Sequence record: PZ583739.1 | Length of the DNA stretch: 64,000 nucleotides | Origin: a phage | Direction: 5' to 3' (one strand) | Shown: positions 1 to 64,000 of the stretch, in pieces | Layout of the letters: the number at the start of each line of letters is the position of its first letter | Position numbering within the stretch: position 1 is the first letter of the stretch | The notes under the pieces: generated by a model | The model's input: only the letters and a program-made list of their open reading frames with translations | Told to the model about the DNA's origin: nothing | The model's database searches: none | Program-made: the position numbers and the translations under genes

Positions 1-183
1 TTTAGTCATGAAGTGAACATAGATAAATCCTTGCTCAACACATTCCCGCCAGATTGGGTTATCCTTGACCGGATTAATATCAAACGAGTAATTATGATTC
101 ACATGACGAATAAACTGGTTAACATGACCGTAATCCATCGTGGTGACTGGACCACGGTCTGAAATAGTATGAACGACAAACAT
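1..183 (-). CDS. hypothetical protein, N-terminal part only (gene runs off the left edge)
   Basis: ATG at 183-181 overlaps the TGA stop of the upstream gene (ATGA junction); frame stays open to position 1 (MFVVHTISDRGPVTTMDYGHVNQF...). Confidence 0.35.
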   Translation of the reverse strand, partial: MFVVHTISDRGPVTTMDYGHVNQFIRHVNHNYSFDINPVKDNPIWRECVEQGFIYVHFMTK

Positions 184-1007
184 CAATTGCCCCCTTGTCC
201 GCCGGTCGGTTGATTGTACCAATATTCAATACCAGTACCCACGCGTGGGCCATATTGATATGGATATGCTGGATTATAACCAGGAGTCCACGGTTGTCCA
301 GGCTGCCAGCCCTGCTGCATTTGTTGCTGAAGACGGCGAGTTTCACGAAACAGCTCTTCCAGTTTACGGAGTTCATCTGGGGTGAATTCTGGTTTGACTG
401 GTTCATCTTTGTGTTTCAGTTTAAGCTGTCCGGCTACATCGTCCCAATTAAAAACTTTGGAAGCTGTTTTAGGAATAGCATCACGTTCGCCGCGGGCCAT
501 CCAATAAACCGGGACTTCAAGAATTTCACTCGCATGGTCGCAATGGTGTGCAAGGTCATCAATATAACAAATGACATTATATTTGTCTTTTGCCTTCTGA
601 AATAACTCCTCTTTAGAGGCTGTATGGCCGCACATCATCACTTCTTTAAATGCGCCAGGGAACAAAGCGTTCAGGTTGAATTGACGATTCAGACGGGCAT
701 CAATGGAATCACCCAGAGCCGTAACAGCCACAAAATCATATTGCTCTTTGAGGTTATTAATAACCCTTAACGCATCCGTGTAAGGAGACAAATAGCGAAT
801 AAAATCTGAACAGTTATATTTCTCAATCAACTGTGCTCCCAACTCTTCATCACAATTGAACAGTTTACCAGGGGTCACAAATTTTTCATCCTGAATCATT
901 TTAAGGATATGTTCCAGGGGTAAATTATATTTTTGAGCGAAATAAGGCAAGCCTGACTGCCATGACAAACATACGCCATCAATATCTGTTAAAATAACGG
1001 GTTTCAT
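183..1007 (-). CDS. HAD-superfamily hydrolase-like protein with P/G/Y/Q-rich C-terminal tail
   Basis: 274-aa ORF; N-terminal ILTDIDGV (HAD motif I), later YIDD acidic motif; low-complexity tail QGWQPGQPWTPGYNPAYPYQYG; overlaps next gene by 4 nt. Confidence 0.5.
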   Translation of the reverse strand: MKPVILTDIDGVCLSWQSGLPYFAQKYNLPLEHILKMIQDEKFVTPGKLFNCDEELGAQLIEKYNCSDFIRYLSPYTDALRVINNLKEQYDFVAVTALGDSIDARLNRQFNLNALFPGAFKEVMMCGHTASKEELFQKAKDKYNVICYIDDLAHHCDHASEILEVPVYWMARGERDAIPKTASKVFNWDDVAGQLKLKHKDEPVKPEFTPDELRKLEELFRETRRLQQQMQQGWQPGQPWTPGYNPAYPYQYGPRVGTGIEYWYNQPTGGQGGN

Positions 1008-1471
1008 AATGCATCTCTCAATTGGTTAAGTATGTCAATAAATTCTTGTTCAGTCAATATTGTATCATGAACAGTAAGGTGGCTCGCCATCGAATGCTTT
1101 AAAACTTTGCCCTTTGTAGCTTGTAATGCGTCGCGGAATCCTTTGTTTTGGAGCGCTGCTTCAAAATAAGCATTTGTATACAACTCTTTCCATGATGCAG
1201 AGTATCTTGAAAAGGGAATTCCAAGCCAGAAAAGCGTCCCACGGTCCGCAGCTCTTGCATAAGCTCTTCCACTTTGCTGGGCGGCCAATCCGGACATCCC
1301 AAATATACGTTTTTGTTGTTCATTATTTCTCACCTTGCACCCTTGTAGGAAGCATTCAAGACCCCCAAACTGGATACCCTCCATAACAAAAGGCCATTTA
1401 GCAAAGTTACTTAATGCACATGATGGCCACGGAAAATTACTTCTGATTTCTAACTCAGACATCTTTGACAC
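1004..1471 (-). CDS. NADAR (YbiA/DUF1768-like) domain protein
   Basis: 155 aa; LSNFAKWPF...ECFLQGCKV pattern resembles the FSNF / EHYFQAxKF signature of E. coli YbiA-type NADAR domains (recalled, not aligned). Confidence 0.5.
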   Translation of the reverse strand: MSKMSELEIRSNFPWPSCALSNFAKWPFVMEGIQFGGLECFLQGCKVRNNEQQKRIFGMSGLAAQQSGRAYARAADRGTLFWLGIPFSRYSASWKELYTNAYFEAALQNKGFRDALQATKGKVLKHSMASHLTVHDTILTEQEFIDILNQLRDAL

Positions 1472-1667
1472 TGATAATATCTACATCAGCCCAATGACCA
1501 TAACCAGGTAGACGGTCTTTAATAGATAATCCACCGTCAGATTTCAGCATTTTAATTGTTTTAGTATATGGTTCAATATTTCGGGCCCATGGGCTCACGT
1601 CTGTTACACGATAAGTAACTTCAACCATTTCTGTGCCCAAAATTTTCTGAATCAGTTTCTTAAACAT
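1455..1667 (-). CDS. hypothetical protein
   Basis: 70-aa ORF in co-directional packed array; start may be downstream of the track start. Confidence 0.4.
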   Translation of the reverse strand: MFKKLIQKILGTEMVEVTYRVTDVSPWARNIEPYTKTIKMLKSDGGLSIKDRLPGYGHWADVDIISVKDV

Positions 1668-1668
1668 A

Positions 1669-1863
1669 TTATCCTCGCTTTAAGCATTTGATTACAGACA
1701 ACTCACCACCCATGCGAACGTCTTCAGTTCCATCAACCCACAAGACTGCATATGCTTCTTTAATTCGGGTATTGCCTAATTTAAACGCAGGCAGGACCTT
1801 TGAAATCATTCCAGGAATACCCACACCTTTTAACTGAACTGTTTGTGATAAGAATAGTTGCAT
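1669..1863 (-). CDS. hypothetical protein
   Basis: 64-aa ORF, tightly abutting neighbours. Confidence 0.4.
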   Translation of the reverse strand: MQLFLSQTVQLKGVGIPGMISKVLPAFKLGNTRIKEAYAVLWVDGTEDVRMGGELSVIKCLKRG

Positions 1864-2150
1864 TAGAACCTCGTCAGGAAACCGCGTGATTTAACATTAC
1901 CGCCATTAATATCAGATGAATTAATTTCCCGCGCCGCAATTGGGTCAATATCAATGTCGCGTCTAAGCTTGGTGATTGCCAGAGTATCACGTCCATTAAC
2001 AGTCCTGAATTCAACTGGGCAAACTACATCAACATAGTTCTTAATGGAATCGCGTGTTGGTTCACACCCAGCAGGAACATTAGGGCCTTTTTTAGAGAAA
2101 ACAACTTCACAGAAATTTTTACGTGTATCAAAGTAAGTAGTCATAAACAT
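1863..2150 (-). CDS. hypothetical protein
   Basis: 95-aa ORF; GC hairpin GGGGC-tttc-GCCCC at 2165-2178 just upstream. Confidence 0.4.
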   Translation of the reverse strand: MFMTTYFDTRKNFCEVVFSKKGPNVPAGCEPTRDSIKNYVDVVCPVEFRTVNGRDTLAITKLRRDIDIDPIAAREINSSDINGGNVKSRGFLTRF

Positions 2151-2191
2151 AGTATTTTCCTCAAGGGGCTTTCGCCCCCCCCCATTTAAGA

Positions 2192-2557
2192 TTAGATATC
2201 AAATTCATTAAGAACTACATCAAAGATTGCTTCCAGGTGTTCAGGTTTTGCTTTGTTGCTCAGGATGTGACGAATCCAAGTTTTAACCAGAAGCTTGCGA
2301 TTAACACCATTCCAGCAAGGATGAGTCCCTAAATCACGTTCACGGAAATCATCATCTAAAGCAATTTTAAAAGTTGAACCAGTCATAGTGATTGAAAGAG
2401 TGATACCATTTTCAAATCGCATATAAACGTAGTTAGGAGTCATATACTGTTCAATTTCGCACACTGAACCATTTTTATGTTTCCATAAGCAAATAAATTC
2501 AGAAGAACCTGGGATGCAGTTAGAAACATATTTGCGTTCAAAGTTGATGTAGTTCAT
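2192..2557 (-). CDS. hypothetical protein
   Basis: 121-aa ORF preceded by conserved CTGGAGAATAAAATG initiation region. Confidence 0.5.
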   Translation of the reverse strand: MNYINFERKYVSNCIPGSSEFICLWKHKNGSVCEIEQYMTPNYVYMRFENGITLSITMTGSTFKIALDDDFRERDLGTHPCWNGVNRKLLVKTWIRHILSNKAKPEHLEAIFDVVLNEFDI

Positions 2558-2584
2558 TTTATTCTCCAGTTGTTTTCATTTGTT

Positions 2585-2624
2585 GGTACAGGTCTATAAT
2601 ATCATAACCTGTACCAAAGTAAAC
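2585..2624 (-). promoter_or_regulatory. early sigma70-type promoter with stem-loop (PeSL-like cassette)
   Basis: minus strand GTTTAC-17nt-TATTAT; inverted repeat GGTACAGGT (2585-2593) / ACCTGTACC (2607-2615) brackets the -10. Confidence 0.5.
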
Positions 2625-2628
2625 TGTT

Positions 2629-2997
2629 TTATGCGACTTTAATCCAATTATCTAAATTTAATTCACCCTTAGCTTTCATTTTTTCAATCAAATCATCAGC
2701 AGTAGTGCGACCATTTTGATACCATGTAACATCTTCAGAATAACCAGTTTCTTCATCTTCATAGGTCTTACAACGAATCTTACCAAGAATCAAAGTTTTC
2801 AGTTCGTAGGTATCACCAGTAAAAAAGTTTGTTACCATAATTTTCCAAGAGAAGTCATCAGAAGGACCTTCTGGAGTCATACAAGAAACGAATTCAAATT
2901 GTTCTTTATACAAGTGCCATTGCATTTCTTTAGTTTCAATGGCTTTGTAACCGTCGTGGTCTTTACCTTTGATGTATGAGTTAAGATTGATTTTCAT
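2629..2997 (-). CDS. hypothetical protein
   Basis: 122-aa ORF; conserved leader and CTGGAGAATAAAATG start context. Confidence 0.5.
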   Translation of the reverse strand: MKINLNSYIKGKDHDGYKAIETKEMQWHLYKEQFEFVSCMTPEGPSDDFSWKIMVTNFFTGDTYELKTLILGKIRCKTYEDEETGYSEDVTWYQNGRTTADDLIEKMKAKGELNLDNWIKVA

Positions 2998-3035
2998 TTT
3001 ATTCTCCAGTGTTTTATTGTGTAACTCAGTATGGA

Positions 3036-3068
3036 ATCATTATGCACTGGTCAAACCCTGTTGTAAAC
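3036..3068 (-). promoter_or_regulatory. early promoter with conserved leader
   Basis: minus strand GTTTAC (3063-3068 rc) -18nt- CATAAT then conserved leader GATTCCATACTGAGTTAC. Confidence 0.45.
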
Positions 3069-3080
3069 CCCTTTATGGAA

Positions 3081-3107
3081 AATAAAAAAGGGACTCCGAA
3101 GAGTCCC
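3081..3107 (-). terminator. rho-independent terminator, UUCG-loop hairpin
   Basis: GGGACTC-cgaa-GAGTCCC (3090-3107) preceded on plus strand by A-run, i.e. U-run after the hairpin on minus-strand RNA. Confidence 0.6.
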
Positions 3108-3112
3108 TGAAC

Positions 3113-3274
3113 TTATGCTTTCGGCTTACCAAAGCAAGCTGCATCGGCACGCAATACCGCACGAGCACGAGCCTGAAGTTTATCAGTTACCTGATTGATT
3201 CGCTGGTTGGACGCACGCTTGTAACCAGCGCGTTTGGAGGAGCCATCAACAACTTTAACTTCTTTCTTAGCCAT
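3113..3274 (-). CDS. small basic protein (53 aa), not in ORF track
   Basis: ATG 3274, TAA 3113; MAKKEVKVVDGSSKRAGYKRASNQ...; sits immediately before the terminator. Confidence 0.3.
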   Translation of the reverse strand: MAKKEVKVVDGSSKRAGYKRASNQRINQVTDKLQARARAVLRADAACFGKPKA

Positions 3275-3305
3275 ATTAAATTCTCTTTAAAATAGAATGC
3301 AGGAC

Positions 3306-3596
3306 TTATTGACATTGCCTGCGCAAGCCCTCAAGGGGGAACATAGGTTTTGTATATTTAACGACAGGATAACCATAAACCTCGTCATCATACCAACCAC
3401 GACTTAGACAGATAACCTTTTTCTGACGCGTGATAGTACAAAATACATTCAAGAGGTACACCACAAAATTATCGGGGTCTAAAACTATAATGATTCGCAA
3501 ACCATTAATCAGATAATTCGGTGGCTCCTCGGATGATATTAAAGACAATATACAAGCAGGTATCATATTATAGTGGAGGTACCTGCCAACATCCAC
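3306..3596 (-). CDS. hypothetical protein (start uncertain)
   Basis: 96-aa ORF using GTG start; a TATAAT-containing inverted repeat GCAGGTA/TACCTGC (3556-3586) lies inside its 5' end, so the real start may differ. Confidence 0.3.
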   Translation of the reverse strand: MDVGRYLHYNMIPACILSLISSEEPPNYLINGLRIIIVLDPDNFVVYLLNVFCTITRQKKVICLSRGWYDDEVYGYPVVKYTKPMFPLEGLRRQCQ

Positions 3597-3603
3597 CTAA
3601 AGC

Positions 3604-3858
3604 TTACTTCAGGGTTACGACAAAATGGCGAACAGCTTTACGGGCAGCAGATGCCAGTGGCTTAGCAAATTTCAGTTCATCTTTTGCTTCGAGCACTGCG
3701 CGAAGGTCGGTTTGAACCGGGTTAAGATGTTTGAAATACTGCAGAATTTCCAGTGCTTCGGCTTCAACATCAATAGATGCGCCGTAGTTTTCGTGACCGT
3801 TATTCCATGCAGTGCGTTGCAGTTCAAGAGCGTGTTGTAATTGTTTGTTTAAAGACAT
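3604..3858 (-). CDS. rIII: rIII lysis-inhibition accessory protein
   Basis: from internal ATG 3858 (SD GAGG): MSLNKQLQHALELQRTAWNNGHENYGASIDVEAEALEILQYFKHLNP... matches T4 rIII as remembered. Confidence 0.85.
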   Translation of the reverse strand: MSLNKQLQHALELQRTAWNNGHENYGASIDVEAEALEILQYFKHLNPVQTDLRAVLEAKDELKFAKPLASAARKAVRHFVVTLK

Positions 3859-4029
3859 TTTAGAAGCCTCAATATGAGGTGAATATTTGGTGGACACGTT
3901 CTTCTGAATTTCACTTCCTTTCGGCAAGTCTCTCAGTTGTAGTCCACCGTTTAGGATTAGCTAACCCCATACACCAGCAAAGCTCTGTATGACATCAACC
4001 AATCCATATTATTATTTATAACGCTAATT

Positions 4030-4353
4030 TTACTTATAAAGACAAGGAACAGCTTTATAATGACAGGTCACAAATTTCTGCTTAACTTCTTTAGCCTGCT
4101 TAAGTCCCAGAGCAACCAGAGGATGTGGAACGTTTGCAATCTTGCCAACCGGAAGAGGAGTCAAATCACCCACTTCACAGAAACCTTCAGGAACATCCGG
4201 ACCAATCGAAAATACTTCACACATCTCTGGGATTTCACCCTGATGGAGTTTTCCGATAACGATACCTGATGCCGTAGTTTCTTCATCACCAGCTTGCTTT
4301 GGCTCAGAAACCAAAATAATATATTCACCTACTGCTTTAATTGGTAATTCCAT
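4030..4353 (-). CDS. 31: gp31 co-chaperonin (GroES-like)
   Basis: ...[23 protein letters not shown]...[15 protein letters not shown]...[14 protein letters not shown] matches T4 gp31; start set at ATG 4353 (track start 4377 also possible). Confidence 0.85.
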
Positions 4354-4408
4354 ATTTAATCCATGTTGTTTGGTCATGTATTAATAATAACACGCACCGT
4401 TTGAAGCA

Positions 4409-4708
4409 TTAAAGGACAAGCAGAGTCTCGGTCTGTAGCCCATTCACGGAAATCAATTTATTGAAACAGAATGAACGCCATTCATTAAGCTTGGTATCAA
4501 ATACCCGGATATAGCTAACTGGTTCTTTATTGGCTTCTGGTCCAGGGGCCTGGATTTCTTTATACGGTAGCAGGTCCAGGTCGCGAGTACAAGTCATACG
4601 ACGGATGCTACCATCTGCTTTTTCAAACAGAACTTCGTGAAAACCAACAGACAAAATAGTCTTGACTTTTTCACGGAGACGAATTGTTTCTTGTTCAGTT
4701 AAAATCAT
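4409..4708 (-). CDS. hypothetical protein (31.1 position)
   Basis: 99-aa ORF between 31 and cd as in T4. Confidence 0.45.
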   Translation of the reverse strand: MILTEQETIRLREKVKTILSVGFHEVLFEKADGSIRRMTCTRDLDLLPYKEIQAPGPEANKEPVSYIRVFDTKLNEWRSFCFNKLISVNGLQTETLLVL

Positions 4709-4710
4709 AA

Positions 4711-4944
4711 TTATTCCAGAATAGTTTTGATAGTGGTTGCATTACGCTCTTTTAGAGCTCTTAATAGGCTATGGCAATTATCAAGAATAGGCACCGTTTT
4801 ATATTTCATTTCGGGGCGAACCCACTCGGATTTATAGTACGATTTCCAACGAGAGAAAAAGTATTTTTTATATTCTACTGAATAGGCTACCAGGTTTTCA
4901 CCTTTTGAGTTCAGACCTGAAAACTTAACTAGACGAAATTTCAT
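4711..4944 (-). CDS. hypothetical protein (31.2 position)
   Basis: 77-aa ORF; ATGA overlap with cd stop. Confidence 0.45.
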   Translation of the reverse strand: MKFRLVKFSGLNSKGENLVAYSVEYKKYFFSRWKSYYKSEWVRPEMKYKTVPILDNCHSLLRALKERNATTIKTILE

Positions 4945-5525
4945 TATTCACCACAAAATTCGTTAATGTTTTCCCAGTTCAATTTGTCTAGACTACGCTT
5001 AGGCACATTGAACACCTCAATTCCCGCGTTCTTCAGGATATCATCCCAACCAGGAATATTCTTATCATACGTTTCACAGTAAACCAATTTCTTGATTCCT
5101 GATTGAGAAATTGCCTTTGCACAATCAGGACAAGGAGAAAGCGTCACATACATAGTAGCGCCTTCAATTGACGAACCCATTCTGGCTGCGAACAGAATCG
5201 CATTAAGCTCAGCATGAATTTCGTTGTTCTTTGACCATGCAGAATGTTCTTCGCGATGAGCTTTCGCCAATACAAAACGGTCAACCTGACTGAATCTCAC
5301 GCATTCTGGCTTATGACCAGGGATGAGAACAGGTTTAGGTTTATTCAGTAACCAACCTTGCTCTTCCGCATGCTCGCAACAGTTAACCCCACCTGCAGGG
5401 GAACCATTATACCCTGTAGAAATAATGCGGCCATTCTTTTCAATAACAGCTCCCACTTTCCAGGAGCAACATTTGGATTCTTGAGATACAAGGTATGCGA
5501 TTTGCAGAACAGTAGTTGGTTTCAT
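4944..5525 (-). CDS. cd: dCMP deaminase
   Basis: 193 aa; zinc motifs CCEHAE / HAELNAI / SPCPDCAKAI; near-identical to T4 Cd as remembered. Confidence 0.9.
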   Translation of the reverse strand: MKPTTVLQIAYLVSQESKCCSWKVGAVIEKNGRIISTGYNGSPAGGVNCCEHAEEQGWLLNKPKPVLIPGHKPECVRFSQVDRFVLAKAHREEHSAWSKNNEIHAELNAILFAARMGSSIEGATMYVTLSPCPDCAKAISQSGIKKLVYCETYDKNIPGWDDILKNAGIEVFNVPKRSLDKLNWENINEFCGE

Positions 5526-5861
5526 TTACATCACCACGAGATAATTGGTTTTAATAGTTTCAACACGATATAATTCATGTCGCAATTTAGTAATGCTCTT
5601 AACATGTGTTGTAATTATACTATCACCGTCGCTGAAGCGTTTTTTCTTATCGCCAAAAATCACCCCAAACATTCGCTCACCAATTTCTACAGGAGCTTCT
5701 GTGATAACAACCGCATCATAATTACTTGGGTGAATACTTTTAAACAGAGCATCATTCACAAGCGTTACTTTGATAAATGCAGCTGTCTCCGGGTCCAACT
5801 TACGATGGTCACCCAAATCATTTTTAAGTGCTTCCTGAAAAATATCCATTAAATTCATCAT
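5526..5861 (-). CDS. hypothetical protein (cd.x region)
   Basis: 111-aa ORF. Confidence 0.45.
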   Translation of the reverse strand: MMNLMDIFQEALKNDLGDHRKLDPETAAFIKVTLVNDALFKSIHPSNYDAVVITEAPVEIGERMFGVIFGDKKKRFSDGDSIITTHVKSITKLRHELYRVETIKTNYLVVM

Positions 5862-6103
5862 TGAATATACACTCGCTGCGCTTCAACCAGACCGTCAGAA
5901 CCCAATTTCAGTTGGGTCAACTGGTCACCACCTTTTAGAGTAATTTTCGGATTAATGACAATCATAAAACTGCGTGCAGATTCCTGAATAACTTGCAAAG
6001 TCGCAGCAGGGAATCGCTGTGATACGCGGTTAATCATCTCTTGAGCAAATGCCTTCACTTTTTCGTGGAACTCTTCAACAGTAATTGGGGTTTCGCTAAG
6101 CAT
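5858..6103 (-). CDS. hypothetical protein
   Basis: 81-aa ORF, 4-nt overlaps both sides. Confidence 0.45.
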   Translation of the reverse strand: MLSETPITVEEFHEKVKAFAQEMINRVSQRFPAATLQVIQESARSFMIVINPKITLKGGDQLTQLKLGSDGLVEAQRVYIQ

Positions 6104-6645
6104 CAGATTGTCTCCTGTTTTACTTGTTTAACGATAGAAGCTTTTGTGATATCGCCTTTGATAATATAGCAATCTTCAACAGTACCACGGTTTAACAGAC
6201 GCTCTGCTTCGCCTTCCGCATATTCTTTTGACACATGACGAGAGTTAATCTCAATCTTGCCATTTTTAACCACAAGCAATTTCCAAACTGATGCAAGTTT
6301 TACTGGCACAGGTTCAACTTCTGGCTTAACACCAACTTCTGCCTGGATGAAATAATCAAATTCATCAGACAATGGACCAGCAGAAACAAACATTGCCCCA
6401 TGATGCCTGTTCTGTGTGCCAGATATTTTTGGCAAATCCACAAAATCATTTTCATCAATCAAACGAATCTCACAAACTTTTTTACCGCCGCTGATGTCAT
6501 CGGATAAAATCTTAACTTCAAACGGAGTCATACCGATGTATCCAGCAATTTGGTAATTGGCTGCCCAGCCTCCGGCAATAAACTGTTTTTTGGCATTTTC
6601 AGATACAAATTTGTAAAACTTACCTTCTTCAAAGAAATCGCTCAT
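6103..6645 (-). CDS. hypothetical protein
   Basis: 180-aa ORF with its own promoter cassette upstream. Confidence 0.5.
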   Translation of the reverse strand: MSDFFEEGKFYKFVSENAKKQFIAGGWAANYQIAGYIGMTPFEVKILSDDISGGKKVCEIRLIDENDFVDLPKISGTQNRHHGAMFVSAGPLSDEFDYFIQAEVGVKPEVEPVPVKLASVWKLLVVKNGKIEINSRHVSKEYAEGEAERLLNRGTVEDCYIIKGDITKASIVKQVKQETI

Positions 6646-6671
6646 TTTGTTTTCCTCATGTGTTGATGAAA

Positions 6672-6703
6672 TTCATTATACACCATCCATGGTGAAAGTA
6701 AAC
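6672..6703 (-). promoter_or_regulatory. early promoter
   Basis: minus strand GTTTAC (6698-6703 rc) - spacer - TATAAT (6675-6680 rc). Confidence 0.45.
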
Positions 6704-6705
6704 AC

Positions 6706-6984
6706 TTAAATTGCTTCGACAACTACCGTTTGTTTCTGGAAGTCCATTTTGCATGAAATAGCCAAAATATGGTTATCAATTTTAAATGGAACAATTGCAA
6801 ATGCTGCACCAGGCGTGAGTTGAACAGTGATTGCATCAACTGCATCCGGGAACATGATTTCCAGAATAGCAGACAAACGACCGTGCACTTTTAGTTCAGT
6901 CGACACGTCGACGCTTTCGTATAGATAATCAGATACAATCTGACTAAAAAGTACTTTAACAATTTCAGAATATGTAGGAAACAT
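6706..6984 (-). CDS. hypothetical protein
   Basis: 92-aa ORF. Confidence 0.4.
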   Translation of the reverse strand: MFPTYSEIVKVLFSQIVSDYLYESVDVSTELKVHGRLSAILEIMFPDAVDAITVQLTPGAAFAIVPFKIDNHILAISCKMDFQKQTVVVEAI

Positions 6985-7055
6985 TTCTTTTCTCGCTTAG
7001 TTATTGGGGTATCCAAAGGACCTAGACCCCATTATATCATAAAATTTTTAAAGCG

Positions 7056-7271
7056 TTAATGGACGGTATGCACCTTGACATTAACGATAAATCGGTCAAT
7101 GACTTCAGTCAGCGGAACGAATTCAACATAATATTCGCCCTTGTACCGTTCGTTGATGTCATTACGCAGTGCAGCCAGGTTATTGATAAGAGCAGGAGAC
7201 ATATTCTGACCTACCAGTTTCTGAAGCTCTTTATAAGCTTCTTCTTCAACTTCATGGTGTTTGTTATACAT
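7056..7271 (-). CDS. hypothetical protein
   Basis: start moved to ATG 7271 (MYNKHHEVEEE...); track ORF over-extended into the neighbour. Confidence 0.4.
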   Translation of the reverse strand: MYNKHHEVEEEAYKELQKLVGQNMSPALINNLAALRNDINERYKGEYYVEFVPLTEVIDRFIVNVKVHTVH

Positions 7272-7461
7272 AATGTTCTTCCAAGAAGGCCAAGAGTTCT
7301 GGAGCGGATTTAAAGATACCGCCATCGACCTTGTCTTCATCTTTATAGTCCATTACATCCAGGCCAATACGTCCATCAGTTAAAGGCCATACACTGAAAA
7401 AGTATTCGTAACGTTTTTCAATCTCTTCGATTGTACGAAAAATCTTTTCGATATTATTCAT
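7264..7461 (-). CDS. hypothetical protein
   Basis: 65-aa ORF. Confidence 0.4.
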   Translation of the reverse strand: MNNIEKIFRTIEEIEKRYEYFFSVWPLTDGRIGLDVMDYKDEDKVDGGIFKSAPELLAFLEEHYV

Positions 7462-7653
7462 AGGTTTTCCATGGTAATTGGATTCGAGTTTGTTTTACAG
7501 TAAGCTCGACCTCGGGATTCAATTTTTTCAATCGGAGACATTCTTCCCAGGCGTCTGATTCGTTACTGAACGTATAGAAACGGCCGTCAATAACTACAAT
7601 CTTTTTCTGATTGGTAATATTAACAATGGCCCAGGTATCGCAATAATAGCCCA

Positions 7654-7654
<1 letters not shown>
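7454..7654 (-). CDS. hypothetical protein
   Basis: 66-aa ORF just upstream of pseT. Confidence 0.4.
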
Positions 7655-8876
<1,222 letters not shown>

Positions 8877-8904
8877 AATAATTTCCCCAATTTTATAATC
8901 CGTA

Positions 8905-8939
8905 GGAGCATTATACTCTGCTCCCATGAGTTTGTACAC
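8905..8939 (-). promoter_or_regulatory. early promoter with stem-loop (PeSL-like)
   Basis: minus strand GTGTACA ... TATAAT; inverted repeat GGAGCA (8905-8910) / TGCTCC (8919-8924) around the -10. Confidence 0.5.
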
Positions 8940-9042
8940 TACTTTCCAAAAAGACCTTGAACACATAAAGTGGCCGCAATTCCAAAACAAAAACAGAATG
9001 CACCAAATCTAACAATATCCCAACCAAGGCTACAGTTCTCTA

Positions 9043-9333
9043 TCATTTACAACGTTCCTCTTTTAGTTCAGAACGATAATAACATAACATACCTTTTTGG
9101 TCATGTACATATCTTTTTACATCATTCATCCAAATCCGGAATTCTTGCGATGCTTCAAAAGGCATACCAACCCAGGCTTGACCCTCAATTACCTTAACTT
9201 CCCATTGCTGTTTGTAATCAGCCAATGCAACAGGCCAATTGGGATGAACTTGGATTGTGGGCTCCACAACGGGCTTCTGGGCACATGAAACGAGTCCAAT
9301 AGCCAAACATACTGCCATGATAGATTTCATCAT
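9043..9333 (-). CDS. o-spanin-like outer-membrane lipoprotein (pseT.2 position)
   Basis: signal peptide with lipobox GLVSC; ATGA overlap with the upstream i-spanin-like gene. Confidence 0.6.
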   Translation of the reverse strand: MMKSIMAVCLAIGLVSCAQKPVVEPTIQVHPNWPVALADYKQQWEVKVIEGQAWVGMPFEASQEFRIWMNDVKRYVHDQKGMLCYYRSELKEERCK

Positions 9334-9683
9334 TTGGTGAGCTCCTGGAAGTCCCGGGCGAACTTATCAAAAGACTGATTAATCTGTTTTTCAACTAATT
9401 TAGGCTTCGCTACCACAACCTTAGTACGTTTTGCATCTGCACGGAGTTTATCATTTTCCTTCTGCAGAAGTTCAACATATTCCTGCCGCTCCTGGTCAAG
9501 GAGATTAATTTGATTAATTTGGTCTTTTACTGATTGCAGATTTTTCGCGTTATCTTCTGCAACTTTGGTGACCGCAGCCACCTCTGTCTTGAGATTATCT
9601 ACTTTTGCTTTTAGATAGAAACCACTACCAGCAGTTACTACCAGGGCGAGCATAAGCCCTGCAGTGAGATTACTTATTTGCAT
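9330..9683 (-). CDS. i-spanin-like protein (pseT.3 position)
   Basis: N-terminal TM helix (LMLALVVTAGSGFYL) followed by coiled-coil-like sequence; 117 aa. Confidence 0.6.
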   Translation of the reverse strand: MQISNLTAGLMLALVVTAGSGFYLKAKVDNLKTEVAAVTKVAEDNAKNLQSVKDQINQINLLDQERQEYVELLQKENDKLRADAKRTKVVVAKPKLVEKQINQSFDKFARDFQELTK

Positions 9684-10177
9684 AACTTGATGATTACCTC
9701 AACAATATCATCCTGGGATAAACCATTCAGGAGGATGTGATTTGTACTGTCAGACGCTGAAATGCGGAACTGATTACCAACTTCATCCGCCATATCATCC
9801 TGGGTTAACACTGGGTGTTTAATTCCCAGGCGGTGTTGAAGTGTCAGGGGTTCAACCACAACATAACAAACACATCCATTGATATGTACATTAGGTTGGG
9901 TCTGGTTAATGAACACTTCTGCATCATATTTAACCAAATGGTTCTTTAAGAATTCAACCATTTCAGGAACAGATTCATGCAGTGCTTCTTTCCGCTCTTC
10001 TGATTTTTTATCGCGATATTCTTTTTGTTTCGCCTTCAACTTTTTGTTAGAGGCGAGTTTTTTCCGCAGGTCAGTCATAAGACCAATTTTCTTGGTCCCT
10101 TTATAGACATAAATTCCGTCATGACGGTCACCATATTCATTGACAATCATTTCATTTGAAATCAGTTGCATATCCAT
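9674..10177 (-). CDS. alc: probable Alc-like protein (assigned by position and 167-aa length)
   Basis: start at ATG 10177 with SD GAGGAAAATATT; lies between rnlA and the spanins as in T4. Confidence 0.4.
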   Translation of the reverse strand: MDMQLISNEMIVNEYGDRHDGIYVYKGTKKIGLMTDLRKKLASNKKLKAKQKEYRDKKSEERKEALHESVPEMVEFLKNHLVKYDAEVFINQTQPNVHINGCVCYVVVEPLTLQHRLGIKHPVLTQDDMADEVGNQFRISASDSTNHILLNGLSQDDIVEVIIKLCK

Positions 10178-10190
10178 AATATTTTCCTCA

Positions 10191-10424
10191 TTAGTAGCGG
10201 TTATAACCCCGGGGACCAAAAGAGTTGGCACCCAGGCGCTCATCTTTCTTTTTGGCTCTTGCTCTAAACCCGGAATCACCTGTTTGAGCTTTCAGTTCTT
10301 TTAACAATTTGGCCTTTAGGTCAGTAATGAAACCAATCCGGCGGTCTCCCTTATAGACATAGATTCCATCATTTCTGTCACCATATGCCTTTGTAACTCT
10401 GTCATTTGTAATTAAGTTTAACAT
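10191..10424 (-). CDS. small protein paralogous to the N-terminal module of the downstream alc-like gene
   Basis: 77 aa from ATG 10424; shares YGDRxDGIYVYKGxxxIGxxTDLxxKL with the 9674-10177 product. Confidence 0.4.
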   Translation of the reverse strand: MLNLITNDRVTKAYGDRNDGIYVYKGDRRIGFITDLKAKLLKELKAQTGDSGFRARAKKKDERLGANSFGPRGYNRY

Positions 10425-10454
10425 GTTTTGGTCCTCATCAGTAGTTGATGGAAC

Positions 10455-10488
10455 CATTATGTATAGAAAGAAGGGGCTTGTACACCCC
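10455..10488 (-). promoter_or_regulatory. composite terminator hairpin / early promoter
   Basis: hairpin GGGG-cttgtaca-CCCC (10473-10488) follows rnlA; its loop carries the GTGTACAA -35-like motif, CATAAT at 10456-10461 rc. Confidence 0.4.
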
Positions 10489-10494
10489 TTTTTA

Positions 10495-11631
10495 TTATTC
10501 AGGAAGGATTACTTCCGCCTGGTAGTCTAACGGAATGTAAAGTTTATGATTTTTAAGGAAAACTTTATTGATTTGAGCAATCGTTTGTTCAGTTTCCTGT
10601 GGGCGTTGATAGGTGTTCATTAATACGGAGAACAATCCCGGATATGGTTTACATAACTCTTGACCTTTAATCGCAAACTCGCGACGGTCTTTTCCTGCTA
10701 ACTGTTTTTGTGCATCAAGCAACAGTCCAAGAGTGTTGGACAGATAATCCAGATGTGTTGCAGTAAAGGCAGTAACTTTTTCACGAGCATAAGTATCGCC
10801 AGTAAACATGGCAATAACATCATCCGCGCCGCCAGCAACAACAACTTCAAACAGTCGCTCATTATTATTAATGGAGTCTTTAGTATGATGCAGAGCACAA
10901 TACCATTCTGTTTTCATCTTGAACTTCTGACCGTTAGCCATCTCATAGACGAAGCCTTCAATCTCTTTCATACCGCGAACATTCTCAATGGTTGCCGGGT
11001 CATATGCTTCAACCAGGAAAGGACGAAGCGCTGCATCTTTGAACAGCTCCTGATAAGGAATATATTCACCAGTTTCATTATGACGAACGTTCAGTAAAAT
11101 CAGGTCACGTTCCTGGTAAGGCAAAACAATGCGGTTGGTCGGTGCAACATATTCCATGTTGCATGTATAACCAGCTTCAGTGATTTCAGTCACACGAGCC
11201 CTGAATGCACTGCGATGTTCTTGTTTAAACACCTGCAAGGATTCAGCTGCTTGGGAGCTTTTGATTGACCCTTTGGATTTAAAGGCGATATTGGTCTGGT
11301 CCATATAAGTGGAAACCAAACTACCATCAGCTTTTGCAGTAACCAGGACAACTTCATCAAGGTTAAGGTCCATGGTCATTGGATTCTCACCCAGATTAAA
11401 GAATTTTTCCATAGGACGAGCAGCAATGCGAACTGGACCATTGTCATCCATTTCAAACATAATGCCACGGCACTCCAGCGCATCATCAAGGAGCCAATCA
11501 CTATAGGAAGCATAGTTATAGCTAAAGATGCGGAACTTAGTTTCAAATGGAGAAACAAAATCCGTATAGAAAAACTTACCTTTATCAGATTCGGCGCAAA
11601 GCTTCATTAAGTTATCATATAATTCAATCAT
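10495..11631 (-). CDS. rnlA: RNA ligase 1
   Basis: 378 aa; ...FFYTDFVSPF...FRIFSYNYASYSDWLLDDALECRGIMFEMDDNGPVRIAARPMEKFFNL... matches T4 gp63 as remembered. Confidence 0.9.
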   Translation of the reverse strand: MIELYDNLMKLCAESDKGKFFYTDFVSPFETKFRIFSYNYASYSDWLLDDALECRGIMFEMDDNGPVRIAARPMEKFFNLGENPMTMDLNLDEVVLVTAKADGSLVSTYMDQTNIAFKSKGSIKSSQAAESLQVFKQEHRSAFRARVTEITEAGYTCNMEYVAPTNRIVLPYQERDLILLNVRHNETGEYIPYQELFKDAALRPFLVEAYDPATIENVRGMKEIEGFVYEMANGQKFKMKTEWYCALHHTKDSINNNERLFEVVVAGGADDVIAMFTGDTYAREKVTAFTATHLDYLSNTLGLLLDAQKQLAGKDRREFAIKGQELCKPYPGLFSVLMNTYQRPQETEQTIAQINKVFLKNHKLYIPLDYQAEVILPE

Positions 11632-12038
11632 TTCTTCACCTTATGTTGGTAATTCCACGGGGGATTAAAAAGCTTGATGAACATCGGCTCTTCCAGTGAC
11701 ATAGTTTCGACTGACATTGTGCCAAGTTCATTGGTCATTGACAGATTGAAACACTGTCGAGCATAGAATACCACCTTTTTACCTTCTTGTAAAGCTTCGT
11801 GTATCATCCGGGATTTGTTTGAATCGCTCGTCTGGTCGATTCGGTTAATTGCAGTCCGGTAATAGTTGATACGCTTCTTAAGGTTGTTCGTCTTACCAAT
11901 ATACACTAGTTCATCATCAACTGAAATAGCATAGATAACATTTTTCTTGTTCGCGAGAGTAAGGGTAGGGATTGTACCATTGACTAACTCCAACTCCGCG
12001 TATTTTATAAAACTATATTCGTCAGCGATTTGTTTCAT
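11628..12038 (-). CDS. denA: endonuclease II (GIY-YIG family)
   Basis: 136 aa from ATG 12038: MKQIADEYSFIKYAELEL...VIYAISVDDELVYIGKTNNLKKRINYYR; matches T4 DenA as remembered. Confidence 0.85.
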   Translation of the reverse strand: MKQIADEYSFIKYAELELVNGTIPTLTLANKKNVIYAISVDDELVYIGKTNNLKKRINYYRTAINRIDQTSDSNKSRMIHEALQEGKKVVFYARQCFNLSMTNELGTMSVETMSLEEPMFIKLFNPPWNYQHKVKK

Positions 12039-12042
12039 AGAC

Positions 12043-12059
12043 AAAAAGGGCCGGAGCCC
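12043..12059 (-). terminator. hairpin terminator after nrdB
   Basis: GGGC-cgga-GCCC with U-run on the minus-strand transcript. Confidence 0.45.
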
Positions 12060-12064
12060 TTTCC

Positions 12065-13243
12065 TTATAGATATTTACGGAAACCAGCAAGAACGTTCTC
12101 ATCGACGTCATTGTCAATCTGGGCTACCAGGTAAGCAGACAACTCAACTTCTTGTGGTGCTGATTGCACATTATCAGAGTTCAGATATTCGCGAATCCAT
12201 GGAATCGGGTGCTTAGTAGATTCTAACACGATTTCACACGGGAGACCGCATTGCTTCATACGAGAAACTGTAAGGTAATCGATGAACCGGTTAAGAATCT
12301 CGACGCTCAGACCAGGGAGTCCACCATCTTTAAACAGATGCACGGCCCATTCTTTTTCCTGGCGATTAACTTCCATGAAAATGGAAGCGGCTTCTGCTTC
12401 ACATTCGTGCGCGATTTTAACCCATTCGTCACCGTCAACACCAGTCTGCAGCTGACGAAGAATATATTGGGTCCCCTTAAGGTGGAGCTGTTCATCACGG
12501 GCGATGAACTTCATTATCTTCGCATTGCCTTCCATGATTTCCATGTTCTTATGGAAGTTGAAAGTACATGCGAAAGATACATAAAAACGAATAGCTTCCA
12601 GGGCGTTAATAACATGCAGGCAGAGATAAAGAGACTTCATCAATGCTCGTTTGGCGATAGCTTCTTGTTTGATAGCTCGTTCCAAACGTTCGTCCGCTTC
12701 GGGAGTTTCTTTGGCCAGTTCAACAAAAGCAATCTGATTTTGCCATTGACGAGTTTTATTCAGAACATCATCATAGTAATGACCAATGGATTCTGCGCGC
12801 TTCATGATTGCATCATCTAACAGGATTTCGTCGAATACCTTCGCCGGGTCCGTATAGAGATTTCGCATGATGTGCGTATAAGAACGAGAGTGAATTGTCT
12901 CGCTGAATGTCCAGGTCTGAATCCATGTATCAAGACTTGGGTCAGAAACTAATGCGGCTAATGCTGCAGCTGGAGCGCGACCCTGAATACTATCCAGAAG
13001 TGATTGGTATTTCAGGTTGTTGGTAAAAAGTTTTTGTTGATGGTCAGGAAGCTTATTAAATTGAGCTCCGTCCATCATCAGGTTTACTTCCTCTGGACGC
13101 CAGAAGAATGATAATTGCTTTTCTGTTAATTCTTCGAAAACTTTATGGCGCTGGATATCATAACGGGCGATGCCCAATCCTGAGCCAAAAAACATAGGCT
13201 CGGCTAAAACATCCACTGGAGTGGTATTAAAAACTGTACTCAT
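12065..13243 (-). CDS. nrdB: ribonucleotide reductase small subunit (uninterrupted)
   Basis: 392-aa continuous ORF with ferritin-like R2 sequence; adjacent to nrdA. Confidence 0.9.
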   Translation of the reverse strand: MSTVFNTTPVDVLAEPMFFGSGLGIARYDIQRHKVFEELTEKQLSFFWRPEEVNLMMDGAQFNKLPDHQQKLFTNNLKYQSLLDSIQGRAPAAALAALVSDPSLDTWIQTWTFSETIHSRSYTHIMRNLYTDPAKVFDEILLDDAIMKRAESIGHYYDDVLNKTRQWQNQIAFVELAKETPEADERLERAIKQEAIAKRALMKSLYLCLHVINALEAIRFYVSFACTFNFHKNMEIMEGNAKIMKFIARDEQLHLKGTQYILRQLQTGVDGDEWVKIAHECEAEAASIFMEVNRQEKEWAVHLFKDGGLPGLSVEILNRFIDYLTVSRMKQCGLPCEIVLESTKHPIPWIREYLNSDNVQSAPQEVELSAYLVAQIDNDVDENVLAGFRKYL

Positions 13244-13281
13244 TTTATTTCCTCAATAGCTCATCCATGAGCATAATTATA

Positions 13282-15537
13282 TCAAAGTTTACAGGCGGAG
13301 CAGTCTTCTGCTTTAGGAGCTTCGATTTCGTAATCGTCTGTTCCGGAACCATCTCTAGTGTTATGATAATAAAGGTTTTTCCCACCAAAATACCAGAAGT
13401 ACATCAAGTCGTCAAGCATAACTGACATCGGAACTTTTCCTTTCGGATAATTCTGCGGGTCATAATACGTATTTGCCGATGCTGACTGACAAATCCATTT
13501 CAACATAATCGCGACTTGGGTCAGATAAGGTTTGTTACCCTGCTTAGCCAGTACCCATGCGTAATCGTACAATCCTTTATTGTGTTCGATATTCGGAACA
13601 ACCTGGTTAAAGGAACCTTCTTTACTTTCCTTGATACTTACTGGACCGCGCGGAGGTTCGATACCGTTTGTACTGTTGGAAACTTGGGAAGATGACTCAC
13701 AAGGCATAAGTGCTGATAATGTGCTATTACGGATGCCATGTTCAACCAGGTCTTCCCGCAACTGCGCCCAGTCACAAACGTAGTTTGGAGCTGCGATTTG
13801 GTCAATCTTTTTATTGTACCAGTCGATAGGTAATTCGCCTCGAGCCCAACGAGTGTCTGAATAATATTCGCAAGGTCCTTTTTCTTTGGCGAGCTTGATT
13901 GATGCTCGGATAAGGCCATATTGTAATCTCTCGAACAGTTCATGCGTTAAATCGTTTGCATCAGCGTAGGAAGCGAAATTGCTTGCCAACCATGCAGCAT
14001 AGTTAGTAACCCCAACACCCAGGTTGCGGCGTTTTTTGGCTTTCAGAGCTTCTTTAACCGGATAACCCTGGTAGTCCAACAGGTTATCAAGAGCACGAAC
14101 CTGAACTTCAGCCAGCTCGTTAATCTTATCTTGGTCCTGCCAGTCAAAACTATCCAAAACAAATGCAGACAATGTGCACAATCCGATTTCAGCATCTTCG
14201 CTGTTCACATCAGTAGTCGGGATTGCAATTTCGCAGCAAAGGTTTGATTGACGAATCGGAGCCTTGTCGCGGATGAACGGAGTGTAGTCATTCACGTTAT
14301 CGACGAACTGTGGATAAACCCTGGCCGTACCGGAACGTTCGGTCATGAATAATTCAAATACATCTTTTGCTTTGATGCGCTTCTTACGAACCGTCGGGTC
14401 TTTTTCTAAGGCTTCATATAACTCGCGGAATTTATCCGGGTTATCAAAATATGAATAATACAATTCACCGCCAGCTTCGTGTGGACTAAACAGAGTGATG
14501 TAATCATTCTTAGCCAGTCGTTCCATCATCAGGTTATTCAGCTGGACGCCATAGTCCATATGTCTGATGCGGTTTTCTTCAACGCCCTTGTTGTTCTTCA
14601 GAACGAGTAAATTTTCAACTTCCAAATGCCAAATAGGATAATAAGCAGTAGCAGCGCCGCCACGGATTCCACCTTGTGAACATGATTTAACAGCCGTTTG
14701 GAAATGTTTCCAGAACGGAATAACACCAGTATGCTTGACTTCGCCCATACCGATTTTCGAACCTTCAGCACGAATCATGCCAACGTTGATACCGATACCC
14801 GCACGCTTACTGATATATTCGATGATTGAATTAGCAGTCTTATTAATTGACTTCAGGGAGTCAGCCGCTTCGATAACCACACAGGAACTGAACTGCCTGG
14901 TAGGTGTTCTGGCGCCCGCCATGATAGGTGTGGGCAACGAAACCTGTCGGGTGGATACTGCATCATAAAAACGGCAAACGTGCTTCAGGCGGTCCGTTGG
15001 TTCATCCTGGTGCAGTGCCATGCCGATAGCCATGATAGCGAATTGTGGAGTCTCGTAGATTTTACCAGTGGTTTTATCTTTAACCAGGTATTTCTCTTTA
15101 AGTTGCATCGCGCCTGCATAAGTCAGGTCAAAATCACGTTCATGCTTGATACGAGATTCCAGGTAAGTAATCTCTTCGGCGGAGTAGCTTGACAACAGCT
15201 CCGGGTCGTATTTACCTTCATTAACACAATAAGAAATCTGGTCAATAAAAGAACGCGGCTCAAATTGTCCATAAACATCTTTACGCAGAGCAAACATCGT
15301 AGCTTTGGCTGCAACATATTGGTAATCTGGTTCTTCAACCGAGATAAGCCCAGCAGACACTTTGATGATAACCGTCTGAATATCGCGAGTAGTCATACCA
15401 TCGCGCAGATGTGGTTTGATTGTTTCATATAATTCGTATGGGTCGATATTGGTTCCTTCACATGACCAAGAAAGAACTTTAATAATTTTCTGGCCATCAA
15501 AATCTTGGGATACACCACTACTTTTTTGTACTTGCAT
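13282..15537 (-). CDS. nrdA: ribonucleotide reductase large subunit
   Basis: 751 aa; ATP-cone N-terminus, NLCCEI active-site region, C-terminal CSACKL; matches T4 NrdA as remembered. Confidence 0.92.
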   Translation of the reverse strand: MQVQKSSGVSQDFDGQKIIKVLSWSCEGTNIDPYELYETIKPHLRDGMTTRDIQTVIIKVSAGLISVEEPDYQYVAAKATMFALRKDVYGQFEPRSFIDQISYCVNEGKYDPELLSSYSAEEITYLESRIKHERDFDLTYAGAMQLKEKYLVKDKTTGKIYETPQFAIMAIGMALHQDEPTDRLKHVCRFYDAVSTRQVSLPTPIMAGARTPTRQFSSCVVIEAADSLKSINKTANSIIEYISKRAGIGINVGMIRAEGSKIGMGEVKHTGVIPFWKHFQTAVKSCSQGGIRGGAATAYYPIWHLEVENLLVLKNNKGVEENRIRHMDYGVQLNNLMMERLAKNDYITLFSPHEAGGELYYSYFDNPDKFRELYEALEKDPTVRKKRIKAKDVFELFMTERSGTARVYPQFVDNVNDYTPFIRDKAPIRQSNLCCEIAIPTTDVNSEDAEIGLCTLSAFVLDSFDWQDQDKINELAEVQVRALDNLLDYQGYPVKEALKAKKRRNLGVGVTNYAAWLASNFASYADANDLTHELFERLQYGLIRASIKLAKEKGPCEYYSDTRWARGELPIDWYNKKIDQIAAPNYVCDWAQLREDLVEHGIRNSTLSALMPCESSSQVSNSTNGIEPPRGPVSIKESKEGSFNQVVPNIEHNKGLYDYAWVLAKQGNKPYLTQVAIMLKWICQSASANTYYDPQNYPKGKVPMSVMLDDLMYFWYFGGKNLYYHNTRDGSGTDDYEIEAPKAEDCSACKL

Positions 15538-15570
15538 GTTTTCCTCTATAGTTCAAAAGGGTTGGGAACC

Positions 15571-15816
15571 TTAAATTGTCTCTGGTAGTTCCGAAGTCAT
15601 TTCATCATTATATTCTTCTTCTGACTGGACAGTGATGTCAAAATATGACTGGACATCACCGGCTGAATCATGACAGTAGACACGTTCATGTCGTTTGGCC
15701 AGAAATTTGATTCCGTCAATAGTGATATAAGAATTTGGCGCAGGTAAATCCTGTTCGGTAAATTGTGGCATTTCAAAAATGACTTCGCCTGACTGGCGTT
15801 TAAATCGTAAATTCAT
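15571..15816 (-). CDS. hypothetical protein
   Basis: 81-aa acidic ORF between nrdA and td. Confidence 0.45.
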   Translation of the reverse strand: MNLRFKRQSGEVIFEMPQFTEQDLPAPNSYITIDGIKFLAKRHERVYCHDSAGDVQSYFDITVQSEEEYNDEMTSELPETI

Positions 15817-15875
15817 AATTTCCTCTCATTAAATTTTAAATAATTATATCACAGTGCCCTGAAGCGGAATCGTAT

Positions 15876-16175
15876 TTATGTACCCAAATCCTCGAGCGAA
15901 AAGGTGTCTTTGAAAAGTTTGTTAACGACCAGAGCGATAACGTCGCCATGACATGACTTCGGTTTGCATGTGCAGGCTAATCGCATTCCACGAAGGGTTT
16001 CAAGGTGTTCTCTTTTGATTTCACCCGATTTAATCTTTGCTATGAAATATTCTTTAAAGTTCTTTATGTTTTCTTCTCGGGTACCATCTTTATATGGGTT
16101 TCCCCACATGGTACCCCGTTGAATATTCACATCAAAGTCGGATTGATATTTGTTAACAACCCGACAGGCTTTCAT
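15876..16175 (-). CDS. hypothetical protein with conserved Cys/His pattern
   Basis: 99 aa; WGNPY...LACTCKPKSCHGDV; family not assigned. Confidence 0.45.
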   Translation of the reverse strand: MKACRVVNKYQSDFDVNIQRGTMWGNPYKDGTREENIKNFKEYFIAKIKSGEIKREHLETLRGMRLACTCKPKSCHGDVIALVVNKLFKDTFSLEDLGT

Positions 16176-16236
16176 AATAGGAAGTTAAGCCCGACCATTA
16201 CGGCCAGAAATAAAATACCGACAATTTGAATTTTCA

Positions 16237-16433
16237 TTAGACCTCGACAATAAACCAGATAGACCGATTGAAATCATCATATTCATACGATTTAATTACA
16301 CGCATAACATAAAGTTCTTTACCCTGGACAAAAATCGTTGTTTTCTCTTTAGGCAGTTCATCGAGACTTATGTTCATTTTTTCAAACAGCACCTCATTGG
16401 CGCCGTATCTATTGTTTACTATACGAATATTCA

Positions 16434-16434
<1 letters not shown>
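16237..16434 (-). CDS. hypothetical protein
   Basis: 65-aa ORF, stop overlaps td start. Confidence 0.4.
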
Positions 16435-18210
<1,776 letters not shown>

Positions 18211-18220
18211 TATATTTTCC

Positions 18221-18460
18221 TCACGCTTTCTTAGCGACTTTCCAGTCAGCTTTAAATTGGTCAACATCAGAGTGGTGAATCCAGAAACCAGATGAGCTAC
18301 CATCTTCATAAAGAGGACAACCATCACACTCATCTTTCCAACCCATCGCACATAAAGTTTCTTCAGCTTTTTCCAGGGCTTCTGGATTGTTACCCTGGAT
18401 TGTAAAGTACCATTTGCCTTTAACTTCTGAATCTTTGATGCTCTCACGTTGTAATTTCAT
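18221..18460 (-). CDS. hypothetical protein
   Basis: 79-aa ORF; its TGA stop lies inside the SD of the downstream gene. Confidence 0.45.
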   Translation of the reverse strand: MKLQRESIKDSEVKGKWYFTIQGNNPEALEKAEETLCAMGWKDECDGCPLYEDGSSSGFWIHHSDVDQFKADWKVAKKA

Positions 18461-18498
18461 TTTATTCTCCAGTGTTTTAGTTGTTAACTCAGTATGGG

Positions 18499-18531
18499 AC
18501 CATTATGTCATAGCCCCATTTGGTTGTACAC
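18499..18531 (-). promoter_or_regulatory. early promoter with conserved leader
   Basis: minus strand AAAAAGTAGTGTACAA ... CATAAT, then conserved leader ...CATACTGAGTTAAC... Confidence 0.5.
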
Positions 18532-18537
18532 TACTTT

Positions 18538-18804
18538 TTAAATTTTATCAAGCCATTTGCCAAGTTTAATCATTTCCTTGGTGGCTTTTTCCATACTTCT
18601 GAACTTAACTAATAAAGGATGAGTATCAACCCCCATAACAAGATTGGTTGCAAGACTGTGTTCACCAACAAGCCATAATGAGTATGTTTGAACATCCAGA
18701 CCATAATTTCTGTCTTTATGAACTCGTACACCCATTACTTCAAATTGATCGCTTGCTTTTTCTACTGCATCCAGGAAATCATCTTTAGTCATGTTAGACC
18801 CCAA
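18538..18804 (-). CDS. hypothetical protein
   Basis: 88-aa ORF. Confidence 0.4.
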   Translation of the reverse strand: MGSNMTKDDFLDAVEKASDQFEVMGVRVHKDRNYGLDVQTYSLWLVGEHSLATNLVMGVDTHPLLVKFRSMEKATKEMIKLGKWLDKI

Positions 18805-19168
18805 AAGTTGCTTTAATCAGCGCAATGACTTCTGCGGCATTTTTGTGATTGACTTGCACATGAATGGTTTGGGTATCAACATCAGGAGCATCGCCATCAA
18901 CTTCCAGGAAGTGACGGAATTCCCATTCAGCGAGTTCAAAGTACTCATCAGGCCCACCCATACTATTCAGGATAGTGCCATCTTTCATTTCAACTTTTTC
19001 AACAAAATAATCACCTTCAATATAACTCATATCCAGGACTTTGAAGGAATTGCCGTGTTGTTCCATCAACTTGACCATGCATGAATTATAATTATCATCA
19101 GCAATGGCAGAAGTGATGAATTGTTTTTTAGCAGCAGGGTCCAATACGTAAAATTTACCGGTTTCCAT
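18794..19168 (-). CDS. hypothetical protein
   Basis: 124-aa ORF. Confidence 0.45.
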   Translation of the reverse strand: METGKFYVLDPAAKKQFITSAIADDNYNSCMVKLMEQHGNSFKVLDMSYIEGDYFVEKVEMKDGTILNSMGGPDEYFELAEWEFRHFLEVDGDAPDVDTQTIHVQVNHKNAAEVIALIKATFGV

Positions 19169-19226
19169 TTTAATTTCCTCATTTTTGTTGAGGGAACATG
19201 ATAATATGTTCCCATTGGTTTGTATA

Positions 19227-19454
19227 CTACGCTTGAATTAAGCCCATATAAAATTCAGCGTCTTCAGCATGCATACCGTCACAATACTCATCAGCCATAA
19301 AGCGAGTAAGGTCTTCAAGAGGACCTTGAACTTCAATTTGAATACTAAAGAATTGCGTATCTTTAATGTAAGTCATACTCAAAGAAGGATAGCGATTACG
19401 GATAACTTCGTAAGTGTATTCAAAATCAACGATATCAATATTAACCTTAGCCAT
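19227..19454 (-). CDS. hypothetical protein
   Basis: 75-aa ORF. Confidence 0.45.
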
Positions 19455-19478
19455 TTTATTTTCCTCATGTAGTTGATA

Positions 19479-19514
19479 GGTCTATAATAACATAATCATA
19501 GACCCGTTGTAAAC
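19479..19514 (-). promoter_or_regulatory. early promoter with stem-loop (PeSL-like)
   Basis: minus strand GTTTAC (19509-19514 rc) -17nt- TTATTA; inverted repeat GGTCTA (19479-19484) / TAGACC (19499-19504). Confidence 0.45.
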
Positions 19515-19516
19515 TG

Positions 19517-19879
19517 CTATTTGAAAGCTTTTTGTAGAAGTTCAATGATTTGGTCGACGTTATTAGCATCTACAACACAATTAATAGAAACCGCCCCCGA
19601 AGGTGTTTTCGTATAATTGGAGTATTCACGGAAGCAATAAAACTCTTCTTCACTAAGTTCAAAATAATCATCACCCATGCCATCATCATTATAGATTGCA
19701 CCATTAGCACAAATGATTTCGGTTACATAATCATAGCCGTCTGCACTTGATATTGATTTAACTTCAAACCAACCGCCATTTTCTTGGATGATGTCGACCA
19801 TACTAGCATTCGATGAACTAATATCAATGAAAGATTTAATACGATGTGGATTGAACTCATATTTTTTGCCGATTTCCAT
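19517..19879 (-). CDS. hypothetical protein
   Basis: 120-aa acidic ORF. Confidence 0.45.
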   Translation of the reverse strand: MEIGKKYEFNPHRIKSFIDISSSNASMVDIIQENGGWFEVKSISSADGYDYVTEIICANGAIYNDDGMGDDYFELSEEEFYCFREYSNYTKTPSGAVSINCVVDANNVDQIIELLQKAFK

Positions 19880-19914
19880 TTTTATTTCCTCAGTTGTTAT
19901 CAGTAGTTGATGGA

Positions 19915-19947
19915 ATCATTATGCCTTAGCTCAAAGGACTTGTACAC
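19915..19947 (-). promoter_or_regulatory. early promoter
   Basis: minus strand AAAAAGTAGTGTACAA ... CATAAT followed by leader TCAACTACTGA. Confidence 0.5.
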
Positions 19948-19958
19948 TACTTTTTGAA

Positions 19959-19984
19959 AATAAAAAAGGGACCCGAAGGTCCCC
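19959..19984 (-). terminator. rho-independent terminator after gene 32
   Basis: GGGACC-cgaa-GGTCCC (19968-19983) with flanking A/T runs. Confidence 0.6.
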
Positions 19985-19989
19985 TTATA

Positions 19990-20901
19990 TTAAAGGCCAG
20001 CCAGAAGGTCGTCAAGACCATCATCAGAAGGCTCTGGAGTGCTTGGAGCGGTCGCAGTGCGTTCAGACTTAGCAGGTTTGCTGGAAGTGAAGTCTTCCAT
20101 ATCTTTATCAAAATCGTCCAGGTCAGCGCCCAGTTTATCGGCTTGCGCAGCAGCTTTAGAAGCAGCACCACCGAGAGCAGCTGTACCCATTACTTTAGAG
20201 AATTTCTTCTGATTCTCTTCAAGGGATTTAAATGTCAGCAATTCATTCAGGTCAGACATTTCGTCCCAAAGTTTTTTCTGGAATGCTTCATCATTGATAC
20301 CAGCGATTTCAGACTGGTTCATGAATTTGGAATCATCGTAATTTTTATAACCGGAAACCATTTTAGATTTCAGTACGAAGTTCGCACCTTCAAACGGACA
20401 AGTTACATCAATAGCTGTTTCGCCCATGTCAACATCAACTTCAACCATCTGGTTGATTTTGTCCATGATTTTCTTGCCGAAGCGATATTTGAATACTTGA
20501 CCTTCGTTAGACGGAACTGCAGGGTCTTTAATGACCAGGATGTTAGCCCAGTAAGAAGTATTACGCTTCAGTTTACGATATTCGGATTCGTTTGTATTGT
20601 ACAGGTCATTCTTATTCATGTACGCACACACAGGGCAGTTTTCATAATCACCGTGAGTAGAAGTACAGTTTTCAATATACCATTGACCAGCATTTTTAAA
20701 GCCGTGGTTAACGAGCTTGATGAATGGAGATGGATTTTCTTCATTCTTAGAAGGTAGGAAACGAATAACCGCAGAGCCGACGCCATCAGTATCTTTCAGT
20801 TTCCATTCTTTTTTATCGTCAGAAGAGAAACCAGCACCACCTTTCAGAGCGTTAAGGGAAGCAGCCAGGTCAGCAGGGTTTTTACGTTTAAACATAGACA
20901 T
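19990..20901 (-). CDS. 32: single-stranded DNA-binding protein gp32
   Basis: 303 aa; [22 protein letters not shown]... and acidic C-terminal tail match T4 gp32 as remembered. Confidence 0.92.
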
Positions 20902-20961
20902 ATGATTTTCCTTAGATTATTTGATTTTTAGCAGTTGTTTTGATTACGTATTAATTATACT

Positions 20962-21630
20962 TCAAAGTGATTGAAGCGTTATTTGACAGTTTTTAACGGT
21001 CTCGATGAACAATTTACGAGCTTCAAGAGAATCTATATTTAAGATTTTCTTATAGGCATTTAGTTTGGTTGAATACTTTTCCCAAACCAAGTCGTTAGTC
21101 TGTTCATCATGTTTATTTATAATACCTAAAAATGAATCAAGCAAACAAAACGTTTCAAATGAGATAACATTCGATTGGAGAAGTTTGAAAATATAACTTG
21201 TATTCACTTTAGTATTATACTCGAAAATCTCTTGGAGCGATTTGACTTCGACTTTCTTACTGAAGTAATAGATGTTCTTTATATCATCTTCGTATACTTG
21301 TCTAATTCTTTTAAGTCGGCCAATGTATTCTCTATAAAATATCAGAGCATCGGCATCACTTATATCGCCTATCCATGCATCCTGGTTTGCAACCAGGTTT
21401 GACATGAATATTAACGTTAATTCTTTAAGAGTGTACTTATCGCTAAGCTTTTCGAAAAAATACTTATCGCGACGTTTTTGATAAGCACTATCGGAGATTC
21501 GCATGGTCCAGTTATATTTGATAATATCATAACGACCCGAAAAATGCTGTTTGATGGATAAGTACAGTTGGTATACTGATTTACCATTTATATATCGGTT
21601 GTTATTTGGAGGCATGCGAATCGTAATCAT
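20962..21630 (-). CDS. 59: helicase loader gp59
   Basis: 222 aa; ...YINGKSVYQLYLSIKQHFSGRYDIIKYNWTMRISDSAYQKRRDKYFFEKL... matches T4 gp59 as remembered. Confidence 0.9.
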   Translation of the reverse strand: MITIRMPPNNNRYINGKSVYQLYLSIKQHFSGRYDIIKYNWTMRISDSAYQKRRDKYFFEKLSDKYTLKELTLIFMSNLVANQDAWIGDISDADALIFYREYIGRLKRIRQVYEDDIKNIYYFSKKVEVKSLQEIFEYNTKVNTSYIFKLLQSNVISFETFCLLDSFLGIINKHDEQTNDLVWEKYSTKLNAYKKILNIDSLEARKLFIETVKNCQITLQSL

Positions 21631-21920
21631 AACAAAAAGTCCAGCGTATTAGTTTTCTGTGTACGAGACATACTAGGACGAAGCAAGTTATCATCATATG
21701 CTTCATTCATAATCTTATCGACGATTCCCGCAGGGATATATCGCGCAAAATTACCTTCAGGAATTCCACGTTCTTCCAACCAGGCAGTCGCAGCTTCCAG
21801 ATAAGACATTTCAGTTGACTCGACCATGGCTTCAATATCAAGCCCGTTTTGCTGCTTACTAATCGCCCCGGAAGGCGATTCAGTTTTCTGTGTATCAAAA
21901 TTAACTAAAGAGGACATCAT
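21627..21920 (-). CDS. 33: late transcription co-activator gp33
   Basis: C-terminal ...MSYLEAATAWLEERGIPEGNFARYIPAGIVDKIMNEAYDDNLLRPS...KTNTLDFLL matches T4 gp33; start 21920 or 21947 uncertain. Confidence 0.7.
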   Translation of the reverse strand: MMSSLVNFDTQKTESPSGAISKQQNGLDIEAMVESTEMSYLEAATAWLEERGIPEGNFARYIPAGIVDKIMNEAYDDNLLRPSMSRTQKTNTLDFLL

Positions 21921-22170
21921 AGAGCTCCACAGCTTCGGTTTTTTCATCTTCAAAACGCTCACGAGTGCCTTTATGATACAGGCCGAGCTGTGTATTGAAC
22001 ATCTTACCGTCAACGCCTAATTCGGTTTTTGCCTTGTCTTTAAGGTCTTTAATTTCGTCTGCATATGCTTCCATTTTTAATTTGGTATCGGAAGCAGCTT
22101 TAATCAGCTTGGCCAGTTCAGCACCATGAGTATCAGGACAAAATTCAACTTTCACTTTTTTCTCTTTCAT
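21901..22170 (-). CDS. dsbA: dsDNA-binding protein DsbA
   Basis: 89 aa, lysine/glutamate-rich, positioned between 33 and rnh as in T4. Confidence 0.7.
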   Translation of the reverse strand: MKEKKVKVEFCPDTHGAELAKLIKAASDTKLKMEAYADEIKDLKDKAKTELGVDGKMFNTQLGLYHKGTRERFEDEKTEAVELYDVLFS

Positions 22171-22178
22171 AATATACC

Positions 22179-23123
22179 TTAATAAAATTCAGCAATGTTT
22201 GCAGTTAGTTTAGACAAACCAGACTTAACAAAGTAAGGATAAACTTTACTTTTGGCTGGGATAACGTAATTATTATATCGTTCTAAGATTGAAGCGGATA
22301 TTTCCGTTGGGATAAAGTCCATATCAATCAACAATTGGTTTTCACAGAATCTATTATATTGCTCTTCTGTTAAAAGCGTTTTCAGCACGTCATGGTCGTA
22401 ATAGTTGAGAGCAATTTGTTCAAGCTCGGCTGCACGGGTTGGTGGAGTACGTTCACCTTCTTCATGAGTATAATAAAAATCACCACGAACCTTGATGCTT
22501 GACACGTTATCTTTTTTGTCACCTTTAACAACCTTTGTCACGCAATCCATAAGGGCATCGCCTGATTTAGTTTTGACATATTTTTTCTGCATCGGGGACC
22601 ATTGTTTCACCCCAGGGAATTTATGCAACTGTGTAAAGTCACCATCCGAAGAAACAATCATAACCGGATGTCCTAGACTAGTGAGCAACTTCGTTAATAC
22701 TGCAATATGGTCATCAGCCTCGACTTTATCCATATTCATCACGATGTAAGGCATGTATTTTTCCATTTCATCGATGATGATGTGCATGGCAGCATGTAGA
22801 CCTTCCCAATCGAATTGAGACTCTTCACGAGCCTTTGCACGGTTTTTCTTATAATAATAAGATTTAGTCCGGCGCCAATAGCCATTCTTCGAGTTATCAA
22901 CACAAATAATTGGAATTGTATAACCAAGCTTTTTGAACTGTACGATATTTTTTCGGATAGAGTTCAGAACCAAGTGTCTGGTCATTGCAGTTGTTACTTT
23001 CGGAAAGCCTGCGTCTTTGCCGAATTCCTGAAAGGCTGCAGCCATGATGAGCTGACTAAAATCGAGTAACTGAAAACCTTCTTTTTGACGGTCTTCTTCA
23101 GGGAGTAAAAAATCTAAATTCAT
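22179..23123 (-). CDS. rnh: RNase H (5'-3' exonuclease / flap endonuclease)
   Basis: 314 aa; ...GYWRRTKSYYYKKNRAKAREESQFDWEG..., ...DHIAVLTKLL..., ...SSDGDFTQLHKFPGVKQWSP... match T4 RNase H as remembered. Confidence 0.9.
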   Translation of the reverse strand: MNLDFLLPEEDRQKEGFQLLDFSQLIMAAAFQEFGKDAGFPKVTTAMTRHLVLNSIRKNIVQFKKLGYTIPIICVDNSKNGYWRRTKSYYYKKNRAKAREESQFDWEGLHAAMHIIIDEMEKYMPYIVMNMDKVEADDHIAVLTKLLTSLGHPVMIVSSDGDFTQLHKFPGVKQWSPMQKKYVKTKSGDALMDCVTKVVKGDKKDNVSSIKVRGDFYYTHEEGERTPPTRAAELEQIALNYYDHDVLKTLLTEEQYNRFCENQLLIDMDFIPTEISASILERYNNYVIPAKSKVYPYFVKSGLSKLTANIAEFY

Positions 23124-23180
23124 ATGAACCTCTGTTCAATTAGTTGACTCGATTATATTAGCATAAAATTTTTAAAGCAA

Positions 23181-23188
23181 TATAAATA
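23181..23188 (+). promoter_or_regulatory. late promoter (TATAAATA) for gene 34
   Basis: exact TATAAATA about 30 nt upstream of the gene 34 ATG. Confidence 0.6.
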
Positions 23189-23218
23189 CACATATACCAA
23201 TCAATAAGGATAAAGCAC

Positions 23219-26200
23219 ATGGCCGATATTTTAAAACCAGCATTCAGAGCAACATCCGGTCTCGATGCTGCTGGTGAGAAAGTCATTAATGTCGCAAAAG
23301 CTGATTACTCAGTTTTATCAGACGGCGTTAACGTAGGTTTCTTTATAGAAGAAAACACAATTCAACAATATGATGCGACGCGCGGATACAAAAAGAACTT
23401 TGCGGTTATTAATGATAACCGTATTTGGGTTGCTCAACGTGATATTCCGGCACCAGCTGGAGCATTTACCCCTCAGTATTGGTTAGCAACTCGTACTGAC
23501 CCTAAATGGGAAACTGTTGCATCTCCAACTCGTCAGCTTAGCTCCGGGGAATTTATCGCAGTCGACTCAGCTGCAAGCTTTACCACATTTACATTGCCTC
23601 CGAACCCGACTGATGGTGATACCATCGTTATTAAAGATATCGGCGGTAATACCGGTTATAATGAAATTAAAGTTCAATCGAGCAATGTGCCTGGTCAAGG
23701 TAACCAAAAGATTGTTCGCTTTGGTAATCAGTATCCGGAAATTTTAATTACCAAACCATTCTCTTATAACATGCTTATCTTTTCAAACCGCTTATGGCAA
23801 TTTTGGGAAGCTGGCAACGAAGAACGTGGCATCAGAATAGAACCATCGACAGGTCGTTTCCATGCACAAGCTGGCGACTTTATTATGCGTCGTTATACAA
23901 CTGGTGCACCGATTACTTTCATTCTTCCTAAGTATGCAAACCAGGGTGATATTGTCAAATCTGTTGATATCGATGGCATGGGACCAACGTTCCACCTGAT
24001 GGTTGAAACCTTTGACACCAGTTCCAGTCTTGGGAAAGCTGGCCAGCATCAAATGGAATTCCGTACCACAGGTGATGGTTTCTTCGTTTATGATGCTGCC
24101 GAAAAACTCTGGCATGTTTGGGACGGTGATTTTAAAACTCGTCTTCGCGTTATTCGCGACAGCGTTAAACTTTTACCAAACGAAAGTGTCATTGTATTTG
24201 GCGAAGATAACTCAACTCCGGCAACGATTAATATCGATTTGCCAACTAATGTTTTGCAAGGCGATATTGTTAAGATTGCGCTGAACTATCTCCGTAAATC
24301 GCAGACTGTTAATATAAGAGCTGCTGTTGGCGATAAGATTGCAACTGACATTAAATTGCTGCAATTCCCTAAACGTTCCGAGTATCCACCAGATACAACT
24401 TGGGTGATGGTTGATTCATTGACCTTTAATGGCAACATCAGTTATACTCCGGTTATTGAATTATCATATGCAGAAGATGCAGTGTCTGGAACAAGTTATT
24501 GGGTTGTCGCTCAGAACGTCCCGACTGTCGAACGAGTTGACTCATTAAATGATTCCACGCGTACACGTCTTGGTGTTATTGCTCTGGCAAACCAGACTCA
24601 GGCAAACGTTGACCATGAAAATAACCCAGAAAAAGAACTCGCAATTACCCCTCAGACTTTAGCCAACCGTGTTGCTAAAGAGAACCAACGAGGCATTGCC
24701 AGAATCGCAACGACTGCTCAAGTAAATCAGAACAGTGATTTTGCATTTGTTGATGATGTAATTATTTCTCCGAAAAAACTCAATGAACGTACGGCAACAG
24801 AAACGAGACGCGGGCTCGCAGAACTCGCCACACAGCAAGAAACCGATGCGGGTGTAGATGATACCACAATTATAACTCCAAAGAAACTGCAAGCTCGCCA
24901 GGGCTCAGAATCGCTATCCGGTATTGTAACTTACGTTTCAACGACTGGTGCAACTCCTGCTGCTTCGCGTGAATTAAATGGTACAAACGTTTATAATAAA
25001 AATACGGTTAATCTGGTTGTTTCTCCGAAAGCTCTTGACCAGTACAAAGCTACTTACACCCAACAAGGTGCGGTTATTCTTGCGGTTGAAAGTGAAGTAA
25101 TTGCTGGTACTTCTCAATCTGGATGGGCAAACGCAGTCGTTACTCCAGAAATGTTGCATCGCAAAACTGCTCTTGATTCCCGTATCGGTTTAATCGAGAT
25201 TGCAACTCAAGTAGAAACAGATGCAGGAACCGATTATACCAGAGCTGTGACTCCTAAAACGTTAAATGACCGTAAAGCATCAGAAACGTTAACCGGCATA
25301 GCCGAGATTGCTACGCAATCAGAATTTGATACTGGAACTGATGATACTCGTATCTCAACTCCATTAAAAATTAAAAATAGATTTAATAATACTGCTCGTA
25401 CTTCTGTTAATGCATTAAGTGGTTTAGTAGAAACAGGGACGCTCTGGGACCATTATAGCCTGAATATTCTTGAAGCAAATGAGACTCAGCGTGGTACGGC
25501 AAGATTAGCAACTCAGGGTGAAGTCAATACCGGCACTGACGATAAAACAATCGTTACCCCGCTTAAATTGATGTCGAAAAAAGCCACTGAAAATGCCGAA
25601 GGTATTGTTCGCATCGCGACAAACGCAGAAGCAACAGCAGGTACATCAAAAGTCTTGGCCATCAGTCCGTCAGCGCTGAAATATATTGCACAAACGGAAA
25701 CAACCTGGGAAGCATCTGAAACCCTACGTGGATTTGTTCGTTTATCTTCTGGTACAGCTACTTCGGCCGCAACTACAACGACTGGTGCAGGATTTACATA
25801 TGCAAATGGCGTGTATACTCCGGACCCAAGTAAACTGGTTAGCTACGCAAAATCTGGATATGCAGTTTCACCTTACGAATTAAACCGCGTATTGCAAAAC
25901 TTCCTACCGATAAATGCGATGGCTGTTAATGCTGAAAAACTGGATAACCTTGATTCGACCCAGTTTATTCGTCGTGATATTGCTCAGACTGTTGAAGGTG
26001 TGTTAACTCTTACCAAACAGACAAATATATCTGCTCCGGTTGTATCGACGAGCACTGCAGTGTTTACTGATGTAACGGCTGGCACTTCGACGTTCGGAAC
26101 TGTGAACGTTGTTAACGGAACTAACAAGTGGAAAATCACCGCTCCTTCCACCGGAACGACAATGACTATTGGCGATACGACTAACGTATTGACATTAAAC

Positions 26201-27175
26201 ACCGCCTCGGGTAATGCTGCTGTACTGAACAACCTTAGCGCCGGAAATGATGTTCAAGCCAAAAATAATTACGTTCTAAATGGTCGTACTATCGCAACCA
26301 CAACGGGTGAAGCTTCTGGTGCAACTCTGGCTCTGGGTGATAACTCGCAGAATTTAGTGCTTAAAACTCTTGATGCTGGTAATATCATAGCAAATGGTGG
26401 CGGTGCATTTAAAGTCCTGACCGAGAAAAACGCTGTTGAGATTGTAGATAGAAACTTTGTTAACCAAGGCGGTGATACAATGTCTGGTGTGCTCCATGTG
26501 AATGCTCCGGTCCGTGTATTCGGTACGAAACCAAGTCTTATCGCACAAGCTCCGACTGCAGATACTGTTGGCTTCTGGTCTGTCGATATCAATGATGAAC
26601 CGACTTATAGTCAGTTCCCTGGTTATTGGACAATGAAGTTAAAACGTCAGGTAAACATTGATACAGTTCAAACTAAACCTGCTGGGGTAACTGATGAAGT
26701 TTGGAATGCTTCTGGTTGGTTAACTGAAAATGGAACTTTCGCCTCGCCTGTTATTCGTTATCGTAATGACGATGGTACACTCGGTGATGAAGTATTAGGT
26801 AGCTCTGGCCAAAAACTGCGCGGAACCTGGTTTGACTATTCGGTTCGTGATAAGGAAGTTAAATACCCTGGTACGTTAACTCAGTTTGGTAATACATTGG
26901 ATTCATGTTATCAGGATTGGGTGTGTTATCCAACTGGATTGAACGGTGGTACTATTCGTTATACTCGTACATGGCAGAAAAATAAATCTGCATGGACGAC
27001 TTTTGCAATGGTTTACACCGCGGATAACCCTCCGTCTGCAGAGGATGTTGGTGCATTACCGGCCGACAACACAACAATGGGGAACTTAACCATTCTCGAT
27101 TGGTTGCGTATCGGTAACGTGCGCATCATCCCAGACCCGACCACTAAATCCGTTAAGTTTGAATGGGTTGAATAA
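23219..27175 (+). CDS. 34: long tail fibre proximal subunit gp34
   Basis: 1318 aa; N-terminus and C-terminal ...GNLTILDWLRIGNVRIIPDPTTKSVKFEWVE match T4 gp34 as remembered. Confidence 0.92.
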   Translation: MADILKPAFRATSGLDAAGEKVINVAKADYSVLSDGVNVGFFIEENTIQQYDATRGYKKNFAVINDNRIWVAQRDIPAPAGAFTPQYWLATRTDPKWETVASPTRQLSSGEFIAVDSAASFTTFTLPPNPTDGDTIVIKDIGGNTGYNEIKVQSSNVPGQGNQKIVRFGNQYPEILITKPFSYNMLIFSNRLWQFWEAGNEERGIRIEPSTGRFHAQAGDFIMRRYTTGAPITFILPKYANQGDIVKSVDIDGMGPTFHLMVETFDTSSSLGKAGQHQMEFRTTGDGFFVYDAAEKLWHVWDGDFKTRLRVIRDSVKLLPNESVIVFGEDNSTPATINIDLPTNVLQGDIVKIALNYLRKSQTVNIRAAVGDKIATDIKLLQFPKRSEYPPDTTWVMVDSLTFNGNISYTPVIELSYAEDAVSGTSYWVVAQNVPTVERVDSLNDSTRTRLGVIALANQTQANVDHENNPEKELAITPQTLANRVAKENQRGIARIATTAQVNQNSDFAFVDDVIISPKKLNERTATETRRGLAELATQQETDAGVDDTTIITPKKLQARQGSESLSGIVTYVSTTGATPAASRELNGTNVYNKNTVNLVVSPKALDQYKATYTQQGAVILAVESEVIAGTSQSGWANAVVTPEMLHRKTALDSRIGLIEIATQVETDAGTDYTRAVTPKTLNDRKASETLTGIAEIATQSEFDTGTDDTRISTPLKIKNRFNNTARTSVNALSGLVETGTLWDHYSLNILEANETQRGTARLATQGEVNTGTDDKTIVTPLKLMSKKATENAEGIVRIATNAEATAGTSKVLAISPSALKYIAQTETTWEASETLRGFVRLSSGTATSAATTTTGAGFTYANGVYTPDPSKLVSYAKSGYAVSPYELNRVLQNFLPINAMAVNAEKLDNLDSTQFIRRDIAQTVEGVLTLTKQTNISAPVVSTSTAVFTDVTAGTSTFGTVNVVNGTNKWKITAPSTGTTMTIGDTTNVLTLNTASGNAAVLNNLSAGNDVQAKNNYVLNGRTIATTTGEASGATLALGDNSQNLVLKTLDAGNIIANGGGAFKVLTEKNAVEIVDRNFVNQGGDTMSGVLHVNAPVRVFGTKPSLIAQAPTADTVGFWSVDINDEPTYSQFPGYWTMKLKRQVNIDTVQTKPAGVTDEVWNASGWLTENGTFASPVIRYRNDDGTLGDEVLGSSGQKLRGTWFDYSVRDKEVKYPGTLTQFGNTLDSCYQDWVCYPTGLNGGTIRYTRTWQKNKSAWTTFAMVYTADNPPSAEDVGALPADNTTMGNLTILDWLRIGNVRIIPDPTTKSVKFEWVE

Positions 27176-27183
27176 GAGGTAAT

Positions 27184-28314
27184 ATGGAAAAATTTATGGC
27201 AGAGTTTGGACAAGGATACGTCCAAACGCCAGTTATATCAGAAAATAATGCCGTTAAATTTAAAATGAGTATAGCAGGGAGCTGTACTCTTTCCACGGTG
27301 AAATCGTATATCAAATTTCAGGATGAACAAATCGGACCAACTACTTTTGGCAATGGTTTGACTCTATTAGAAATTGATACAACTACGAATAAAATTGTTA
27401 ACACGAAAAACTATTCATTGACCAGCACACATGATGTAATCAGTCAGGCATTAATCACCTTTGTGGAATCTGTTCCAGCTGGAAGATTGATTGCTTTTAT
27501 TTCTTCTGGGAAACTAAATGCCTCGCAAACATTAATTGACTGGCTTCGTAAATGTGGCTCAAGAGCATTCCCCGAGAAATGGCTGATTGATAAAGTTGAT
27601 ACATCGTACTCGGCTTTTTACATAACCGGCCGGAACGTAATTGTTTCGGAGCATGTTAAGTATAATGACGGGAAGTTAGTTGAGGATGTTTCGACTCCGC
27701 TTGAAGTCGTTTATGATACCTTTAGTGATATAGGAGCAACAGGCTATCCTGTGCGCATAACGGAAGACGAGAGCACGTATTCATCAACAGGTGATGGAAC
27801 ATCAACCTCAATTAGAAGGTTCCCCACAGAGGACCTGGTGACTCCTATGAGCACATATAACCTTTTACCTTTGGATGTGCTTTACCTGAAGTTTCAGATG
27901 TCATTTGACGCTGAACTGAAAGCCGCCGGGACTGTAAGGACTTCGGTTCGATTCTTTAAAAGTCCTAGCACTTCTCCGATATCAAATACAAACATCGATA
28001 TTGCAGCAAACGTTCCAGCTGGTGCATGGGTAAGTTTCGAAAGATATGTTGAGATTCCAGCGGGAGCCGATGGCTTTACAGTAGTAACATCAAGGACTGT
28101 AGCTGTGGGAACTGGGTCAATACGTAATATTGTTATTGGTGAGATAACCAGAGGTGACTCGGCATTCAAACCAGCTGAATTTGGTGTCAACGGCATAAGG
28201 ATGTCATATGCAAACGATGCAACAAATACAGGCAATACAATTGTAACATTACCAGATGCACAAGCTCCGAGAGCCGGCAAGATATACGCAGCCGAACTAC
28301 GAGAAAAACAATAG
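27184..28314 (+). CDS. 35: long tail fibre hinge protein gp35
   Basis: 376-aa ORF immediately after 34, SD GAGG; position and size as T4 gp35. Confidence 0.8.
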   Translation: MEKFMAEFGQGYVQTPVISENNAVKFKMSIAGSCTLSTVKSYIKFQDEQIGPTTFGNGLTLLEIDTTTNKIVNTKNYSLTSTHDVISQALITFVESVPAGRLIAFISSGKLNASQTLIDWLRKCGSRAFPEKWLIDKVDTSYSAFYITGRNVIVSEHVKYNDGKLVEDVSTPLEVVYDTFSDIGATGYPVRITEDESTYSSTGDGTSTSIRRFPTEDLVTPMSTYNLLPLDVLYLKFQMSFDAELKAAGTVRTSVRFFKSPSTSPISNTNIDIAANVPAGAWVSFERYVEIPAGADGFTVVTSRTVAVGTGSIRNIVIGEITRGDSAFKPAEFGVNGIRMSYANDATNTGNTIVTLPDAQAPRAGKIYAAELREKQ

Positions 28315-28336
28315 GACTCTTCGGAGTCCTTTTTTC
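28314..28336 (+). terminator. rho-independent terminator after gene 35
   Basis: GGACTC-ttcg-GAGTCC followed by TTTTTT. Confidence 0.6.
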
Positions 28337-28338
28337 GT

Positions 28339-28346
28339 TATAAATA
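28339..28346 (+). promoter_or_regulatory. late promoter (TATAAATA) for gene 36
   Basis: exact TATAAATA directly after the terminator, about 35 nt before the gene 36 ATG. Confidence 0.6.
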
Positions 28347-28381
28347 CAAAATATCATATGCCGGTTGAAGAGGACTTATAA

Positions 28382-29029
28382 ATGGCAGATTTAAAACTAG
28401 GCTCAACAGCCGGAGGTTCGGTCCTCTGGCACCAGGGTAATTTCCCATTAACACCAGTCAGTAATGACTTATATTTCAAAACTTATAAAATTTATTCCGA
28501 ATATAACAAGCCACAAGCAGTCGATAACGATTTCGTTTCTAAAGCTCTTGGTGGTAATTATAAAGCAAACGTATATTTTGAACAAGGCCTGACATTTAAT
28601 GATTCAAATGGTTACGGGATTAAGTTGGGGGCGAGAACGGGCGGTGCACCATTTACAGCATCTTTCCGTATTAAAGGGCCGTTTGGATTTGAGACTGAAA
28701 CGGGAACACCATTCGTTATTTTTGACCCTGACACTACGACAGGAGCAAAACGTCTTACTGTTATGGGTGATACGTTAGCTCGACAGATTTATGATGAAAC
28801 AGGACGTGTATTTTCTCCAGGGAATACTCCGTCAAAAGCTCAAGTTGGTCTTAGTAATGTAACTAACCAGCAACAGGTGGAACTAAATAATAGTACATTG
28901 CAAACAATGACAGGTAACTTGTCAGCACCTAATTTCTTCTCTAGGAACCCAGCATCAGACCCGGCTCACGTGCCCCGTTTTGACCAAATCGTTCTTAAAG
29001 ACTCCGTACAAGATTTTGGATATTATTAA
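28382..29029 (+). CDS. 36: long tail fibre distal connector gp36
   Basis: 215-aa ORF between 35 and 37; MADLKLGSTAGGSVLWHQGNFPL... Confidence 0.8.
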   Translation: MADLKLGSTAGGSVLWHQGNFPLTPVSNDLYFKTYKIYSEYNKPQAVDNDFVSKALGGNYKANVYFEQGLTFNDSNGYGIKLGARTGGAPFTASFRIKGPFGFETETGTPFVIFDPDTTTGAKRLTVMGDTLARQIYDETGRVFSPGNTPSKAQVGLSNVTNQQQVELNNSTLQTMTGNLSAPNFFSRNPASDPAHVPRFDQIVLKDSVQDFGYY

Positions 29030-29037
29030 GAGGCATT

Positions 29038-32000
29038 ATGGCTACTTTAAAACAAATACAATTTAAAAGAAGTAAGGTTGCCGGCGTTCGCCCGGCGCCA
29101 ACAGTTCTTGCCGAAGGTGAACTGGCTATCAACTTGAAAGACCGCTTACTTTTTACTAAAGATGACACCGGCGCCATCATTGACCTTGGCTTTGCTAAAG
29201 GCGGTAATATTGATGGTAACGTTATTCATAACGGTAACTACACCCAAACCGGTGCCTATACTATAGCCGGAGCTATTTCACAAACGTCTGGACATTTTAC
29301 TACTACTGGTAATATAATAGCAACCGGTGATGTCACAGCAAAAGCCCGTTTAATGACAGATAATGGTGAAGTTCTTGTACGAGGTACAGGAACCACTCAT
29401 GTTCGATTCCAGGATTTGGCTGATGCTCGAGAAAGAGGTATAATTTATTCTCAAAACCGTACTGGGGATACCAAGCAAATCTTGAACGTTCGTGTTCAGG
29501 ATTACACTAATTCAACATCTAATATTTTTGCATTCAACGGCGATGGTTTATTTTATGCTCCGTCTATTTCCAGCGGAACATCGGTGAAATCTCCAGTAAT
29601 TTATACTAATACCGTTGATACTGGTAATAAATCAGCTCTTGATTATGATATATCTTCATTAGCAAATAATAATCCTGCAAGTTCAAGCGCAACAGCTATT
29701 AACTATCTTAGAATAAGTAGACACGCTGTCGATGGAATTAGGTATCGTGAACTTAATAATGTAAATGGTATTTCATGGCATTCTATTTCTACAGCCGGAA
29801 CAGCTAAGTATCTTTGGTCATTTAATGCAGATGGCGATGTCAAAACATCAAATTCTCTTTCCGTTGGCCTACCTGGGGATAGCTCAGGATACTCAACATT
29901 AGGTCCGTCTGCTATCGCACTTGGTGACAATAACACAGGTTTGAAATGGAAACAAGACGGTCAGTTCCATACAATTAATAATGGAGCTTATACTTTACTT
30001 ACATCTCCAACTGAAGTTACAAGCCTTAAACAGTTAGTTGCGGGTTATTCAACCAACGGTTCTGATTTAATTCTTCCTACAACTCAAAACTATCCATTAG
30101 TTATTGTTAATACTACTAATGATAAAAACGGCTTCGGCGACGGTCAAACTCTTTTAGGTTACCACCAAAGCGGCAAATATCACCATTATTTTCGTGGCAA
30201 AGGTGTAACAAACGTTAACACCGATGGTGGGTTGTTGGTTACTCCTGGCAACGTTGAAGTCCGTGGTGGTTCGGTTAATATTGATGGTCTCAGTAATGCT
30301 TCGACAGTGCTTTTTAAAGGAAATACAACAGGAAGTAGTTCAGTTGATAATATAGAGCTCAAAGTTTGGGGTGACACTTTTAATACAGTAGATGGTTCTC
30401 GTAAAAACGTAGTGGAAATATCCGATGCTACTAGCTGGATGCACTATATTCAACGAACTACAGCAGGTAAAGTCGAATCCTATTTAAATGGTACCATGAA
30501 TGTAATTGAAGGATTGTCTGTCAATCAAGATACATCCTTAAAACGCAATCTGTATGTTTCCAATGAAATTAAAGTTCGCGCGGCGAGTGGTCTTCGTATT
30601 TGGAACGATAAGTACGGTGTTATTTTTCGAAATTCAGAAGACCAGCTGCATATTATCCCAACCAATGTTAATGCCGGCGAAAGTGGCGGATTAGGTCCAT
30701 TACGCCCATTAAGTATTATGTTAGACACGGGTCTGGTTAAAATCCCTAACTTAGAAGCAGACCAGGTTTCTTTTAAGGGTAGCGGCGTATTAGAATTCCC
30801 TAATAGTAGCGGCGCATCTTATGCCAACCAGAACACGACTAAAGCTCCGTTGTATCAAGCACTTGATGCTGCGACTCAAGCATTTTATCCTATTACTAAG
30901 CAGAAAAATATCGATTCGAATGTAACTGTTACGCAAGGTATGGACCGAGCTACGAGCGAATACCGAATTGTTGCCCAAGGTGATTTGCTTGGCGATGGCG
31001 TTACAACCGGATTAAAATACTGGCGCTTTACCAAAGAAGGTAACTTCATGGCCCAGAACCGCTTATATGCCGGTACAGCTTATATGAATACCGATGGTAA
31101 TATTGCAGGTTCTATTTGGAAAAAGTATAGCGGTGCTACTAACCTTGACGCAGCGGTGAATACTCGTGTAGGTAAAGGCGGCGATACAATGACAGGTAAA
31201 TTGGTCATTGATGCTCCAGGCGATCCTTTAGTATTAAAAACAACCGCAGGTAATAGCTCGCATATCCGTTCTGATGTAAATGGTACCGGCAACTGGTATG
31301 TTGGTAAAGGTGGCGATGATAACGGAATAGCTCTTTACAGTTATGCTACCAACTCGGGTATGTACATCACTAATGATGGGGCTTTCAACGTAGAACTTTC
31401 TGGTGCTGGCTTAGCAATGCAGATGAATTATTATCGCATGTATGTTAATGGCCGAGCATGGGTTAATACACAAGGTCATGGTTACGGAAACCAATGGCAA
31501 ACAGAAGCTCCTTATTTCGTCGACTTTGGTGAATCTGTTCCTAAAGATAGCTATATGCCAATTATCAAAGGAAAAAGCACTCTAATTACCGACGGATATT
31601 CTACTAAAGCAGACTTTGGTATTATTCGATTAGGTGGAGCTGCTACTTGGGGTTCTGCTGTTATTCGTGTGGGTTCTGCCGAAAGCGGCGATGCAAGCCA
31701 TCCTAATGCAATATTTGTATTTCAGGCCAATGGTGATTTTGTTGCACCTGCCGGTTTACGAGCCAGAGCTAACCTAGGCGTGGGCACAATCCCGGTATGG
31801 GGCGGCGCATCCATTGCCATTGGGGACGATGACACCGGCTTAGTCCATGGTGGTGACGGTCGAATTAATATGTATGCTAACTCGCAACATATTGCAAGCT
31901 GGGGAGCCGGTTATCAGATTCATGAAGGTCTTTGGGATACCCATGGGGCTTTGTGGACTGAAACAGGAAAAGCTATTATTTCTTATGGGCATTTAGTCCA

Positions 32001-32382
32001 ACAAAGTGATGCCTATTCTACATATGTCCGTGATGTGTATGTCCGTTCTGATATTCGTGTTAAAAAAGACCTTGTTAAATTTGAAAATGCTTCTCGGAAG
32101 CTTTCTAAAATTAACGGCTACACATATATGCAGAAACGTGGAACTGACGAAGAAGGTAATCAGAAATGGGAACCTAATGCTGGTTTAATTGCTCAAGAAG
32201 TTCAAGCTATTTTACCTGAATTGGTTGAAGGCGACCCTGATGGTGAAGCTTTACTTCGTTTGAACTATAACGGTGTAATTGGTTTAAATACAGCTGCAAT
32301 CAATGAGCACACTGCAGAAATAGCAGAATTGAAATCAGAGATTGAAGAACTTAAAGCTTTAGTTAAATCATTGTTAAAATAA
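29038..32382 (+). CDS. 37: long tail fibre distal subunit gp37 with C-terminal chaperone-like module
   Basis: 1114 aa; [43 protein letters not shown]... matches gp37 N-terminus; C-terminal SDIRVKKDL...GYTYMQK... then heptad-like [22 protein letters not shown]. Confidence 0.88.
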
Positions 32383-32387
32383 TAAGA

Positions 32388-32401
32388 GGGGCTTCGGCCC
32401 C
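32388..32401 (+). other. intergenic GC hairpin between genes 37 and 38
   Basis: GGGGC-ttcg-GCCCC directly before the gene 38 SD; no strong T-run, so probably not a full terminator. Confidence 0.35.
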
Positions 32402-32413
32402 TTGGAGGTTTAT

Positions 32414-33196
32414 ATGGCAGTAGTAGGACCGTGGGTAGGGTGGTCTGCGAGGGTACAAACTGGGGACCCTTGGATGGGCGGCGCTGCCCAACGATTGAGA
32501 ATGGGTATTCCGTTTTGGATGAGTAATATGGTAGGTCGGTCTGTTGAAATAATTCACACACTTGGAGCCGACCATAACTTTAACGGGCAATGGTTTAGAG
32601 ACCGTTGTTTTGAAGCCGGTGCTGCCCCTATTGTGTTTAATATCACAGGTGATTTAGTATCTTATACTAAAGATGTTCCGTTGTTCTTTATGTATGGCGA
32701 TACCCCTAATGAATACGTTACTTTGAATATTCACGGCGGGGTCCATATGTGGGGCCGTGGTGGTAACGGTGGGACCCGTGTTTGGGTAGCGGGTACAAAT
32801 GGTGGTGATGTAATTCAAAACGACATTGGTGGCAGACTCCGTATCTGGAACTATGGCGTTATAGCTTCAGGGGGCGGCGGCGGTGCCGGATGTGCTTCAA
32901 ATAACTCTTGGCTTGTGGCGGGTACAGCTGGTGGCGGTGGCGGTAGACCATATGGATTAGGTGGTACTAATGGCGCCGTAAACCCAGGCGGCAACGCTAG
33001 TTATACCGGACCAGGTGGCGGTGGTAGCTTTGGTGGACAGTGGGGTGGTGGTAATGGCGGCGACGCGGGTGGGGCTGGTGGCGGCGCTTACGGACGAAGC
33101 GTTACATACGGCTCACAAGGCGGAGCTGGACGAGCTGTATTCGGAAGTTCTCCTTCATGGGGCGCTACAGGCACTATCTACGGCTCCTGGCTATAG
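32414..33196 (+). CDS. 38: T2-type receptor-binding adhesin gp38 (glycine-rich motifs)
   Basis: ATG 32414 after SD GGAGG (track start 32402 is TTG); [11 protein letters not shown]...; C-terminal half has poly-Gly motifs separated by variable segments. Confidence 0.85.
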
Positions 33197-33207
33197 TACA
33201 TAAGCGC

Positions 33208-33215
33208 TATAAATA
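33208..33215 (+). promoter_or_regulatory. late promoter (TATAAATA) for holin gene t
   Basis: exact TATAAATA about 20 nt upstream of the t ATG. Confidence 0.55.
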
Positions 33216-33233
33216 TCTTTAAAGGAGAAAAGT

Positions 33234-33887
33234 ATGGAACCAAAAGTAGGAATATCAATACCCGACCTACTTTTTGGACTTCTTGATAGAATTTTTAAAG
33301 ATAATGCGACCGGGAAAGTTGTTTTTTCCCGGGTACTAGTTATTGTTCTATTATTTTTAATGGCGGTAATCTGGTATAAAGGTGATGCACTTTTAGATGC
33401 GTACAGGGATGCTTCATATGCCTCATACACAGAAATGATAAGGCAAGACCAGGACAACAGATTTAAAATTGCAGCTATCGAGCAAATCCAGATAGTCCAC
33501 TCGTCAAGTGGGGCAGACTTTACAGCAATATATTCTTTTAGACCAACTAACCTTAACTACTTTGTGGATATGGTGGGATACGAGGGGATATTGCCTGATA
33601 CAGTCGACGAAAAAAATTTAGGTGGGTTTCCAATAGATAAAACTTCGGCGGAATATTTGGCGGGGGTTAATGGTAATTATTTTGAATCCAGTACGGAATC
33701 TGTATTCTTACCAACAAAGAAAAAAAGCAGCTTCTCATATATGTTCAGCTGCCCATTCTTTAATTTGGAAAACGTTTATGCAGGTACAGTCTCACTGTAC
33801 TGGTATAAGCAAAAACCTAACCTTGGTTTTGATAGGCTTTCTGCTATGTGTGGACAAGCAGGTCGTACGCTTGGGCGTACACGTTAG
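33234..33887 (+). CDS. t: holin
   Basis: 217 aa; ...DLLFGLLDRIFKDNATGKV..., ...LNYFVDMVGYEG..., C-terminal ...MCGQAGRTLGRT match T4 holin T as remembered. Confidence 0.9.
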   Translation: MEPKVGISIPDLLFGLLDRIFKDNATGKVVFSRVLVIVLLFLMAVIWYKGDALLDAYRDASYASYTEMIRQDQDNRFKIAAIEQIQIVHSSSGADFTAIYSFRPTNLNYFVDMVGYEGILPDTVDEKNLGGFPIDKTSAEYLAGVNGNYFESSTESVFLPTKKKSSFSYMFSCPFFNLENVYAGTVSLYWYKQKPNLGFDRLSAMCGQAGRTLGRTR

Positions 33888-34159
33888 AATCCGGAGGTAT
33901 ACATCATAAGATAACGGTGTATATCTTCGAATCCTTCGTTAAATTGTTCAATGATTTGTTCAATTTCATCTTCAGATAAACTTTTAAACAACTTGTTAAA
34001 CGATACATTGTTTAACTCATTCCCATTCTCATTTCTCAATCCCAACTCATTCAAAAACGCGATAAACACATCACGCTTCATCGTAATATCTTCCCGGTCG
34101 GTTTTAATCAAAATTGAAGTTATAGTAACAATTTCAGAAACGATTTCAAATTTAGTCAT
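33884..34159 (-). CDS. asiA: anti-sigma70 factor AsiA
   Basis: 91 aa; ...ITSILIK..., ...FIAFLNE..., ...DEFNEGFEDIHRYLMMYT match T4 AsiA as remembered. Confidence 0.8.
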   Translation of the reverse strand: MTKFEIVSEIVTITSILIKTDREDITMKRDVFIAFLNELGLRNENGNELNNVSFNKLFKSLSEDEIEQIIEQFNEGFEDIHRYLMMYTSGF

Positions 34160-34217
34160 TTTAATTTACTCAAGTATTCAATAAGACATTCAATTATTCA
34201 GTAAGGGTATTATACTA

Positions 34218-34382
34218 TTATTCCTCTGGGTTGTACACATGATTTTCCATGTGTACAACATATTCCTGATACATCTGTTCAACTGGTTCCTGGAACTTAA
34301 AATCAGCTCCAAGGAATTCCTCAAAGCAAGCCAGCTCGCGTGTACGTTGACCGGTGATGGTGTTCTCTAAGTTATGACTCAT
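34218..34382 (-). CDS. small acidic protein (54 aa), not in ORF track
   Basis: ATG 34382, TAA 34218; MSHNLENTITGQRTRELACFEEFLGADFKFQEPVEQMYQEYVVHMENHVYNPEE; contains a perfect 12-bp inverted repeat. Confidence 0.25.
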   Translation of the reverse strand: MSHNLENTITGQRTRELACFEEFLGADFKFQEPVEQMYQEYVVHMENHVYNPEE

Positions 34383-34471
34383 AATGATTCCCTTTGTGCT
34401 TCTGCTTACGTTTGGACTGCATTTTGGTTTTCTTCTTGTCCTTATGGACAGACGCCTTATTGAAATCGTGC

Positions 34472-34753
34472 TTAGCTACCAGATTGTTCATGCAATTTCC
34501 TTAATTGATATTCAAGAGAACTAATAATTTCTTTATTGGTTGCTATATACATATCACGCAGGAAAGGCTTCAATCCTACCATGCTTTCATGAAATGTCTT
34601 AGAACTAATATCCTTTATATATTCATGGTCTAAGGCTATCCATGCAGGTTGGTTAACATAAGTTCCCCAGTTGTCTTCCATCATAGTGTTCAGACGTTTG
34701 ATATGATTGATATGGGTTTCGATTGCATCAATCTGGAGTTGTTTAAGGTTCAT
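34472..34753 (-). CDS. hypothetical protein
   Basis: 93-aa ORF. Confidence 0.45.
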   Translation of the reverse strand: MNLKQLQIDAIETHINHIKRLNTMMEDNWGTYVNQPAWIALDHEYIKDISSKTFHESMVGLKPFLRDMYIATNKEIISSLEYQLRKLHEQSGS

Positions 34754-35250
34754 TAGTAAAGGTCCTCTGAATAAAGTTCTTTTTCGCTACCGCCACGTTC
34801 AATACGCACCTGATTTGCATAAGTCGCAATAATCATTGCTTCTTCGCGGGTCCAGTAATTGCTGTATTGGTCAATGAATCCTTGGTCGTCACCACAAACA
34901 TGGTCCGACACAAGTTTATCACTTACCTGGTCAAGCACTTCTGCCATATCCTTGGAATAATGTCTGGCACCAGGAATAACCAGAGTCCCACCATCTTTTA
35001 ACTTAAAGCGGTTGGCTGCACATACAATCCGTCGCTGATATTTTTCATTATTGTTCCAATGAGCAATCTGCCAACAGATTTCAGGAACTTCTTCTAAAAC
35101 ATCCTCTTCCGTATATTCGGTGTAGTCACCATAGGCCTGTAATTTAGCTGCTAGACTTTCTGGAGTTTCACGAGAAAGAGCTTTATCTAATAAAGCCATA
35201 CGGTCTTTAAAGGATAATTCTTTACCTTTTAATGGATTCATTTGAACCAA
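34753..35250 (-). CDS. hypothetical protein
   Basis: 165-aa ORF. Confidence 0.5.
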
Positions 35251-35570
35251 CCTTTAACACGTTGCCACAGACTTTTCTGTTGAGCTTTATTAACACCAAT
35301 TGAGCGAATAACTGGTTGTGATTCCTGGTATTCTTTATAGTCAGCTTTATATACTTCATATGCTGCTGGAACAAAAGCACCAATCGCTGCCATGAAGTTC
35401 TTGCGGACGCCAAACGGTGCTGTCGCATCATCCTGACGATGAATAAGATACTGACCAGCTTTGACCTTGACAATAGTTCCAAGGTAAGCGCCATGATACC
35501 AAACATCCCAACCCTCTTGAGTAGGTTCCGCACAAGCACGCAATTCATTAACAATATTCAGCTTATTCAT
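35238..35570 (-). CDS. hypothetical protein
   Basis: 110-aa ORF; the overlapping alternative frame 35222-35554 looks non-coding. Confidence 0.5.
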
Positions 35571-35577
35571 AATTTCC

Positions 35578-36186
35578 TCACTTTAAGATGTTAATAACAT
35601 GTTGAATGTTTTCAGTTGACATATGATTGTCAATGTAGGTATTCAATCCACCTACTTTAACGCTAAATCCCACGTCTGTAAACTGTTTTACTATCTTTTG
35701 TTCAGTATTATACGCATGCACACGAATCTGACCATCACGACGTACATCAATCTGTTTTAATGTCTTGATACGCTTGAACTTCACAATCAGATTGCTGCGG
35801 TCTTCTGAAATGCTCTTAAAGTCAATACCAATAGACAATAATTGCTCTTTGATATATTCTGCAGTCGCTTCCATTTCATCAGTCACACCGCGTTTTGTTC
35901 TTGTCTTCTTCACTTCCAGAAGGTCGGGATTATTTTCATTCGCCCACAATTCTGCTGCATCCAGAATAAGGTCAACACCTTTTTCTGTAACCATCAAACC
36001 ATCACCGGAAGCTTCAACATAGTTGTTATTCAACAATGTCTGTACACTATCAATTGATGTGTTCTGCTGGTCTAAAACAACTTCTGGACTCACAAAGTTG
36101 TTTTTGTATACAAACACCAGAGCATTAACATCAGTCTCATGTAGAGCGTTCTGGGAGCATTTAACGATATAATTTAACTTGTTCAC
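35578..36186 (-). CDS. motA: middle-transcription activator MotA
   Basis: 202 aa; MNKLNYIVKCSQNALHETDVNALVFVYKNNFVSPEVV...EASGDGLMVTEKG... resembles T4 MotA; position between asiA and 52. Confidence 0.75.
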   Translation of the reverse strand: MNKLNYIVKCSQNALHETDVNALVFVYKNNFVSPEVVLDQQNTSIDSVQTLLNNNYVEASGDGLMVTEKGVDLILDAAELWANENNPDLLEVKKTRTKRGVTDEMEATAEYIKEQLLSIGIDFKSISEDRSNLIVKFKRIKTLKQIDVRRDGQIRVHAYNTEQKIVKQFTDVGFSVKVGGLNTYIDNHMSTENIQHVINILK

Positions 36187-36188
36187 AA

Positions 36189-36416
36189 TTATCCCTTAAT
36201 AGATTTCATATAATTTGATGCATATGATTGTACCACAGTACGTTTCATATGGGAAGTAGAAACAATCACATCAATCGCTTGTTTACGTTCTTCTTTAGAG
36301 TTTGCCAGTTTGAACATGTCAAAGTAGTAATAACAAGCTTCTTTATTAGATTTGAATTTAGCGTTAATGTATTCTTGACCTTCATTCTGTTGTGCAGTAA
36401 ACATTTTATTCTCCAA
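36189..36416 (-). CDS. hypothetical protein
   Basis: 75-aa ORF with conserved CTGGAGAATAAAATG start context. Confidence 0.45.
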   Translation of the reverse strand: MENKMFTAQQNEGQEYINAKFKSNKEACYYYFDMFKLANSKEERKQAIDVIVSTSHMKRTVVQSYASNYMKSIKG

Positions 36417-36450
36417 AGTTTTTGTGATTCATTGTGTAACTCAGTATGGA

Positions 36451-36483
36451 ATCATTATGCAGCGGGTCAAGGGGATTGTACAC
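36451..36483 (-). promoter_or_regulatory. early promoter with conserved leader
   Basis: minus strand AAAAAAAGTAGTGTACAA ... CATAAT then leader GATTCCATACTGAGTTAC. Confidence 0.5.
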
Positions 36484-36493
36484 TACTTTTTTT

Positions 36494-36520
36494 AAAATAA
36501 AAAAGGACCCCGAAGGGTCC
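36494..36520 (-). terminator. rho-independent terminator downstream of gene 52
   Basis: GGACCC-cgaa-GGGTCC with A/T runs. Confidence 0.6.
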
Positions 36521-36614
36521 TAGTCTTTATCTATCTTATTACCAATAAACATACCAACAATCACACCTGCGATTGCCGCGAAAATACAAAGCAATGCAAA
36601 CTCAACTCCAAAAC

Positions 36615-37994
36615 TCATAGAGCCTCCAAATCATTAAGGTATTCAGTTTTAACATCAGTTGTCTTCCAGTACTCATGCTCAGCTTTCTTAGCCTTTGCTT
36701 CGTCTGCAAGCTTCTTGGCTTCATCAGAGGTCATATGGTAGATGTTCATCGCCACTAACTTCTCTGCATAATCGCCATATATTTCACTCGCCTGGAGTTC
36801 CTCAATCAACTTCTTACGAGGTTTCCCCTGGATAATAACCTTACCATCAATCACTTCTTTAATAAAGAAGACTTTCGCACGGGCCAGTTTAAATGCCGCT
36901 TCAGTTTCTTTAATCTTGCTGTCAATTCGCACTTGAACATAGGTCTTACGGACATCCACGAAATCGCGAATCAGGTCAAGCGTGTTGGTGTATTCAGCTA
37001 ATTTGCCTTTGTGATTAAGCACAGTTAAGTTCTGGGAGAGTTTCTCAATCAGACCAAAGTCTTTCATGATTTTCTCATGATTCTCTTCTTCAGTGCCATC
37101 CAACTTGTATTCTTTGCGGAATTTAATCTTAAACCCAAAACCATGTTCACCGCAGTTATCTTTCCAGGTGATAAAACCTTTCTCTTCCAGCGGGTCAAGT
37201 ATTTTACTTGTATATTTTTCCAGGTTCCATTGGACCGGGATTTCAGTAATTTCCATTTGAGTCCGGGAAGTCATTTTGTATGTGCCATGAAGCTCATACT
37301 TACCAGGCTCTTCCAGCTCAACAACTTCACCGCGGAATTCTGGATATTTTACTTTCGGAGCAACCGGCTCACGACCTTCCACGATAGCTTTAACAGCTTC
37401 CTTGACGTCCTGGAACGAATGAGGAAGTATATCAGTAGCGAAGCCAACAGCAATCCCAGAAGTGGCGTTAAGTAATACAGTAGGAATAACAGGAAGATAA
37501 AAAGCAGGAGGCTTATGTTCTTCATCAGGATGGACCGGAGCATATTCTGTATCCTTAAACAAGTTATAAAAGTTCTTTGAAACCCTTGCGAATACATAAC
37601 GAGCTGATGATGCTTCTGGCACCATTCTGGAACCAAAGTTGCCTTGTCCATCAAACATGGGGTATTCATTTTTATATGTTGCGACCAGACCAGAAGTTGC
37701 TTCTTCCGCTGATGCTTCGCCATGGTGATAACCATAATCAGCTACGCCACCTGCGATGGATGCAACCTTATGGAATTTATTCTTATCACCACGAGCCAGG
37801 TCTAATGCTCTCGCCATAACAAATCTGTGAACTGGTTTAAAACCATCAATCATGTTTGGGATGGCACGACCTTCCACAGTGTAGATAGCATATGACAATG
37901 CTTCCACATCAATAATGTCTTTTAGACTGCGTGGGTTAAGGGTCCCCACGGAATCACTGAACTGTTTGGACATCATACTTAAAACGTCAGACAT
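36615..37994 (-). CDS. 52: DNA topoisomerase II medium subunit gp52 (GyrA-like)
   Basis: 459 aa; ...AIPNMIDGFKPVHRFVMARAL... motif typical of type II topoisomerase A subunits; position as T4 gene 52. Confidence 0.9.
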   Translation of the reverse strand: MSDVLSMMSKQFSDSVGTLNPRSLKDIIDVEALSYAIYTVEGRAIPNMIDGFKPVHRFVMARALDLARGDKNKFHKVASIAGGVADYGYHHGEASAEEATSGLVATYKNEYPMFDGQGNFGSRMVPEASSARYVFARVSKNFYNLFKDTEYAPVHPDEEHKPPAFYLPVIPTVLLNATSGIAVGFATDILPHSFQDVKEAVKAIVEGREPVAPKVKYPEFRGEVVELEEPGKYELHGTYKMTSRTQMEITEIPVQWNLEKYTSKILDPLEEKGFITWKDNCGEHGFGFKIKFRKEYKLDGTEEENHEKIMKDFGLIEKLSQNLTVLNHKGKLAEYTNTLDLIRDFVDVRKTYVQVRIDSKIKETEAAFKLARAKVFFIKEVIDGKVIIQGKPRKKLIEELQASEIYGDYAEKLVAMNIYHMTSDEAKKLADEAKAKKAEHEYWKTTDVKTEYLNDLEAL

Positions 37995-38002
37995 ATATCA
38001 CC

Positions 38003-38143
38003 TTACCAGATTAACGAATGTACTGCCATTATAGCATCAGAAATAAAAAGCACAACCTGCACTAATGCAAATACAACTCCATAATACAGCGCTACCAATA
38101 AGGCAGCAAGGGCTAACGAGTAGCCCAGGATTTTCTTAATCAT
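38003..38143 (-). CDS. small membrane protein (46 aa), not in ORF track
   Basis: ATG 38143 in ATGA overlap with upstream gene; [34 protein letters not shown]... Confidence 0.3.
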   Translation of the reverse strand: MIKKILGYSLALAALLVALYYGVVFALVQVVLFISDAIMAVHSLIW

Positions 38144-38325
38144 TTATTAATAGCCGATTCAAGAAATTTAACTAAGGCATCCAGTACAAACCATGTGCAA
38201 ATAAATCCTGCAAAAAGAGTACTTGGGACCCATACACCTGTAGCAAAAAGAGTCACAGCAACGATAACAGCTACGAGCCAGATAAAAGTAAAAACTGATT
38301 GCATGTTTTCCTCAGGGGCGTCCAA
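38140..38325 (-). CDS. small membrane protein
   Basis: 61 aa with two hydrophobic segments. Confidence 0.4.
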
Positions 38326-38393
38326 AGACGCCAGTTAATTTCAGATTATGACGATGCCATTGCATCACGTGCTCATTATGGAAATTACTCATA

Positions 38394-38843
38394 TTAATAG
38401 CTCTGCAGAATGAATTTAAAGTTATCAGCAAGCATGCGATTCATTTCTGAAAGGGTCTGACAATCAGAATTATGTGAGCGAGTGAACGCCATCGCAATTT
38501 GACCTTTACCGTAACCAGTTGTCAGAGGTTTCATTTTAGAAACTGGGACAAACAGGACTTCATAGATAACCCCATTGTTCGCCATTGTGCGAGACAGTTG
38601 AGAACGCTGTTTGCGGATGTGACTTAATACAGTGTCAAACCCTTGTTGTGAACGTTGGTTACCAACATAAAAACGTGCGGCAACAATACGTGATTCACCT
38701 TCACCTTTAACCACGAAATAAAAACCTGGTTGAGTGATAGCTTCTTTAGTTGGACGCCCTGCAACATAATTGCCATTATGGATGTAAGCAACAGTGGTAG
38801 CGCCAGCATTCAGTACGTCACGACGGGTCATGTAAGTAGTCAT
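38394..38843 (-). CDS. ndd: nucleoid disruption protein Ndd
   Basis: 149 aa; ...[26 protein letters not shown]..., ...[23 protein letters not shown]..., C-terminal [15 protein letters not shown] match T4 Ndd as remembered. Confidence 0.85.
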
Positions 38844-38881
38844 ATTAATTTCCTCAGTAAGTTAAAGTTTTGTGCTCCAGT

Positions 38882-38917
38882 GGGGTCATTATACTCTGAC
38901 CCCATGAGTTTGTACAC
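38882..38917 (-). promoter_or_regulatory. early promoter with stem-loop (PeSL-like)
   Basis: minus strand GTGTACAA -17nt- TATAAT; inverted repeat GGGGTCA (38882-38888) / TGACCCC (38897-38903) around the -10. Confidence 0.5.
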
Positions 38918-39261
38918 TATTTTTGAAGTTGTTCTAAAATAAATCCGCTGGTGTAAAGGCTTGCATTATACAGGCGGTCAAGAGATAACGAATCCAATCC
39001 ATAAGCTTCACGAATTGCATTGATAACACTTTCATAACTTGTATAATAAACATCGCGATAATCGCGGTCCATAGTCATGCGGAACTTAATAAATTTGTAG
39101 AAACCAGTTTCAGGGTCCTGATAGAATGCAAATTCTGCAGACATCAAATTTTTAAGGTTAACAGCCTTTGTACCACCTGAATAACTTAAATCAAATGCTT
39201 CTGATACGCTAATCTGTTTAAAGAACATAATGTTGCGATTACCAAAAAATACTTTAGACAT
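38917..39261 (-). CDS. hypothetical protein
   Basis: start reset to ATG 39261 with SD AAGGAAAATATT; the upstream gene stop lies within this SD. Confidence 0.45.
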   Translation of the reverse strand: MSKVFFGNRNIMFFKQISVSEAFDLSYSGGTKAVNLKNLMSAEFAFYQDPETGFYKFIKFRMTMDRDYRDVYYTSYESVINAIREAYGLDSLSLDRLYNASLYTSGFILEQLQK

Positions 39262-39271
39262 AATATTTTCC

Positions 39272-39484
39272 TTATTCAGCGTCAACAGAAATAGCCATCA
39301 GTTCATCAACGGTAAGGCACTGTACACTAGGGCCTACACAAAAACGCTTAGTTGAATCATAAAGGTCCGTAGCATTAACAGGTTGTAATTCGGTCCCAAC
39401 TTGCAAAGGAGAAATGCGAATCAGTTGTTGGCCATTATGTAATACAAAGCTCTCGCCGACTACCACATCTTTAAAAAGTTTCAT
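39272..39484 (-). CDS. hypothetical protein
   Basis: 70-aa ORF with SD GAGGAAAACATT. Confidence 0.4.
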   Translation of the reverse strand: MKLFKDVVVGESFVLHNGQQLIRISPLQVGTELQPVNATDLYDSTKRFCVGPSVQCLTVDELMAISVDAE

Positions 39485-39501
39485 AATGTTTTCCTCAGAA
39501 G

Positions 39502-39648
39502 TTAAAGAATTTCTTCAATTTGGATGTATTTGCTATAACCTTCCTCAATGAGGATATCACGAGCACAATCAGCACTGATATAAGCATTAAAGCTAAGGGT
39601 TGCAATCACTTTACCGTGCAGCTTTACTTTATAAATTCGATTACCCAT
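39502..39648 (-). CDS. hypothetical small protein
   Basis: start reset to ATG 39648 with SD GAGGAAAATATT; 48 aa. Confidence 0.35.
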   Translation of the reverse strand: MGNRIYKVKLHGKVIATLSFNAYISADCARDILIEEGYSKYIQIEEIL

Positions 39649-39793
39649 AATATTTTCCTCAGAAGTTAAAGAATACACGTACATGGTCAATCATAAAAAC
39701 GATTGGGAAAATGCTCAATACCATTAACAACACAAACATGTTCCAAATGACTTTAAGTAACTTTTTCATAATCATCTCCAGCAGTTGATAGGT

Positions 39794-39824
39794 TCATTAT
39801 ACTACAACCACCGGAGATGTACAA
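39794..39824 (-). promoter_or_regulatory. early promoter
   Basis: minus strand TGTACA (39818-39824 rc) ... TATAAT (39796-39801 rc) followed by leader ...TCAACTGCTGGAG. Confidence 0.4.
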
Positions 39825-39983
39825 CTCTTTTATGCAAGTTTCATTAATAATAAACTAAAACAAACGCAAATTACTGGGATACACAACATCCAGATAAGAC
39901 ACCAGGTTTTGCTGCTCAAAATATCACCTCTTTTATTTCAATCAGACCCCTGTGCAATGCGGTGCGAAGGTCATAAAGAATAT

Positions 39984-40181
39984 CTATGCCATCAACATTA
40001 TCCAGTTTTCCATCAATAAGCTTTTTAAATCACGCTTTGATGCAACTAGCGGGCGAAGAAATTTACATTCAGAAAGAGACAATTCTGTAGTAATATCATC
40101 ACCATCACCTGACGCATCATACATGGCAGCAACAACCATACCTGTAACTTTGTGCTTGGCGTAATATAATTTGATATCCAT
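39984..40181 (-). CDS. hypothetical protein
   Basis: start reset to ATG 40181 (MDIKLYYAKHK...) after SD GAGGAAAACAAA. Confidence 0.35.
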   Translation of the reverse strand: MDIKLYYAKHKVTGMVVAAMYDASGDGDDITTELSLSECKFLRPLVASKRDLKSLLMENWIMLMA

Positions 40182-40191
40182 TTTGTTTTCC

Positions 40192-40347
40192 TCATGCATA
40201 ACGATTGTATGTATTTTTGCGACACGCGTAAAATTGACGCTCAGTAACTGCAAAACTTTTTCCGCGCTGTTGCATTAATTTAAAAAATTCAGTAATATCG
40301 CCATTAACTTCAAGGTATAAAGTCATTGCATATTGAGCAGGTTTCAT
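40192..40347 (-). CDS. small protein (51 aa), not in ORF track
   Basis: ATG 40347 after conserved CTGGAGAATAAA context; MKPAQYAMTLYLEVNGDITEFFKLMQQRGKSF... Confidence 0.3.
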   Translation of the reverse strand: MKPAQYAMTLYLEVNGDITEFFKLMQQRGKSFAVTERQFYACRKNTYNRYA

Positions 40348-40383
40348 TTTATTCTCCAGTCTGTTTGGTAACTCAGTATGGAA

Positions 40384-40416
40384 TCATTATACAATAGACT
40401 CCATACTGATGTACAC
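40384..40416 (-). promoter_or_regulatory. early promoter with conserved leader
   Basis: minus strand AAAAAGTAGTGTACA -18nt- TATAAT then leader GATTCCATACTGAGTTAC. Confidence 0.5.
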
Positions 40417-40426
40417 TACTTTTTAA

Positions 40427-40702
40427 TTAATTGTGCATTTGTTCTTTAACTTCTTTATATGCGCCAACTGCATTCACGACCCCAGTAAAATCTGCAGTCC
40501 CACGATATAGATAGAAAGCAATTTCAGTCAGGTGGTATACTTCAAATTCTGAAAGATAAATGATAACGTCATAATATGCAACTTGACCCTGGACTTCGTT
40601 GAATGCCACATCAAAAATTTCATGGGTTGGAAAATTGATGTTGTTGTTTTTGAGTGCTTGGATAAGGATTTGTTTGATGTTGTGAGTAGTAACGTGTTCC
40701 AT
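40427..40702 (-). CDS. hypothetical protein
   Basis: start reset to ATG 40702 (MEHVTTHNIKQ...) with SD GAGGA. Confidence 0.4.
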   Translation of the reverse strand: MEHVTTHNIKQILIQALKNNNINFPTHEIFDVAFNEVQGQVAYYDVIIYLSEFEVYHLTEIAFYLYRGTADFTGVVNAVGAYKEVKEQMHN

Positions 40703-40749
40703 GATAATGTCCTCATTTGTTGGTATGAGGACATTATTACACAGTTGGT

Positions 40750-41343
40750 TCAGCTTGTAAACCGGTGATAGGGAAATTTTTCTTCTGAACAAGAACGGAG
40801 GTACCAACCATCCCCTTGTGACTTCTGCACAAGACCAGACTCAGGAACGAAAGCACCAGGTCCAGCAAGGAATTTTGGTTTAAATCTATAACCTTTGAGA
40901 GTCTCTTTTACATTAAACATAATCATAAGGTCAGCAAGCTTGTGTTGCATAAAAGGACCAAGATTGACCCCGTAACCATGCGGATAATCACCCTGGTGAC
41001 CAGTATGCACGGATATCCATTTGGAACCAGACTGATGAGTCTTGACTTCGATTCTTACCCCTTCCTTCGAAACTACATCAAATGCAAAGGAATAAGGATT
41101 ATCGTAATCTTCATCACCGCCACATAAAAAACCGGAGGTCCATTTAGCAATAGCTTGTTCAGCCATTGTGGCCACCATACATCTTTGCATGACTTGCTCA
41201 CGGTCCTGACCTGGGTCTTTACGCAATGAATACCTAGCCGTGTCTACAATCTTTTGCAGGGATTCAGGGGTTAAGTCTTCCTTTGTATAAAGAAAGGAGG
41301 GCATCTTTTTCAGATGCTCCCATGTTTTACTCTTCTGAATCAT
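40750..41343 (-). CDS. hypothetical protein at the T4 denB position
   Basis: 197 aa from ATG 41343 (SD AAGGATGAG); between ndd and rIIB where T4 encodes endonuclease IV; identity not verified. Confidence 0.4.
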   Translation of the reverse strand: MIQKSKTWEHLKKMPSFLYTKEDLTPESLQKIVDTARYSLRKDPGQDREQVMQRCMVATMAEQAIAKWTSGFLCGGDEDYDNPYSFAFDVVSKEGVRIEVKTHQSGSKWISVHTGHQGDYPHGYGVNLGPFMQHKLADLMIMFNVKETLKGYRFKPKFLAGPGAFVPESGLVQKSQGDGWYLRSCSEEKFPYHRFTS

Positions 41344-41347
41344 CAGC

Positions 41348-41668
41348 TCATCCTTTAAAATACATATCGGATTTTTCGACAATATCCAAAGAATTTTGCT
41401 CAGCTTGCTCTTGATAATCACTGCCAATATAAACTTTGTCTACATGAACGACGCCATAATAAATTCTGGCACTTTCGGCTAGAGTGGAATGGTCCAGACT
41501 ACGAAGTTCTTCTTTCGTTGCAAGAATGATGTCTCTCGCATATAACCGGCCAGTTGACTTTGTAGAAGCATAATGGCAATCAACACAATAAACAATATCC
41601 GCAACATGATTACCATGCAACCGAATTTCGTTAATAGATTCATCACCAACGTTCATATAGTTAATCAT
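41348..41668 (-). CDS. hypothetical protein
   Basis: 106-aa ORF. Confidence 0.45.
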   Translation of the reverse strand: MINYMNVGDESINEIRLHGNHVADIVYCVDCHYASTKSTGRLYARDIILATKEELRSLDHSTLAESARIYYGVVHVDKVYIGSDYQEQAEQNSLDIVEKSDMYFKG

Positions 41669-41671
41669 AAT

Positions 41672-41869
41672 TTATTCACCAAAATAAGAGATACGAACTG
41701 CCAGTATATGAGCATAAGCGCCCATCGCGTCGAGTTGTGCAATCAAAAGACCTTGTTGACGGATGTCAAGAGTTTCAAAAACACCGCCCTTAATAAATTC
41801 TTCAAGAGCATTGATTTTCAAAACCAGCTGGTCGTATTCTTCAACTACACGTGCTTGGAAACCTAACAT
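41672..41869 (-). CDS. hypothetical protein
   Basis: 65-aa ORF; hairpin GGGGC-cgaa-GCCCC (41882-41895) just upstream. Confidence 0.4.
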   Translation of the reverse strand: MLGFQARVVEEYDQLVLKINALEEFIKGGVFETLDIRQQGLLIAQLDAMGAYAHILAVRISYFGE

Positions 41870-41902
41870 AAAGCCTCATTAGGGGCCGAAGCCCCGATTA
41901 AT

Positions 41903-42874
41903 TTAAAATTGTTCAGTTACATCATCAAGGACCAGGTAACCACAGACCCTCATCTTACTATCCCCATAATCCACCGGGATACTTACAACATCACGCGGGT
42001 GAACTTTACAGGATACGATGCGTCCATCACCATGACCAAAACCACTTCCGATATAGCCTTTAGAGCAAACATGCAACCCGGTTGAACAGGTCTGTTCGTC
42101 ATTGTCATTCACACGAGAGCGCGGCATTTTAACATATTGACCAGGGCTGTTGTCGAATGTGTTTGAGTGACAATCTTTGTAAGTTGCACGAACCATTTTC
42201 CATGCGATGAAATGACCGTCTTCGGTGATTTCGATATCGTTTGCAACCAGGAAGTCAAACAAACGCTGTACAGCTTTCTCACTCGGATTCTCAAGGAGAT
42301 TCTCAAGGAACGGCAGATAGAATTCAAAGTCTTCACCATTTTGCATTGAATCAATGATACGAGTAACCAGGCCAGAGCGCAGTTCAATTCCCTGATAGAA
42401 CAAACTACCACCTTCAATACGCACATCACCTTTCACATATTTTTGTACTGCAGCTTTGATTGAGATAAACTCGATAGCATCTTCATAACGGAATTCAATC
42501 AATGCCTGAATAATATCATCAAAGTGTTTATGGTCTTTTGTTGCGTTCCAGACTGTACGGCCTTCAGTGATGGAAACGAATTTACTCGATGCGTTCCATA
42601 CGATTTCCGGGCGGCTTCCACCGATTGTATCAGTAACCGGGACTTCAACCGTTACTGTCACCGGAGCATTAATCGCCACGCCAACAGCTGCTTTCAGTGA
42701 TGCAGAAATGGTTTTAGCTAATTTTGATTCTTTATCATTTTTCAAAACGCGGCGAATGGTGTCGACGGACACGGCAAAATATTCTGCCAATTCAGGCTGG
42801 GTATAATTGCCTGTTGAATACATCTGGACCACATCAGCTTGTTCGGCTTTAGACATACATTTGATATTAAACAT
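41903..42874 (-). CDS. rIIB: rIIB protein
   Basis: 323 aa; MFNIKCMSKAEQADVVQMYSTGNYTQPELAEYFAVSVDTIRRVLKN... and C-terminal ...HPRDVVSIPVDYGDSKMRVCGYLVLDDVTEQF match T4 rIIB as remembered. Confidence 0.9.
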   Translation of the reverse strand: MFNIKCMSKAEQADVVQMYSTGNYTQPELAEYFAVSVDTIRRVLKNDKESKLAKTISASLKAAVGVAINAPVTVTVEVPVTDTIGGSRPEIVWNASSKFVSITEGRTVWNATKDHKHFDDIIQALIEFRYEDAIEFISIKAAVQKYVKGDVRIEGGSLFYQGIELRSGLVTRIIDSMQNGEDFEFYLPFLENLLENPSEKAVQRLFDFLVANDIEITEDGHFIAWKMVRATYKDCHSNTFDNSPGQYVKMPRSRVNDNDEQTCSTGLHVCSKGYIGSGFGHGDGRIVSCKVHPRDVVSIPVDYGDSKMRVCGYLVLDDVTEQF

Positions 42875-42875
42875 A

Positions 42876-45110
42876 TTATTCCTTATTGGCCGCTTCCACG
42901 GCCTTCATGATTTGAGCAACGTTCTGTACTTGTTCAGTTGACATAGCGTTACGGTTATATAAAAAGTGTGAAACAATCGGGTGATTCTTTTCAAATTCAA
43001 AAACCATTTTATCGCTTGTTACTGAAGCGTTTTTGGTCAGGTCGTAATAAATCTTATTACAAAGGACCAGTGTTTCCTGCATGGTTTTATCAACCGTTCC
43101 ACTGTTATATGCGTTATAAGCAAAGAACTTATTGAACTGCATTAGTTCGGCATAGTCAGTATTCACATCTTTCTGAACATCTTTTGCATAAAAATACTTG
43201 AACATAAAATTCAGTTCTGCATATTCAGACAGGATAGGAATATAATAACGCGAACGGCTTGAAGCGGCAATGTACTGGTCCACATCAACCGCATCAATCA
43301 ATTCTACATAACGATTGACCGCAGCTTCAATCAGACAATCACACTGCGTCAGCTTGGTAACCTTTTTCTGAAGCTGTGGACGAATAACACAGAATTCATT
43401 GATTTCCAACAGGTTTGCCAGTTTACACAATGTCTGGGTCCCGAAGGTCGTGGTGCCATATTCCTGATTCAACGGGGAAATGCTACTGCGGTTAATGAAT
43501 ACAGCATAACCATCGATTTCCTCTGCATCAGCTGCACATGTAAATTCTTCAACAGACTGCCATTTGCCATTAGTTTTAGTCCAACGAATCACCGATGGAG
43601 TCTTTGACTTAACACGCTCTTTCGGGTCCGCAACCGGAATCCAGTCTTTTACAAGGGCAGTCAGTTCAGACGTACGATAGATATTAACTGTATCGCCTTT
43701 AAATCGTTCCTGGAGTTGAACCATCAACCGTGTTTGAATTTCGCTGGTCGGGTCAACAAACAGTAAACTACTACCCTGACGAGTCGGGACTTTACCAGAT
43801 GCAATAAGCTTTTTGGCTTTTGCACTGGTATCATACAACATTGAACTGATACCGCGAATCATCGCAATTCGCCCTTTAACATCATCAATAACAATGTTCA
43901 AGGTATCATTCTGAATACCAAACATGCTCGTCAGACTTGCTGTGTTCGAGTTTGAGCTTGAGTTGCGCAGACGTTTCAGACGAGTGTCACGATAGATATC
44001 ATAAACAACCCCGGCATTAATAAGGTCTTTGTCCAGCTCGAACATTTCGTACATCTGGTTAAAGGTCAATTGTGATTTCGTAAATTTCGTTTCAGCATTA
44101 CGAGCTTTCAGAAAATTACGAGCTTCATAATTCAGATTCTGCAATTCGCGATATGTATGGCGGAGACATTCTGATTCCTGCCATTTCTTACAATCGTCTT
44201 CCATGACTTTCTTATCAAGGGTTTCAATACGTTCAACGATATTTGCGACCGTACGTTTGTCCAGCGATAATGCTTCACGAGAAGGTGCGATATCCAGCGA
44301 ACCCATCGGGAACTTAATAAAGACAACATCATTTTTGGCAGTCATCCAGGTTTTCTTTGTATACCCGCCATCAATCGGATAAACAATTCCGCCATAAATT
44401 GCATAAAGTCCATAACGTTCTGGGCTGCTATAATCAATACGCTCTGGAGCATAATAATCATCAAATTCCGGGAAATAATTAATTTCGCCTACGCCTTGTA
44501 CTTCAGCCAGTCCAGCAAATGGGCGCATGATATATGCAATCTCGTGGCGGAACTTACCAAAATCATTACTATCAACCGGGACAACAACTTCAATCCCTGT
44601 GCGGTCGCCAGGTTTCATTGGTTCGCTAAAGGTTGGCTTAATCTGTGGACCATCGCCGTCCATATAAGCGACATAACCATTAACTTGACCATCATGATAT
44701 GAAATCAGGCTAAACGTCTCTGTATAACTGAACGGAGATTTAGAACCCAGACCAAAGCCACCAATAAAATCGTTGGATTCAGCCTTGGATGATGCAAAGA
44801 AACTGTTATACAGACCTGGGGTATTTTCATCACCACGAATCTGGAAATCACTCATACCTGGACCAAAGTCACGACATACAAAACGTGGGTCCAGTTCGCC
44901 AGGAGCTTGAACAATGAATTTATCCTGACAGCCATTGAGCATATGAGCATCAATCATATTGGTAATCAGCTCACGAACAACCGCGCGCACCTTGTTTGTA
45001 TAAAGGTCGCTGGTCAGAATCTTAAACACCTTTGGAGATGCCTGGATTGTGAATGCTGATGCTTTGGCACCATTACCAAGGATTGTTTCTTTTTCAGTTT
45101 CTAAAATCAT
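42876..45110 (-). CDS. rIIA: rIIA protein
   Basis: 744 aa; MILETEKETILGNGAKASAFTIQASPKVFKILTSDLYTNKVRAVVRELITNMIDAH... matches T4 rIIA as remembered. Confidence 0.92.
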   Translation of the reverse strand: MILETEKETILGNGAKASAFTIQASPKVFKILTSDLYTNKVRAVVRELITNMIDAHMLNGCQDKFIVQAPGELDPRFVCRDFGPGMSDFQIRGDENTPGLYNSFFASSKAESNDFIGGFGLGSKSPFSYTETFSLISYHDGQVNGYVAYMDGDGPQIKPTFSEPMKPGDRTGIEVVVPVDSNDFGKFRHEIAYIMRPFAGLAEVQGVGEINYFPEFDDYYAPERIDYSSPERYGLYAIYGGIVYPIDGGYTKKTWMTAKNDVVFIKFPMGSLDIAPSREALSLDKRTVANIVERIETLDKKVMEDDCKKWQESECLRHTYRELQNLNYEARNFLKARNAETKFTKSQLTFNQMYEMFELDKDLINAGVVYDIYRDTRLKRLRNSSSNSNTASLTSMFGIQNDTLNIVIDDVKGRIAMIRGISSMLYDTSAKAKKLIASGKVPTRQGSSLLFVDPTSEIQTRLMVQLQERFKGDTVNIYRTSELTALVKDWIPVADPKERVKSKTPSVIRWTKTNGKWQSVEEFTCAADAEEIDGYAVFINRSSISPLNQEYGTTTFGTQTLCKLANLLEINEFCVIRPQLQKKVTKLTQCDCLIEAAVNRYVELIDAVDVDQYIAASSRSRYYIPILSEYAELNFMFKYFYAKDVQKDVNTDYAELMQFNKFFAYNAYNSGTVDKTMQETLVLCNKIYYDLTKNASVTSDKMVFEFEKNHPIVSHFLYNRNAMSTEQVQNVAQIMKAVEAANKE

Positions 45111-45117
45111 GTTTTTC

Positions 45118-45321
45118 TCACTTTATGTTACGTTTGATTAATTCTGCAACTTCAAGAAGTTCATCCTTTGTTGCGGTGTCTGAAGCTATTTTAATACGGA
45201 TTTCTTTGAAGCGTTCTTTAAACTCTTCAGCTTCTCTTATATCAAAAAATCGTTGGATAACACGGTATTCTTTATGGATAGCCTTATCAAACAGTTCCAT
45301 ATTAACTTTGAAGTTCGTCAT
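45118..45321 (-). CDS. hypothetical protein (rIIA.1 position)
   Basis: start set to ATG 45321 (SD GGAG); track start is TTG. Confidence 0.4.
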   Translation of the reverse strand: MTNFKVNMELFDKAIHKEYRVIQRFFDIREAEEFKERFKEIRIKIASDTATKDELLEVAELIKRNIK

Positions 45322-45586
45322 TTCCAATCTCCTGCAATATTTTTCTCATACTACGCATGGTAGCTTTATGTTCTTGGCCATGGTATATCAATGCAAGGAG
45401 TGCTTCAATTCGCTCCTCAGGGACCTTCTGGCCAGCCTTAATGCTCATGGCTGTTGTTCTTACCGCTAACAAGTAACTTCGCTTCCTGTCGTTATCTGGG
45501 AGCCCCTGCACCTTCCTCAGGCCTGCTTCCATAATACACCGTGCGACATTTTGCAGATTAACTAAACTTCCGTCAGACATAATCAT
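45302..45586 (-). CDS. hypothetical protein
   Basis: 94-aa ORF. Confidence 0.45.
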   Translation of the reverse strand: MIMSDGSLVNLQNVARCIMEAGLRKVQGLPDNDRKRSYLLAVRTTAMSIKAGQKVPEERIEALLALIYHGQEHKATMRSMRKILQEIGNDELQS

Positions 45587-45634
45587 ATTTTCACCTCAAA
45601 GACATATTAACACACTTTTTGTGGCTTGTACATA

Positions 45635-45656
45635 ATAAAAAAGGACCCGAAGGTCC
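45635..45656 (-). terminator. rho-independent terminator
   Basis: GGACC-cgaa-GGTCC with flanking A/T runs. Confidence 0.55.
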
Positions 45657-45662
45657 TTTTGG

Positions 45663-45815
45663 CTACTCAACTTTATAGACTTGCCCATATGCGGTATAGT
45701 ATTCACCATCCCAGGTCTCGCACATAATGGTGACAAAGGATGCAAACAGAGGTTTAGTCTCGGCCCACAGATAACCGTATTCGCCATTTGACAACGTAAC
45801 CCACCACTTTTTCAT
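45663..45815 (-). CDS. small protein (50 aa), not in ORF track
   Basis: ATG 45815 after SD GGAGAAG; MKKWWVTLSNGEYGYLWAETKPLFASFVTIMCETWDGEYYTAYGQVYKVE. Confidence 0.35.
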   Translation of the reverse strand: MKKWWVTLSNGEYGYLWAETKPLFASFVTIMCETWDGEYYTAYGQVYKVE

Positions 45816-45857
45816 GGACTTCTCCTATAAGACGGGAGAATATTCTCCCGTATCTAT

Positions 45858-47690
45858 TTATAGCGTCGCATTCATCCAGTCTTTACGCTGCTGGGAATCT
45901 TTACCGAATAGCATTTCGAACAGTTCTTTCCAATTGTCGGGCAATTGAACAACTTCGAATACTGGCTCGAGCAATACGCGTTTGTACTCTGAATCTTCCA
46001 GAGAACCAAGCCCCTTGATATATCGAATGGTATGCTTCGGAAGTTTATCCTTAGCTTCTTCGTAATCAGGAAGAGAATAGAACCATTCTTGTTTATCTTT
46101 GAGCTGTGCAATAATAACAGGAGTTTTCACAAAGCGAATTCGTCCTTCATGGAACAGCTCTGGCCAGTTACTGAAAAACGCCAATAACGATGGATAGATA
46201 CTACCAACACCATCCACATCCGCATCTGTCATGATAGCAATGTTTCGGTAATTCATATTCTCGGCCGGTTGTCCAATCGTTAAACCAGTAATCGCACACA
46301 CATCAAAGGCTTCAGCGTTCTTCATAACTTCAACAGCTTTCAGACCCCATGTGTTTTTAAACTTACCACGTAACGGATAAGCACCTTGCAATTCACGGTC
46401 ACGAACCTTGATAAACGGACCCGTTGCAGAATCTCCTTCGGTCAGGAATAGAGTCGTTTCCAGCTTATCATTACCCCATTCGTTGGCTTTGATATGCTTT
46501 TGTACCTTGGCCTTTGAAGCTTTCTTATTTGCTTTAGTCTCTGCTGCTTTCTCTGCAGCCAATTTACGAGCCAATGCAGCTTCAATGATAGGCGTCAGAA
46601 TAGCTTCTGATTTTAACAACGAACCAGCTAACTTTTTGCCATCAACCTGGATATGTGATTTAATTTCACCGGCAGGTGAAGTCAATCGCTCCTTAGTCTG
46701 GGAATCAAATCGCATGTTCTTCATATTGCGAATAAACATCAACAATGTAATACATTCTTTAACGCGTGCTTTGGTTACTTCAATTTTATACTTGCGTTTA
46801 ATCGCCGGGATTAACACATCACACATTTCATCCATAACACATTCAATATGGTGACCACCATTTTTTGTATGGATTCCGTTAACATAAGTCACATGACGGA
46901 AACCATCGGGTGACCGACCAATTGCAATTGAGCAATTATCTTGTTCCTGAATAATGATTTCATCATCGTATTGCTTGGCATATTTTTTAAAGTGACCTTG
47001 CACTTTTTTACCATTGAACTTGAATTCGATATCCGGATAAATGACTGCAAGAGTCTGGATTTGGTCAAGCATAATTTGGACATATGTTTCGTCAAAACCA
47101 GACGTTTCAAAATTCGAAAAATCCGGAATAAATTTAACTTTAGTTCCTTGCAACTTTGATGGTTTTGATTTCCATGAAATATTATCAAGTCCATTTGAAC
47201 AATTAACGGTTAATTCATTTTTCCCATCTGATGTAGTGCCTGTGAACAATATTGAAAAAATATTGGTAAGACTGGACCCAACTCCGTTCATCCCAGTGGT
47301 AACACGATTTGCATCATCACTAAAGTTTCCACCCGAACGAACCTTGGTCCATGCAGCGACCGGCCCAGGAATTTCTTCGCCTTCTGGGGTTACAACAATC
47401 GCCTGTGGAATGCCTCGACCATTATCTTCAACGGTCACTTCGTTTGTTTTGATATCAATATTCAATGAAATTTTGTTTGCAAATTTAAAATTGGTGCGAA
47501 TAGCTTCATCAATAGAGTTATTTGCAATTTCTTCGATTAATTTAATTAAACCTGGAACGTATTGAACCTTTTTATATTCACCAAACAGAAAAATTTCTTT
47601 GTCTTCATTGGTAACACTACCGATGTACATTGATGGGCGAGCTTTTACGTGAGCTACATCAGAAAGGATTTGAATTTCATTCTTAATCAT
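45858..47690 (-). CDS. 39: DNA topoisomerase II large subunit (fused gene 39+60 equivalent, GyrB-like)
   Basis: 610-aa continuous ORF; ATPase motifs ...EDNGRGIP..., TOPRIM ...TLFLTEGDSA..., C-terminus continues through the region that is gene 60 in T4. Confidence 0.9.
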   Translation of the reverse strand: MIKNEIQILSDVAHVKARPSMYIGSVTNEDKEIFLFGEYKKVQYVPGLIKLIEEIANNSIDEAIRTNFKFANKISLNIDIKTNEVTVEDNGRGIPQAIVVTPEGEEIPGPVAAWTKVRSGGNFSDDANRVTTGMNGVGSSLTNIFSILFTGTTSDGKNELTVNCSNGLDNISWKSKPSKLQGTKVKFIPDFSNFETSGFDETYVQIMLDQIQTLAVIYPDIEFKFNGKKVQGHFKKYAKQYDDEIIIQEQDNCSIAIGRSPDGFRHVTYVNGIHTKNGGHHIECVMDEMCDVLIPAIKRKYKIEVTKARVKECITLLMFIRNMKNMRFDSQTKERLTSPAGEIKSHIQVDGKKLAGSLLKSEAILTPIIEAALARKLAAEKAAETKANKKASKAKVQKHIKANEWGNDKLETTLFLTEGDSATGPFIKVRDRELQGAYPLRGKFKNTWGLKAVEVMKNAEAFDVCAITGLTIGQPAENMNYRNIAIMTDADVDGVGSIYPSLLAFFSNWPELFHEGRIRFVKTPVIIAQLKDKQEWFYSLPDYEEAKDKLPKHTIRYIKGLGSLEDSEYKRVLLEPVFEVVQLPDNWKELFEMLFGKDSQQRKDWMNATL

Positions 47691-48483
47691 TTTTGACCTC
47701 TAAATTTTTAGTATAACCTAAACATTTCCAACTGGACCATTTTACATCATCGGAATTGCAGCGTTTTCGTAATGTAGGATAACTAATACCAAGAACTTCG
47801 GCGGCTTCTTTTCGGGTTGTGAATATGACCCCATTTATAGAGTACGTTTTAGCCTCGGGATTTTTATCACCAGAGAATAATTTTGATAATTTATCTTTGT
47901 GTTCAAGAGAAAGATGTTTGCCAAAGAAATGATGATTTTCGCCTGCTTTACGCAGGGAGACATTATAACCAAAATCATCGGGGTATGGCTTTCTTTTAAC
48001 ACCAGTTCCATATATTCTATTATATTCGGTTTTATCTAACAGTTTATTCCGTTTTTTAACGGCTTCGCCTTTAAGTAAATTAATTTCCGCTTTTCTTGGA
48101 TGATTGGACATTGTGTCACCACCAAAATCCGCCAACGTTATATTATAACCGTTTTTGATAGAATTTAATTCAGTTATCCAGAAACTTTCTCTTTTCAAGA
48201 AATATTTTTTATTATAAACTTCTATATTTTCTATTAGTTTGCATACAAATGATTCTTTACCGTATTTGTCATATGCAAACTGTAAATGGCTGTTTATGCC
48301 AACACCTTTGGATAAATTCCGAAAATGCGTGGCAATTCTACGATGAAAATCATTTGAACTTCCTATATAATATTTTTGAGATATTAAATTATAAATTATA
48401 TAAATCCCACTATTTCCACTCGATGGTGGAATATAATCAGGAAATTTATTTTTTATTATCCCGAATACTTCATTAATCATCAT
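47683..48483 (-). CDS. free-standing GIY-YIG homing endonuclease (mobile element)
   Basis: 266 aa; N-terminal GIYIIYNLISQKYYIGSS...R...N; basic linker with repeated motifs and C-terminal helix-turn-helix-like ...TTRKEAAEVLGISYPTLRKR; stop overlaps gene 39 start by 8 nt. Confidence 0.8.
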   Translation of the reverse strand: MMINEVFGIIKNKFPDYIPPSSGNSGIYIIYNLISQKYYIGSSNDFHRRIATHFRNLSKGVGINSHLQFAYDKYGKESFVCKLIENIEVYNKKYFLKRESFWITELNSIKNGYNITLADFGGDTMSNHPRKAEINLLKGEAVKKRNKLLDKTEYNRIYGTGVKRKPYPDDFGYNVSLRKAGENHHFFGKHLSLEHKDKLSKLFSGDKNPEAKTYSINGVIFTTRKEAAEVLGISYPTLRKRCNSDDVKWSSWKCLGYTKNLEVKND

Positions 48484-48528
48484 CTTTCCTCTTGTGTATG
48501 GAGGTATTATAAGTCACATGTTTTAAAG

Positions 48529-48546
48529 CAAAAAGGCCCGAAGGCC
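48529..48546 (-). terminator. rho-independent terminator upstream of the homing endonuclease gene
   Basis: GGCC-cgaa-GGCC with flanking A/T runs, between the 48549 gene and the HEG start. Confidence 0.5.
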
Positions 48547-48548
48547 TT

Positions 48549-48947
48549 TTATTTGAATCGAAGCTGCTCTAACATTTTAATAGCTTGTAGACGGCCGGCT
48601 TCAGTTTTAACCGTAATAATAACATCGCCGCCAGTAACAACGATATCCTCTTTTGATTCCTGTTCGGTTATTTCAGAATCACATTCCGGGACTTCTTCAA
48701 AATATTTAAATTCATCACCAAAAATAAGACCGGTTCCATTACGACTATGGAAAGAAAATCCAGTTCCATCGATAGTACTAAATTCCGTAACAACATTTGC
48801 TTCCATCTTAGTGACTGAAAACTCTTTGGTAGTAACCAAATCAATGATAGAGGTTCCCTGTTGGTTCAAAATGCTACCAGGCATACCAACATGTTTAAGG
48901 AAGCCATCTAAATCTTTAATGTGATAACTCTTTCCAATTTTAAACAT
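48549..48947 (-). CDS. hypothetical protein
   Basis: 132-aa ORF. Confidence 0.5.
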   Translation of the reverse strand: MFKIGKSYHIKDLDGFLKHVGMPGSILNQQGTSIIDLVTTKEFSVTKMEANVVTEFSTIDGTGFSFHSRNGTGLIFGDEFKYFEEVPECDSEITEQESKEDIVVTGGDVIITVKTEAGRLQAIKMLEQLRFK

Positions 48948-48954
48948 AATATCC

Positions 48955-49215
48955 TCATTCGAATCGGATGGTTGAATTCTTAAACAGCAATCCAGAACAA
49001 ACAGTTCCTTTAACTTTCTTACCAGTTGGCCCTACGGCCGTAAAGCCTGTGTGTTGGAAATCATCTTCAGAGCAACCCAACCAGTTATAACCGGTGATTT
49101 GGATTTGTTCATAGCCGTTTGCATCTAATACACGAATGGCATTATCTGCATCAGTACAACTAGCCAATGAAACCGCCAGTACCAGTGCTGCAATAGAACG
49201 ATTAATGTATTTCAT
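48955..49215 (-). CDS. small lipoprotein
   Basis: 86 aa; signal peptide with lipobox LASC; several Cys in mature part. Confidence 0.5.
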   Translation of the reverse strand: MKYINRSIAALVLAVSLASCTDADNAIRVLDANGYEQIQITGYNWLGCSEDDFQHTGFTAVGPTGKKVKGTVCSGLLFKNSTIRFE

Positions 49216-49221
49216 ATATCC

Positions 49222-49395
49222 TCACTTCAAAAGGTCGTAAAAACCGCCATTAACATGTTTAGGAGCCGAGACTAACCGAACAGCCAGCCGATGGCAATCA
49301 GGACAAACATCATTATCTCTTTCAGAGATTTTCTTGATTTTTTCGTATTCTTTCGCGCAGTCATTGGATTGACATTTGTAATCATAAAGTGGCAT
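49222..49395 (-). CDS. small zinc-ribbon protein (57 aa), not in ORF track
   Basis: MPLYDYKCQSNDCAKEYE...CPDCHRL: paired CxxC motifs; its TGA stop sits in the lipoprotein gene SD. Confidence 0.4.
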   Translation of the reverse strand: MPLYDYKCQSNDCAKEYEKIKKISERDNDVCPDCHRLAVRLVSAPKHVNGGFYDLLK

Positions 49396-49396
49396 G

Positions 49397-49771
49397 TTAT
49401 TCCTTAAAGTGTGCTTTCAACATCTGGTAAACGGTCCAGGCTTCAGAGTTATTAGAAATGGTGATTTTAGTCAAAGGGAATTCGCTTGGTTCAAATGCTT
49501 CATCAGCGTCTTCGCATTCATCTTCAGTATCGTCATCTTTTTCTTCTTCAAAGAAACGACGCTCATCTTCCTTTATGAATATTCTCTCTATTCCACCGGT
49601 CGAAAATTCTATCCGATATACATCACCACCTTCAATTCCGACTGGTCTAAATCCTTCACCATTGATTATAGCATCAGCTATATTATCATTATCAGAGCAT
49701 AACAAACGAAATCTGCTTTCAGCAACATTATCTTTAAAATAATACCATTTATCAGTTTCAAATTTCAACAT
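49397..49771 (-). CDS. hypothetical protein with strongly acidic segment
   Basis: 124 aa from ATG 49771 (SD AAGGAGA); contains EDERRFFEEEKDDDTEDECEDADEAFEPSE. Confidence 0.45.
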   Translation of the reverse strand: MLKFETDKWYYFKDNVAESRFRLLCSDNDNIADAIINGEGFRPVGIEGGDVYRIEFSTGGIERIFIKEDERRFFEEEKDDDTEDECEDADEAFEPSEFPLTKITISNNSEAWTVYQMLKAHFKE

Positions 49772-49988
49772 GATAAGTCTCCTTCCAAAAATCTGTGCCA
49801 TCTTCTGATTCTTCGCGGAACAGCGCATAGCTAGGTAGTTCTGCATCTTTATCTGCGTACACATAAATGATGTCAGTGGTACAAAGAAATTCATTGATGT
49901 TTTTCTTCACAATCACTTTATCACTTTCAGCAGTGTCCCAGAACTCTTCAGCAGTCAGGGAAGTGGTCACACAATTTTCATTAAACAT
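49758..49988 (-). CDS. hypothetical acidic protein
   Basis: 76-aa ORF. Confidence 0.45.
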   Translation of the reverse strand: MFNENCVTTSLTAEEFWDTAESDKVIVKKNINEFLCTTDIIYVYADKDAELPSYALFREESEDGTDFWKETYHVEI

Positions 49989-50036
49989 AATATTCTCCTC
50001 ATTGATAGGGTAATTTTACCCTATCATTTTTATAAT

Positions 50037-50597
50037 TTAGGCACGATGAATATCAGCATACTCAACGATAAAGCTTTCAGGAACCACCTTAAAGGTTCCA
50101 AGGAACACGATGTTATAGAGCTTAACGCCTTCTTCAACCCACTGGTCTGTGATGTAACCAGACATGCTAGTGGTTTCATAAGTACCAAAAGGTTCGTCAA
50201 CATATTCAAACGGTTTAGGTGAAACAAAAAAGACACCTTTGCCCAATTTCCATTTAAAATCAACCCCAACATGAGACTGGTCAATGGTTTCAACGTCTTG
50301 AGCAATTACGCCACGGATATCATTGCTTTCGCACACATATCCATCATGGGATTCAACTTCTTCAACCACAGGGAGGTTGGCGGCAGTAATAGCAGTTGAT
50401 TCCAGGAATTTAGCACGAACATAAGCGAATTGAGTTTCAGTCTGACCATTTTTGGGAATGATACGCACCTTTACTTCATTATCAGGATGGTCAACAAAAA
50501 TATCAGCACGAATACTGACAACCTCAACAAAACGTCCAGCGGCTCTTGAACGAGATTTTTTGGATACGCGAACGATTTCGCCAGCTTCAACTTTCAT
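50037..50597 (-). CDS. hypothetical protein, paralog of the 50677-51429 product
   Basis: 186 aa; C-terminal GYITDQWVEEGVKLYNIVFLGTFKVVPESFIVE matches GWVTDQWIEDGVELLNVVHAGEFTVVPRSMVVE in the neighbour. Confidence 0.5.
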   Translation of the reverse strand: MKVEAGEIVRVSKKSRSRAAGRFVEVVSIRADIFVDHPDNEVKVRIIPKNGQTETQFAYVRAKFLESTAITAANLPVVEEVESHDGYVCESNDIRGVIAQDVETIDQSHVGVDFKWKLGKGVFFVSPKPFEYVDEPFGTYETTSMSGYITDQWVEEGVKLYNIVFLGTFKVVPESFIVEYADIHRA

Positions 50598-50633
50598 AAT
50601 TTTCTCTCTTGGTTAATAAGTTTATTCTCCAGT

Positions 50634-50669
50634 GGGGTCATTATACTCTGACCCCAAGAGTTTGTACAC
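50634..50669 (-). promoter_or_regulatory. early promoter with stem-loop (PeSL-like)
   Basis: near-identical copy of the 38882-38917 element: GGGGTCA / TGACCCC around TATAAT, GTGTACAA upstream. Confidence 0.5.
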
Positions 50670-50676
50670 TTTAAAT

Positions 50677-51429
50677 TTAATTAAAAATTTCAACAACCAT
50701 GGAACGTGGTACAACAGTAAATTCACCAGCATGGACAACGTTCAGGAGTTCAACACCATCTTCAATCCACTGGTCTGTTACCCAACCACAAATGGAACTA
50801 TTAAATGGGCGTTTGATTTGAACTGGTTTGCACAACAAGTCAATAGGGTCACCCAGCTCGCTAACTTCTTCCAGCAGTACAGATTCACGCGGATAAAGGA
50901 TAGCTTCAAGATTGTCACCTGATTCATTGACTGCAGTAAATTCAAAGATGCTTTGGTGATTGTGGTACTTAACTGTTTTAACGGTAAATGGAGCAAATCC
51001 AAAAATACCTTTCAGTACCCGCCAACCAGCATTCAATGCATTAGTATTATCAAAATCACCATATCCAACAAGTTGATAGGTTTTGTCAACTTTGATAGGA
51101 GTTTCTTCAACTTCTTTGAAGAGTTCAATCTCAGCTTCATAAACCGTAATTTTTTCTACTTCATTTGTATCAAGGCGACGTGCATGTAGAATATATGCTT
51201 TATCAAACCAGTTACTTTTTACAAAAGTTTCAACAATAAATTCACCTTCACCTAAAGCATCAGTCAGAGTATTATACCCAGAAACCATAGCTGCGTTTTG
51301 AATAATAGGTTCAATCAGTTGATAAGTTTTGTTAATTTCAATAGTCATATTTTGTTTCTCAAGTTTTAATGGTTTAATTGGGCGAACATACATACTTACA
51401 ACATCAAAGTCAATAAATTCTGGTTTCAT
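50677..51429 (-). CDS. hypothetical protein, paralog of the 50037-50597 product
   Basis: 250-aa ORF sharing its C-terminal module with the neighbour. Confidence 0.5.
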   Translation of the reverse strand: MKPEFIDFDVVSMYVRPIKPLKLEKQNMTIEINKTYQLIEPIIQNAAMVSGYNTLTDALGEGEFIVETFVKSNWFDKAYILHARRLDTNEVEKITVYEAEIELFKEVEETPIKVDKTYQLVGYGDFDNTNALNAGWRVLKGIFGFAPFTVKTVKYHNHQSIFEFTAVNESGDNLEAILYPRESVLLEEVSELGDPIDLLCKPVQIKRPFNSSICGWVTDQWIEDGVELLNVVHAGEFTVVPRSMVVEIFN

Positions 51430-51686
51430 TATGCAACCTTATTGAACATCGCCAGTTGATTAGGTTGTACAACCATAATTTCACGACGACCTTTTGCGTT
51501 TGACACGTTCAGGTAGATGCCTTTGTTCATGTCTGTTTCTTTATCATATACCGCAATTTTATTGACAGTAAAGATTTTACCACGAATATTTGTAAATGCA
51601 CATTCAAACGCTTTGGTCAGACCTGCTTCAGCAGCTTGAAGAGCAGACATTTCATATTGTTGGCCAATTTCAAAAGAAGTAATCAT
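51429..51686 (-). CDS. hypothetical protein
   Basis: start reset to ATG 51686 with SD GAGGATAACAAA; track start lies upstream of the promoter -10. Confidence 0.4.
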   Translation of the reverse strand: MITSFEIGQQYEMSALQAAEAGLTKAFECAFTNIRGKIFTVNKIAVYDKETDMNKGIYLNVSNAKGRREIMVVQPNQLAMFNKVA

Positions 51687-51714
51687 TTTGTTATCCTCAT
51701 CAGTAGTTGATGAG

Positions 51715-51747
51715 ATGATTATGTCTCTTTCCATTGGCCTTGTACAC
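51715..51747 (-). promoter_or_regulatory. early promoter
   Basis: minus strand AAAAAGTAGTGTACAA (51741-51747 rc) ... CATAAT then leader CATCAACTACTGATGAGGA. Confidence 0.45.
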
Positions 51748-51753
51748 TACTTT

Positions 51754-52437
51754 TTATCGTTTTTTCGGTAAAGATAACGGGTCTGCATCTTCTTCGGAAG
51801 GAACTTCATCTAAACCAAGAGCATAGCGCTGGGCATACTTCAACATCAAAATATCTTTCGCGCAGTCATGTACCGAATCGTGCGCCACAAATCCATCTAA
51901 AGTCCCTTTCGGTAATGGGGTTTCACACATCTTACGGACGAGTGACAGGGCTTCGATGGCTGTCCTGATATCTCGCTGGTTCCAGAATACAACCGGCTCC
52001 AGGTCATAGGTATTCAATTCACGCTCAGGAATCCCCTCATTGCGCTGTAGGTCGCGGATAAGGTCAACAAATAACGGAAAGTCAAAAGACATTCCACGAC
52101 ACCACATAAGGCTTTCGTATTTGTTAATTCCATTACCATTCAGATAATCAATTGCCTGTTGGATACCGGTCAGAGTATCAACATCTTGCGCAGAAGGAGC
52201 CAAGTTAACACGGGCTTCTGCTGATTGCTTTTTCCACCAACCCATGGTTGTTGTATCGAACAACCGCTTACCTTTTTGATATTCAAGACTAAACTTAATG
52301 CGTTTGCCGCGATTAACCAGGGTTTCGAATGATTCCACAATAGCAGGGTCAGATTCGAATGTAATCAGGGCCAAGTCAATAACGGCTCCCTTCGAGCCGT
52401 TTCCCAGAGTTTCAAAGTCAATAATAGCATCAATCAT
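51754..52437 (-). CDS. dexA: exonuclease A
   Basis: 227 aa; MIDAIIDFETLGNGSKGAVIDLALITF... and ...CRGMSFDFPLFVDLIRDLQRNEG...GFVAHDSVHDCAKDILMLKYA match T4 DexA as remembered. Confidence 0.9.
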   Translation of the reverse strand: MIDAIIDFETLGNGSKGAVIDLALITFESDPAIVESFETLVNRGKRIKFSLEYQKGKRLFDTTTMGWWKKQSAEARVNLAPSAQDVDTLTGIQQAIDYLNGNGINKYESLMWCRGMSFDFPLFVDLIRDLQRNEGIPERELNTYDLEPVVFWNQRDIRTAIEALSLVRKMCETPLPKGTLDGFVAHDSVHDCAKDILMLKYAQRYALGLDEVPSEEDADPLSLPKKR

Positions 52438-52669
52438 CGCACATCTCTTTTAATTTCTGAATTTCACCAGCAACATAGTCGGAGATAAAAATTCCTGGCT
52501 CTTCATTGTTAAAATATTCAATCGCGGCCATACGTTTCTGAATAAGACTCAGTTCCAGTAAAACGTAATTACCCTGTTGGACGATAGTCGGATTATCTTC
52601 GAAAAATTCAACCTCGTCCTGAATACCATAGATAAGAGTATCTAAATCTTCTTTATGTACTTTATACAT
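52430..52669 (-). CDS. hypothetical protein (dexA.1 position)
   Basis: 79-aa ORF between dda and dexA. Confidence 0.45.
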   Translation of the reverse strand: MYKVHKEDLDTLIYGIQDEVEFFEDNPTIVQQGNYVLLELSLIQKRMAAIEYFNNEEPGIFISDYVAGEIQKLKEMCDD

Positions 52670-53990
52670 AATATGCGTCGTACCTCGCTCGTGTGATTCC
52701 TACATAAGCCAACTGGCTCGCTAATGAAGCTTCGGCCATATGGATGCATGGAGTATAGATGAATGCTTTGTCCACTGAAACGCCTTGGGCCTTGTGGATT
52801 GTACTAACCGGAAGAGCACGAACTTTCAAGAAGGTCCGGCGAGCTTTCCAGAAGTCTTTCCACTCTGGACGTTTACCAGCGGCTTTCATCTGTTTGTATG
52901 TGTCAGCAACTTTAGCCAGATATGCCTGGAATTTCGGTTGCTGGTCTTCTGGTAAAACTTTGATGCGGTCAACCTGATATTCTTCATCTTCATCAATTGA
53001 CTCAACTTCCAGGTCCCAGTAATTAATCACTAACTGGTGTGATTCACCTTTACAACGGAGAATGGTGGAAGTGTATTTGCAATCCTTGATGCGAACCAAC
53101 TGACCATTATTAAAAATGGTTTCGCTGAATTTCTTGCCTTCAAATTCCAGCTCTTTCATGTGTGGCTCTTGCATAACCAGGACTTCATACGGTAAAAATG
53201 CTTTATCCGTTTCATAGAGCTTGCGACGAATAATATTGTTCAGTTTTTCAACTGATTTATTCGTGTACGCATACATCCTGTTTTCCATCAACATATCAGC
53301 ATCTTTTACAATACCAAAATAGTTTACCATGAAATCCTTTAAAGCGGTTTGTGAGGTGAAACCCTGTACGCCATGACCATCATACATACAGTCGCGGAAC
53401 CAACCCCCATTACGAATTTCTGTCGCCACTTCAATGATAGGAGCATTGCTTCGCATAACCTCAGTCAGATGAATCTGTTTGAACTTAGGATGCGTAAAGA
53501 ATGGGCTTATCTTTTGTTGTGTGCTTCCTGGGTCAACTGGCTGCAGCTGGTGCATATCACCAATCCCAAGAATAGTACACCATTCAGGAACAGAGTTAAG
53601 AATAATCTTAAACAGAGACCCGTCATACATACTTGCTTCATCACAAACCAGAACATTGCATTTTGACATGTCAGGCATTTCGCGCTGTTCAAAAACGTTT
53701 TGGTCTTCATATGTGGTCGGGTTAATCTTCAGAATACTATGGATTGTATTCGCCGTTTGACCAGACAATTTTGATAGAACTTTTTTTGCCTGGTGAGTTG
53801 GTGCAGCAAGCACAATTCCCATAACTCCATTACGCACCAGATGGTCAATGACAAATTTTGTCAGAGTAGTTTTACCTGTACCCGCTGGACCATTCAGAGT
53901 GATACATTCCCCTGAACGTCGCTGAATAGCTTCAGTGATATAATCAAAAGCTTCTTTTTGTCCTGTGTTCAAGTCTTCAAATTTAATCAT
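52662..53990 (-). CDS. dda: Dda DNA helicase (SF1B)
   Basis: 442 aa; Walker A GPAGTGKTTL; ...VLVCDEASMYD...; C-terminal ...KAQGVSVDKAFIYTPCIH... match T4 Dda as remembered. Confidence 0.92.
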   Translation of the reverse strand: MIKFEDLNTGQKEAFDYITEAIQRRSGECITLNGPAGTGKTTLTKFVIDHLVRNGVMGIVLAAPTHQAKKVLSKLSGQTANTIHSILKINPTTYEDQNVFEQREMPDMSKCNVLVCDEASMYDGSLFKIILNSVPEWCTILGIGDMHQLQPVDPGSTQQKISPFFTHPKFKQIHLTEVMRSNAPIIEVATEIRNGGWFRDCMYDGHGVQGFTSQTALKDFMVNYFGIVKDADMLMENRMYAYTNKSVEKLNNIIRRKLYETDKAFLPYEVLVMQEPHMKELEFEGKKFSETIFNNGQLVRIKDCKYTSTILRCKGESHQLVINYWDLEVESIDEDEEYQVDRIKVLPEDQQPKFQAYLAKVADTYKQMKAAGKRPEWKDFWKARRTFLKVRALPVSTIHKAQGVSVDKAFIYTPCIHMAEASLASQLAYVGITRARYDAYYV

Positions 53991-54286
53991 GCCAATTTTA
54001 CTCGCTTAACATATAAAGTATCTAAAACTAATTTCAATTCTCGTGCGTGTTCTTCAGTAGGAAAAACTGTTTTTGTTTCGCGCTTATCAAACCACCATTT
54101 TCTGGGAGTATACCGTGTTTCAATACGTCCCATGCGTAAATAGCAGTTTGTAGTATATGAATAGTTGGCAAGTTCATATTCTGCGCCCGCTTTTGTGGTG
54201 TATAAGGTAACCTTTCCATCATACTCCAATGGGCGTTCAAAACCATCTTTATCTTTGTGAACCAGCACATATGCGTAGTACATCAC
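53987..54286 (-). CDS. hypothetical protein (dda.1 position)
   Basis: 99-aa ORF. Confidence 0.45.
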   Translation of the reverse strand: MMYYAYVLVHKDKDGFERPLEYDGKVTLYTTKAGAEYELANYSYTTNCYLRMGRIETRYTPRKWWFDKRETKTVFPTEEHARELKLVLDTLYVKRVKLA

Positions 54287-54287
54287 A

Positions 54288-55034
54288 TTAACCTCTAATC
54301 AGTTTAAAAATTGACGCGTTCAAAGGCAGACCACGTTTCAGTTTTAATTTACCAATAAAACCAATCTTCTCAAAACGCTCAAGACCTTGAATGATTTTAT
54401 CATAGCAATCAAAAAGCGTTTCAGCATCAGTTAATTTCTTGGTAACCTTCCAGTCATTACCTTTGAGCAGGACATTCAATTTAGTAAGCTCATGCCCTTC
54501 CGCAACACGGGAACCATCAATGCGAGCCTTCAGAGCAACCATTTTTAATTGGTTTTCTTTAGACTGCTCTGATTTACTCATTTGAGCATAATGCTTAACG
54601 CGATTCTCGCGTTTGTGTTGGATGTTCTTGATATGAGTATATGACTTTTTAATCTGTTCCCATTTCTCTGCAGTCAGATTTAACTTTTCAATCTTCTTGG
54701 CGGAGGGGCGAGCAATTTTTACAGCAACATCATCGCGACGTTGTTTAAGCTCATCCAGGGACCAATCAGAACGCATGGTATTGTATTTCTTTTTAACAGG
54801 AATAACATTACCTTTGATATAACCAATATCATTGTTAAAACGCTCTAATGATAACTTCTCACCTTCAATAGAGTTATTAAATGTCTCACCAGAATAAGCA
54901 CAAACTTTTTGGTCAAGAATGTTAACCAGATAATTGAAATCCAGGTTAAAGTCCTTACCGCGACGTTTAGCGGAAGCTTGAGTGTGTTCCAGACGACGTT
55001 TAACTTTCAGCGTTTTGGTTTTTGATAAAGTCAT
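54288..55034 (-). CDS. hypothetical basic protein at the T4 srd position
   Basis: 248-aa lysine/arginine-rich ORF between dda.1 and the ADP-ribosyltransferase pair; Srd identity not verified. Confidence 0.4.
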   Translation of the reverse strand: MTLSKTKTLKVKRRLEHTQASAKRRGKDFNLDFNYLVNILDQKVCAYSGETFNNSIEGEKLSLERFNNDIGYIKGNVIPVKKKYNTMRSDWSLDELKQRRDDVAVKIARPSAKKIEKLNLTAEKWEQIKKSYTHIKNIQHKRENRVKHYAQMSKSEQSKENQLKMVALKARIDGSRVAEGHELTKLNVLLKGNDWKVTKKLTDAETLFDCYDKIIQGLERFEKIGFIGKLKLKRGLPLNASIFKLIRG

Positions 55035-55078
55035 GATATTTTTCTCATCTTACAGACGATTGAATAACTCAGTACGGA

Positions 55079-55110
55079 ATCATTATACACTATTCATCTT
55101 TTATGTACAC
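55079..55110 (-). promoter_or_regulatory. early promoter with conserved leader
   Basis: minus strand AAAAAGTAGTGTACA (55104-55110 rc) ... TATAAT then leader GATTCCGTACTGAGTTAT. Confidence 0.45.
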
Positions 55111-55191
55111 TACTTTTTCACCTTTAACGCTTTTATTTTTACTGTGTATAATGGTTCTAAGGTCTTTGGCCTTTTGTTAACCCAGAATACT

Positions 55192-55806
55192 TCAGTAAGA
55201 AAGAACGGAAAGATTCCATAATTTATAGTCTTCCCATCTATAAATGCTCTCAATAGAGTCCACGCGTAGCGTAGTTCCCGCAGGGAACATCATCTCATCT
55301 TCATCATTTACTAATTGCAAGTTTGAAGAACGAGTTATTTCAGGATATAGTCCGTTGAACTCTTCAGGAGGTGCCGCACAAATCATTTTAAAAATCGCTT
55401 CCTGATAATCAAATGCGAATGGTGCATCATTAATACAGAAAATATTTTTGGTTCCATAGAAGCTAAAGGAAGCAAAGTTACGCGCAACACTGAAATCTTT
55501 GGAGAAACTCATTACACGGTCAAACTCAATCGTAGCACCAACACATCCTACGGTTTCAAGATATGCCAAAGTTTTCTTAGAAATCCCGCGATATAACTTA
55601 CCAGGCACAGCAGAAGTCAAATTCTTACGAATAATTTTGTTCAAAGTTTCCTGGATAGTGTCTGGCTTATTTTCCATACACTGCCAGAGTGTACTCTGTT
55701 CCAACTCAGAGTAAATTTCATCAATTTCAATCTGGGTATTTTCACGAAAATATTCACATTTAACTGCATTGATGTACTCTGCTAATTGGTGACTTGCGTA
55801 CAGCAT
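55192..55806 (-). CDS. ADP-ribosyltransferase, ModA/ModB family
   Basis: start reset to ATG 55806 (SD GAGGATAATAAA), 204 aa; R (KLYRGIS), S-x-S (MSFSKDFSVA) and acidic (DEDEMMFPAG) motifs in ART order. Confidence 0.6.
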   Translation of the reverse strand: MLYASHQLAEYINAVKCEYFRENTQIEIDEIYSELEQSTLWQCMENKPDTIQETLNKIIRKNLTSAVPGKLYRGISKKTLAYLETVGCVGATIEFDRVMSFSKDFSVARNFASFSFYGTKNIFCINDAPFAFDYQEAIFKMICAAPPEEFNGLYPEITRSSNLQLVNDEDEMMFPAGTTLRVDSIESIYRWEDYKLWNLSVLSY

Positions 55807-55834
55807 TTTATTATCCTCATCAGTAGTTGATAGG

Positions 55835-55867
55835 AACATCTTAACGTGTCTTATTGCTCTTGTACAC
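55835..55867 (-). promoter_or_regulatory. putative early promoter
   Basis: minus strand GTGTACAA (55861-55867 rc) with weak -10-like TTAAGAT; leader CATCAACTACTGATGAGGA follows. Confidence 0.35.
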
Positions 55868-56411
55868 AGTCAAGAACATAATAATCACCAACAAATCCAG
55901 CATCAACTATCACGAATTTCTGGTCAACTGGAACAAACCATTCAAGCTCAGAATCAATCATGTCCATGTATTCTTCACGCCTTAATGTTGCCGCCTGTTC
56001 GGAACCAGAAGCTGTATTGAAGAATTCAAGTGGAACATCAAGTGCGATTTTGCGCATTACATCATGGTAACAAAAAGCTTTTGTATGATTCAATCTGATG
56101 ATAGTCCTTGACACATATTCCATTGCAGCAAAATCCCTGGCAATACCATAGTCTTCTGTAAAGGAGGTTATCCGTCCAAATTCAAAAGGTCGCATTGATT
56201 CTTTTGCTTCATCCAACAAATCAATCTCTTGCTGGGTAACCCCACGATACAAGACTGTATCAGGCACAGATAACCTTGACTTGATGATTGAGTTAACGTT
56301 TGAATGTAAGGTCTTATTAACCTTTGATGTGCGACACTCAAATAATGAAGCTATCTCCATTTCACTAAATTTTAACTGGTTGGGTTCGGTATCAGATTTG
56401 ATGATGTTCAT
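55851..56411 (-). CDS. ADP-ribosyltransferase, ModA/ModB family
   Basis: 186 aa; VLYRGV, ITSFTEDYGIA and acidic REEYMDMIDSELEWFV motifs; tandem to the 55192 gene. Confidence 0.6.
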   Translation of the reverse strand: MNIIKSDTEPNQLKFSEMEIASLFECRTSKVNKTLHSNVNSIIKSRLSVPDTVLYRGVTQQEIDLLDEAKESMRPFEFGRITSFTEDYGIARDFAAMEYVSRTIIRLNHTKAFCYHDVMRKIALDVPLEFFNTASGSEQAATLRREEYMDMIDSELEWFVPVDQKFVIVDAGFVGDYYVLDCVQEQ

Positions 56412-56470
56412 AATGGTCTCTCTGTTGTAAGAAAGACCATTATGTCATTAGGAGGGGAGTAAGTAAACTA

Positions 56471-56644
56471 CTATTTCCATGGTGCCCATGGAGGTGGGTC
56501 GTCGTAATATGAGGCCAGGTCGCGTAGAACTTCCAACGGGAGACTAAAACCATGCTTCTGTATAATCACATCAAGCTCATCAACTAGGTCCACACGGGCT
56601 TCTGTGGGAGCTTTAGGCTCTTCAAAAAGTTCAAATAAATCCAT
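56471..56644 (-). CDS. small acidic protein (57 aa), not in ORF track
   Basis: ATG 56644; [57 protein letters not shown]. Confidence 0.3.
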   Translation of the reverse strand: MDLFELFEEPKAPTEARVDLVDELDVIIQKHGFSLPLEVLRDLASYYDDPPPWAPWK

Positions 56645-57126
56645 TAGTAGCCACCGATAGGACCGTAACCATACATCCGAGCTCGGACTTTAGTATCATG
56701 CATGGCTTCTTCTGTTAAAGTAAAGCGCAGGCCGATATCAAAGTGTTTCCAAATCTGACGTTCGACTTCAGTAAGGTCTTCAGGTGCAGAAATCAGATAT
56801 GTGCGACCTTTAAGGCGTTCAGTGGCCATTTTATCTCTATCTTTATAGAAAATGACATCTTCGCCATAAAGGTCCGGATGACGATAGCCTTTGATGTGCA
56901 GAGCTTCAGAAACAGTAAACGGACACCCTTCGGCAACATCAACATTTTTTCTATGAAATACCTTCATCATGACATTTTCTGGCATCGTCAGGTTCATTAA
57001 TTTTGTTTCCAACTCAGTAACCGAATCCATGCCATTATATGGCAAGATAAGACATGCTGTTGCATCGTAAGGTCGTGTTTGCCCAGCAGAATCACGGACA
57101 TAGAATTCTAATTCGTATACTTTCAT
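56644..57126 (-). CDS. hypothetical protein
   Basis: 160-aa ORF. Confidence 0.5.
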
Positions 57127-57268
57127 AATGATTTCCTCTTACCAACTAATGGACCATCAGGAACTTTATTTTCCTTGATGTACTTTTCATTTTCTTCCAT
57201 CATTTTACTGCCAATTTTCAAAAGCAAATCCAGTGCTTCTTTTGCCTGACGTTCAGCTTCTTCTTGTG

Positions 57269-57463
57269 TCATGATTTATCCCCGTAGATATCACGCAGCA
57301 GTTTAAGCGCAGTTCGTTCGGTCTTCTTTTCCTGCATGGCTTTAAGCCCTGTAGCAGCCCATTCTTCAGCTTCGCGCTGCATTTCTTCCTCGGCTCTGGC
57401 CACCCAGGAATCATCAATCCCTGGGGTAACCAACCAATCTTTAAGCCAACTTGTAATTCTCAT
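57269..57463 (-). CDS. hypothetical protein
   Basis: 64-aa ORF. Confidence 0.4.
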
Positions 57464-57817
57464 TTAATCACACGAGCTGGAAGACGAATCGCAGCTTCCT
57501 GAATCATAGGAGGAATAAGACGAATCCCCAGTCCACGAACTAACTGCAGCAGCGACTACAATCGGAGTGGTATCGATATGTGGTGTGTCGATATGACTAG
57601 TAGAACGTCTTGAATCCAGATGCTCTTTTAACTGTTTCGAATTCAATGGTAATGCGCCTGGTCCGACATTACCGGCTTTTTCTGGACGTCGACGAACTTC
57701 TTCCATCATACCATCACCCATGTAAACATATTCTCTTAGCTTGGCATCTGGTAGGCTAACAGGAACCACACCTTCACCCGGTTTGGTCTTGAATAAATTC
57801 TTGAGCCAACTAATCAT
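57464..57817 (-). CDS. hypothetical protein with Ser/Cys/Asp-rich C-terminus
   Basis: 117 aa ending ...SWTGDSSYSSYDSGSCDSSSSSCD. Confidence 0.4.
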   Translation of the reverse strand: MISWLKNLFKTKPGEGVVPVSLPDAKLREYVYMGDGMMEEVRRRPEKAGNVGPGALPLNSKQLKEHLDSRRSTSHIDTPHIDTTPIVVAAAVSSWTGDSSYSSYDSGSCDSSSSSCD

Positions 57818-58011
57818 AGGAAACCTCGTTTAAATTCAACTTTACCATCATCACAACGGATTTCAATATTGAATTCTAAAGAATCATCATCGTGCATCAT
57901 GAATGAATGTACGACAACCTCATCAAACACACCCAGACCATACTTAAAATGTACATCATGGGCAATAACTTCGTCTAAAGTTTTGTTTGGTTTAATCCAA
58001 CGGTTTAACAT
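57814..58011 (-). CDS. hypothetical protein
   Basis: 65-aa ORF. Confidence 0.4.
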   Translation of the reverse strand: MLNRWIKPNKTLDEVIAHDVHFKYGLGVFDEVVVHSFMMHDDDSLEFNIEIRCDDGKVEFKRGFL

Positions 58012-58054
58012 AGTATTCTCCTCTGTAGTTGAGATAATTATACCATCTCTATTA

Positions 58055-58082
58055 AAAGCAAAAAGGGAACCCGAAGGTTCCC
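58055..58082 (-). terminator. rho-independent terminator after soc
   Basis: GGGAACC-cgaa-GGTTCCC with flanking A/T runs. Confidence 0.6.
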
Positions 58083-58087
58083 TATAA

Positions 58088-58321
58088 TTAAACTACTGGG
58101 GTAGGCGTAAACATCGCCGCGTTCTTAGTTCGCCAATCAGCTGCACTAGACGCTACGGTGACATAAGCGGCCTTTTCGGAAGGAAAAGTCTGATAGTGTG
58201 CATTAGCAATACGGTGCTCGTTCGAATAGATTTCAAACGGAACAGATACTTCAACACCTTTAACTTCTTTACCTTCACCAGCTGGATGCGTGAAGGTTTT
58301 GATATTAACGAAACCACCCAT
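58088..58321 (-). CDS. soc: small outer capsid protein Soc
   Basis: 77 aa; ...VNIKTF... and ...HYQTFPSEKAAY... match T4 Soc as remembered. Confidence 0.85.
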   Translation of the reverse strand: MGGFVNIKTFTHPAGEGKEVKGVEVSVPFEIYSNEHRIANAHYQTFPSEKAAYVTVASSAADWRTKNAAMFTPTPVV

Positions 58322-58352
58322 AATTAACTCCTTTGTTGTTTAATTACAGGCG

Positions 58353-58360
58353 TATTTATA
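58353..58360 (-). promoter_or_regulatory. late promoter (TATAAATA) for soc
   Basis: TATTTATA on the plus strand is TATAAATA on the minus strand, about 30 nt upstream of the soc ATG. Confidence 0.55.
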
Positions 58361-58362
58361 AC

Positions 58363-58644
58363 TTACAATTTGATGGCTTGAACTGCTTTATTGGCTTCAG
58401 TCATTTTAGCTAGATTTTCAGCAGTAGGATTCGCCATCCATTCTGCTGTTGCATTAGCAAAAGCATTATGAGTTTCAATTACATTTTTAGCATTTTCAGT
58501 ATTCGTATCAATTTCATGTTTAGATAAATGTTTTAGTTGATTAGATAAGAGTTCTACGAAGATTTCGGTATTAACATTTTCAATTATATCGTTAATATAT
58601 TTCTTGCGAGCTTTCTTAAGCTGACGTTTATTTAATCGAGCCAT
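58363..58644 (-). CDS. hypothetical protein
   Basis: 93-aa ORF between 56 and soc. Confidence 0.45.
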   Translation of the reverse strand: MARLNKRQLKKARKKYINDIIENVNTEIFVELLSNQLKHLSKHEIDTNTENAKNVIETHNAFANATAEWMANPTAENLAKMTEANKAVQAIKL

Positions 58645-59162
58645 TAATAACCTCGGTCTTGACGAGCAAAGTTTTCGGCATTTTTCAGATAATACAATTT
58701 AAAGATTTCTTCTGCAGTCAGTCCAAGACCGTGGAACATGTTCAGGACAAAGTGCAGGATATCAATCATCTCAAATTTAATTTCGAGCTGGTCTTCAGGA
58801 GATAAATCATTAATCAGGGTTTGCTGCATTTCGCCATGTTGTGCTTTCCATGGTTTCCATACGGCCGAGGCAGCTTTCTCGCCATTGGACATGCCACCTA
58901 ATGCAGTAATCAGTTCACGGAATTCATCATCAATATAATCTTTCTGGTTGCGGAGCCAGGTAACAACTTCACCAGCAGTCGCCAGGTTATCAGGATGTTC
59001 GTTATATTCTGGTTTTTCTTTAGCCAGACGAACCTGCAATGATTTCTGCATATCAAGCATAACTTGCAGTGGGTCAGTGCCTTCAAAAATTGCATTATCA
59101 TAAGCGCCCTGAGCTTTATCAACACCAGCAATCAGTTGAGAACATTCATTAAAATGAGCCAT
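58644..59162 (-). CDS. 56: dCTP pyrophosphatase (dCTPase) gp56
   Basis: 172 aa from ATG 59162 (SD AAGGAAAAATATA): MAHFNECSQLIAGVDKAQ...; C-terminal ...EEIFKLYYLKNAENFARQDRGY matches T4 gp56. Confidence 0.9.
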   Translation of the reverse strand: MAHFNECSQLIAGVDKAQGAYDNAIFEGTDPLQVMLDMQKSLQVRLAKEKPEYNEHPDNLATAGEVVTWLRNQKDYIDDEFRELITALGGMSNGEKAASAVWKPWKAQHGEMQQTLINDLSPEDQLEIKFEMIDILHFVLNMFHGLGLTAEEIFKLYYLKNAENFARQDRGY

Positions 59163-59246
59163 TATATTTTTCCTTATCAATTCATGTTGTTTGTATGTTA
59201 ATTATATCGTATTGGTTTAAAGCATAAATACAAGAAAGGGGGATGT

Positions 59247-59444
59247 ATGCTAAAACTATCTAGTCTAATTCAAGCCATCAAAGGCAGTCGTAAGCGAACG
59301 ATTCTGGTCCTTTCGGTACTCTGTTTAGTTCTACTCTGGAACTTCATTGTTGCTCCAGTTGCAATGGCACATGGTGTTATATTACCAGTCGTCGCGCTCG
59401 AATCAGTTGTAGATGTTTCACTGGCATTAATCGGCCTTATATAG
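59247..59444 (+). CDS. small membrane/secreted protein, tandem paralog A
   Basis: 65 aa, strong SD AAAGGGGGAT; hydrophobic core LLWNFIVAPVAMAHGVILPVV. Confidence 0.4.
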   Translation: MLKLSSLIQAIKGSRKRTILVLSVLCLVLLWNFIVAPVAMAHGVILPVVALESVVDVSLALIGLI

Positions 59445-59452
59445 GTGGAACT

Positions 59453-59659
59453 ATGGGAACATTATTCTATCAGATTTGGAAATTAACCAGTAAGAAAGAC
59501 AAGAAGCTCATCATGGGCTTTTTAGCTCTTGATGTTTTCCTGTGGAACTTACTGGTTGTGCCTATCGCTGCAACACAAGGGGTACACTTACCCCAGGTCA
59601 CAATGGAACATATCCATTCCATCATCGGTTACTTTACCGGAATCCCTTCCTCGTCTTGA
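59453..59659 (+). CDS. small membrane/secreted protein, tandem paralog B
   Basis: 68 aa, SD AGGTGGA; FLWNLLVVPIAATQGVHLPQV parallels paralog A; 3' end converges on the HNH gene. Confidence 0.4.
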   Translation: MGTLFYQIWKLTSKKDKKLIMGFLALDVFLWNLLVVPIAATQGVHLPQVTMEHIHSIIGYFTGIPSSS

Positions 59660-60396
59660 TACTTCCAAAAATGGCCGTTTGACCTATACATTCGGCCTGT
59701 CTTTTTATTTCTTTTACAAGCTGTGTATATATTTTGAGTATTGCCCGCCAATTGTAATAATTCCTTTGCCTCAGCTCCCGAATTATACTTTTCAAGTATA
59801 TTACCAAATTCATCGCATCTACAAACCGGTGTTCCAGTTGCCTTTCGGCATGCTTCTCGCCGCAACTTTTTCGTTTCTTCGGTTTGCGGATTTTCTTTAA
59901 ATCTTCTCATTTGTGCATCGCGATTCTTTTGCCGTTGTTCATCAGTAACTGGATTATTTTGATAATACAATTTTAATGAGTTAGCTATTTTACTTTTGGT
60001 TTTATCAGACACAGGGTGGTCGTTATGTCGCTTGTGTAAAGCAATTAACATTTTGTCTTTAAACTCGGATTGACTCCATAAGTTTGACATATGTTCACTA
60101 ACGGCTTTACTATGTTCTTTTCGCATCCATTCATATTTTGCGCTATCAAATTTGTCACCGCACATCCGGTGTATAGCAAACATTAATTTAGAAAGTCGAT
60201 AAATTTTAAAAAGTAACAAATGTGCAATAAAATGTTCTCTTGCTGATAACAATACCAAATTATCTTCGGTGTCAGGTCCACCCAAACACCTTGGTAGTAT
60301 ATGATGGGACTCCGTATAAAATGGGATATTCTTTTTGTTTAGGCCCCTTGCGAGGCCTTTGTCTATTAATTTATTATATAATTTTAGATAATTCAT
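59629..60396 (-). CDS. free-standing HNH homing endonuclease (mob-like mobile element)
   Basis: 255 aa; HNH core ESHHILPRCLGGPDTEDNLVLLSAREHFIAH; basic C-terminal region; ATG overlaps the gene 61 TGA stop (ATGA). Confidence 0.8.
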   Translation of the reverse strand: MNYLKLYNKLIDKGLARGLNKKNIPFYTESHHILPRCLGGPDTEDNLVLLSAREHFIAHLLLFKIYRLSKLMFAIHRMCGDKFDSAKYEWMRKEHSKAVSEHMSNLWSQSEFKDKMLIALHKRHNDHPVSDKTKSKIANSLKLYYQNNPVTDEQRQKNRDAQMRRFKENPQTEETKKLRREACRKATGTPVCRCDEFGNILEKYNSGAEAKELLQLAGNTQNIYTACKRNKKTGRMYRSNGHFWKYQDEEGIPVK

Positions 60397-61421
60397 ATTT
60401 TTGCATATTTGGATAATCGAAGTTTTGCCATTAAACCTTGTGCAATATTATCATTCATATAGGCTTCAATTTGCTCAGGCGTTGCTCCTTCCGATTTAAT
60501 CATTTCATTTATATCTTTCGTATGCCACGGTGCGTTGTCCCAGAACATAACAGCTTCTCCTGCATCGACTAATTTCTTCATACGTTTAATCGTATCAGGA
60601 TGTCTTGCTTCTGAATCCATCACCCATACTCTGGTTTCTGGGTAAGGAACAGCTTCCAATGCTAATGTTCCACCGGTTATCGCAATGCTGTTAGGGATAA
60701 ACAAACTATCAATTGGACCTTCCATTACCCATACGCGTTTACGCTCATCAATCTTGTCTACGCCATAGACTTTGGAAGCTTCTGGGTGAGCTTTGATTGT
60801 GATATATTTTTGTGGTGCATCTTTGCGAAGAGCTCGTCCTTGGAAAGATTCGATTTCTTTTTTGCCGTTGAAGATAGGAATAACCAAGCGTGGTTCATTC
60901 GTTTCATTCTTATACGTCCCAGGATTAACGGAGTTAACTAATGCAGGCCATTTGTTTGTAAACCATAACCGGTTCCAAACATTGCTCGGAATACACCGAC
61001 TTTTTACATACTTAATTATCGGATGTGCTTCTGGTAAAGTATCGAGTCTTTCACAAAAAGCAAGCTGCTCAATAACCGGAGTTTTTTCTGGTTCTTTCGG
61101 AGCTTCTGCAACTTCAGTGCGTTGTCGCCCAAATGCATTCTCCTTATACTTCTCAACCATATATTCCCGGTGTAAATCCGGCTCAAACTCTTTTATGTAT
61201 TTGCTTATATGCGTGGAGTAGTCACAGTTAAAACATTTCACGTAAACCGCGCCATCAGTCGGATTAGTATACGCCCAGAATCGAGCCTTGTGTGAATCTT
61301 TCTGGGAGTCCCCACAAACCTTGCAACGACAGTTTGCTTTAAATGTGCTCCCGGTGACTTCTCTATAACGTGGTTGATACGATAAAGCTCTGACTGCAAA
61401 TTCTTTATCAATATATGACAT
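60393..61421 (-). CDS. 61: DNA primase gp61
   Basis: 342 aa; zinc motif ...CKVCGDSQKD...C.NCDY...; ...VMEGPIDSLFIPNSIAITGG...; C-terminal IAQGLMAKLRLSKYAKI match T4 gp61 as remembered. Confidence 0.92.
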   Translation of the reverse strand: MSYIDKEFAVRALSYQPRYREVTGSTFKANCRCKVCGDSQKDSHKARFWAYTNPTDGAVYVKCFNCDYSTHISKYIKEFEPDLHREYMVEKYKENAFGRQRTEVAEAPKEPEKTPVIEQLAFCERLDTLPEAHPIIKYVKSRCIPSNVWNRLWFTNKWPALVNSVNPGTYKNETNEPRLVIPIFNGKKEIESFQGRALRKDAPQKYITIKAHPEASKVYGVDKIDERKRVWVMEGPIDSLFIPNSIAITGGTLALEAVPYPETRVWVMDSEARHPDTIKRMKKLVDAGEAVMFWDNAPWHTKDINEMIKSEGATPEQIEAYMNDNIAQGLMAKLRLSKYAKI

Positions 61422-61453
61422 AGTTTCCTCATTTCAATGGCCCCGAAGGACCA

Positions 61454-61621
61454 TTATACTGTAGGTTTATCGTCTTTGTTCTTACGCTTTTTTGATGGGA
61501 TTTGTTCAGGGCCTTTATTGACAACTGCCCCGGAAGTGGTACCTGTTGCGATATTAGTTGGGTTTCCACCCGCATCACCGGCAACCATATTTTCGTTGAT
61601 AAAATCTTTGAATGTTTTCAT
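61454..61621 (-). CDS. small protein (55 aa), not in ORF track
   Basis: ATG 61621, TAA 61454; MKTFKDFINENMVAGDAGGNPTNIATGTTSGAVVNKGPEQIPSKKRKNKDDKPTV. Confidence 0.3.
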   Translation of the reverse strand: MKTFKDFINENMVAGDAGGNPTNIATGTTSGAVVNKGPEQIPSKKRKNKDDKPTV

Positions 61622-61640
61622 AACACCCCCTTTCCGCTAT

Positions 61641-61832
61641 TTATACAACGAAGATAGCTTTATCACCATTTGCATCAGTCACTTCATAAGTGTCTTCATG
61701 ATACAACGGAATAATCCAGGTAACACCATCATCAGCGATAACATGGATTGCTTCTTGGTCTTGCGATACGATTTCATATTCTTCAAAAATCTGGAAGACA
61801 GAAATCTTAGAGCCCGTACACATTGCACTCAT
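61641..61832 (-). CDS. hypothetical protein
   Basis: 63-aa ORF. Confidence 0.4.
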   Translation of the reverse strand: MSAMCTGSKISVFQIFEEYEIVSQDQEAIHVIADDGVTWIIPLYHEDTYEVTDANGDKAIFVV

Positions 61833-62028
61833 ATTGTTCCCTTCTTTTAATCAGTTGACGATGTGCCTTTTTAAGTTTACGAATCTGGCGTTTAGTTGGT
61901 CGAGCAACGTAAGCTTGAGTAGTTACTCGTCCAAAAACTCCGTACTTGGGAGACGGAGTGTCAATAAAGACTTCCCATTGACAAGAGTAACTATATATTG
62001 CTTTAGAGAATTGGGTCAAAACAAACAT
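61807..62028 (-). CDS. hypothetical protein
   Basis: 73-aa basic ORF. Confidence 0.4.
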   Translation of the reverse strand: MFVLTQFSKAIYSYSCQWEVFIDTPSPKYGVFGRVTTQAYVARPTKRQIRKLKKAHRQLIKRREQYECNVYGL

Positions 62029-62029
62029 A

Positions 62030-62380
62030 TTAACCTCGCTTCATGAAGGCATTAAAAATCTGGTCGTCGACAGACTGTTCTTGAGCTTTGCCTACCCCAT
62101 TCAAAATGTCGTTCGCTTCATCAGATAACATGACTCCAATTTTGGGATTTCCCGTTATCCAGGCGGCGCAATCACGCACATTCTTTTTATCAAACGGATA
62201 ACCGCGAGTATCTTCATAAGGTCCTTTCATTACCAGGAATGAGCGAGCCTTTATGATAATATCATCTTTAACGATAATATAACCAATCGCCTGATTAAAC
62301 CGAGGGTCGCGGAATTCATAATGAGCATTACCATCATTATTGCTCGCCAGTTCAAAATTCAGAAAATTGTAATCATTCAT
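62030..62380 (-). CDS. hypothetical protein, paralog sharing C-terminus with the 62382 gene
   Basis: 116 aa ending SVDDQIFNAFMKRG. Confidence 0.45.
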   Translation of the reverse strand: MNDYNFLNFELASNNDGNAHYEFRDPRFNQAIGYIIVKDDIIIKARSFLVMKGPYEDTRGYPFDKKNVRDCAAWITGNPKIGVMLSDEANDILNGVGKAQEQSVDDQIFNAFMKRG

Positions 62381-62381
62381 A

Positions 62382-62819
62382 TTAATCTCGCTTCATGAAA
62401 GCATTAAAAATCTGGTCGTCAACTGAATAAACAGGGGTTTCCAGAATTTTCAAAAGACTGTTTTTGATGTACTTGCCAGGGATACCCATATTAACAATAC
62501 TGTCATTCAATTCATTATCAGGGTTGATGTCTTTAAATTCAAACCCGTCAAACTCAACCTTGTCAGGAATACCATCAGCGAAAAAATAAACCAATTGGTG
62601 CATTGTATTGCACGAAAATAATTTGGACTTGACCGCAATAAGTTCTTTCCAATGGTTTAATTCTTTGTTAAGAAGCTTATGAGCAAACGTAATTCTATCA
62701 TCACTATCAACAAGAAAATAACCCAGGTATTGATGGTCGTCGCTCCAAAACGCCCTGTATGCTTGTGCATTTGGATTTTTACAACGAAGTTTTTTGATAA
62801 CTAAATTTCTGTTAATCAT
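62382..62819 (-). CDS. hypothetical protein, paralog sharing C-terminus with the 62030 gene
   Basis: start reset to ATG 62819; ends SVDDQIFNAFMKRD. Confidence 0.45.
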   Translation of the reverse strand: MINRNLVIKKLRCKNPNAQAYRAFWSDDHQYLGYFLVDSDDRITFAHKLLNKELNHWKELIAVKSKLFSCNTMHQLVYFFADGIPDKVEFDGFEFKDINPDNELNDSIVNMGIPGKYIKNSLLKILETPVYSVDDQIFNAFMKRD

Positions 62820-62820
62820 T

Positions 62821-63114
62821 TTATTCACCTGTAACCCATTGAACAATCTTGCTGTTGTCAAATGAAGCATCGCAATACAGAACATAGTTATACTGCATAA
62901 CGTCACCAGAAGTCAATTGGTCAGATACTTCTTTAACCATATCAGGGCGGTCACGTTTAGTAATATTCATGATATCAGCATAAATCTGATGTTCAACATC
63001 AGTCTGGTCAGCAGTCATAGACCACTCACAAAGGTCTTTATCAAGTCCAGCAGTAACTGGAGCTGTACCACATGATGCTACGGTAAGAATTGCTGCGATT
63101 AATAACTTTTTCAT
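62821..63114 (-). CDS. sp: Spackle periplasmic protein
   Basis: 97 aa; signal peptide MKKLLIAAILTVASC...; ...DKDLCEWSMTADQTDVEHQIYADIMNITKRDRP... and ...VMQYNYVLYCD... match T4 Sp as remembered. Confidence 0.85.
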   Translation of the reverse strand: MKKLLIAAILTVASCGTAPVTAGLDKDLCEWSMTADQTDVEHQIYADIMNITKRDRPDMVKEVSDQLTSGDVMQYNYVLYCDASFDNSKIVQWVTGE

Positions 63115-63134
63115 TTCAATCTCCTCAGTAGTTG

Positions 63135-63172
63135 ATAGGGATAATATACTGCATTACCCCTTTGATGTAAAC
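63135..63172 (-). promoter_or_regulatory. early promoter upstream of sp
   Basis: minus strand GTTTAC (63167-63172 rc) ... TATATTAT; leader CCCTATCAACTACTGAGGAG. Confidence 0.4.
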
Positions 63173-63174
63173 TG

Positions 63175-63378
63175 TTATTTTTCGTTAGAACGATAATCAT
63201 ATTCAAAAACTTTATTGTCATTAACAAAGGCTTTAACCAGCGCATTATTCACTTCTGCATACTGCACTGTAACCCATTCAATCATATTTTTGTCACTGAC
63301 ATCCAGCGCGGTTTCTTTGGTAAACATATTACCATTTTCAAACCAACCAATAAACACTACGTTCTCTAATTTATACAT
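63175..63378 (-). CDS. dmd: Dmd, inhibitor of RnlA/LsoA toxins
   Basis: 67 aa; ...VVFIGWFENGNMFTKE... and ...VQYAEVNNALVKAFVNDNKV... match T4 Dmd (gene 61.5) as remembered. Confidence 0.85.
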   Translation of the reverse strand: MYKLENVVFIGWFENGNMFTKETALDVSDKNMIEWVTVQYAEVNNALVKAFVNDNKVFEYDYRSNEK

Positions 63379-63696
63379 TTAGATTTCCTCACAGAAGGCC
63401 CAGTCAGCGTGATAAACTGTTGCGCCTTTAGTATCATTTAAACAAACCACGTCAACAGGTGCAATCACACGATAAAGACGGGGTTCTCCTCCATATGAGC
63501 GAGCTGCTCTTCCTGCATAGATACGTGCCAAACCAATATCTTCAGTAAAAAACACACGCCCTAAATTTTTCTTACGCCCAACTTCTGACAGAACACCAGT
63601 TGCATCAGGAGGGCAAAGCATATTTTGGATTCCAGCATTAGAGCTTGACCCATGATAATAAACTTTGTATTCTGCCTTGCAATCAATGGTTTTCAT
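63379..63696 (-). CDS. hypothetical protein, unassigned; candidate counter-defence gene
   Basis: 105 aa; stop abuts the dmd ATG; MKTIDCKAEYKVYYHGSSSNAGIQNMLCPPDATGVLSEVGRKKNLGRVFFTEDIGLARIYAG...; own promoter cassette upstream. Confidence 0.5.
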   Translation of the reverse strand: MKTIDCKAEYKVYYHGSSSNAGIQNMLCPPDATGVLSEVGRKKNLGRVFFTEDIGLARIYAGRAARSYGGEPRLYRVIAPVDVVCLNDTKGATVYHADWAFCEEI

Positions 63697-63722
63697 TTTA
63701 TTCTCCAGTAGTTGATAGGGTC

Positions 63723-63755
63723 ATTATAACATAAGAAAAAGGGGCTGTAAGCCCC
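63723..63755 (-). promoter_or_regulatory. composite terminator hairpin / early promoter
   Basis: hairpin GGGGC-tgtaa-GCCCC (63741-63755) then T-run and TTATAAT on the minus strand, leader CCCTATCAACTACTGGAGAATAAA. Confidence 0.4.
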
Positions 63756-63767
63756 TTTTAAAATATT

Positions 63768-64000
63768 TTAAAATTTCATTTGAGCAGCAAGGTCGTCCAG
63801 GTCGCTCCTGTTGACCCTGGTTTGTCGATTCATTTCAGCCTGGCGATTCATCTCACCGGTGGCTTCTTTAACTGTAGGGCCTTGTTTAGGAGCCGAATCA
63901 TCATCAACCTCATACCAGCGCTGATTACCTTTCTTAACACCCATCTTGAATTTATTATAGTAGTTCTTATCACCATAACGAGACTTAAGCTGTTTGATTA
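63768..64000 (-). CDS. 3' end (C-terminal ~77 aa) of a gene running off the right edge; probably gene 41 helicase by synteny
   Basis: open frame ends ...VNRSDLDDLAAQMKF with TAA at 63768-63770; T4 places gene 41 after dmd. Confidence 0.4.
   Translation of the reverse strand, partial: IKQLKSRYGDKNYYNKFKMGVKKGNQRWYEVDDDSAPKQGPTVKEATGEMNRQAEMNRQTRVNRSDLDDLAAQMKF

Follow-up and report, generated by a model that had tools for sequence, protein, structure and literature searches.

The window analysed here, a stretch of 64,000 nucleotides from the phage record PZ583739.1, begins with a series of overlapping genes on the minus strand. Gene 30.2 (183..1007, minus) encodes a predicted C1-capped HAD phosphatase of 274 aa, and gene 30.3, also called adfN (1004..1462, minus), lies immediately upstream and encodes 152 aa when counted from the ATG at 1462. 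The two genes share the four nucleotides ATGA at 1004..1007 (minus), which combine the stop codon of 30.3 with the start codon of 30.2, and a Shine-Dalgarno-like GAGAG is found within 30.3, about 7 nt before the start of 30.2. An identical 4-nt overlap is present in T4 (128307-128310). An earlier sequence-only reading of this DNA had correctly located both ORFs and their overlap; the strand, which it left unstated, is the minus strand. The mechanical ORF of 30.3 reaches a GTG at 1471 (1004..1471, 155 aa), but translation most likely begins with the ATG at 1462, since the homologues and the T4 annotation agree on 152 aa. Directly upstream of 30.3 lies the orthologue of gene 30.4 (1455..1667, minus; 70 aa), which was recognized by phrog_2042 (E = 1.9e-34) and by the T4 annotation. 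Its stop codon overlaps the start of 30.3 by the 8 nt ATGTCTGA (1455..1462, minus), T4 being arranged alike, and 30.4 and 30.3 are probably translationally coupled. On the other side, gene 30.1 (1..183, minus) starts with the ATG at 183..181, which has 1 nt in common with the stop codon of 30.2, and continues beyond the window, in keeping with the T4 order 30.3-30.2-30.1-30.

The gene order and the overlaps in the window match those of T4, and the DNA is 93-97% identical to that of T-even phages of the SP18/VR25/TH41 type. Judged by these similarities, the phage is a Gaprivervirus-like T-even phage, and the two genes are assigned as orthologues of T4 30.3 and 30.2. Both are genuine conserved genes and not chance ORFs, as indicated by their numerous homologues (116 for 30.2, and 1386 representatives recovered by the 30.3 profile). 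No Rfam family matched the window, and a scan for promoters and terminators found nothing dividing 30.3 from 30.2 except consensus matches at chance level. It should be noted that in the T4 run from 30 to 30.6 nearly all adjacent gene pairs overlap by 1-8 nt. A start/stop overlap within this T-even early-gene run should thus not be taken as evidence for a functional pair.

The product of 30.3 matched PF08010 (Phage_30_3) with E = 8.1e-63 and 210.8 bits (cutoff 36) over profile positions 2-138 of 138. The sequence-only reading had described a 155-aa product with NADAR-like motifs and named PF08719 as the profile to search with; this profile did not match window gp30.3 even at E ≤ 10, and the length is likely to be 152 aa, but the assignment to the NADAR superfamily holds through PF08010 and the predicted fold. 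A search of NCBIfam returned no match for either window protein. The two Pfam families are bridged by 20 of 145 PF08010-family representatives, which also matched PF08719 (best E = 1.2e-6). In the AF2 model of gp30.3 (pLDDT 82.6, pTM 0.80), the only Foldseek matches in the PDB above a probability of 0.9 were E. coli YbiA (2b3w), a Geobacter NADAR (8bat) and a Phytophthora NADAR (8bau). YbiA, the founding NADAR/YbiA protein, was the best structural match (E = 4e-5, TM 0.57-0.62), and a gp30.3 profile search of PDB sequences also found it, although this weak match (E = 0.015) is marginal and serves as a pointer only. On the basis of the fold matches, the bridging between PF08010 and PF08719, and the literature, window gp30.3 is a member of the NADAR superfamily and belongs to the gp30.3/AdfN clade.

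It was previously shown that T4 gp30.3 is AdfN, that this DNA ADP-ribosylglycohydrolase is both required and sufficient to counter DarTG1, that deletion of adfN in T4 or T2 causes a 4-log loss on DarTG1 hosts, that purified AdfN removes ADP-ribose from DNA, and that RB69 is fully rescued by ectopic AdfN (PMC11257639 / PMC11825919, PMC11125620). The reversal of DarT-type guanine ADP-ribosylation, which the sequence-only reading had brought up for NADAR enzymes in general, is already published for the T4 orthologue. The E36A and K43A mutants of AdfN are inactive (PMC11257639, PMC11125620), and the RB69 version is truncated 15 residues early and has lost its function (PMC11257639 / PMC11825919). 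Window gp30.3 and T4 gp30.3 align over 152/152 residues at 84% identity, with 24 substitutions and without gaps through the last residue, so that the C-terminus of the window protein is intact. It occupies the same position as T4 AdfN (Johannesman, Carlson & LeRoux, Nat Commun 2025; PMC11825919), with the same overlaps, and has kept E36, K43 and H123 (T4 numbering). In our family alignment A2, no variation was seen at E36 and H123 and hardly any at K43; the roles of the catalytic Glu and Lys, and of the last-strand His typical of the phage proteins, are those described in PMC11257639 and PMC11125620. Given the gapless identity, the intact catalytic residues and the intact C-terminus, we infer that window gp30.3 is a DNA ADP-ribosylglycohydrolase like its T4 orthologue. 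As a stand-alone enzyme of the NADAR fold, it would cut the N-glycosidic bond that joins ADP-ribose to guanine in DarT1-modified DNA. Replicable phage DNA would be restored in this way, and the abortive-infection defence of DarTG1 would be defeated. The function of adfN is already known from T4, and the window adds one more intact allele, known from sequence, from a Gaprivervirus-like phage.

Among bacterial proteins, the closest relatives of the AdfN clade are reportedly NADARs of the DarG1/BC4488 type, which serve DarTG1 as antitoxins (Schuller et al., Mol Cell 2023; PMC11543638) and with which AdfN has the fold and guanine de-ADP-ribosylation in common. Unlike these enzymes, window gp30.3 lacks an N-terminal extension, carries His instead of Asp in the last strand, and is an orphan with no adjoining DarT. 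Identity to YbiA is only 18%, and enzymes of the YbiA type have Glu in place of H123; they have been linked to N-glycosidase activity on riboflavin intermediates (PMC11125620).

We found no paper on gp30.2 in a literature search; it is one of about 100 T4 genes without an assigned function and represents the remaining lead at this locus. The sequence-only reading had called its product a HAD-type hydrolase because of a DIDGV motif, and the structure model and the conservation bear this out. In alignment A1, which comprises 34 diverse gp30.2 homologues, D8, D10 and G11 of motif I (DIDGV, residues 8-12), K132 (motif III) and D150-D151 (motif IV) are invariant, and T96 (motif II) is nearly so. 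The catalytic core comprises residues 1-200 (408..1007, minus; pLDDT >90), and AF2 yielded a confident HAD model in which cap helices at about residues 16-86 form a C1 cap. Helical C1 caps between motifs I and II of HAD enzymes go with small-molecule substrates, whereas the phosphatase domain of polynucleotide kinase (PNK) is capless. We conclude from the model that gp30.2 is a predicted phosphatase of the HAD superfamily with a Rossmannoid core and a cap insertion. It would act as a Mg2+-dependent phosphomonoesterase through a phospho-aspartyl intermediate, and the invariance of the catalytic residues argues for a working enzyme.

A direct Pfam match, which the sequence-only reading had envisaged for the HAD protein, was not obtained: none of the Pfam HAD families matched gp30.2 even at E ≤ 10, and the NT5C profile (PF06941) did not match it directly either. 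The top Foldseek matches of gp30.2, however, were cytosolic and mitochondrial deoxyribonucleotidases (cdN and mdN) at about 16-20% identity, and phmmer aligned DIDGVxxxW..SGL of gp30.2 with MDGVLADF..SGL of cdN (2jao), a marginal match (E = 0.3-0.5) that is again only a pointer. Marine homologues at about 30% identity, which the gp30.2 HMM recovers with E = 1e-24 to 1e-32, matched full-length NT5C with 37.4 and 34.3 bits (Pfam gathering cutoff 24.8 bits). Through this transitive link, gp30.2 can be placed as a putative divergent member of the NT5C 5'(3')-deoxyribonucleotidase family. With cdN, mdN and PF06941 it shares the HAD core, the C1 cap and the pattern DxDGV, aromatic residue, SGL after motif I; it differs from cdN and mdN by about 75 additional residues, which form a further helix and a disordered tail. 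Since gp30.2 appears to be a divergent NT5C family member, the most likely substrate is a small nucleotide-like molecule, from which it would remove phosphate. Together with the complete catalytic set, the placement in the NT5C lineage gives a concrete hypothesis for gp30.2, namely that of a nucleotide monophosphatase.

The helix that follows the core, TPDELRKLEELFRETRRLQQQMQQ (residues 210-233; 309..380, minus), was modelled by AF2 with a pLDDT of 92-94. It is followed by a Q/G/P/Y/W-rich tail (residues 234-274; 186..308, minus), which is predicted to be disordered (pLDDT 46-67). The unusual composition that the sequence-only reading had pointed out is real: the last 49 residues contain 20% Q, 20% G, 14% P, 12% Y and 6% W, compared with about 4% or less of each in the core. 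Within the tail, the motif GTGIEYWYNQPT (residues 257-268, window 204-239) recurs in about 15-18 tailed homologues; further homologues have unrelated P/W/Y/N-rich tails or no tail. Tail-less short HADs adjoin NADARs in L004-L009 and in Acinetobacter-phage-like loci, whereas L011-L032 have tailed HADs and no NADAR. As judged from these sequences, the tail is a fast-evolving modular appendage. Its GTGIEY...QPT motif was absent from all other ORFs of the window, and therefore a shared docking motif cannot be deduced.

How closely the two genes are linked was assessed from their distribution across genomes. A NADAR of the 30.3 type lies within 4 kb of about 30 of the 79 viral 30.2 loci, with none nearby at 48/79; conversely, a 30.2-type HAD lies within 4 kb of 19 of the 29 NADAR loci, with none nearby at 10/29. 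Two genomes have 30.2 and 30.3 separated by tens of kb. In T4-like phages with both genes, the NADAR gene is always upstream and on the same strand, and this arrangement is kept down to about 40% identity. The L102 lineage shows the reverse order, with a divergent HAD upstream of the NADAR. At bacterial and archaeal NADAR loci, a HAD neighbour was found in only two of 80 cases. In phages without 30.3, small genes resembling 30.4 or 30.5 directly abut 30.2. As observed in these genomes, 30.2 is part of the conserved backbone of T4-like phages and is much commoner than adfN. The latter behaves like an accessory gene, which some phages have and others lack within a conserved 30.5-30.4-[30.3]-30.2 backbone. 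We also considered other partners. No Macro or ARH gene substitutes for 30.3 upstream of 30.2, where the slot holds only small ORFs of the 30.4/30.5 type. Gene 30.4 was discarded as a co-distributed partner of the NADAR, both being present at 10 loci, 30.4 alone at 10 and the NADAR alone at 20.

The two families also occur in a single polypeptide. P0191 (330 aa) consists of a PF08010-type NADAR followed by an NT5C domain (61 bits), in the same order as genes 30.3-30.2, and an ORF resembling it (NADAR-NT5C) was found in L161, a Prevotellaceae MAG. Such domain fusions usually point to a functional link. The NT5C part of P0191 is only remotely similar to gp30.2: in hhalign, the gp30.2 family and the HAD half of P0191 matched with a probability of 41% and solely from motif I to motif II, so that we regard this domain as belonging to the same family, and not as a gp30.2 orthologue. 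A gp30.2 HMM detected no gp30.2-like fused domain in the 145 NADAR-family representatives. The gene island around P0191, which is bacterial and of an ADP-ribose/RNA-repair type, contains an ADP-ribosylglycohydrolase (ARH), a second NADAR, RtcB and two other phosphatase-type genes, and LMWPc is among its members. P0205 is a weaker case of a NADAR-HAD fusion, and P0215 contains a different HAD subtype.

The requirement for both genes can be compared directly in published HIDEN-SEQ transposon data for T4 on control and DarTG1 hosts, a screen that covers one DarTG1 system in one host. Insertions in 30.3 were lost on DarTG1 hosts (log2FC -7.25, adjusted p 0), and insertions in 30.4 were mildly depleted (log2FC -1.79, adjusted p 0.014). 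Insertions in 30.2 were unaffected (log2FC -0.12, p 0.61, 71 sites) and were likewise neutral in LB and M9. As 30.2 is dispensable for counter-defence against DarTG1 in T4, the pair is mostly ordinary. We consider it very likely that we are dealing with the 30.3-30.2 segment of the T-even early-gene cluster, comprising adfN and an independent, predicted nucleotidase-like phosphatase. The adjacency and overlap of the two genes would then be explained by the tight packing of small, co-transcribed early genes and not by an obligate two-enzyme pathway.

The coupled two-step counter-defence module proposed in the sequence-only reading does not fit these data well. According to this idea, AdfN frees ADP-ribose or processes ADP-ribosylated guanine nucleotides, gp30.2 dephosphorylates the product, and both steps are needed. 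Modified dGMP, AMP, ribose-5-phosphate and phospho-ADP-ribose species come to mind as substrates of gp30.2 in such a scheme. The fusions in P0191 and the Prevotellaceae MAG, the P0191 island with its ARH, second NADAR, RtcB and phosphatase-type genes, the NT5C lineage of gp30.2, and the conserved order and strand in T4-like phages all speak for it. However, disruption of 30.2 costs T4 nothing on DarTG1 hosts, AdfN is active in vitro by itself, and supplying it ectopically is enough to rescue RB69, though this phage has its own 30.2. The co-occurrence of the two genes is moreover patchy in both directions, HAD neighbours are rare at cellular NADAR loci, no other ADP-ribose enzyme fills the slot when 30.3 is missing, and the start/stop overlaps are generic across 30 to 30.6. 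The idea is weakly supported, and we regard it as quite improbable. A non-catalytic role, in which gp30.2 stabilizes or localizes AdfN by protein contact, for example through its tail, would agree with a published proposal. AdfN does not rescue uninfected cells from DarT1 toxicity and rescues non-T-even phages only partly (PMC11825919, PMC11125620), and the authors therefore invoked another factor, probably provided by T-even phages, for full AdfN activity (PMC11825919). The adjacency of 30.3 and 30.2, their probable co-translation and the short conserved motif in the disordered tail are in line with this role. The neutrality of 30.2 insertions on DarTG1 hosts makes it extremely unlikely, as do the invariant catalytic residues, which argue for a working enzyme, and the tail, whose presence does not follow NADAR adjacency.

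A third possibility is that gp30.2 is a nucleic-acid end phosphatase, similar to the 3'-phosphatase domain of T4 polynucleotide kinase, and serves DNA or RNA repair beside the ligase gene 30. This could explain a weak match of gp30.2 to the polynucleotide kinase family phrog_415 (E = 1.3e-3), the position of 30.2 two genes away from the DNA ligase gene, and the presence of RtcB near the P0191 fusion. The modelled helical C1 cap has no counterpart in the PNK phosphatase domain, though, the sequence and Pfam links lead to NT5C and not to PNK, and T4 already encodes PseT, which renders this function very improbable. The independent nucleotidase-like phosphatase remains our preferred reading of gp30.2. 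Beyond it, we see an unlikely, though more far-reaching, scenario in which gp30.2 is an NT5C-type nucleotidase that partners gp30.3-type NADARs outside the pathway screened with DarTG1, or is the T-even factor that fully activates AdfN. One such pathway could be the removal or recycling of ADP-ribosylated guanine mononucleotides or phospho-ADP-ribose derived from other guanine-directed ADP-ribosyltransferases. If gp30.2 and the NADARs did share a pathway of this kind, the rare NADAR-NT5C fusions would be its fused form.

All genes in positions 1-4000 of the window lie on the minus strand. In its first 3 kb the window shares 93-97% identity with SP18/VR20/VR25/TH41-type T-even phages (SP18 typifies the genus Gaprivervirus of the subfamily Tevenvirinae), and the gene order 30.6-30.5-30.4-30.3-30.2-30.1-30 (DNA ligase), alt.1, alt is common to the window and the annotated T4 genome. 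The sequence-only reading had described an overlapping gene pair at this locus, encoding a NADAR-like protein and a HAD hydrolase with a Q/G/P/Y-rich tail, and every element of that description was present. The 155-aa ORF (1004..1471, minus strand, GTG start) is the orthologue of T4 30.3, now adfN (84% identical over 152/152 residues, gapless). An ATG at 1462, nine bases inside this ORF, gives 152 aa, the length of the gp30.3 homologues and of the T4 annotation. The 274-aa ORF (183..1007, minus strand; N-terminus MKPVILTDIDGV) is the orthologue of T4 30.2, with 67% identity overall; the cores are nearly the same and the tails diverge. The stop of 30.3 and the ATG of 30.2 share the ATGA at 1004-1007, a 4-nt overlap immediately preceded on the 5' side by a GAGAG Shine-Dalgarno-like element. 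A sequence scan further revealed a strong terminator-like hairpin (AGGGACTCTTCGGAGTCCCT, then a T run; 3089..3108, minus strand) 3' of a 53-aa ORF (3113..3274, minus strand), directly followed by a sigma-70-like promoter match (10/12; 3039..3067, minus strand). The transcription unit carrying 30.8 through 30.2 probably begins at this pair of signals. An Rfam scan of both strands of the whole window (1..64000) gave no family at the gathering score.

An HMM search with gp30.3 against PF08719, the Pfam NADAR family, yielded no match, even at E ≤ 10; the protein matches PF08010 (Phage_30_3) with E = 8e-63. The AlphaFold model (pLDDT 82.6) matched only NADAR structures in the PDB, namely YbiA (2b3w, E = 4e-5), a Geobacter NADAR (8bat) and a Phytophthora NADAR (8bau). 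When the family profile was compared with 1.84 billion proteins, 1386 representatives were obtained; the best 145 all carry PF08010, and 20 of these carry PF08719 as well. The structural matches and these 20 proteins tie the gp30.3 family to NADAR, as had been proposed from the motifs. The accompanying guess, reversal of guanine ADP-ribosylation by DarT, was also right, and the literature already describes this function for the T4 orthologue. Resistance of T-even phages to DarTG1 was mapped to gene 30.3, renamed adfN; T4 or T2 with the gene deleted plates about four logs lower on DarTG1 hosts; RB69, with a frameshift 15 residues before the end of its own copy, is fully rescued by ectopic AdfN; the E36A and K43A mutants are inactive; and purified AdfN removes ADP-ribose from DNA (Johannesman, Carlson & LeRoux, PMC11825919). 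An independent study found the same in vitro activity (PMC11125620). ADP-ribosyl-guanosine in RNA is a further substrate of the T4 NADAR. Since gp30.3 of the window retains E36, K43 and H123 and has a full C-terminus, we infer from its sequence a functional AdfN.

Among the database copies of gp30.3, many (P0004-P0006, P0013-P0020, P0022) are truncated to 86-126 aa or annotated as fused to neighbouring families (PF11097, PF06919, PF06019). Frameshifts or disruption of adfN, as described for RB69, appear to be frequent in natural T-even phages. A 74-aa ORF inside adfN in another frame (1099..1323, minus strand) is the counterpart of T4 30.3', annotated there as 'internal translation, in a different reading frame'. 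This frame is open (53-75 aa) in close Tequatrovirus/Gaprivervirus-like relatives and not in NADAR genes that are 45% identical or less; because only close relatives keep it open, descent and selection are inseparable as causes of its conservation.

For gp30.2, the HMM check against HAD families found no support, with no match in Pfam or NCBIfam; the protein matches phrog_420 (E = 6.5e-79), where function is unassigned, and a literature search found no paper on it. Its 116 homologues are all encoded by T4-like phages or on metagenome contigs that carry no label. Alignment of 34 diverse members showed no variation at D8, D10, G11, K132, D150 or D151 and almost none at T96; by sequence, D8/D10/G11, T96, K132 and D150/D151 make up the four HAD motifs. 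AlphaFold models residues 1-200 with confidence (pLDDT >90), and helices inserted after strand 1 form a C1 cap. Motifs and capped model thus confirm the 274-aa product as a HAD hydrolase. The leading Foldseek hits included the 5'(3')-deoxyribonucleotidases of mouse and human and a deoxyribonucleotidase-like protein of a staphylococcus, and the deoxyribonucleotidase cdN (2jao) was the sole PDB HAD touched by phmmer or the family profile, with DIDGVxxxW..SGL opposite MDGVLADF..SGL. Marine T4-like homologues (~30% identity), which match the gp30.2 HMM with E = 1e-24 to 1e-32, exceed the Pfam gathering threshold of NT5C (PF06941) over the whole profile (37.4 and 34.3 bits). On these three grounds, we place gp30.2 in the NT5C lineage as a divergent member, an assignment new to this analysis, and most likely a nucleotide-type phosphomonoesterase.

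A confidently predicted helix after the core (residues 210-233 in the AlphaFold model) is followed by a disordered stretch. The last 49 residues contain 20% Q, 20% G, 14% P, 12% Y and 6% W, compared with about 4% or less of each in the core. We compared the C-terminal extension (186..380, minus strand) with homologues P0023-P0138. At least 95 residues follow motif IV in 56 of the 107 homologues scored, and the remainder end soon after the core. The tails are of several unrelated types, all P/W/Y/N-rich; that of the window and T4, ending GTGIEY-x3-QPT, recurs in about 15-18 homologues of other genera and was not found elsewhere in the window. Other examples are RPESYRNVKPxDLRAYYG, PDYxLLNKVxANDS and WWNNxRITC. 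Tail presence does not follow that of an adjoining NADAR. The tail, whose modular nature is described here as a new feature, looks like a fast-evolving appendage, putatively for interaction, and its types suggest rapidly changing binding partners.

The sequence-only reading had suggested that the two products could form a two-step counter-defence or nucleotide-salvage module. AdfN does not rescue uninfected cells from DarT1 toxicity and rescues non-T-even phages only partially, unmodified T4-GT7 is still resistant, and the authors concluded that T-even phages probably supply another factor stabilising or localising NADAR (PMC11825919). By position, gp30.2 is an obvious candidate; the T4 transposon data speak against it. 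These HIDEN-SEQ data (bioRxiv 10.1101/2025.11.20.689424, supplementary file 7) are the most direct evidence on the question. In one table, insertions in 30.3 drop with a log2FC of -7.25 (adj p 0), and those in 30.2 (71 sites) show -0.12 (p 0.61). We take this table to be Data S6 (control versus DarTG1), given the order of the sheets (part 16 contains the beginning of Data S8) and the main text, according to which 30.3 insertions are lost on DarTG1. Gene 30.2 is also non-essential on K-12 (72/72 sites hit) and neutral in LB versus M9 (log2FC -0.10). Among the genes examined in the DarTG1 table, only 30.3 and 30.4 have adj p <0.05 on DarTG1 hosts, the latter being mildly depleted (log2FC -1.79, adj p 0.014). 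Gene 30.4 (1455..1667, minus strand) lies 5' of adfN and overlaps its start by 8 nt (ATGTCTGA). Its depletion could mean that it helps AdfN; since 30.4 and NADAR are distributed independently across loci (both in 10, 30.4 alone in 10, NADAR alone in 20), the simpler and likely reading is that 30.3 is affected through polarity or translational coupling.

The 30.3/30.2 overlap is uninformative on pairing, as in T4 all six junctions (30/30.1, 30.1/30.2, 30.2/30.3, 30.3/30.4, 30.4/30.5, 30.5/30.6) overlap by 1-8 nt. Co-occurrence is patchy. Among 79 viral loci with a 30.2 homologue, a NADAR gene lies within 4 kb in about 30 (15 abutting directly, the others at about 100 nt to 1.7 kb) and none does in 48; conversely, 10 of 29 viral loci with a gp30.3-type NADAR lack a 30.2-type HAD within 4 kb. 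In bacteria and archaea, 2 of 80 such NADAR loci have a HAD neighbour. In two T4-like genomes the NADAR lies tens of kb from the 30.2 homologue (loci L097 and L031 on contig IMGVR_UViG_2974754850; L104 and L022 on IMGVR_UViG_2706796257), indicating that it was gained or relocated independently of the 30.x cluster. In phages without 30.3, small 30.4/30.5-like genes border directly on 30.2, and neither a Macro nor an ARH gene was found in the 30.3 slot. This identifies adfN as an accessory element, inserted into or deleted from a conserved 30.x backbone, a further new contribution of this analysis. With neutral 30.2 insertions, generic overlaps and patchy co-occurrence, coupled counter-defence is unsupported for DarTG1.

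The coupling survives only as a low-probability lead, based on rare fusion proteins. Two of the best 145 NADAR-family representatives have a fused NT5C domain: P0191 (NADAR at residues 27-162, NT5C at 218-312 with 61 bits and a canonical VDMDNV motif I) and the marginal P0205, with a degenerate motif I; in P0215, NADAR is fused to another HAD subtype. The domain order of the NADAR-NT5C fusions is the 30.3-30.2 gene order, and in T4-like phages with both genes NADAR is always 5' of 30.2 on the same strand. A Prevotellaceae MAG encodes a fusion nearly identical to P0191. The P0191 gene (6001-6993 of locus L109, Logan ERR9710099 contig, 1-8851) neighbours an ADP-ribosylglycohydrolase, a second NADAR, RtcB and two phosphatase-type genes. 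The island looks like an ADP-ribose/RNA-repair gene cluster. Its gene content comprises DUF1810, the ADP-ribosylglycohydrolase, a 344-aa PF08719 NADAR, a PF08010 fragment, a metallopeptidase-like gene, RtcB, a PTP-NADK-like gene and an LMW phosphotyrosine phosphatase.

Two further loci were also recorded. On a 166-kb viral contig (L102), a divergent 30.2-like HAD (2709-3308; family HMM E = 2e-20, without a Pfam match) lies about 0.7 kb upstream of a NADAR gene (3980-4456), the reverse of the T4 order. At L059, a 549-aa ORF (2022-3671) 5' of a distant 30.2 homologue has ends that may resemble thymidylate synthase or dCMP hydroxymethylase, around a large internal insertion that is perhaps a homing endonuclease or intein.

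Follow-up and report, generated by a model that had tools for sequence, protein, structure and literature searches.

The locus examined here poses the question of what a short gene resembling the start of alc is doing immediately upstream of alc itself. The window that we analysed is a 64,000-nt stretch of a phage genome (sequence record PZ583739.1), which comes from a T4-like phage of the genus Gaprivervirus (SP18/VR7/VR20 group); approximately 1.6 kb around the locus is 98.6% identical to Yersinia phage vB_YenM_P8 and 92–98% identical to 33 other records. The genes of the minus strand follow each other in the order nrdB, denA, rnlA (10495–11631), a 77-aa open reading frame (ORF; 10191–10424), alc (9674–10177), the pseT.3/pseT.2 spanin genes and pseT, and T4 has the same order minus the 77-aa ORF. 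The initial annotation described this ORF, hereafter alcB, as a local, stand-alone duplicate of the N-terminal module of the alc-position gene and as a possible decoy or regulator of the full-length protein. Further downstream, SP18 carries an opposite-strand homing-endonuclease gene that overlaps the end of pseT (L001 715–1440); a cursory look at the ORF list of the window (approximately 7650–8560) turned up none.

The downstream gene is a full-length alc, the inhibitor of host transcription: its 167-aa product matches the Pfam ALC profile (PF17527) over its whole length (residues 1–166, E = 1.8e-48) and phrog_1253 (E = 1.6e-73), and it lies between rnlA and pseT.3, as in T4. Pairwise alignment of the 77-aa and 167-aa products revealed 19 identical and 27 positive positions out of 34 without a gap (BLASTP, E = 6e-14), a similarity that goes beyond a few chance residues. 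Residues 2–59 of the 77-aa protein match positions 3–62 of the 177-position ALC profile (E = 3.4e-10), and its 40.3 bits pass the gathering cutoff, which is 25 bits for the whole-protein score. The related short proteins of two metagenomic lineages, L007 and L009, score 29.5 bits and 23.2 bits, respectively, the latter slightly below the cutoff. Aligned with 20 diverse Alc proteins, the short ORF has all of the invariant head residues (I, G, DGI, G and DL). The shared YGDR-DGIYVYKG motif that had been noticed at the protein and DNA levels is real at both, the DNA similarity being moderate: 70 of 105 nt (66.7%) are identical over the head codons and 34 of 42 in the YGDRxDGIYVYKG core. The local DNA alignment of the two heads scores 21, compared with 8.9 ± 1.1 (maximum 17) for codon-shuffled controls and 13 for the best match elsewhere in the window. 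The likeness between the short ORF and alc is homology, not chance, yet it is not recent. As initially proposed, alcB is a separate gene in tandem with alc and a true paralogue of its N-terminal part, covering the first 36–60 or so Alc residues; the head modules occupy 10317–10424 in alcB (aa 1–36) and 10067–10177 in alc (aa 1–37). Because the 77-aa protein matches only profile positions 3–62 and has no C-terminal domain, falling short of the full-length ALC architecture (head, long helix and C-terminal alpha/beta domain, positions 1–177), it is a partial paralogue and not an Alc orthologue.

The gene itself is not new. The 2010 GenBank record of SP18 lists alca and alcb, the latter (YP_003934864) as "similar to N-terminal region of bacteriophage JS98 Alc", the VR7 counterpart is ORF243c, and phrog_17715, a 77-position family in PHROGs v4 named 'inhibitor of host transcription', matched the window protein from residue 1 to 77 of 77 (E = 9.1e-54). 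All of these belong to the same family at the same rnlA–alc position, with no structural difference from alcB, and the copy in the window is placed as phrog_17715 should be, between rnlA and alc, on the same strand and with its stop at the Shine–Dalgarno (SD) sequence of alc. The name of phrog_17715 was transferred from Alc by similarity. A literature search found no paper that discusses alcB. The locus is called differently in some records: the RZ record has an 88-aa short ORF starting from an ATG in a −10 box (L005 2392–2658), CJ20 and DCP80 have alc extended upstream to 201 aa and 189 aa so that it overlaps alcB (L020 375–980; L021 629–1198), and the product names in phage 212 seem to be off by one gene in this region.

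To establish the distribution of the family, we searched phage records, metagenomes and protein collections. Using tblastn, the head was found in 797 of 50,697 phage records, with 36 more matching places than records, which fits a second head copy in approximately 36 genomes. Only 35 records contain a near-full-length match to the 77-aa ORF; in 34 phage records the match is at least 95% identical and the ORF unbroken. The alcB-bearing records that we inspected are assigned to Gaprivervirus; the window ORF is 100% identical to that of vB_EcoM_RZ and 95–100% identical to those of Gaprivervirus phages. At the same place, the metagenomic lineages L007/L008 and L009, in which Alc is 76–77% identical to that of the window, have a 77–78-aa ALC-family ORF; in lineages L010–L014, in which Alc is 64% and 61% identical, rnlA leads straight to alc, as it does in T4. 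Relatives therefore have either two copies of the head (Gaprivervirus, L007/L008 and L009) or one (L010–L014 and T4), a pattern indicating a single origin of alcB in the common stem of Gaprivervirus and its sister lineages.

Among 1.84 billion representative proteins, an exhaustive profile search returned as stand-alone heads a Gaprivervirus cluster comprising 38 sequences, a single metagenomic protein of 78 aa, the frameshifted alc of phage G28 and a 34-aa fragment. Beyond Alc proteins, the alcB clusters and the G28 alc, the same search revealed no wider head family, the one other match being a 1434-aa RTX-like repeat protein (P0032) that we treated as spurious, six weak repeats together making up its 38 bits. 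Scanning metagenomes with the family alignment added a further Gaprivervirus copy, two full-length Alc genes and no new alcB lineage. In these collections, alcB occurs only in Gaprivervirus and two or three sister metagenomic lineages. In the 63-aa product of the G28 gene (Escherichia phage vB_EcoM-G28, Tequatrovirus; P0027, YP_010069786), a T4-type head runs into residues read out of frame; this product, which has no relation to the alcB family, reflects either a sequencing error or a natural alc mutation.

The description of alcB as a duplicate of the N-terminal module only holds for the head and fails for residues 52–77 or so (10194–10271), which carry a conserved motif of their own that is absent from Alc. 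From six sequences representing three lineages, we derived this motif as GF-x(9)-R-x-G-x-NSFGP-x3-N-[KR]-[FY]; the conserved positions are G52, F53, R63, G65, N67-S-F-G-P71, N75 and the C-terminal aromatic residue, of which R63, G65, NSFGP (67–71) and N75 are invariant across lineages. The divergent alcB copies are only 47–51% identical overall and keep both the head and the tail motif. The codons for GANSFGP show only synonymous differences between the window and L007, and the tail is conserved in L007, L008 and L009 though third codon positions differ. In all three lineages, the tail is basic (net charge +5) and contains 5–7 glycines and 4 aromatic residues. It has no match in Pfam and no second copy within the window.

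Next, we analysed selection on 13 Gaprivervirus sequences, 8 of them distinct. In alcB, 17 of the 22 polymorphic sites fall at codon position 3, and dN/dS averages 0.09 (0.12 in alc). Codons 37–77 have a dN/dS of 0.02 with a dS of 0.25, indicating that the constraint acts on the protein and not on the DNA. These values and the conservation across lineages contradict the possibility that the short ORF is untranslated; judged by this pattern of substitution, it is a genuine protein-coding gene of the SP18 alcb/phrog_17715 family. In one contig, L006 (2440–2667; ENA ERZ27275844 k141_9694), a private 35-nt deletion frameshifts the alcB tail, and the resulting 75-aa ORF (P0002) enters the start of alc out of its frame; L022 carries this allele intact. 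The L006 genome may be defective; otherwise, some genomes can do without the tail.

The start of alcB was assigned to the ATG at 10424, because an SD sequence, GAGGA (10432–10436, minus strand), can be read 7 nt upstream and because this codon lines up with Met1 of Alc; an equivalent GAGG is present in L007 and L009. The ATG at 10457, which gives the 88-aa version of the RZ record, was rejected: it has no SD and lies within the −10 hexamer of an upstream promoter-like site, and selection acts in the 77-aa frame. The GTG-extended 201-aa alc of some GenBank records was also rejected, as it has no SD. At the other end, the stop of alcB abuts the SD of alc in a TAA-T-GAGGA junction (10185–10193, minus strand), and the alc ATG follows 7 nt further on, so that 13 nt separate the end of alcB from the start of alc. 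The initial annotation had placed the TAA inside the downstream SD, which is essentially right: a single base separates the TAA (10193–10191) from the GAGGA (10189–10185) in the window, and VR7-type alleles, owing to a 3-nt difference, terminate at the TGA of TGAGGA, as do L007 and L009. The junction is conserved in three lineages; the ribosome-binding stretch of alc, ATGAGGAAAATATTATG, is identical in lineages without alcB. Predicted RNA structure over the junction and the alc SD was not better than that of shuffled sequences (z = −0.53), which gives no support to obligatory translational coupling through an RNA hairpin over the alc SD, and the same was found for structure at the start of alcB itself.

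Directly after the rnlA stop, we identified a T4-early-type promoter-like site (10456–10484, minus strand), composed of a −35 element TGTACA (10484–10479), a 17-nt spacer and a −10 element CATAAT (10461–10456). It has one −35 mismatch to GTTTAC(A/T)-~17 nt-TAnnAT and stands at a position homologous to that of a T4 site upstream of alc; its assignment is based on consensus and homology, and the consensus scan, taken as a whole, was not above chance (11 sites versus 8.0 ± 2.5). In T4, the sequence directly after the rnlA stop and upstream of alc is GTTTACA-17-TATAGT, which we take to be the T4 early-promoter pattern, the T4 record annotating no promoter there, and L007, L009, L010 and L013 have equivalent sites of the form GTTTAC(A/T)-17-TAnnAT. 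As the site precedes alc in phages without alcB and precedes alcB here, the early message of alc probably has alcB as its first cistron. Close behind the rnlA stop there is also a 7-bp G+C-rich, terminator-like hairpin, AAGGGGTGTACAAGCCCCTT followed by CTTTCT (10471–10490, minus strand), which is kept in all Gaprivervirus sequences aligned. It shares bases with the −35 element of the promoter-like site; T4 has the promoter-like site without a hairpin.

AlphaFold2 (AF2) models place the shared part of the two proteins in one structural unit. In the Alc model (pLDDT 91.9), a head formed by a helix (8–15) and a beta-hairpin (23–26/29–33) is joined by a single 47-residue helix (34–80) to a C-terminal alpha/beta domain (87–166). 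The modelled head of the alcB protein has the same elements as Alc residues 8–33 (helix 7–14, strands 22–25 and 28–32; pLDDT approximately 90), followed by a helix that is confident to about residue 45–50 and over by residues 48–63 or so, with no C-terminal domain. With pLDDT values below 50, the tail is predicted to be disordered on its own. Altogether the alcB protein lacks approximately 105 Alc residues, which make up the entire alpha/beta domain and the greater part of the 47-residue helix, and its pI is 10.1 compared with 6.7 for Alc. Within Alc, residues 65–167 are acidic (net −7, pI 5.1) and stalk residues 38–64 have a net charge of +8. There is no structure of Alc or of any relative of Alc in the PDB; a fold search with the model of the short protein gave no PDB match at E < 4, and its matches in BFVD were to the Alc family only.

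What the alcB protein may do has to be considered against what is known of Alc. Alc of T4, the only member of the family for which this is known, terminates transcription by E. coli RNA polymerase on DNA with unmodified cytosine and needs dispensable region I of the polymerase beta subunit (PMC2988021, citing Kashlev 1993 and Severinov 1994); its mechanism, both telling cytosine from modified DNA and forcing termination, has been described as not known (PMC2988021). The alcB protein shares with T4 Alc (PF17527, phrog_1253) the head, with all of its invariant residues, and the start of the long helix, and also, judged from the promoter-like sites, the early-transcription context. It differs in the missing part and in its own conserved basic tail, and nothing in its sequence points to it terminating transcription alone. 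Our preferred reading, to which we give a probability of about 0.4, is that alcB encodes an early protein that would use an Alc head for targeting, probably to RNA polymerase, and a basic disordered tail as effector. Such a protein would be made early, from the message of Alc and in a fixed ratio to it. As it keeps the head, which would be an autonomous docking unit at the end of the Alc stalk, it most likely reaches the same target, and its head would dock where the head of Alc docks, most probably on host RNA polymerase. That the tail is so strongly conserved speaks more for an effector function than for simple competition; it could be a short linear motif that gains structure upon binding, either to nucleic acid in the elongation complex or to an acidic surface, for which the C-terminal domain of Alc is one candidate. 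Overall, the protein would tune or supplement the host shutoff that depends on Alc in this clade, being neither a second Alc nor a passive fragment. The Alc head might instead serve oligomerisation or another role. In being small, early and presumably aimed at host transcription, the alcB protein resembles the T4 early/middle RNA-polymerase-directed proteins AsiA and RpbA (PMC2988021, PMC8076793). No relation to these in sequence or fold was seen, the matches in the fold searches being those to the Alc family.

The regulatory role suggested initially would, in its simplest form, make the alcB protein a decoy or dominant negative, one that occupies the docking site of Alc, or caps Alc itself, yet triggers no termination and so damps Alc, for example sparing phage DNA. 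The conceptual analogue is offered by microProteins such as Id and LITTLE ZIPPER, which are small, derive from one interaction domain of a larger regulator and sequester their parent in inactive dimers; alcB is likewise a small separate gene from one domain of a larger protein. In keeping with this, the head is kept and the Alc C-terminal domain is gone, and the sequence arrangement suggests co-expression from immediately upstream of alc. A need to tune Alc is also conceivable in this genus, which is reported to lack the gene-42 dCMP hydroxymethylase and glucosylation and yet to have modified cytosines (PMC12115623, PMC8056088, PMC6326788), those of VR7 DNA being modified and non-glycosylated (PMC6326788). 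The genus is also reported to be without glucosyltransferases and to keep alc and denB. However, for a decoy the head alone would do, yet the tail is the most constrained part of the protein and is conserved across lineages, and an inhibitor encoded ahead of its target, in a fixed ratio and on the same early message, offers no obvious temporal control. The extra conserved tail, together with the absence of co-variation with Alc, also sets alcB apart from microProteins, so that simple sequestration is not indicated. Given the constraint on the tail, we consider a pure decoy unlikely.

It is similarly doubtful that the alcB protein is a subunit of a mixed complex, in which Alc would oligomerise through its head and stalk and the short protein would join to give complexes of changed activity or specificity. 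Tightly spaced tandem cistrons with a conserved stop/SD junction are typical for the subunits of one complex, and the +5 charge of the tail is complementary to the acidic C-terminal part of Alc. On the other hand, the two proteins do not co-vary: within Gaprivervirus, the Alc alleles over residues 18–57 or so mix freely with short-ORF alleles, CJ20, for example, combining an SP18-type short ORF with a window-type alc. The Alc stalk, moreover, is highly charged and, from reading its sequence, has few hydrophobic positions, and thus does not resemble a coiled-coil interface.

The effector reading of alcB says nothing of how the gene arose, and here the proposed local duplication stands in part: the gene is in tandem with alc, but the event is not fresh, as a third of the head nucleotides differ and the gene is common to lineages in which Alc is 76–77% identical. 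The alcB head is no closer to the Alc of its own genome (55% identity) than to the Alc of other phages (50–68%), and, with the divergence of the heads, adjacency is what points to duplication in place. The tandem position and a 13-nt sequence, CTACTRATGAGGA, shared around the SD before the alcB and alc ATGs (p ~0.01, in this lineage only) are consistent with partial duplication in tandem. Origin by capture, in which the 5′ part of alc came from another co-infecting T4-like phage by illegitimate or unequal recombination, would account for a head that is 60–68% identical to the Alc heads of T4 type (P0014) and of P0026 and 61.8% identical to the Alc of CIP9 and HY03 (tblastn); yet with approximately 40 residues such differences in identity are within noise, and the tandem position and shared CTACTRATGAGGA fit local duplication; we regard capture, which concerns origin and not function, as unlikely. 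The idea, formed by eye from a likeness between the last alcB codons and the leader ahead of the gene, that the tail derives from a duplicated promoter or leader found no support in L007 or L009, nor when the SD was left out (p 0.56–0.99, alignment versus shuffles). Ongoing gene conversion or co-evolution of the heads was rejected too, because the short ORFs share derived features with one another and not with their cognate Alc, and because the alleles are shuffled. Within alc, codons 18–57 or so (approximately 10007–10126) form a divergence hot spot among Gaprivervirus, with two alleles (16 and 9–13 differences per 60 nt, compared with 0–5 in the flanks), and dS is 0.53 over codons 1–62 and 0.06 over codons 63–167; from these sequence differences, the hot spot looks like a recombinational import.

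A more specific proposal is that alcB is an adaptation to the unusual DNA chemistry of the clade: if the cytosine modification blocked Alc less than glucosyl-hmC does, the short protein could retune the self/non-self discrimination of Alc or shield phage templates, a possibility that we rate as distinctly improbable. That alcB is a decaying remnant or an untranslated ORF, as the frameshifted L006 contig and the origin of a truncated alc fragment by frameshift in the unrelated G28 might suggest, can be set aside as scarcely credible in view of the selection data, the intact phage copies, the retention of the ORF with a good SD across lineages at approximately 50% identity and the intact L006 allele in L022.

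Together, these results describe alcB as an otherwise ordinary phage accessory gene, probably formed by partial duplication and then retooled, which marks a clade with modified cytosines. Its product is a natural, selected, stand-alone Alc head, and as such a reagent for finding what the head binds and whether the roles of the head and the C-terminal domain are separable. If the adaptation to DNA chemistry were true, the isolated head would reveal to which half of Alc each of the two tasks, docking on RNA polymerase and sensing the template, belongs.

Follow-up and report, generated by a model that had tools for sequence, protein, structure and literature searches.

Stem-loops over the -35 element of predicted early promoters at two gene junctions of a Gaprivervirus coliphage: probable PeSL-type cassettes

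The material analyzed was a 64,000-nt stretch of the phage record PZ583739.1 (hereafter the window, in whose positions all coordinates are given). A 2 kb segment spanning the first of the two sites considered here shares 99.2% identity with Escherichia phage vB_EcoM_RZ (Straboviridae, Tevenvirinae, Gaprivervirus); from this similarity, the window phage is a T4-like coliphage of the genus Gaprivervirus, which is represented in GenBank by 34 close relatives. Every gene near the two sites is carried by the minus strand. At site 1, rnlA / gene 63 (10495..11631, minus) lies upstream of a 77-aa ORF whose Pfam match (PF17527, E 3e-10, covering positions 3-62 of 177) marks it as a paralogue of the Alc N-terminal third; full-length alc comes next. 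At site 2, the 3' end of gene 41 (replicative helicase), which aligns to the annotated gp41 in CJ20, SP18, VR7 and MN01, is followed by a 105-aa ORF and then by dmd and sp; the region between genes 41 and 61, into which this site falls, is a well-known variable (hyperplastic) region. Ortholog searches in IMG/VR returned 7 and 3 loci, the GenBank phage collection being far richer, and an Rfam search of the whole window gave zero family matches. The features of site 1, at the rnlA / 77-aa ORF junction, are the following.

10495..10497, minus strand: stop codon TAA of rnlA / gene 63 (RNA ligase 1), from the ORF at 10495..11631 and the annotation in the 99%-identical vB_EcoM_RZ
10489..10494, minus strand: A-run TAAAAA 5' of the stem, in the position of a terminator A-tract and of a UP-element or AT-rich promoter region, from the sequence and the family consensus
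10473..10488, minus strand: hairpin GGGG-TGTACAAG-CCCC, from folding, a terminator-like call and conservation
10479..10484, minus strand: putative -35 hexamer TGTACA in the hairpin loop, from a consensus scan, fitting the family consensus GTGTACAA
10465..10472, minus strand: interrupted U-tract TTCTTTCT, also the 5' portion of the promoter spacer, from the sequence
10456..10461, minus strand: putative -10 hexamer CATAAT, 17 nt from the -35, from a consensus scan
10439..10449, minus strand: conserved start region ATCAACTACTG, from family matches, with the predicted +1 at the A at 10449
10430..10455, minus strand: second predicted hairpin GGUUCCAUCA-acuac-UGAUGAGGACC, from folding (-11.9 kcal/mol)
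10422..10436, minus strand: Shine-Dalgarno GAGGA (10436-10432) and start ATG (10424-10422) of the 77-aa ORF, from Pfam and the relatives' annotation

Site 2, at the junction of gene 41 and the 105-aa ORF, has a parallel set of features.

63768..63770, minus strand: stop codon TAA of gene 41, from the ORF listing and gp41 alignments
63756..63767, minus strand: AT-rich run AATATTTTAAAA (UP-like region and A-tract), from the sequence
63741..63755, minus strand: hairpin GGGGC-TTACA-GCCCC, from folding and a terminator-like call with 10 pairs
63746..63751, minus strand: putative -35 hexamer CTTACA, its first C being the innermost stem base and TTACA the loop
63733..63740, minus strand: U-tract TTTTTCTT directly 3' of the stem, doubling as promoter spacer, with a positive rough terminator score
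63723..63731, minus strand: putative extended -10 TGtTATAAT, 17 nt from the -35, from a consensus scan (TG present before the -10)
63706..63716, minus strand: conserved start region ATCAACTACTG, from family matches, with the predicted +1 at the A at 63716
63694..63706, minus strand: GGAGAATAAAATG, holding the Shine-Dalgarno GGAG, a match to the RegB consensus and the start codon of the 105-aa ORF (ATG at 63696), from a motif search

Read on the minus strand, site 1 runs TAA-TAAAAA-GGGG-TGTACAAG-CCCC-TTCTTTCTATA-CATAAT-ggttcc-ATCAACTACTG-at-GAGGA-ccaaaac-ATG and site 2 runs TAA-AATATTTTAAAA-GGGGC-TTACA-GCCCC-TTTTTCTTATGT-TATAAT-gaccct-ATCAACTACTG-GAG-aataaa-ATG. The ATG at 10424-10422, annotated in CJ20, VR7 and ECML-359, is likely the true start of the 77-aa ORF. 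Site 2 perfectly matches the published RegB cleavage consensus GGAGRAYARAA (PMC3014915), which has six matches in the window, all on the minus strand, against 0.26 expected.

The GC-rich hairpins that a preliminary description had placed at 10473-10488 and 63741-63755 are indeed present there, with arms at 10473-10476 (GGGG) and 10485-10488 (CCCC) for site 1 and at 63741-63745 (GGGGC) and 63751-63755 (GCCCC) for site 2. A U:G closing pair brings the site 1 hairpin to 5 bp with a 6-nt loop. Including flanking A:U pairs, the RNA folds at -11.1 kcal/mol at site 1 (z -3.0) and at -16.3 kcal/mol at site 2 (z -3.9), and 0/200 shuffles were as stable in either case. A -35-like motif in the loop, with a -10 some 17 nt further on, had also been proposed; on the minus (coding) strand only, the loops contain TGTACA (site 1) and CTTACA (site 2), and the spacing to the -10 is exactly 17 nt at both.

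On the minus strand, a consensus scanner called each site both terminator-like and promoter-like; GGGG-N3-9-CCCC occurs six times in the window against 1.4 expected. Generic sigma-70 matches were not above chance at either region (62 vs 53, and 74 vs 61, in shuffles), and the promoter status of the two sites therefore rests on an extended family motif, not on two hexamers. The strict pattern G[TC][GT]TAC[AT]-N15-17-[TC]A[TA][AT][AT]T has 16 minus-strand matches and a single plus-strand match, where 0.64 +/- 0.75 would be expected, a strand-specific excess of 25-fold. With looser members, this family comprises about 19 copies in 64 kb, on the same strand and each immediately 5' of an ORF, which can be summarized as GTKTACA-N17-YATAAT and which share an architecture of AAAAAG.a-GTGTACAA, N17, YATAAT, a conserved start region, a Shine-Dalgarno and an ATG (the consensus leading into the -35 reads AAAAAG.aGTGTACAA). 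A search for ATCAACTACTG returned six exact and two one-mismatch matches on one strand, against 1.2 expected, and seven of these eight lie behind promoters; the predicted start, 7 nt past the -10, is an A in 15/19 copies, as it would be at 10449 in site 1 and at 63716 in site 2. The core TKTACA-N17-YATAAT is close to the TTTACW-N17-TAYWAT of T4/PST early promoters (PMC4122927). From these features, we infer that the approximately 19 copies are the early, host-sigma-70 promoters of the phage.

It is scarcely credible that the two sites are plain, possibly bidirectional terminators whose loops happen to mimic a -35 element with no working promoter. The outcome of the generic scan and the plus-strand T-runs that both hairpins also possess would be consistent with such a chance resemblance, but it would have to extend to a likeness with about 17 other copies over roughly 70 nt (AAAAAG flank, -35, N17, YATAAT, ATCAACTACTG, Shine-Dalgarno and ATG) and to the strand-specific excess of the family. 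Both sites moreover stand immediately before genes with a strong Shine-Dalgarno, and no plus-strand gene there needs a terminator. A promoter reading on the plus strand was rejected, since that strand has no gene there and offers no usable -10, TATTAT at site 1 lying 7 nt past TTGTAC. T4 middle promoters carry a MotA box, defined as (a/t)(a/t)(a/t)TGCTTtA centered at -30 and about 12 bp from the -10 (PMC2988021); this class was also set aside, the site 2 candidate GGCTTACA being 17 bp from the -10, the wrong spacing, and site 1 having no TGCTT. Nothing relevant on VR7 promoters was found in the literature searched.

Nearly every promoter copy of the family carries a stem-loop, in variable position, and the best 40-nt fold averaged -13.9 kcal/mol at the 19 promoters vs -9.5 kcal/mol at same-strand random positions (Mann-Whitney p = 4e-6). 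The stem-loops are placed as follows.

Upstream of the -35, with a long T-run: 36483, 19947 and 3068 (GGGACC-UUCG-GGUCCC-type stems, then TTTTTTATTTT)
Around the -35: site 1 and site 2, and 34238 (-35 inside the 3' arm)
Between the boxes: 6703
Around the -10: 50669, 38917, 8939, 18531, 2624, 63172 and 39824
From the -10 to the Shine-Dalgarno: 56468, 40762 and 51747

These are all five of the positions published for PeSLs (promoter-early stem-loops), which were described in phi1/RB49 with five positional subclasses, one of them overlapping the -35 (Arbiol 2010, PMC2839356), and later extended to T4/PST and KVP40/nt-1 (Comeau 2014, PMC4122927). In phi1/RB49, PeSLs had terminator and promoter activity in lacZ reporters, one of the stem-loops terminating on par with rrnB T1, and mini-circles formed by recombination between PeSL copies have been shown for these phages only (PMC2839356).

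Both of our sites share the composition of PeSLs: an AT-rich region (AATAATAAAAA ahead of the site 1 promoter, AATATTTTAAAA at site 2), a sigma-70-like early promoter with a 17-bp spacer (TGTACA-N17-CATAAT and CTTACA-N17-TGtTATAAT), a stable polyG/polyC stem-loop within or near that promoter, and a Shine-Dalgarno and start codon, the whole being located between the upstream stop and the downstream ATG. As for PeSLs, the copies in the window are many (about 19) and dispersed, are conserved over roughly 70-100 bp and vary in stem-loop position, the published -35-overlapping subclass included; copies are found at breakpoints of ORF gain and loss in the hyperplastic region between genes 41 and 61, and half (degraded) copies are present in relatives. 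The hyperplastic or indel association applies to site 2; site 1, unlike PeSLs at breakpoints, lies between conserved genes, and no indels were seen there across 34 Gaprivervirus genomes. There are other differences from the published elements. The genus Gaprivervirus is outside both PeSL papers, the -35 consensus of the window (GTGTACA / GTTTACA) is nearer to the TTTACW of T4/PST than to the TTGACA of RB49, and, unlike in the PeSLs of the first 50 kb of RB49, the -35 here forms the loop of a very compact hairpin whose U-tract is the spacer. A scan of RB49 positions 1-50000 recovered the same positional classes as in the window; under strict criteria, this stretch contained zero compact U-tract terminators with the -35 as loop. 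Only one hairpin in it encloses the -35 plus the spacer, and looser criteria gave one case, upstream of regA. Packing the -35 as a terminator loop in exactly this way could therefore be less common than one would gather from the published text.

We consider it likely that both sites are PeSL-type cassettes of the subclass with the stem-loop over the -35, each combining a terminator or attenuator with an early promoter, and site 2 being a recombination joint as well. The composite of terminator and promoter envisaged in the preliminary description is supported by family membership and conservation, with a terminator anatomy (A-run, GC stem and T-run) lying over an early promoter of a conserved family; terminator and promoter activity in the window phage itself would be expected by analogy with phi1/RB49, which belong to another genus.

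Both elements share with the canonical Rho-independent terminators of E. coli and its phages a 4-6 bp GC stem with a short loop and a U-run on its 3' side, and the 5' A-run makes each a symmetrical, potentially bidirectional element. Compared with those terminators, both have a stem toward the shorter end and are fused to a promoter, and the site 1 U-tract is interrupted and not conserved. A rough terminator score (a d'Aubenton-Carafa-type formula, in which only the ranking is meaningful) was highest for the upstream-type terminators (about +30), followed by site 2 (about +20), the site 2 alleles of relatives (+7 to +14), site 1 (about -17), the CJ20 allele of site 1 (about -38) and the hairpins with the -10 in the loop (about -57). 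With its 5-6 bp GC stem, the UUUUUCUU that follows and its positive score, site 2 is probably an efficient intrinsic terminator.

All 34 Gaprivervirus records carry the 81-nt cassette of site 1 with 96-100% identity, and each genome has 3-5 matching places; the stem-loop is invariant in 8/8 relatives whose sequence was read; because it is invariant, it provides no evidence from covariation. The flanks of the stem vary. The A-run is five or six A long depending on the relative, the U-tract opens with TTCTTTC or TCCTTTC (a T-to-C change in several), and the tract in CJ20, ECML-359 and TH22 is TCCTTTCT vs TTCTTTCT in the window. As an intrinsic terminator, site 1 is borderline, with UUCUUUCU after the stem in the window, or UCCUUUCU in relatives, and a negative rough score. 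Given this weak, variable U-tract and the negative score, site 1 is probably a weak attenuator at best. The proposal that each hairpin ends a transcription unit can thus be kept, on sequence grounds, for site 2, but not for site 1 with its weak tract (TTCTTTCT or TCCTTTCT). The stem of site 1 begins 6 nt past the rnlA stop codon, and a ribosome terminating at that stop could hinder folding of the hairpin.

The second hairpin of site 1 has its 5' arm mostly upstream of the predicted +1 and contains the Shine-Dalgarno GAGGA in its 3' arm. The predicted probability that the stretch from the Shine-Dalgarno to the AUG is unpaired was 0.41 in the read-through RNA vs 0.76 in the promoter-initiated RNA; in this folding model, the hairpin would form in read-through RNA only, where it would mask the ribosome-binding site. 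A C-to-T change in relatives preserves a G:U pair in this hairpin. At the distant rnlA loci L005-L007 (protein identity about 50-57%), the promoter has been retained and overlaps the rnlA stop codon, and a stem-loop pairs the spacer with the Shine-Dalgarno (CCUCAUUUCGUU...AACGAAAUGAGG). Masking hairpins of this kind have been reviewed for the T4 genes e, soc, 49 and I-TevI (PMC3014915). Like them, the second hairpin and its analogues in L005-L007 pair the Shine-Dalgarno with sequence ahead of the start point of an internal promoter, and masking is predicted for read-through RNA only; unlike the T4 cases, where the internal promoter is late, the internal promoter at site 1 is of the early sigma-70 type. 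This likeness concerns the neighboring second hairpin at site 1, not the flagged hairpin over the -35, and is a matter of predicted folding. Over 19 promoters, the probability of an unpaired Shine-Dalgarno was 0.48 in read-through vs 0.64 in promoter-initiated RNA (p = 0.013), in a comparison biased by the greater pairing of longer RNAs and with about six of the 19 sites driving the difference; masking is not claimed here as a property of the whole family.

Relatives carry three alleles of the hairpin before the 105-aa ORF: GGGGC-TTACA-GCCCC (the window, RZ, CJ20, PSD2001, SP18, MN01, VR20, TH15, TH40 and EAWsc9), GGGGG-TGTACA-CCCCC (VR7) and GGGG-TGTACA-CCCC (VR25 and VR26), with folds of -14.3, -14.7 and -12.3 kcal/mol, respectively. 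Across these alleles, C:G, G:C or U:A occupies the fifth position of the stem; the -35 remains in the loop in all three, reading TGTACA in orthologues at an equal distance from the -10, and the 17-nt spacer to TATAAT is constant. That three differing alleles preserve the stem, the spacing and a -35 located in the loop argues for joint selection on stem and promoter. The alleles were folded one by one in place of a single-structure covariation count, a formal count having been dropped since alleles registered on the promoter shift the stem register by half a base. Before the same gene in TH54, a hairpin-less upstream half is joined to the same start region. In the Dhakavirus phages MX01 and AnYang, a terminator of its own (GGAGC-UUCG-GCUCC, then TTTTTTGTTTT) stands at the gene 41 junction, followed by GTTTACA-N17-TACTAT, with terminator and promoter side by side and without overlap. 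Judging from this arrangement, the logic of a terminator followed by a promoter is conserved at the gene 41 junction, and the overlap of the two is optional.

The surroundings of site 2 are mosaic. Two kb around it map to 2.2-3.1 kb in relatives, as 2-4 pieces; the match to vB_EcoM_RZ ends on the 5' edge of the hairpin, at position 63758 of the window; and zero, one or two ORFs lie between gp41 and the 105-aa ORF, depending on the phage. MN01 has two PeSLs in this interval. The first reads gp41 stop-AATATTTTTAAAAAA-GGGG-TGTACAAG-CCCC-TTGTCTTAGGA-CATAAT, with the same hairpin as site 1, and is followed by a 100-aa ORF and then by the second, AACAAA-GGGGC-TTACA-GCCCC. The sequence of the window, TH15, TH40 and EAWsc9, gp41 stop-AATATTTTAAAA-GGGG|C-TTACA-GCCCC, is the exact join of both MN01 PeSLs within AAAGGGG, the last AAA of AATATTTTAAAA and the GGGG of the stem (63758-63752) providing this microhomology at the indel junction, which amounts to 7 nt only. 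RZ, CJ20 and SP18 have ATAGTGTACAAGCCCC ahead of the 100-aa ORF, a half-hairpin in which the 5' arm has been replaced, with an extra ORF upstream, and Dhakavirus has the short arrangement of the window. By these comparisons, site 2 is a recombination joint at a breakpoint of ORF gain or loss, for which deletion and insertion are both possible, and its junctions provide base-level detail for the model of PeSL-mediated shuffling.

An alternative reading is that the promoters are real and the hairpins are not terminators, serving instead as protective or processing structures at 3' ends or mainly as recombination joints in DNA, with transcription largely continuing. This would be consistent with the weak, variable U-tract of site 1, with the location of the breakpoints in a hairpin arm and with the second hairpin of site 1, which would be pointless without read-through. 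Furthermore, most sister stem-loops have no U-tract, such as GGGGTCA-gagtataa-TGACCCC at 50669 and 38917, and the stem of these two shows compensatory changes relative to 8939, which implies selection for something besides classical termination. However, site 2 and its alleles have the form of a textbook terminator, combining a GC stem of 5-6 bp with a loop of 4-5 nt and the tract UUUUUCUU; the orthologous Dhakavirus junction has an unmistakable separate terminator (GGAGCTTCGGCTCC, then TTTTTTGTTTT), implying that termination is wanted after gene 41; and a PeSL stem-loop equaled rrnB T1 in a reporter (PMC2839356). We therefore regard this reading as unlikely for the pair of sites and retain that of PeSL-type cassettes with a terminator at site 2 and an attenuator at site 1.

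The preliminary description had further proposed that the arrangement couples termination efficiency to promoter access. In such a device, a terminating or paused polymerase would occlude the promoter, or a promoter-bound polymerase would act as a roadblock that boosts termination. The geometry is compatible with this: the release site would lie at about -21 to -28 from the predicted start, such that a terminating polymerase would cover the -35 to the -10, and some interference over this interval is conceivable. The overlap has also been kept at site 1 in all Gaprivervirus read, and at site 2 in all but TH54. On the other hand, sister promoters bear their stem-loop in any of five positions, the orthologous Dhakavirus junction is not overlapped, in TH54 a promoter half without a hairpin takes the place of the hairpin half before the same gene, and RZ-type phages tolerate a half-hairpin. 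Coupling is conceivable, but finds no support in these comparisons, and a dedicated device of this kind seems very improbable; with interchangeable stem-loop positions and the Dhakavirus arrangement, the overlap looks like a packing variant and not a dedicated regulatory device.

Termination works through an RNA hairpin, and promoter recognition through duplex DNA. In the PeSL-type reading favored here, the GC stem and U-run would end or attenuate, at the RNA level, the transcripts of the upstream core genes (gene 41 at site 2, rnlA at site 1), and at the DNA level the same duplex of about 45 bp would be a host sigma-70 early promoter, in which the A-run would take the position of an UP element, the loop would serve as the -35, the T-run as the spacer and YATAAT as the -10 at 17 bp. 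Transcription would start about 7 nt past the -10 within ATCAACTACTG, yielding a short leader with a strong Shine-Dalgarno. The overlap of hairpin and -35 would be one interchangeable packing among several, easy to evolve because TGTACA is palindromic and because the flanks of a terminator (A-run and T-run) suit those of a promoter. The repeated cassettes would act as recombination joints for the gain and loss of small ORFs, site 2 being one such joint, and at site 1 the attenuator would be backed by the second hairpin, hiding the ribosome-binding site solely in read-through RNA. A more speculative extension, to which we give little credence, is that the -35 within the terminator loop makes a minimal self-insulating joint, in which the AAAGGGG arm would be a preferred crossover, polymerase interference would make firing and read-through mutually exclusive, and the second hairpin of site 1 would silence leakage; if true, the embedding of the -35 would be more than compaction.

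Within about 45 bp, these cassettes would bring together a terminator, a promoter of host type and a joint for recombination, and they provide a clean, base-resolved case of ORF gain and loss at a PeSL joint in a further genus. No new mechanism is implied, the element class, the variable placement of its stem-loop and its role in modular shuffling having been published in 2010 and 2014. In practice, the cassettes could improve transcription-unit boundaries and start codons for Gaprivervirus and supply compact terminator-promoter parts for phage engineering. Useful by-products of the analysis are the base-resolved junction at site 2, the probable weak terminator and predicted masking hairpin at site 1, and several annotation corrections.

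Sequence comparison of the putative early promoters in the window, all of one minus-strand family of the PeSL (promoter-early stem-loop) type, groups them into leader families whose initial transcribed sequences are conserved. The conserved stretch comprises the first 11-17 transcribed bases, the start sites being predicted. Leader family 1, ATCAACTACTG, begins at the predicted +1, and leader family 2, ATACTGAGTTA(C/A)ACAA, lies 3' of four promoters.

10439-10449, minus, leader family 1
19901-19911, minus, leader family 1
39779-39789, minus, leader family 1
51701-51711, minus, leader family 1
55821-55831, minus, leader family 1
63126-63136, minus, leader family 1
63706-63716, minus, leader family 1
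3' of promoters at 36483, 18531, 3068 and 55110, leader family 2

The published strong cleavage consensus of RegB, GGAGRAYARAA, has six perfect matches in the window, compared with 0.26 expected by chance. All of them read GGAGAATAAAA and lie on the coding strand (6/6), and the five that were checked (all except 40347-40357) occupy the Shine-Dalgarno/start codon position. The gene downstream of site 2, the hairpin following gene 41, is among those with a match (63696-63706).

2557-2567, minus, RegB consensus
2997-3007, minus, RegB consensus
18460-18470, minus, RegB consensus
36404-36414, minus, RegB consensus
40347-40357, minus, RegB consensus
63696-63706, minus, RegB consensus

Other hairpins are predicted to engage a ribosome-binding site or an initiation codon in base pairing, the partner sequence lying at the -10 box or 5' of it.

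10430-10455, hairpin
56411-56445, hairpin
40702-40740, hairpin
L005-L007 (distant rnlA loci), hairpin directly after rnlA

Under this model, masking by these hairpins would be limited to read-through transcripts. They recall those of the T4 genes e, soc, 49 and I-TevI, although the internal promoter in the window is an early one.

Stem-loops lacking a U-tract enclose the -10 box at three further promoters and cannot act as classical terminators.

50640-50669, minus, -10-enclosing stem-loop
38888-38917, minus, -10-enclosing stem-loop
8910-8939, minus, -10-enclosing stem-loop

Two read GGGGTCA-gagtataa-TGACCCC, whereas that at 8939 reads GGGAGCA-gagtataa-TGCTCC, with both sides altered at two stem pairs (T:A to G:C and G:C to A:T); judged from such sequences, the stems are under selection. 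Another promoter has its -35 in the 3' arm of an inverted repeat that sits within the 3' end of ORF 34218-34382.

34209-34262, minus, inverted repeat TTGTACACATG-gaaaat-CATGTGTACAA, -16.6 kcal/mol

The small ORF 3' of site 1, the hairpin following rnlA (10191-10457, minus), adjoins the full alc (9677-10177) and is a truncated alc paralogue, because its Alc family match is restricted to positions 3-62 of 177 residues. Its start is an ATG within the -10 box (10457) in the vB_EcoM_RZ RefSeq record, whereas CJ20, VR7 and ECML-359 annotate the Shine-Dalgarno-preceded ATG at 10424, which is the more likely start.

Close relatives differ in the genes carried by the gene 41-sp segment (62000-64000, compared with L009-L012 and L016-L023), with zero, one or two ORFs (one goF-like) between gp41 and the 105-aa ORF, and zero or one between dmd and sp.

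GC skew is positive at about 24000-34000 and negative over the rest of the window, suggesting a plus-strand gene block, its putative genes probably late or structural, with minus-strand early regions on both sides.

Follow-up and report, generated by a model that had tools for sequence, protein, structure and literature searches.

A minus-strand family of probable PeSL-type early promoter cassettes in a T4-like phage of the genus Gaprivervirus

What is the short intergenic element at positions 18461-18531 of the 64,000-nt stretch of phage DNA analysed here (sequence record PZ583739.1, hereafter the window), and what do the many sequences resembling it do? The source of the window is a VR7/VR20/SP18-type (Gaprivervirus) T4-like phage, a coliphage. 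An earlier note on this DNA had described the site as one of about twenty minus-strand copies of a modular cassette, likened it to the promoter-early-stem-loop (PeSL) cassettes of T4-type phages and proposed that the copies mark the insertion points of small accessory genes. The module order given there (A-tract, -35-like element, spacer, (C/T)ATAAT, leader) was seen as described at the flagged site, which reads on the minus strand aaaaagta, GTGTAC (18526-18531), aaccaaatggggctatga, CATAAT (18502-18507) and ggtcccatactgagttaacaactaaaacaCTGGAGAATAAAATG (18458-18460).

The window was scanned with a weight matrix built from 15 seed sites, with a score cut-off of at least 14 and Markov shuffles as background; an A-tract was also demanded in the module scans. 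The matrix matched 20 sites on the minus strand and none on the plus strand, against 0.8 in the shuffles, and five of the 20 were non-seed sites, which bears out the proposed minus-strand family. The strict pattern GTGTACA-N16-19-YATAAT was found 11 times, always on the minus strand (0.02 expected). All 18 sites listed previously carry the module, the one at 55835 being exactly in line with the other copies despite its weak -10 box (TAAGAT), and two overlooked cassettes were added at 34209 (asiA) and 56439 (modB). A matrix match at 22915 is internal to the rnh ORF and likely to be spurious. With a generic sigma-70 and terminator scan, the region was indistinguishable from shuffles (65 vs 57.8 promoter-like matches). 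Within the window, the cassettes cluster at 2.5-3.1, 6.7-10.5, 18.5-19.9, 34.2-40.4, 50.6-56.4 and 63.1-63.7 kb, and the matrix scan found none in the plus-strand tail-fibre block or the long core operons. All 20 are followed on the transcribed strand by a Shine-Dalgarno sequence (SD) and an ATG, the latter 20-43 nt past the inferred +1.

Multiple alignment of the 20 copies with MAFFT (alignment A1), a check suggested in the earlier note, showed that the similarity holds across the family. TAC is invariant in the -35 box, as are -11A and -7T in the -10 box. The A-tract, with the consensus AAAAAGnA, stands directly 5' of the -35 box and resembles a proximal UP element (AAAAAGTA). The -35 box is (G)TGTACA or (G)TTTACA, summarised as G(T/G)TTAC(A), and TGTACA agrees with TTGACA at just 4/6 positions. 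The spacer, counted from TGTACA, is 16-18 nt long (mode 17), and the (C/T)ATAAT -10 box is followed by a fixed discriminator, G(A/G)(T/C)(T/C)C(C/T). MotA-dependent middle promoters have the same -10 box, and site 63723 contains GCTT, but the MotA box (a/t)(a/t)TGCTT(t/c)a centred at -30 was present in 0/20 cassettes, where the upstream element occupies -35, separated from the -10 box by 17 nt; the middle-promoter reading was rejected on that count. The shuffles and the 20:0 strand bias rule out chance or base composition as the source of the pattern, and to these two readings together we assign a negligible probability.

Two related initial transcribed sequences, AUACUGAGUUA and AUCAACUACUG, follow the -10 box in a register (4 nt past it) that is fixed in every true copy. 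In alignment A1 the two leader classes differ by one 5-nt indel (CCAT-----ACTGAG vs CCATCAACTACTGA). Both leaders described previously are real, and a third, smaller class exists beside them (GACCCCACTGGAG / GCTCCTACGGATT). The class-A leader CCATACTGAGTTA was matched six times against 0.10 expected (five leaders and one stray), and ATCAACTACTG eight times against 1.2. The recurrent initiation contexts noted before are likewise far above chance, with eight matches to CTGGAGAATAAAATG (0.33 expected; 7/8 at cassettes) and 13 to GAGGAAAATATTATG (0.28 expected), but the latter is not cassette-specific, only 4/13 copies lying at cassette genes. A frequent SD/ATG context is GGAGAAUAAAAUG. The leaders lack RNA structure (MFE ~0, positive z-scores), and an Rfam search of the whole window, leader included, matched no family.

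By synteny with SP18 and VR7, the genes 3' of the cassettes are classic T4 early genes, namely asiA, the motA region, ndd, motB, srd, modA, modB, alc, sp, frd.1/.2 and 30.7/30.8; Alc, ModA, ModB and AsiA are named as early products in the Hinton review, in which T4 early promoters (Pe) are composed of UP, -35, TGn and -10 elements plus additional consensus regions. The cassettes are like T4 Pe in their A-rich UP element, GTTTAC-type -35 box, 17-nt spacing, TAtAAT and extra consensus, and in the genes that they precede, the upstream regions of T4 motB, cef, motB.2, srd and modB being counterparts. They are unlike them in that the dominant -35 box is GTGTACA (GTTTACA in T4) and the TGn extended -10 is absent. 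The cassettes are already a known kind of element, T4 early promoters / PeSL, and we regard it as probable that they serve a T4-type phage as early promoters, read with host sigma-70 and built into complete regulatory cassettes of PeSL type. This reading draws on the motif family, the hairpins, the leader conservation and the match to the RegB consensus; promoter activity and a start site ~7 nt past the -10 box are predicted from the sequence.

Most cassettes, all on the minus strand, contain a hairpin, which is either a terminator preceding the promoter or a stem that encloses one of its two boxes (-35 or -10). The hairpins had gone unnoticed in the earlier description. At the flagged frd.1 (DUF5417) cassette (18458..18543), the stem ATGGGGC/GGTCCCAT crosses the -10 box (z -2.85); a class-A leader, CTGGAGAATAAAATG and the ATG (18458-18460) follow, and an orthologous copy is found in Morganella phage MP1. 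The gene 30.7 cassette (2555..2636; GTTTAC 2619-2624, TATTAT 2596-2601, ATG 2555-2557) has a 9-bp core stem GGTACAGGT/ACCTGTACC across the -10 box, longer in the predicted fold (z -3.25), and CTGGAGAATAAAATG as ribosome binding site (RBS). Stems across the -10 box were also seen in the cassette of a 106-aa ORF before pseT (8874..8951; GTGTAC 8934-8939, TATAAT 8910-8915), with GGGAGC/GCTCCT and then GGAU; in that of an FRD3-family ORF of 75 aa (19452..19526; GTTTAC 19509-19514, TATTAT 19484-19489), with GGGTCTAT/ATAGACCT; in that of ndd (38841..38929; GTGTAC 38912-38917, TATAAT 38888-38893), with GGGGTC/GACCCC and ACUGGAG immediately after; and in that of sp (spackle; 63112..63184; GTTTAC 63167-63172, TATATT 63143-63148), with GGGGTAAT/ATTATCCC, a class-B leader and, in relatives, inserts just upstream. 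The motB cassette (50595..50681; GTGTAC 50664-50669, TATAAT 50640-50645), whose counterpart is the T4 motB upstream sequence, has the stem GGGGTC/GACCCC and then GGAGAATAAAC in the leader. In the modB cassette (56409..56480; GTTTAC 56463-56468, CATAAT 56439-56444), the SD and ATG are the pairing partners of the -10 box in a 15-bp hairpin, CATAATGGTCTTTCT..AGAGAGACCATTATG (z -3.9).

The -35 box is involved in the cassette of the alc N-terminal ORF (10422..10497; -35 box 10480-10485, CATAAT 10456-10461), where GGGG(tgtacaa)GCCCC and a T-run surround it (z -3.1), a class-B leader follows and an 11-bp hairpin is predicted over the SD in read-through RNA. In the cassette of a 105-aa ORF (63694..63764; GCTTAC 63747-63752, TATAAT 63723-63728), a terminator-like GGGGC(ttaca)GCCCC and T-run surround the -35 box (z -3.4), and a class-B leader is fused to CTGGAGAATAAAATG. 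In the asiA cassette (34157..34262; GTGTAC 34233-34238, TATAAT 34209-34214), the -35 box is the 3' arm of a hairpin TTGTACACAT..ATGTGTACAA. A UUCG-loop terminator GGGACTCttcgGAGTCCC with T6AT4 stands at the 5' side of the gene 30.8 cassette (2995..3107; GTTTAC 3063-3068, CATAAT 3039-3044, ATG 2995-2997), which has a class-A leader, CTGGAGAATAAAATG as RBS and an indel junction within the terminator; a UUCG terminator with T6AT4 also precedes the promoter of frd.2 (19877..19984; GTGTAC 19942-19947, CATAAT 19918-19923), which has a class-B leader. A terminator (36504-36521) belongs to the cassette of a 71-aa ORF and motA (36402..36521; GTGTAC 36478-36483, CATAAT 36454-36459), with a class-A leader and TTGGAGAATAAAATG.

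In the cassette of a 180-aa ORF (6643..6715; GTTTAC 6698-6703, TATAAT 6675-6680), the spacer contains the palindrome CACCATggATGGTG and the leader is a class-B variant. A 36-aa hydrophobic ORF (39767..39836; TTGTAC 39819-39824, TATAAT 39796-39801) is preceded by an 18-bp hairpin in which the spacer pairs with the leader, SD and first ATG (z -3.2). In the cassette of a 51-aa ORF (40345..40428; GTGTAC 40411-40416, TATAAT 40386-40391), the spacer CAGTATGGAGTC pairs with the class-A leader GATTCCATACTG, and the RBS is CTGGAGAATAAAATG (z -2.8). An 85-aa ORF beside dexA (51684..51759; GTGTAC 51742-51747, CATAAT 51718-51723) has a class-B leader and the stem CTCATCA/TGATGAG, its cassette being 98-100% identical in 34 genomes. 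The srd cassette (55032..55122; GTGTAC 55105-55110, TATAAT 55082-55087) has the class-A variant leader CCGTACTGAGTTA, and the weaker modA cassette (55804..55879; GTGTAC 55862-55867, TAAGAT 55838-55843) has a class-B leader and the same sequence in five relatives.

Folding of the cassettes gave a mean MFE z-score of -1.8, with 10/20 below -2, and stem arms paired better with their own partners than across partners, a result matched in 0/5000 permutations. The formal covariation test covered one hairpin sub-family, the motB/ndd type, in which 6/6 stem pairs were kept in 26/27 natural variants through three Watson-Crick solutions, the sole non-Watson-Crick pairs being G.T. The T4 motB upstream site, which we take to be a mapped early promoter, forms the same hairpin as cassette 50640 with two compensatory pairs. 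This comparative evidence suggests that the stem-loop around the -10 box of the motB/ndd-type sub-family, T4 motB included, is under selection. Control coding DNA showed at least as large an asymmetry between sense and antisense folding, so it is the wobble-pair pattern of this sub-family that supports an RNA-level reading, pointing to the sense-strand transcript as the level of selection. Most hairpins that span the -10 box have no U-run and are therefore not canonical terminators. The idea that GGAGAATAAAC, which follows the motB hairpin, is a vestigial RBS was dropped, GGA(G/U) being conserved there in T4 and 27 variants.

Could the hairpins be mainly translational gates, with the 5' arm (spacer/-10) pairing with the SD and AUG in read-through RNA only? 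The modB cassette at 56439 fits best, with a computed SD/AUG accessibility of 0.12 in read-through and 0.69 in promoter-initiated RNA; its hairpin carries compensatory or wobble changes in VR7, TH54 and TH40, and T4 modB builds the same architecture (-10 region with SD) from unrelated sequence. Similar effects were computed at 10456, 51718, 3039 and 19918, and at 39796 the 18-bp stem joining the spacer with SD and ATG belongs to the MFE fold of the whole cassette, although computed accessibility there was unchanged (0.46 vs 0.45). T4 e, soc, 49 and I-TevI offer a precedent (review), having a promoter within the arm that sequesters the SD and AUG, as at 56439 and also 39796 and 10456; their promoters are late and restrict translation to late times, whereas here the promoter is early and a minority of cassettes is concerned. 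As a general account gating is doubtful, if possible: the mean accessibility gain was 0.136 against 0.058 in controls (p=0.047) with about five sites driving it, and the commonest hairpins (GGGGTC/GACCCC type) stop before the SD and leave it free.

Across 85 ortholog comparisons, identity was 98.8% in the -10 box, 98.6% in the leader from +1 to +12, 98.0% in the RBS and 96.6% in the -35 box, with 88.3% at third codon positions, and the first 12 transcribed bases (from the inferred +1) thus match the -10 box in conservation. These 12 bases recur in Morganella phage MP1, where the class-A leader is kept and the spacer has diverged, and in the T4 cef promoter; T4 cef and motB.2 have class-B-like leaders. 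The class-A leader CCATACTGAGTTA was absent from the 16 kb of T4 examined and gave no blastn match at E<1e-3. When IMG/VR was scanned for it, 89/106 matches were chance 15-mers without promoter context, and true copies came from isolate genomes only. The literature search returned nothing specific on GTGTACA or on promoters of VR7, JS98 or MP1, and no transcript data for Gaprivervirus; in the MP1 paper, promoters were merely counted (12).

This conservation raises the alternative that the first 12-24 transcribed nt are a separate cis-element, either a site for a phage factor, e.g. in early-promoter shut-off, or a means of tuning promoter escape. The fixed register, a conservation equal to that of the -10 box and kept across genera while the spacer diverges, and the lack of own structure or Rfam match would suit such an element, and the mechanism of early shut-off is unexplained according to both T4 reviews. 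Since the leaders fall into three classes, they do not form a single site, and selection for an open, well-translated leader together with common ancestry could explain much of the conservation; we consider a separate element improbable. Equally improbable in our estimation is the wider proposal of four-part pulse modules (hairpin/terminator, very strong promoter, initial sequence, RegB-cleavable SD) in which the leader AUACUGAGUUA / AUCAACUACUG, conserved from Gaprivervirus to Gualtarvirus and T4, would itself be functional and possibly a cis-site for the shut-off of early promoters or early mRNAs.

The start context may add a further regulatory feature to the cassettes. The published consensus of strong RegB sites is GG*AGRAYARAA (T4 review), to which CTGGAGAATAAAATG in the cassette RBS is an exact fit; GGAGAATAAAA, which also fits it, stands at seven cassette sites in unstructured leaders. 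SDs of GGAG type are enriched at cassette genes (8/20 vs 10/94, p=0.003), and in the sub-family of ndd, motB and the pseT-upstream ORF, GGA(G/U) lies 1-3 nt past the hairpin. The close relative CJ20 has a regB homolog with 59.7% identity. Messages containing GGAGAAUAAAA are candidate RegB targets, with cleavage predicted at GG^AGAAUAAAA. The likeness to T4 RegB/S1 sites lies in the exact fit to the consensus, the position in intergenic early leaders and a lineage that encodes RegB; the differences are that the sites here are predicted from the motif and that in about half of the cassettes, class-B ones among them, the SD is of GAGGA type and GGAG is lacking.

In the published definition (Arbiol 2010, Comeau 2014), a PeSL combines AT-rich sequence upstream, a promoter of sigma-70-like type, a stem-loop whose position varies, and an SD and ATG. 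Promoter and terminator activity and mini-circle formation of PeSLs were assayed with reporter fusions and inverse PCR (Arbiol 2010). The cassettes have an A-tract, sigma-70-like boxes, a stem-loop and a 3' SD and ATG. With the PeSLs of RB49/phi1, T4/PST and KVP40/nt-1 they have in common the composite layout, stems upstream, over the -35 or over the -10 box, and G.T pairs in stems, and they may likewise cluster in ORFan-rich early regions. In stem position they are nearer to RB49/phi1 (over the -10 box) than to T4/PST (upstream). Neither a conserved leader nor a RegB-type SD figures in the published PeSL description, and PeSL copies of the JS98 group received a passing mention only, in 2010. 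The PeSL likeness drawn in the earlier note therefore stands for the anatomy, including the stem-loop that it had omitted, and fails for the association with insertion points.

That association was examined by the genome comparison that had been suggested, using an SD-aware gene caller and six relatives. Indel breakpoints fell at 8/19 cassette and 31/91 non-cassette boundaries (Fisher p=0.6), and at 8/19 and 13/30, respectively, when only boundaries with a real gap (at least 25 nt) were compared (p=1.0), so the cassettes, unlike published PeSLs, show no breakpoint excess and do not specially mark accessory-gene insertion points. The majority of junctions map to SD/ATG or stop/start repeats rather than to promoters; about 17 lie within such repeats of 5-22 nt, which are present at most genes, e.g. 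the 17-nt RBS repeat at the junction where the FRD3-family ORF is missing from SP18. The largest presence/absence differences concern GIY-YIG and HNH-like homing-endonuclease ORFs. The idea that cassette-driven ORFs are smaller than their neighbours was rejected (median 105 vs 95 aa, p=0.71).

Some events do fit the view that the cassettes are primarily recombination substrates, i.e. PeSL-mediated modular shuffling with cassettes marking small accessory-gene insertions. In TH54 and SP18, two terminator hairpins flank the 30.6A insert, and a hybrid of the two is found in the window (3084-3105); at 63759-63768, inserts of 424-725 bp carry their own terminator and promoter; inserts just 5' of the -35 box also occur at 56472-77 and 63176-96; and in TH44 one spacer conversion has taken place between paralogous cassettes 26 kb apart. 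Paralogous cassettes also have common spacer sequence beyond promoter needs. Such PeSL-like cases are a minority of the indel events, and orthologous cassettes are highly conserved, not mosaic. Together with the breakpoint counts from the six relatives, the repeats found at most genes, the endonuclease ORFs and the ORF sizes, this makes shuffling unlikely as the primary role. Gene gain and loss in this lineage is about equal at all boundaries and proceeds mostly via short SD/ATG repeats and homing endonucleases, which tempers the PeSL shuffling model.

The preferred reading, PeSL-type early promoter cassettes, implies a unit of five parts: often a hairpin; the A-tract; the -35 box, spacer and -10 box; the discriminator and initial sequence; and the SD/ATG. 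Host RNA polymerase would fire the promoters, which are predicted to be very strong, as soon as the cell is infected, and translation from the open leader would be efficient. RegB would then cut GGAG, the SD/ATG context GGAGAAUAAAAUG doubling as a RegB consensus site, and the message would be inactivated and destabilised. The hairpins would form in sense-strand RNA reading through from upstream promoters and may insulate adjacent units, by termination where a U-run is present; in a few genes, e.g. modB, the hairpin would hide the SD and AUG of read-through transcripts. The roles of RegB cleavage and of the hairpins are deduced from motifs and predicted folds.

The cassettes thus probably serve to express their genes in a brief burst, and a start context that matches the RegB consensus suggests a built-in off-switch. 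The first 12 transcribed bases, conserved across genera, offer a concrete and cheap target for mutagenesis. For Gaprivervirus, of which no published promoter analysis was found in the literature searched, the cassettes provide a coordinate-level map of early transcription units that is useful for the annotation and engineering of therapeutic T4-like phages.

The family of about twenty minus-strand cassettes proposed in the earlier note (A-tract, -35 box, spacer, -10 box, leader and SD/ATG; each named here by its -10 coordinate) was searched for by pattern and by weight matrix, and the module was present at all 18 sites listed there. The sequence of cassette 18502, upstream of frd.1 (18458..18543, minus strand), exactly matches its earlier description. 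All 11 occurrences of the strict pattern GTGTACA-N16-19-YATAAT (0.02 expected) were on the minus strand. A weight matrix made from 15 seeds, with a threshold score of at least 14, gave 20 minus-strand and no plus-strand matches (0.8 in shuffles) and recovered five non-seed sites. Cassettes upstream of asiA (34209) and modB (56439) were additional to the list. The -10 box of site 55835 is weak (TAAGAT), yet the site keeps perfect register and is retained in five relatives. Multiple alignment of 20 copies with MAFFT upheld the similarity: the TAC of the -35 box, -11A and -7T were invariant, and the two leader classes (A and B) differed by one 5-nt indel. Leader and RBS words occurred at 7 to 60 times the shuffle expectation. 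This is a real, well-defined family of early promoter cassettes, with promoter activity predicted.

One matrix match at 22915-22950 (minus strand; score 14.8; TCGTAC, 19 nt, TACAAT) is coding, within the rnh ORF 22179-23123, and is probably spurious; it could alternatively be an internal promoter. A candidate weaker 21st cassette at 40703-40762 (minus strand; GTTTACA, 17 nt, AATAAT with TG upstream) scored under the threshold; the hairpin that follows it, GTCCTCAtaccaacaaaTGAGGAC, covers the SD of the next ORF.

The window (~40% GC) shares 91-97% identity with Escherichia, Shigella and Yersinia phages from the VR7/VR20/SP18 group (Tevenvirinae, genus Gaprivervirus). Synteny with SP18 and VR7, as annotated in their records, gave three gene blocks: minus-strand 1-23,150 (30.x, rIII, 31, cd, pseT, alc, rnlA, denA, nrdB/A, td, frd, frd.1/.2, 32, 59, 33, dsbA, rnh), plus-strand 23,219-33,887 (tail-fibre genes and t) and minus-strand 33,884-64,000 (asiA, arn, motA, 52, ndd, denB, rIIB, rIIA, 39, goF, cef, motB, dexA, dda, srd, modA, modB, soc, 56, 61, sp, dmd). 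The alc gene (9674-10424) comprises two minus-strand ORFs, 10191-10424 and 9674-10279, as in SP18 (alca/alcb); Alc is split or frameshifted in this lineage. The motB ORF (50037-50597, minus strand) has a ~45-nt in-frame indel (15 codons) at 50304-50348 relative to TH54, TH55 and VR7, with a junction ambiguity of 14-18 nt.

With TGTACA or TTTACA taken as the -35 element, the two boxes were 16-18 nt apart (mode 17). Transcription would start at an A seven nucleotides past the -10 box, giving leaders of 20-43 nt. Nearly every cassette contained a hairpin (mean MFE z-score -1.8; 10/20 below -2), in one of four positions: a UUCG-loop terminator immediately upstream, tailed by TTTTTTATTTT (3039, 19918, 36454); a stem round the -35 box whose T-run lies in the spacer (10456, 63723); a stem that encloses the -10 box between a spacer 5' arm and a 3' arm at -6..+5 (2596, 8910, 18502, 19484, 38888, 40386, 50640, 63143); or a long stem in which the SD and ATG pair with promoter DNA (39796, 56439, 10456). 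The composite of terminator (GGAACCttcgGGTTCC), TTTTTTATTTT, A-tract and GTGTACA is kept at 940-1040 of Morganella phage MP1 (KX078569), of a different genus, with the same T-run as at 3039, 19918 and 36454. The only ORF driven by cassette 39796 is a hydrophobic mini-ORF of 36 aa (MIMKKLLKVIWNMFVLLMVLSIFP...; 39659-39769, minus strand), whose SD and ATG lie inside an 18-bp hairpin of the read-through RNA, the transcript entering from an upstream promoter. Directly 5' of the ATG, several genes carry CTTTAACTT(A/C)TGAGGAAA (38855-38875, 39496-39515, 39660-39680, minus strand), the TTTAACTT portion of which resembles 'epsilon', the translational enhancer of T7 gene 10 (UUAACUUUA).

Several observations count as evidence that the hairpins are under selection. 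Spacers paired better with their own post-(-10) segment (-7.7 kcal/mol) than with those of other cassettes (-5.35), and 0/5000 permutations attained the observed own-partner value. Formal covariation was tested in one sub-family, the motB/ndd-type, searched in IMG/VR with a pattern that had N at the two variable 5'-arm positions and did not include the 3' arm. All six pairs were kept in 26 of 27 distinct natural variants, through GGGAGC/GCTCC(C/T), GGGGTC/GACCCC, GGGACC/GGTCC(C/T) and the wobble variants GGGGCC and GGGATC; the T4 motB upstream region is one of them. Read on the sense strand, the non-Watson-Crick pairs were all G.T, with no A.C among them; this favours folding of the sense transcript. 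Since the global sense-versus-antisense folding-energy bias was the same in coding controls, the case for RNA-level structure depends on the wobble pairs of that sub-family, not on energetics. The modB hairpin shows a T-A to C-G change and wobble changes among relatives, and also occurs in T4, from unrelated sequence.

Over 85 cassette-by-relative ortholog comparisons, identity was 98.8% in the -10 box, 98.6% in the first 12 transcribed nt, 98.0% in the RBS, 96.6% in the -35 box, 95.3% in the discriminator, 93.5% in the spacer and 88.3% at third codon positions of downstream genes. The dexA-side cassette was 98-100% identical across 34 genomes. Five class-A leaders lie inside 3 kb of MP1 (Gualtarvirus), intact with diverged spacers, one being the ortholog of the frd.1 cassette. 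T4 cef and motB.2 carry class-B-like leaders, the cef spacer being a perfect 13-nt complement of its leader. Promoter-initiated leaders were essentially unstructured (MFE 0 to -3.4 kcal/mol, positive z-scores) and matched no Rfam family. True leader copies in IMG/VR, with a constant 4 nt after the -10 box, were limited to isolate genomes of this phage group.

Two recurrent initiation contexts had been described; CTGGAGAATAAAATG was indeed cassette-associated (7/8 copies), but only 4/13 copies of GAGGAAAATATTATG lay at cassettes, and the latter is the phage's general RBS. RegB, a phage endoribonuclease, cuts GGAG/U in early-mRNA initiation regions, inactivating the mRNAs, and its strong intergenic RegB/S1 consensus is GG*AGRAYARAA (T4 post-transcriptional review). 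The GGAGAATAAAA of the cassette RBS fits this consensus exactly. GGAG-type SDs were enriched at cassette genes (8/20 vs 10/94, odds ratio 5.6, p=0.003), and all 27 motB/ndd-type variants place GGA(G/U) 1-3 nt past the hairpin, distinct from the true SD. CJ20, a relative 94% identical to the window, has a gene for a homolog of RegB, with 59.7% identity across 97% of the protein. From these sequence matches we infer that RegB may cleave the cassette RBS.

Mean SD/AUG accessibility rose from 0.49 in read-through to 0.63 in promoter-initiated RNA, a gain only marginally above that of 94 control genes (p=0.047) and driven by few sites, chiefly modB (0.12 to 0.69). On this modelling, translational gating is a property of a cassette subset, mirroring the logic documented for T4 e, soc, 49 and I-TevI (T4 post-transcriptional review).

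The proposal that cassettes mark the insertion points of small accessory genes was not borne out. Breakpoints (indels or replacements >25 bp against TH40, TH54, TH55, TH44, VR7 and SP18) fell at 8/19 cassette and 31/91 other boundaries (p=0.6), or 8/19 and 13/30 where the intergenic gap was at least 25 nt (p=1.0), and cassette-driven ORFs were no smaller than others. At nucleotide level, most junctions were direct repeats of 5-22 nt, located in SD/ATG modules or where stop and start overlap (19452/19182, with a 17-nt repeat; 40345/40188; 18214; 39661; 8877). The largest window-specific inserts, which most or all six relatives lack, have no cassette: a homing endonuclease ORF at 47683-48483 (minus strand; GIY-YIG, NUMOD3 and I-TevI-type DNA-binding, E=3.5e-11) and an HNH-like ORF at 59629-60396 (minus strand; weak, sub-threshold HNH match). 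A minority of events were PeSL-like: two terminator hairpins bound the 30.6A insert, and inserts at 63759-68 bring their own terminator and promoter. In another such event, the motA-upstream spacer of TH44 (MT446415), aatccccttgtcttagga, equals a TH44-specific cassette 26 kb away at 17/18 positions, with one difference from this paralog, which corresponds to a 725-bp insert at window 63759, vs seven from the window ortholog (36454); the tract looks like gene conversion from one paralogous cassette to another.

The cassettes match T4 early promoters at the level of sequence definition. As for the suggested identity with PeSLs, the promoter-early stem-loop cassettes of T4-type phages, four testable features were found and support a promoter/PeSL-like anatomy, but the breakpoint association was absent. 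As to the PeSL preference for hyperplastic, ORFan-rich regions (HPR), the cassettes of this one 64-kb window group at 2.5-3.1, 6.7-10.5, 18.5-19.9, 34.2-40.4, 50.6-56.4 and 63.1-63.7 kb, do not occur in the plus-strand tail-fibre block or in long core operons, and, as noted, drive ORFs no smaller than others. PeSL-like sequences in JS98 are mentioned only in passing (Arbiol 2010), and the MP1 paper merely counted promoters; for this group, our literature search turned up no account of the leaders, of the RegB-type RBS module or of GTGTACA as a -35 variant. To this known kind of cassette, the present analysis makes modest additions: covariation in the hairpins, a start context with the exact RegB consensus, and a deeply conserved, unexplained initial transcribed sequence.
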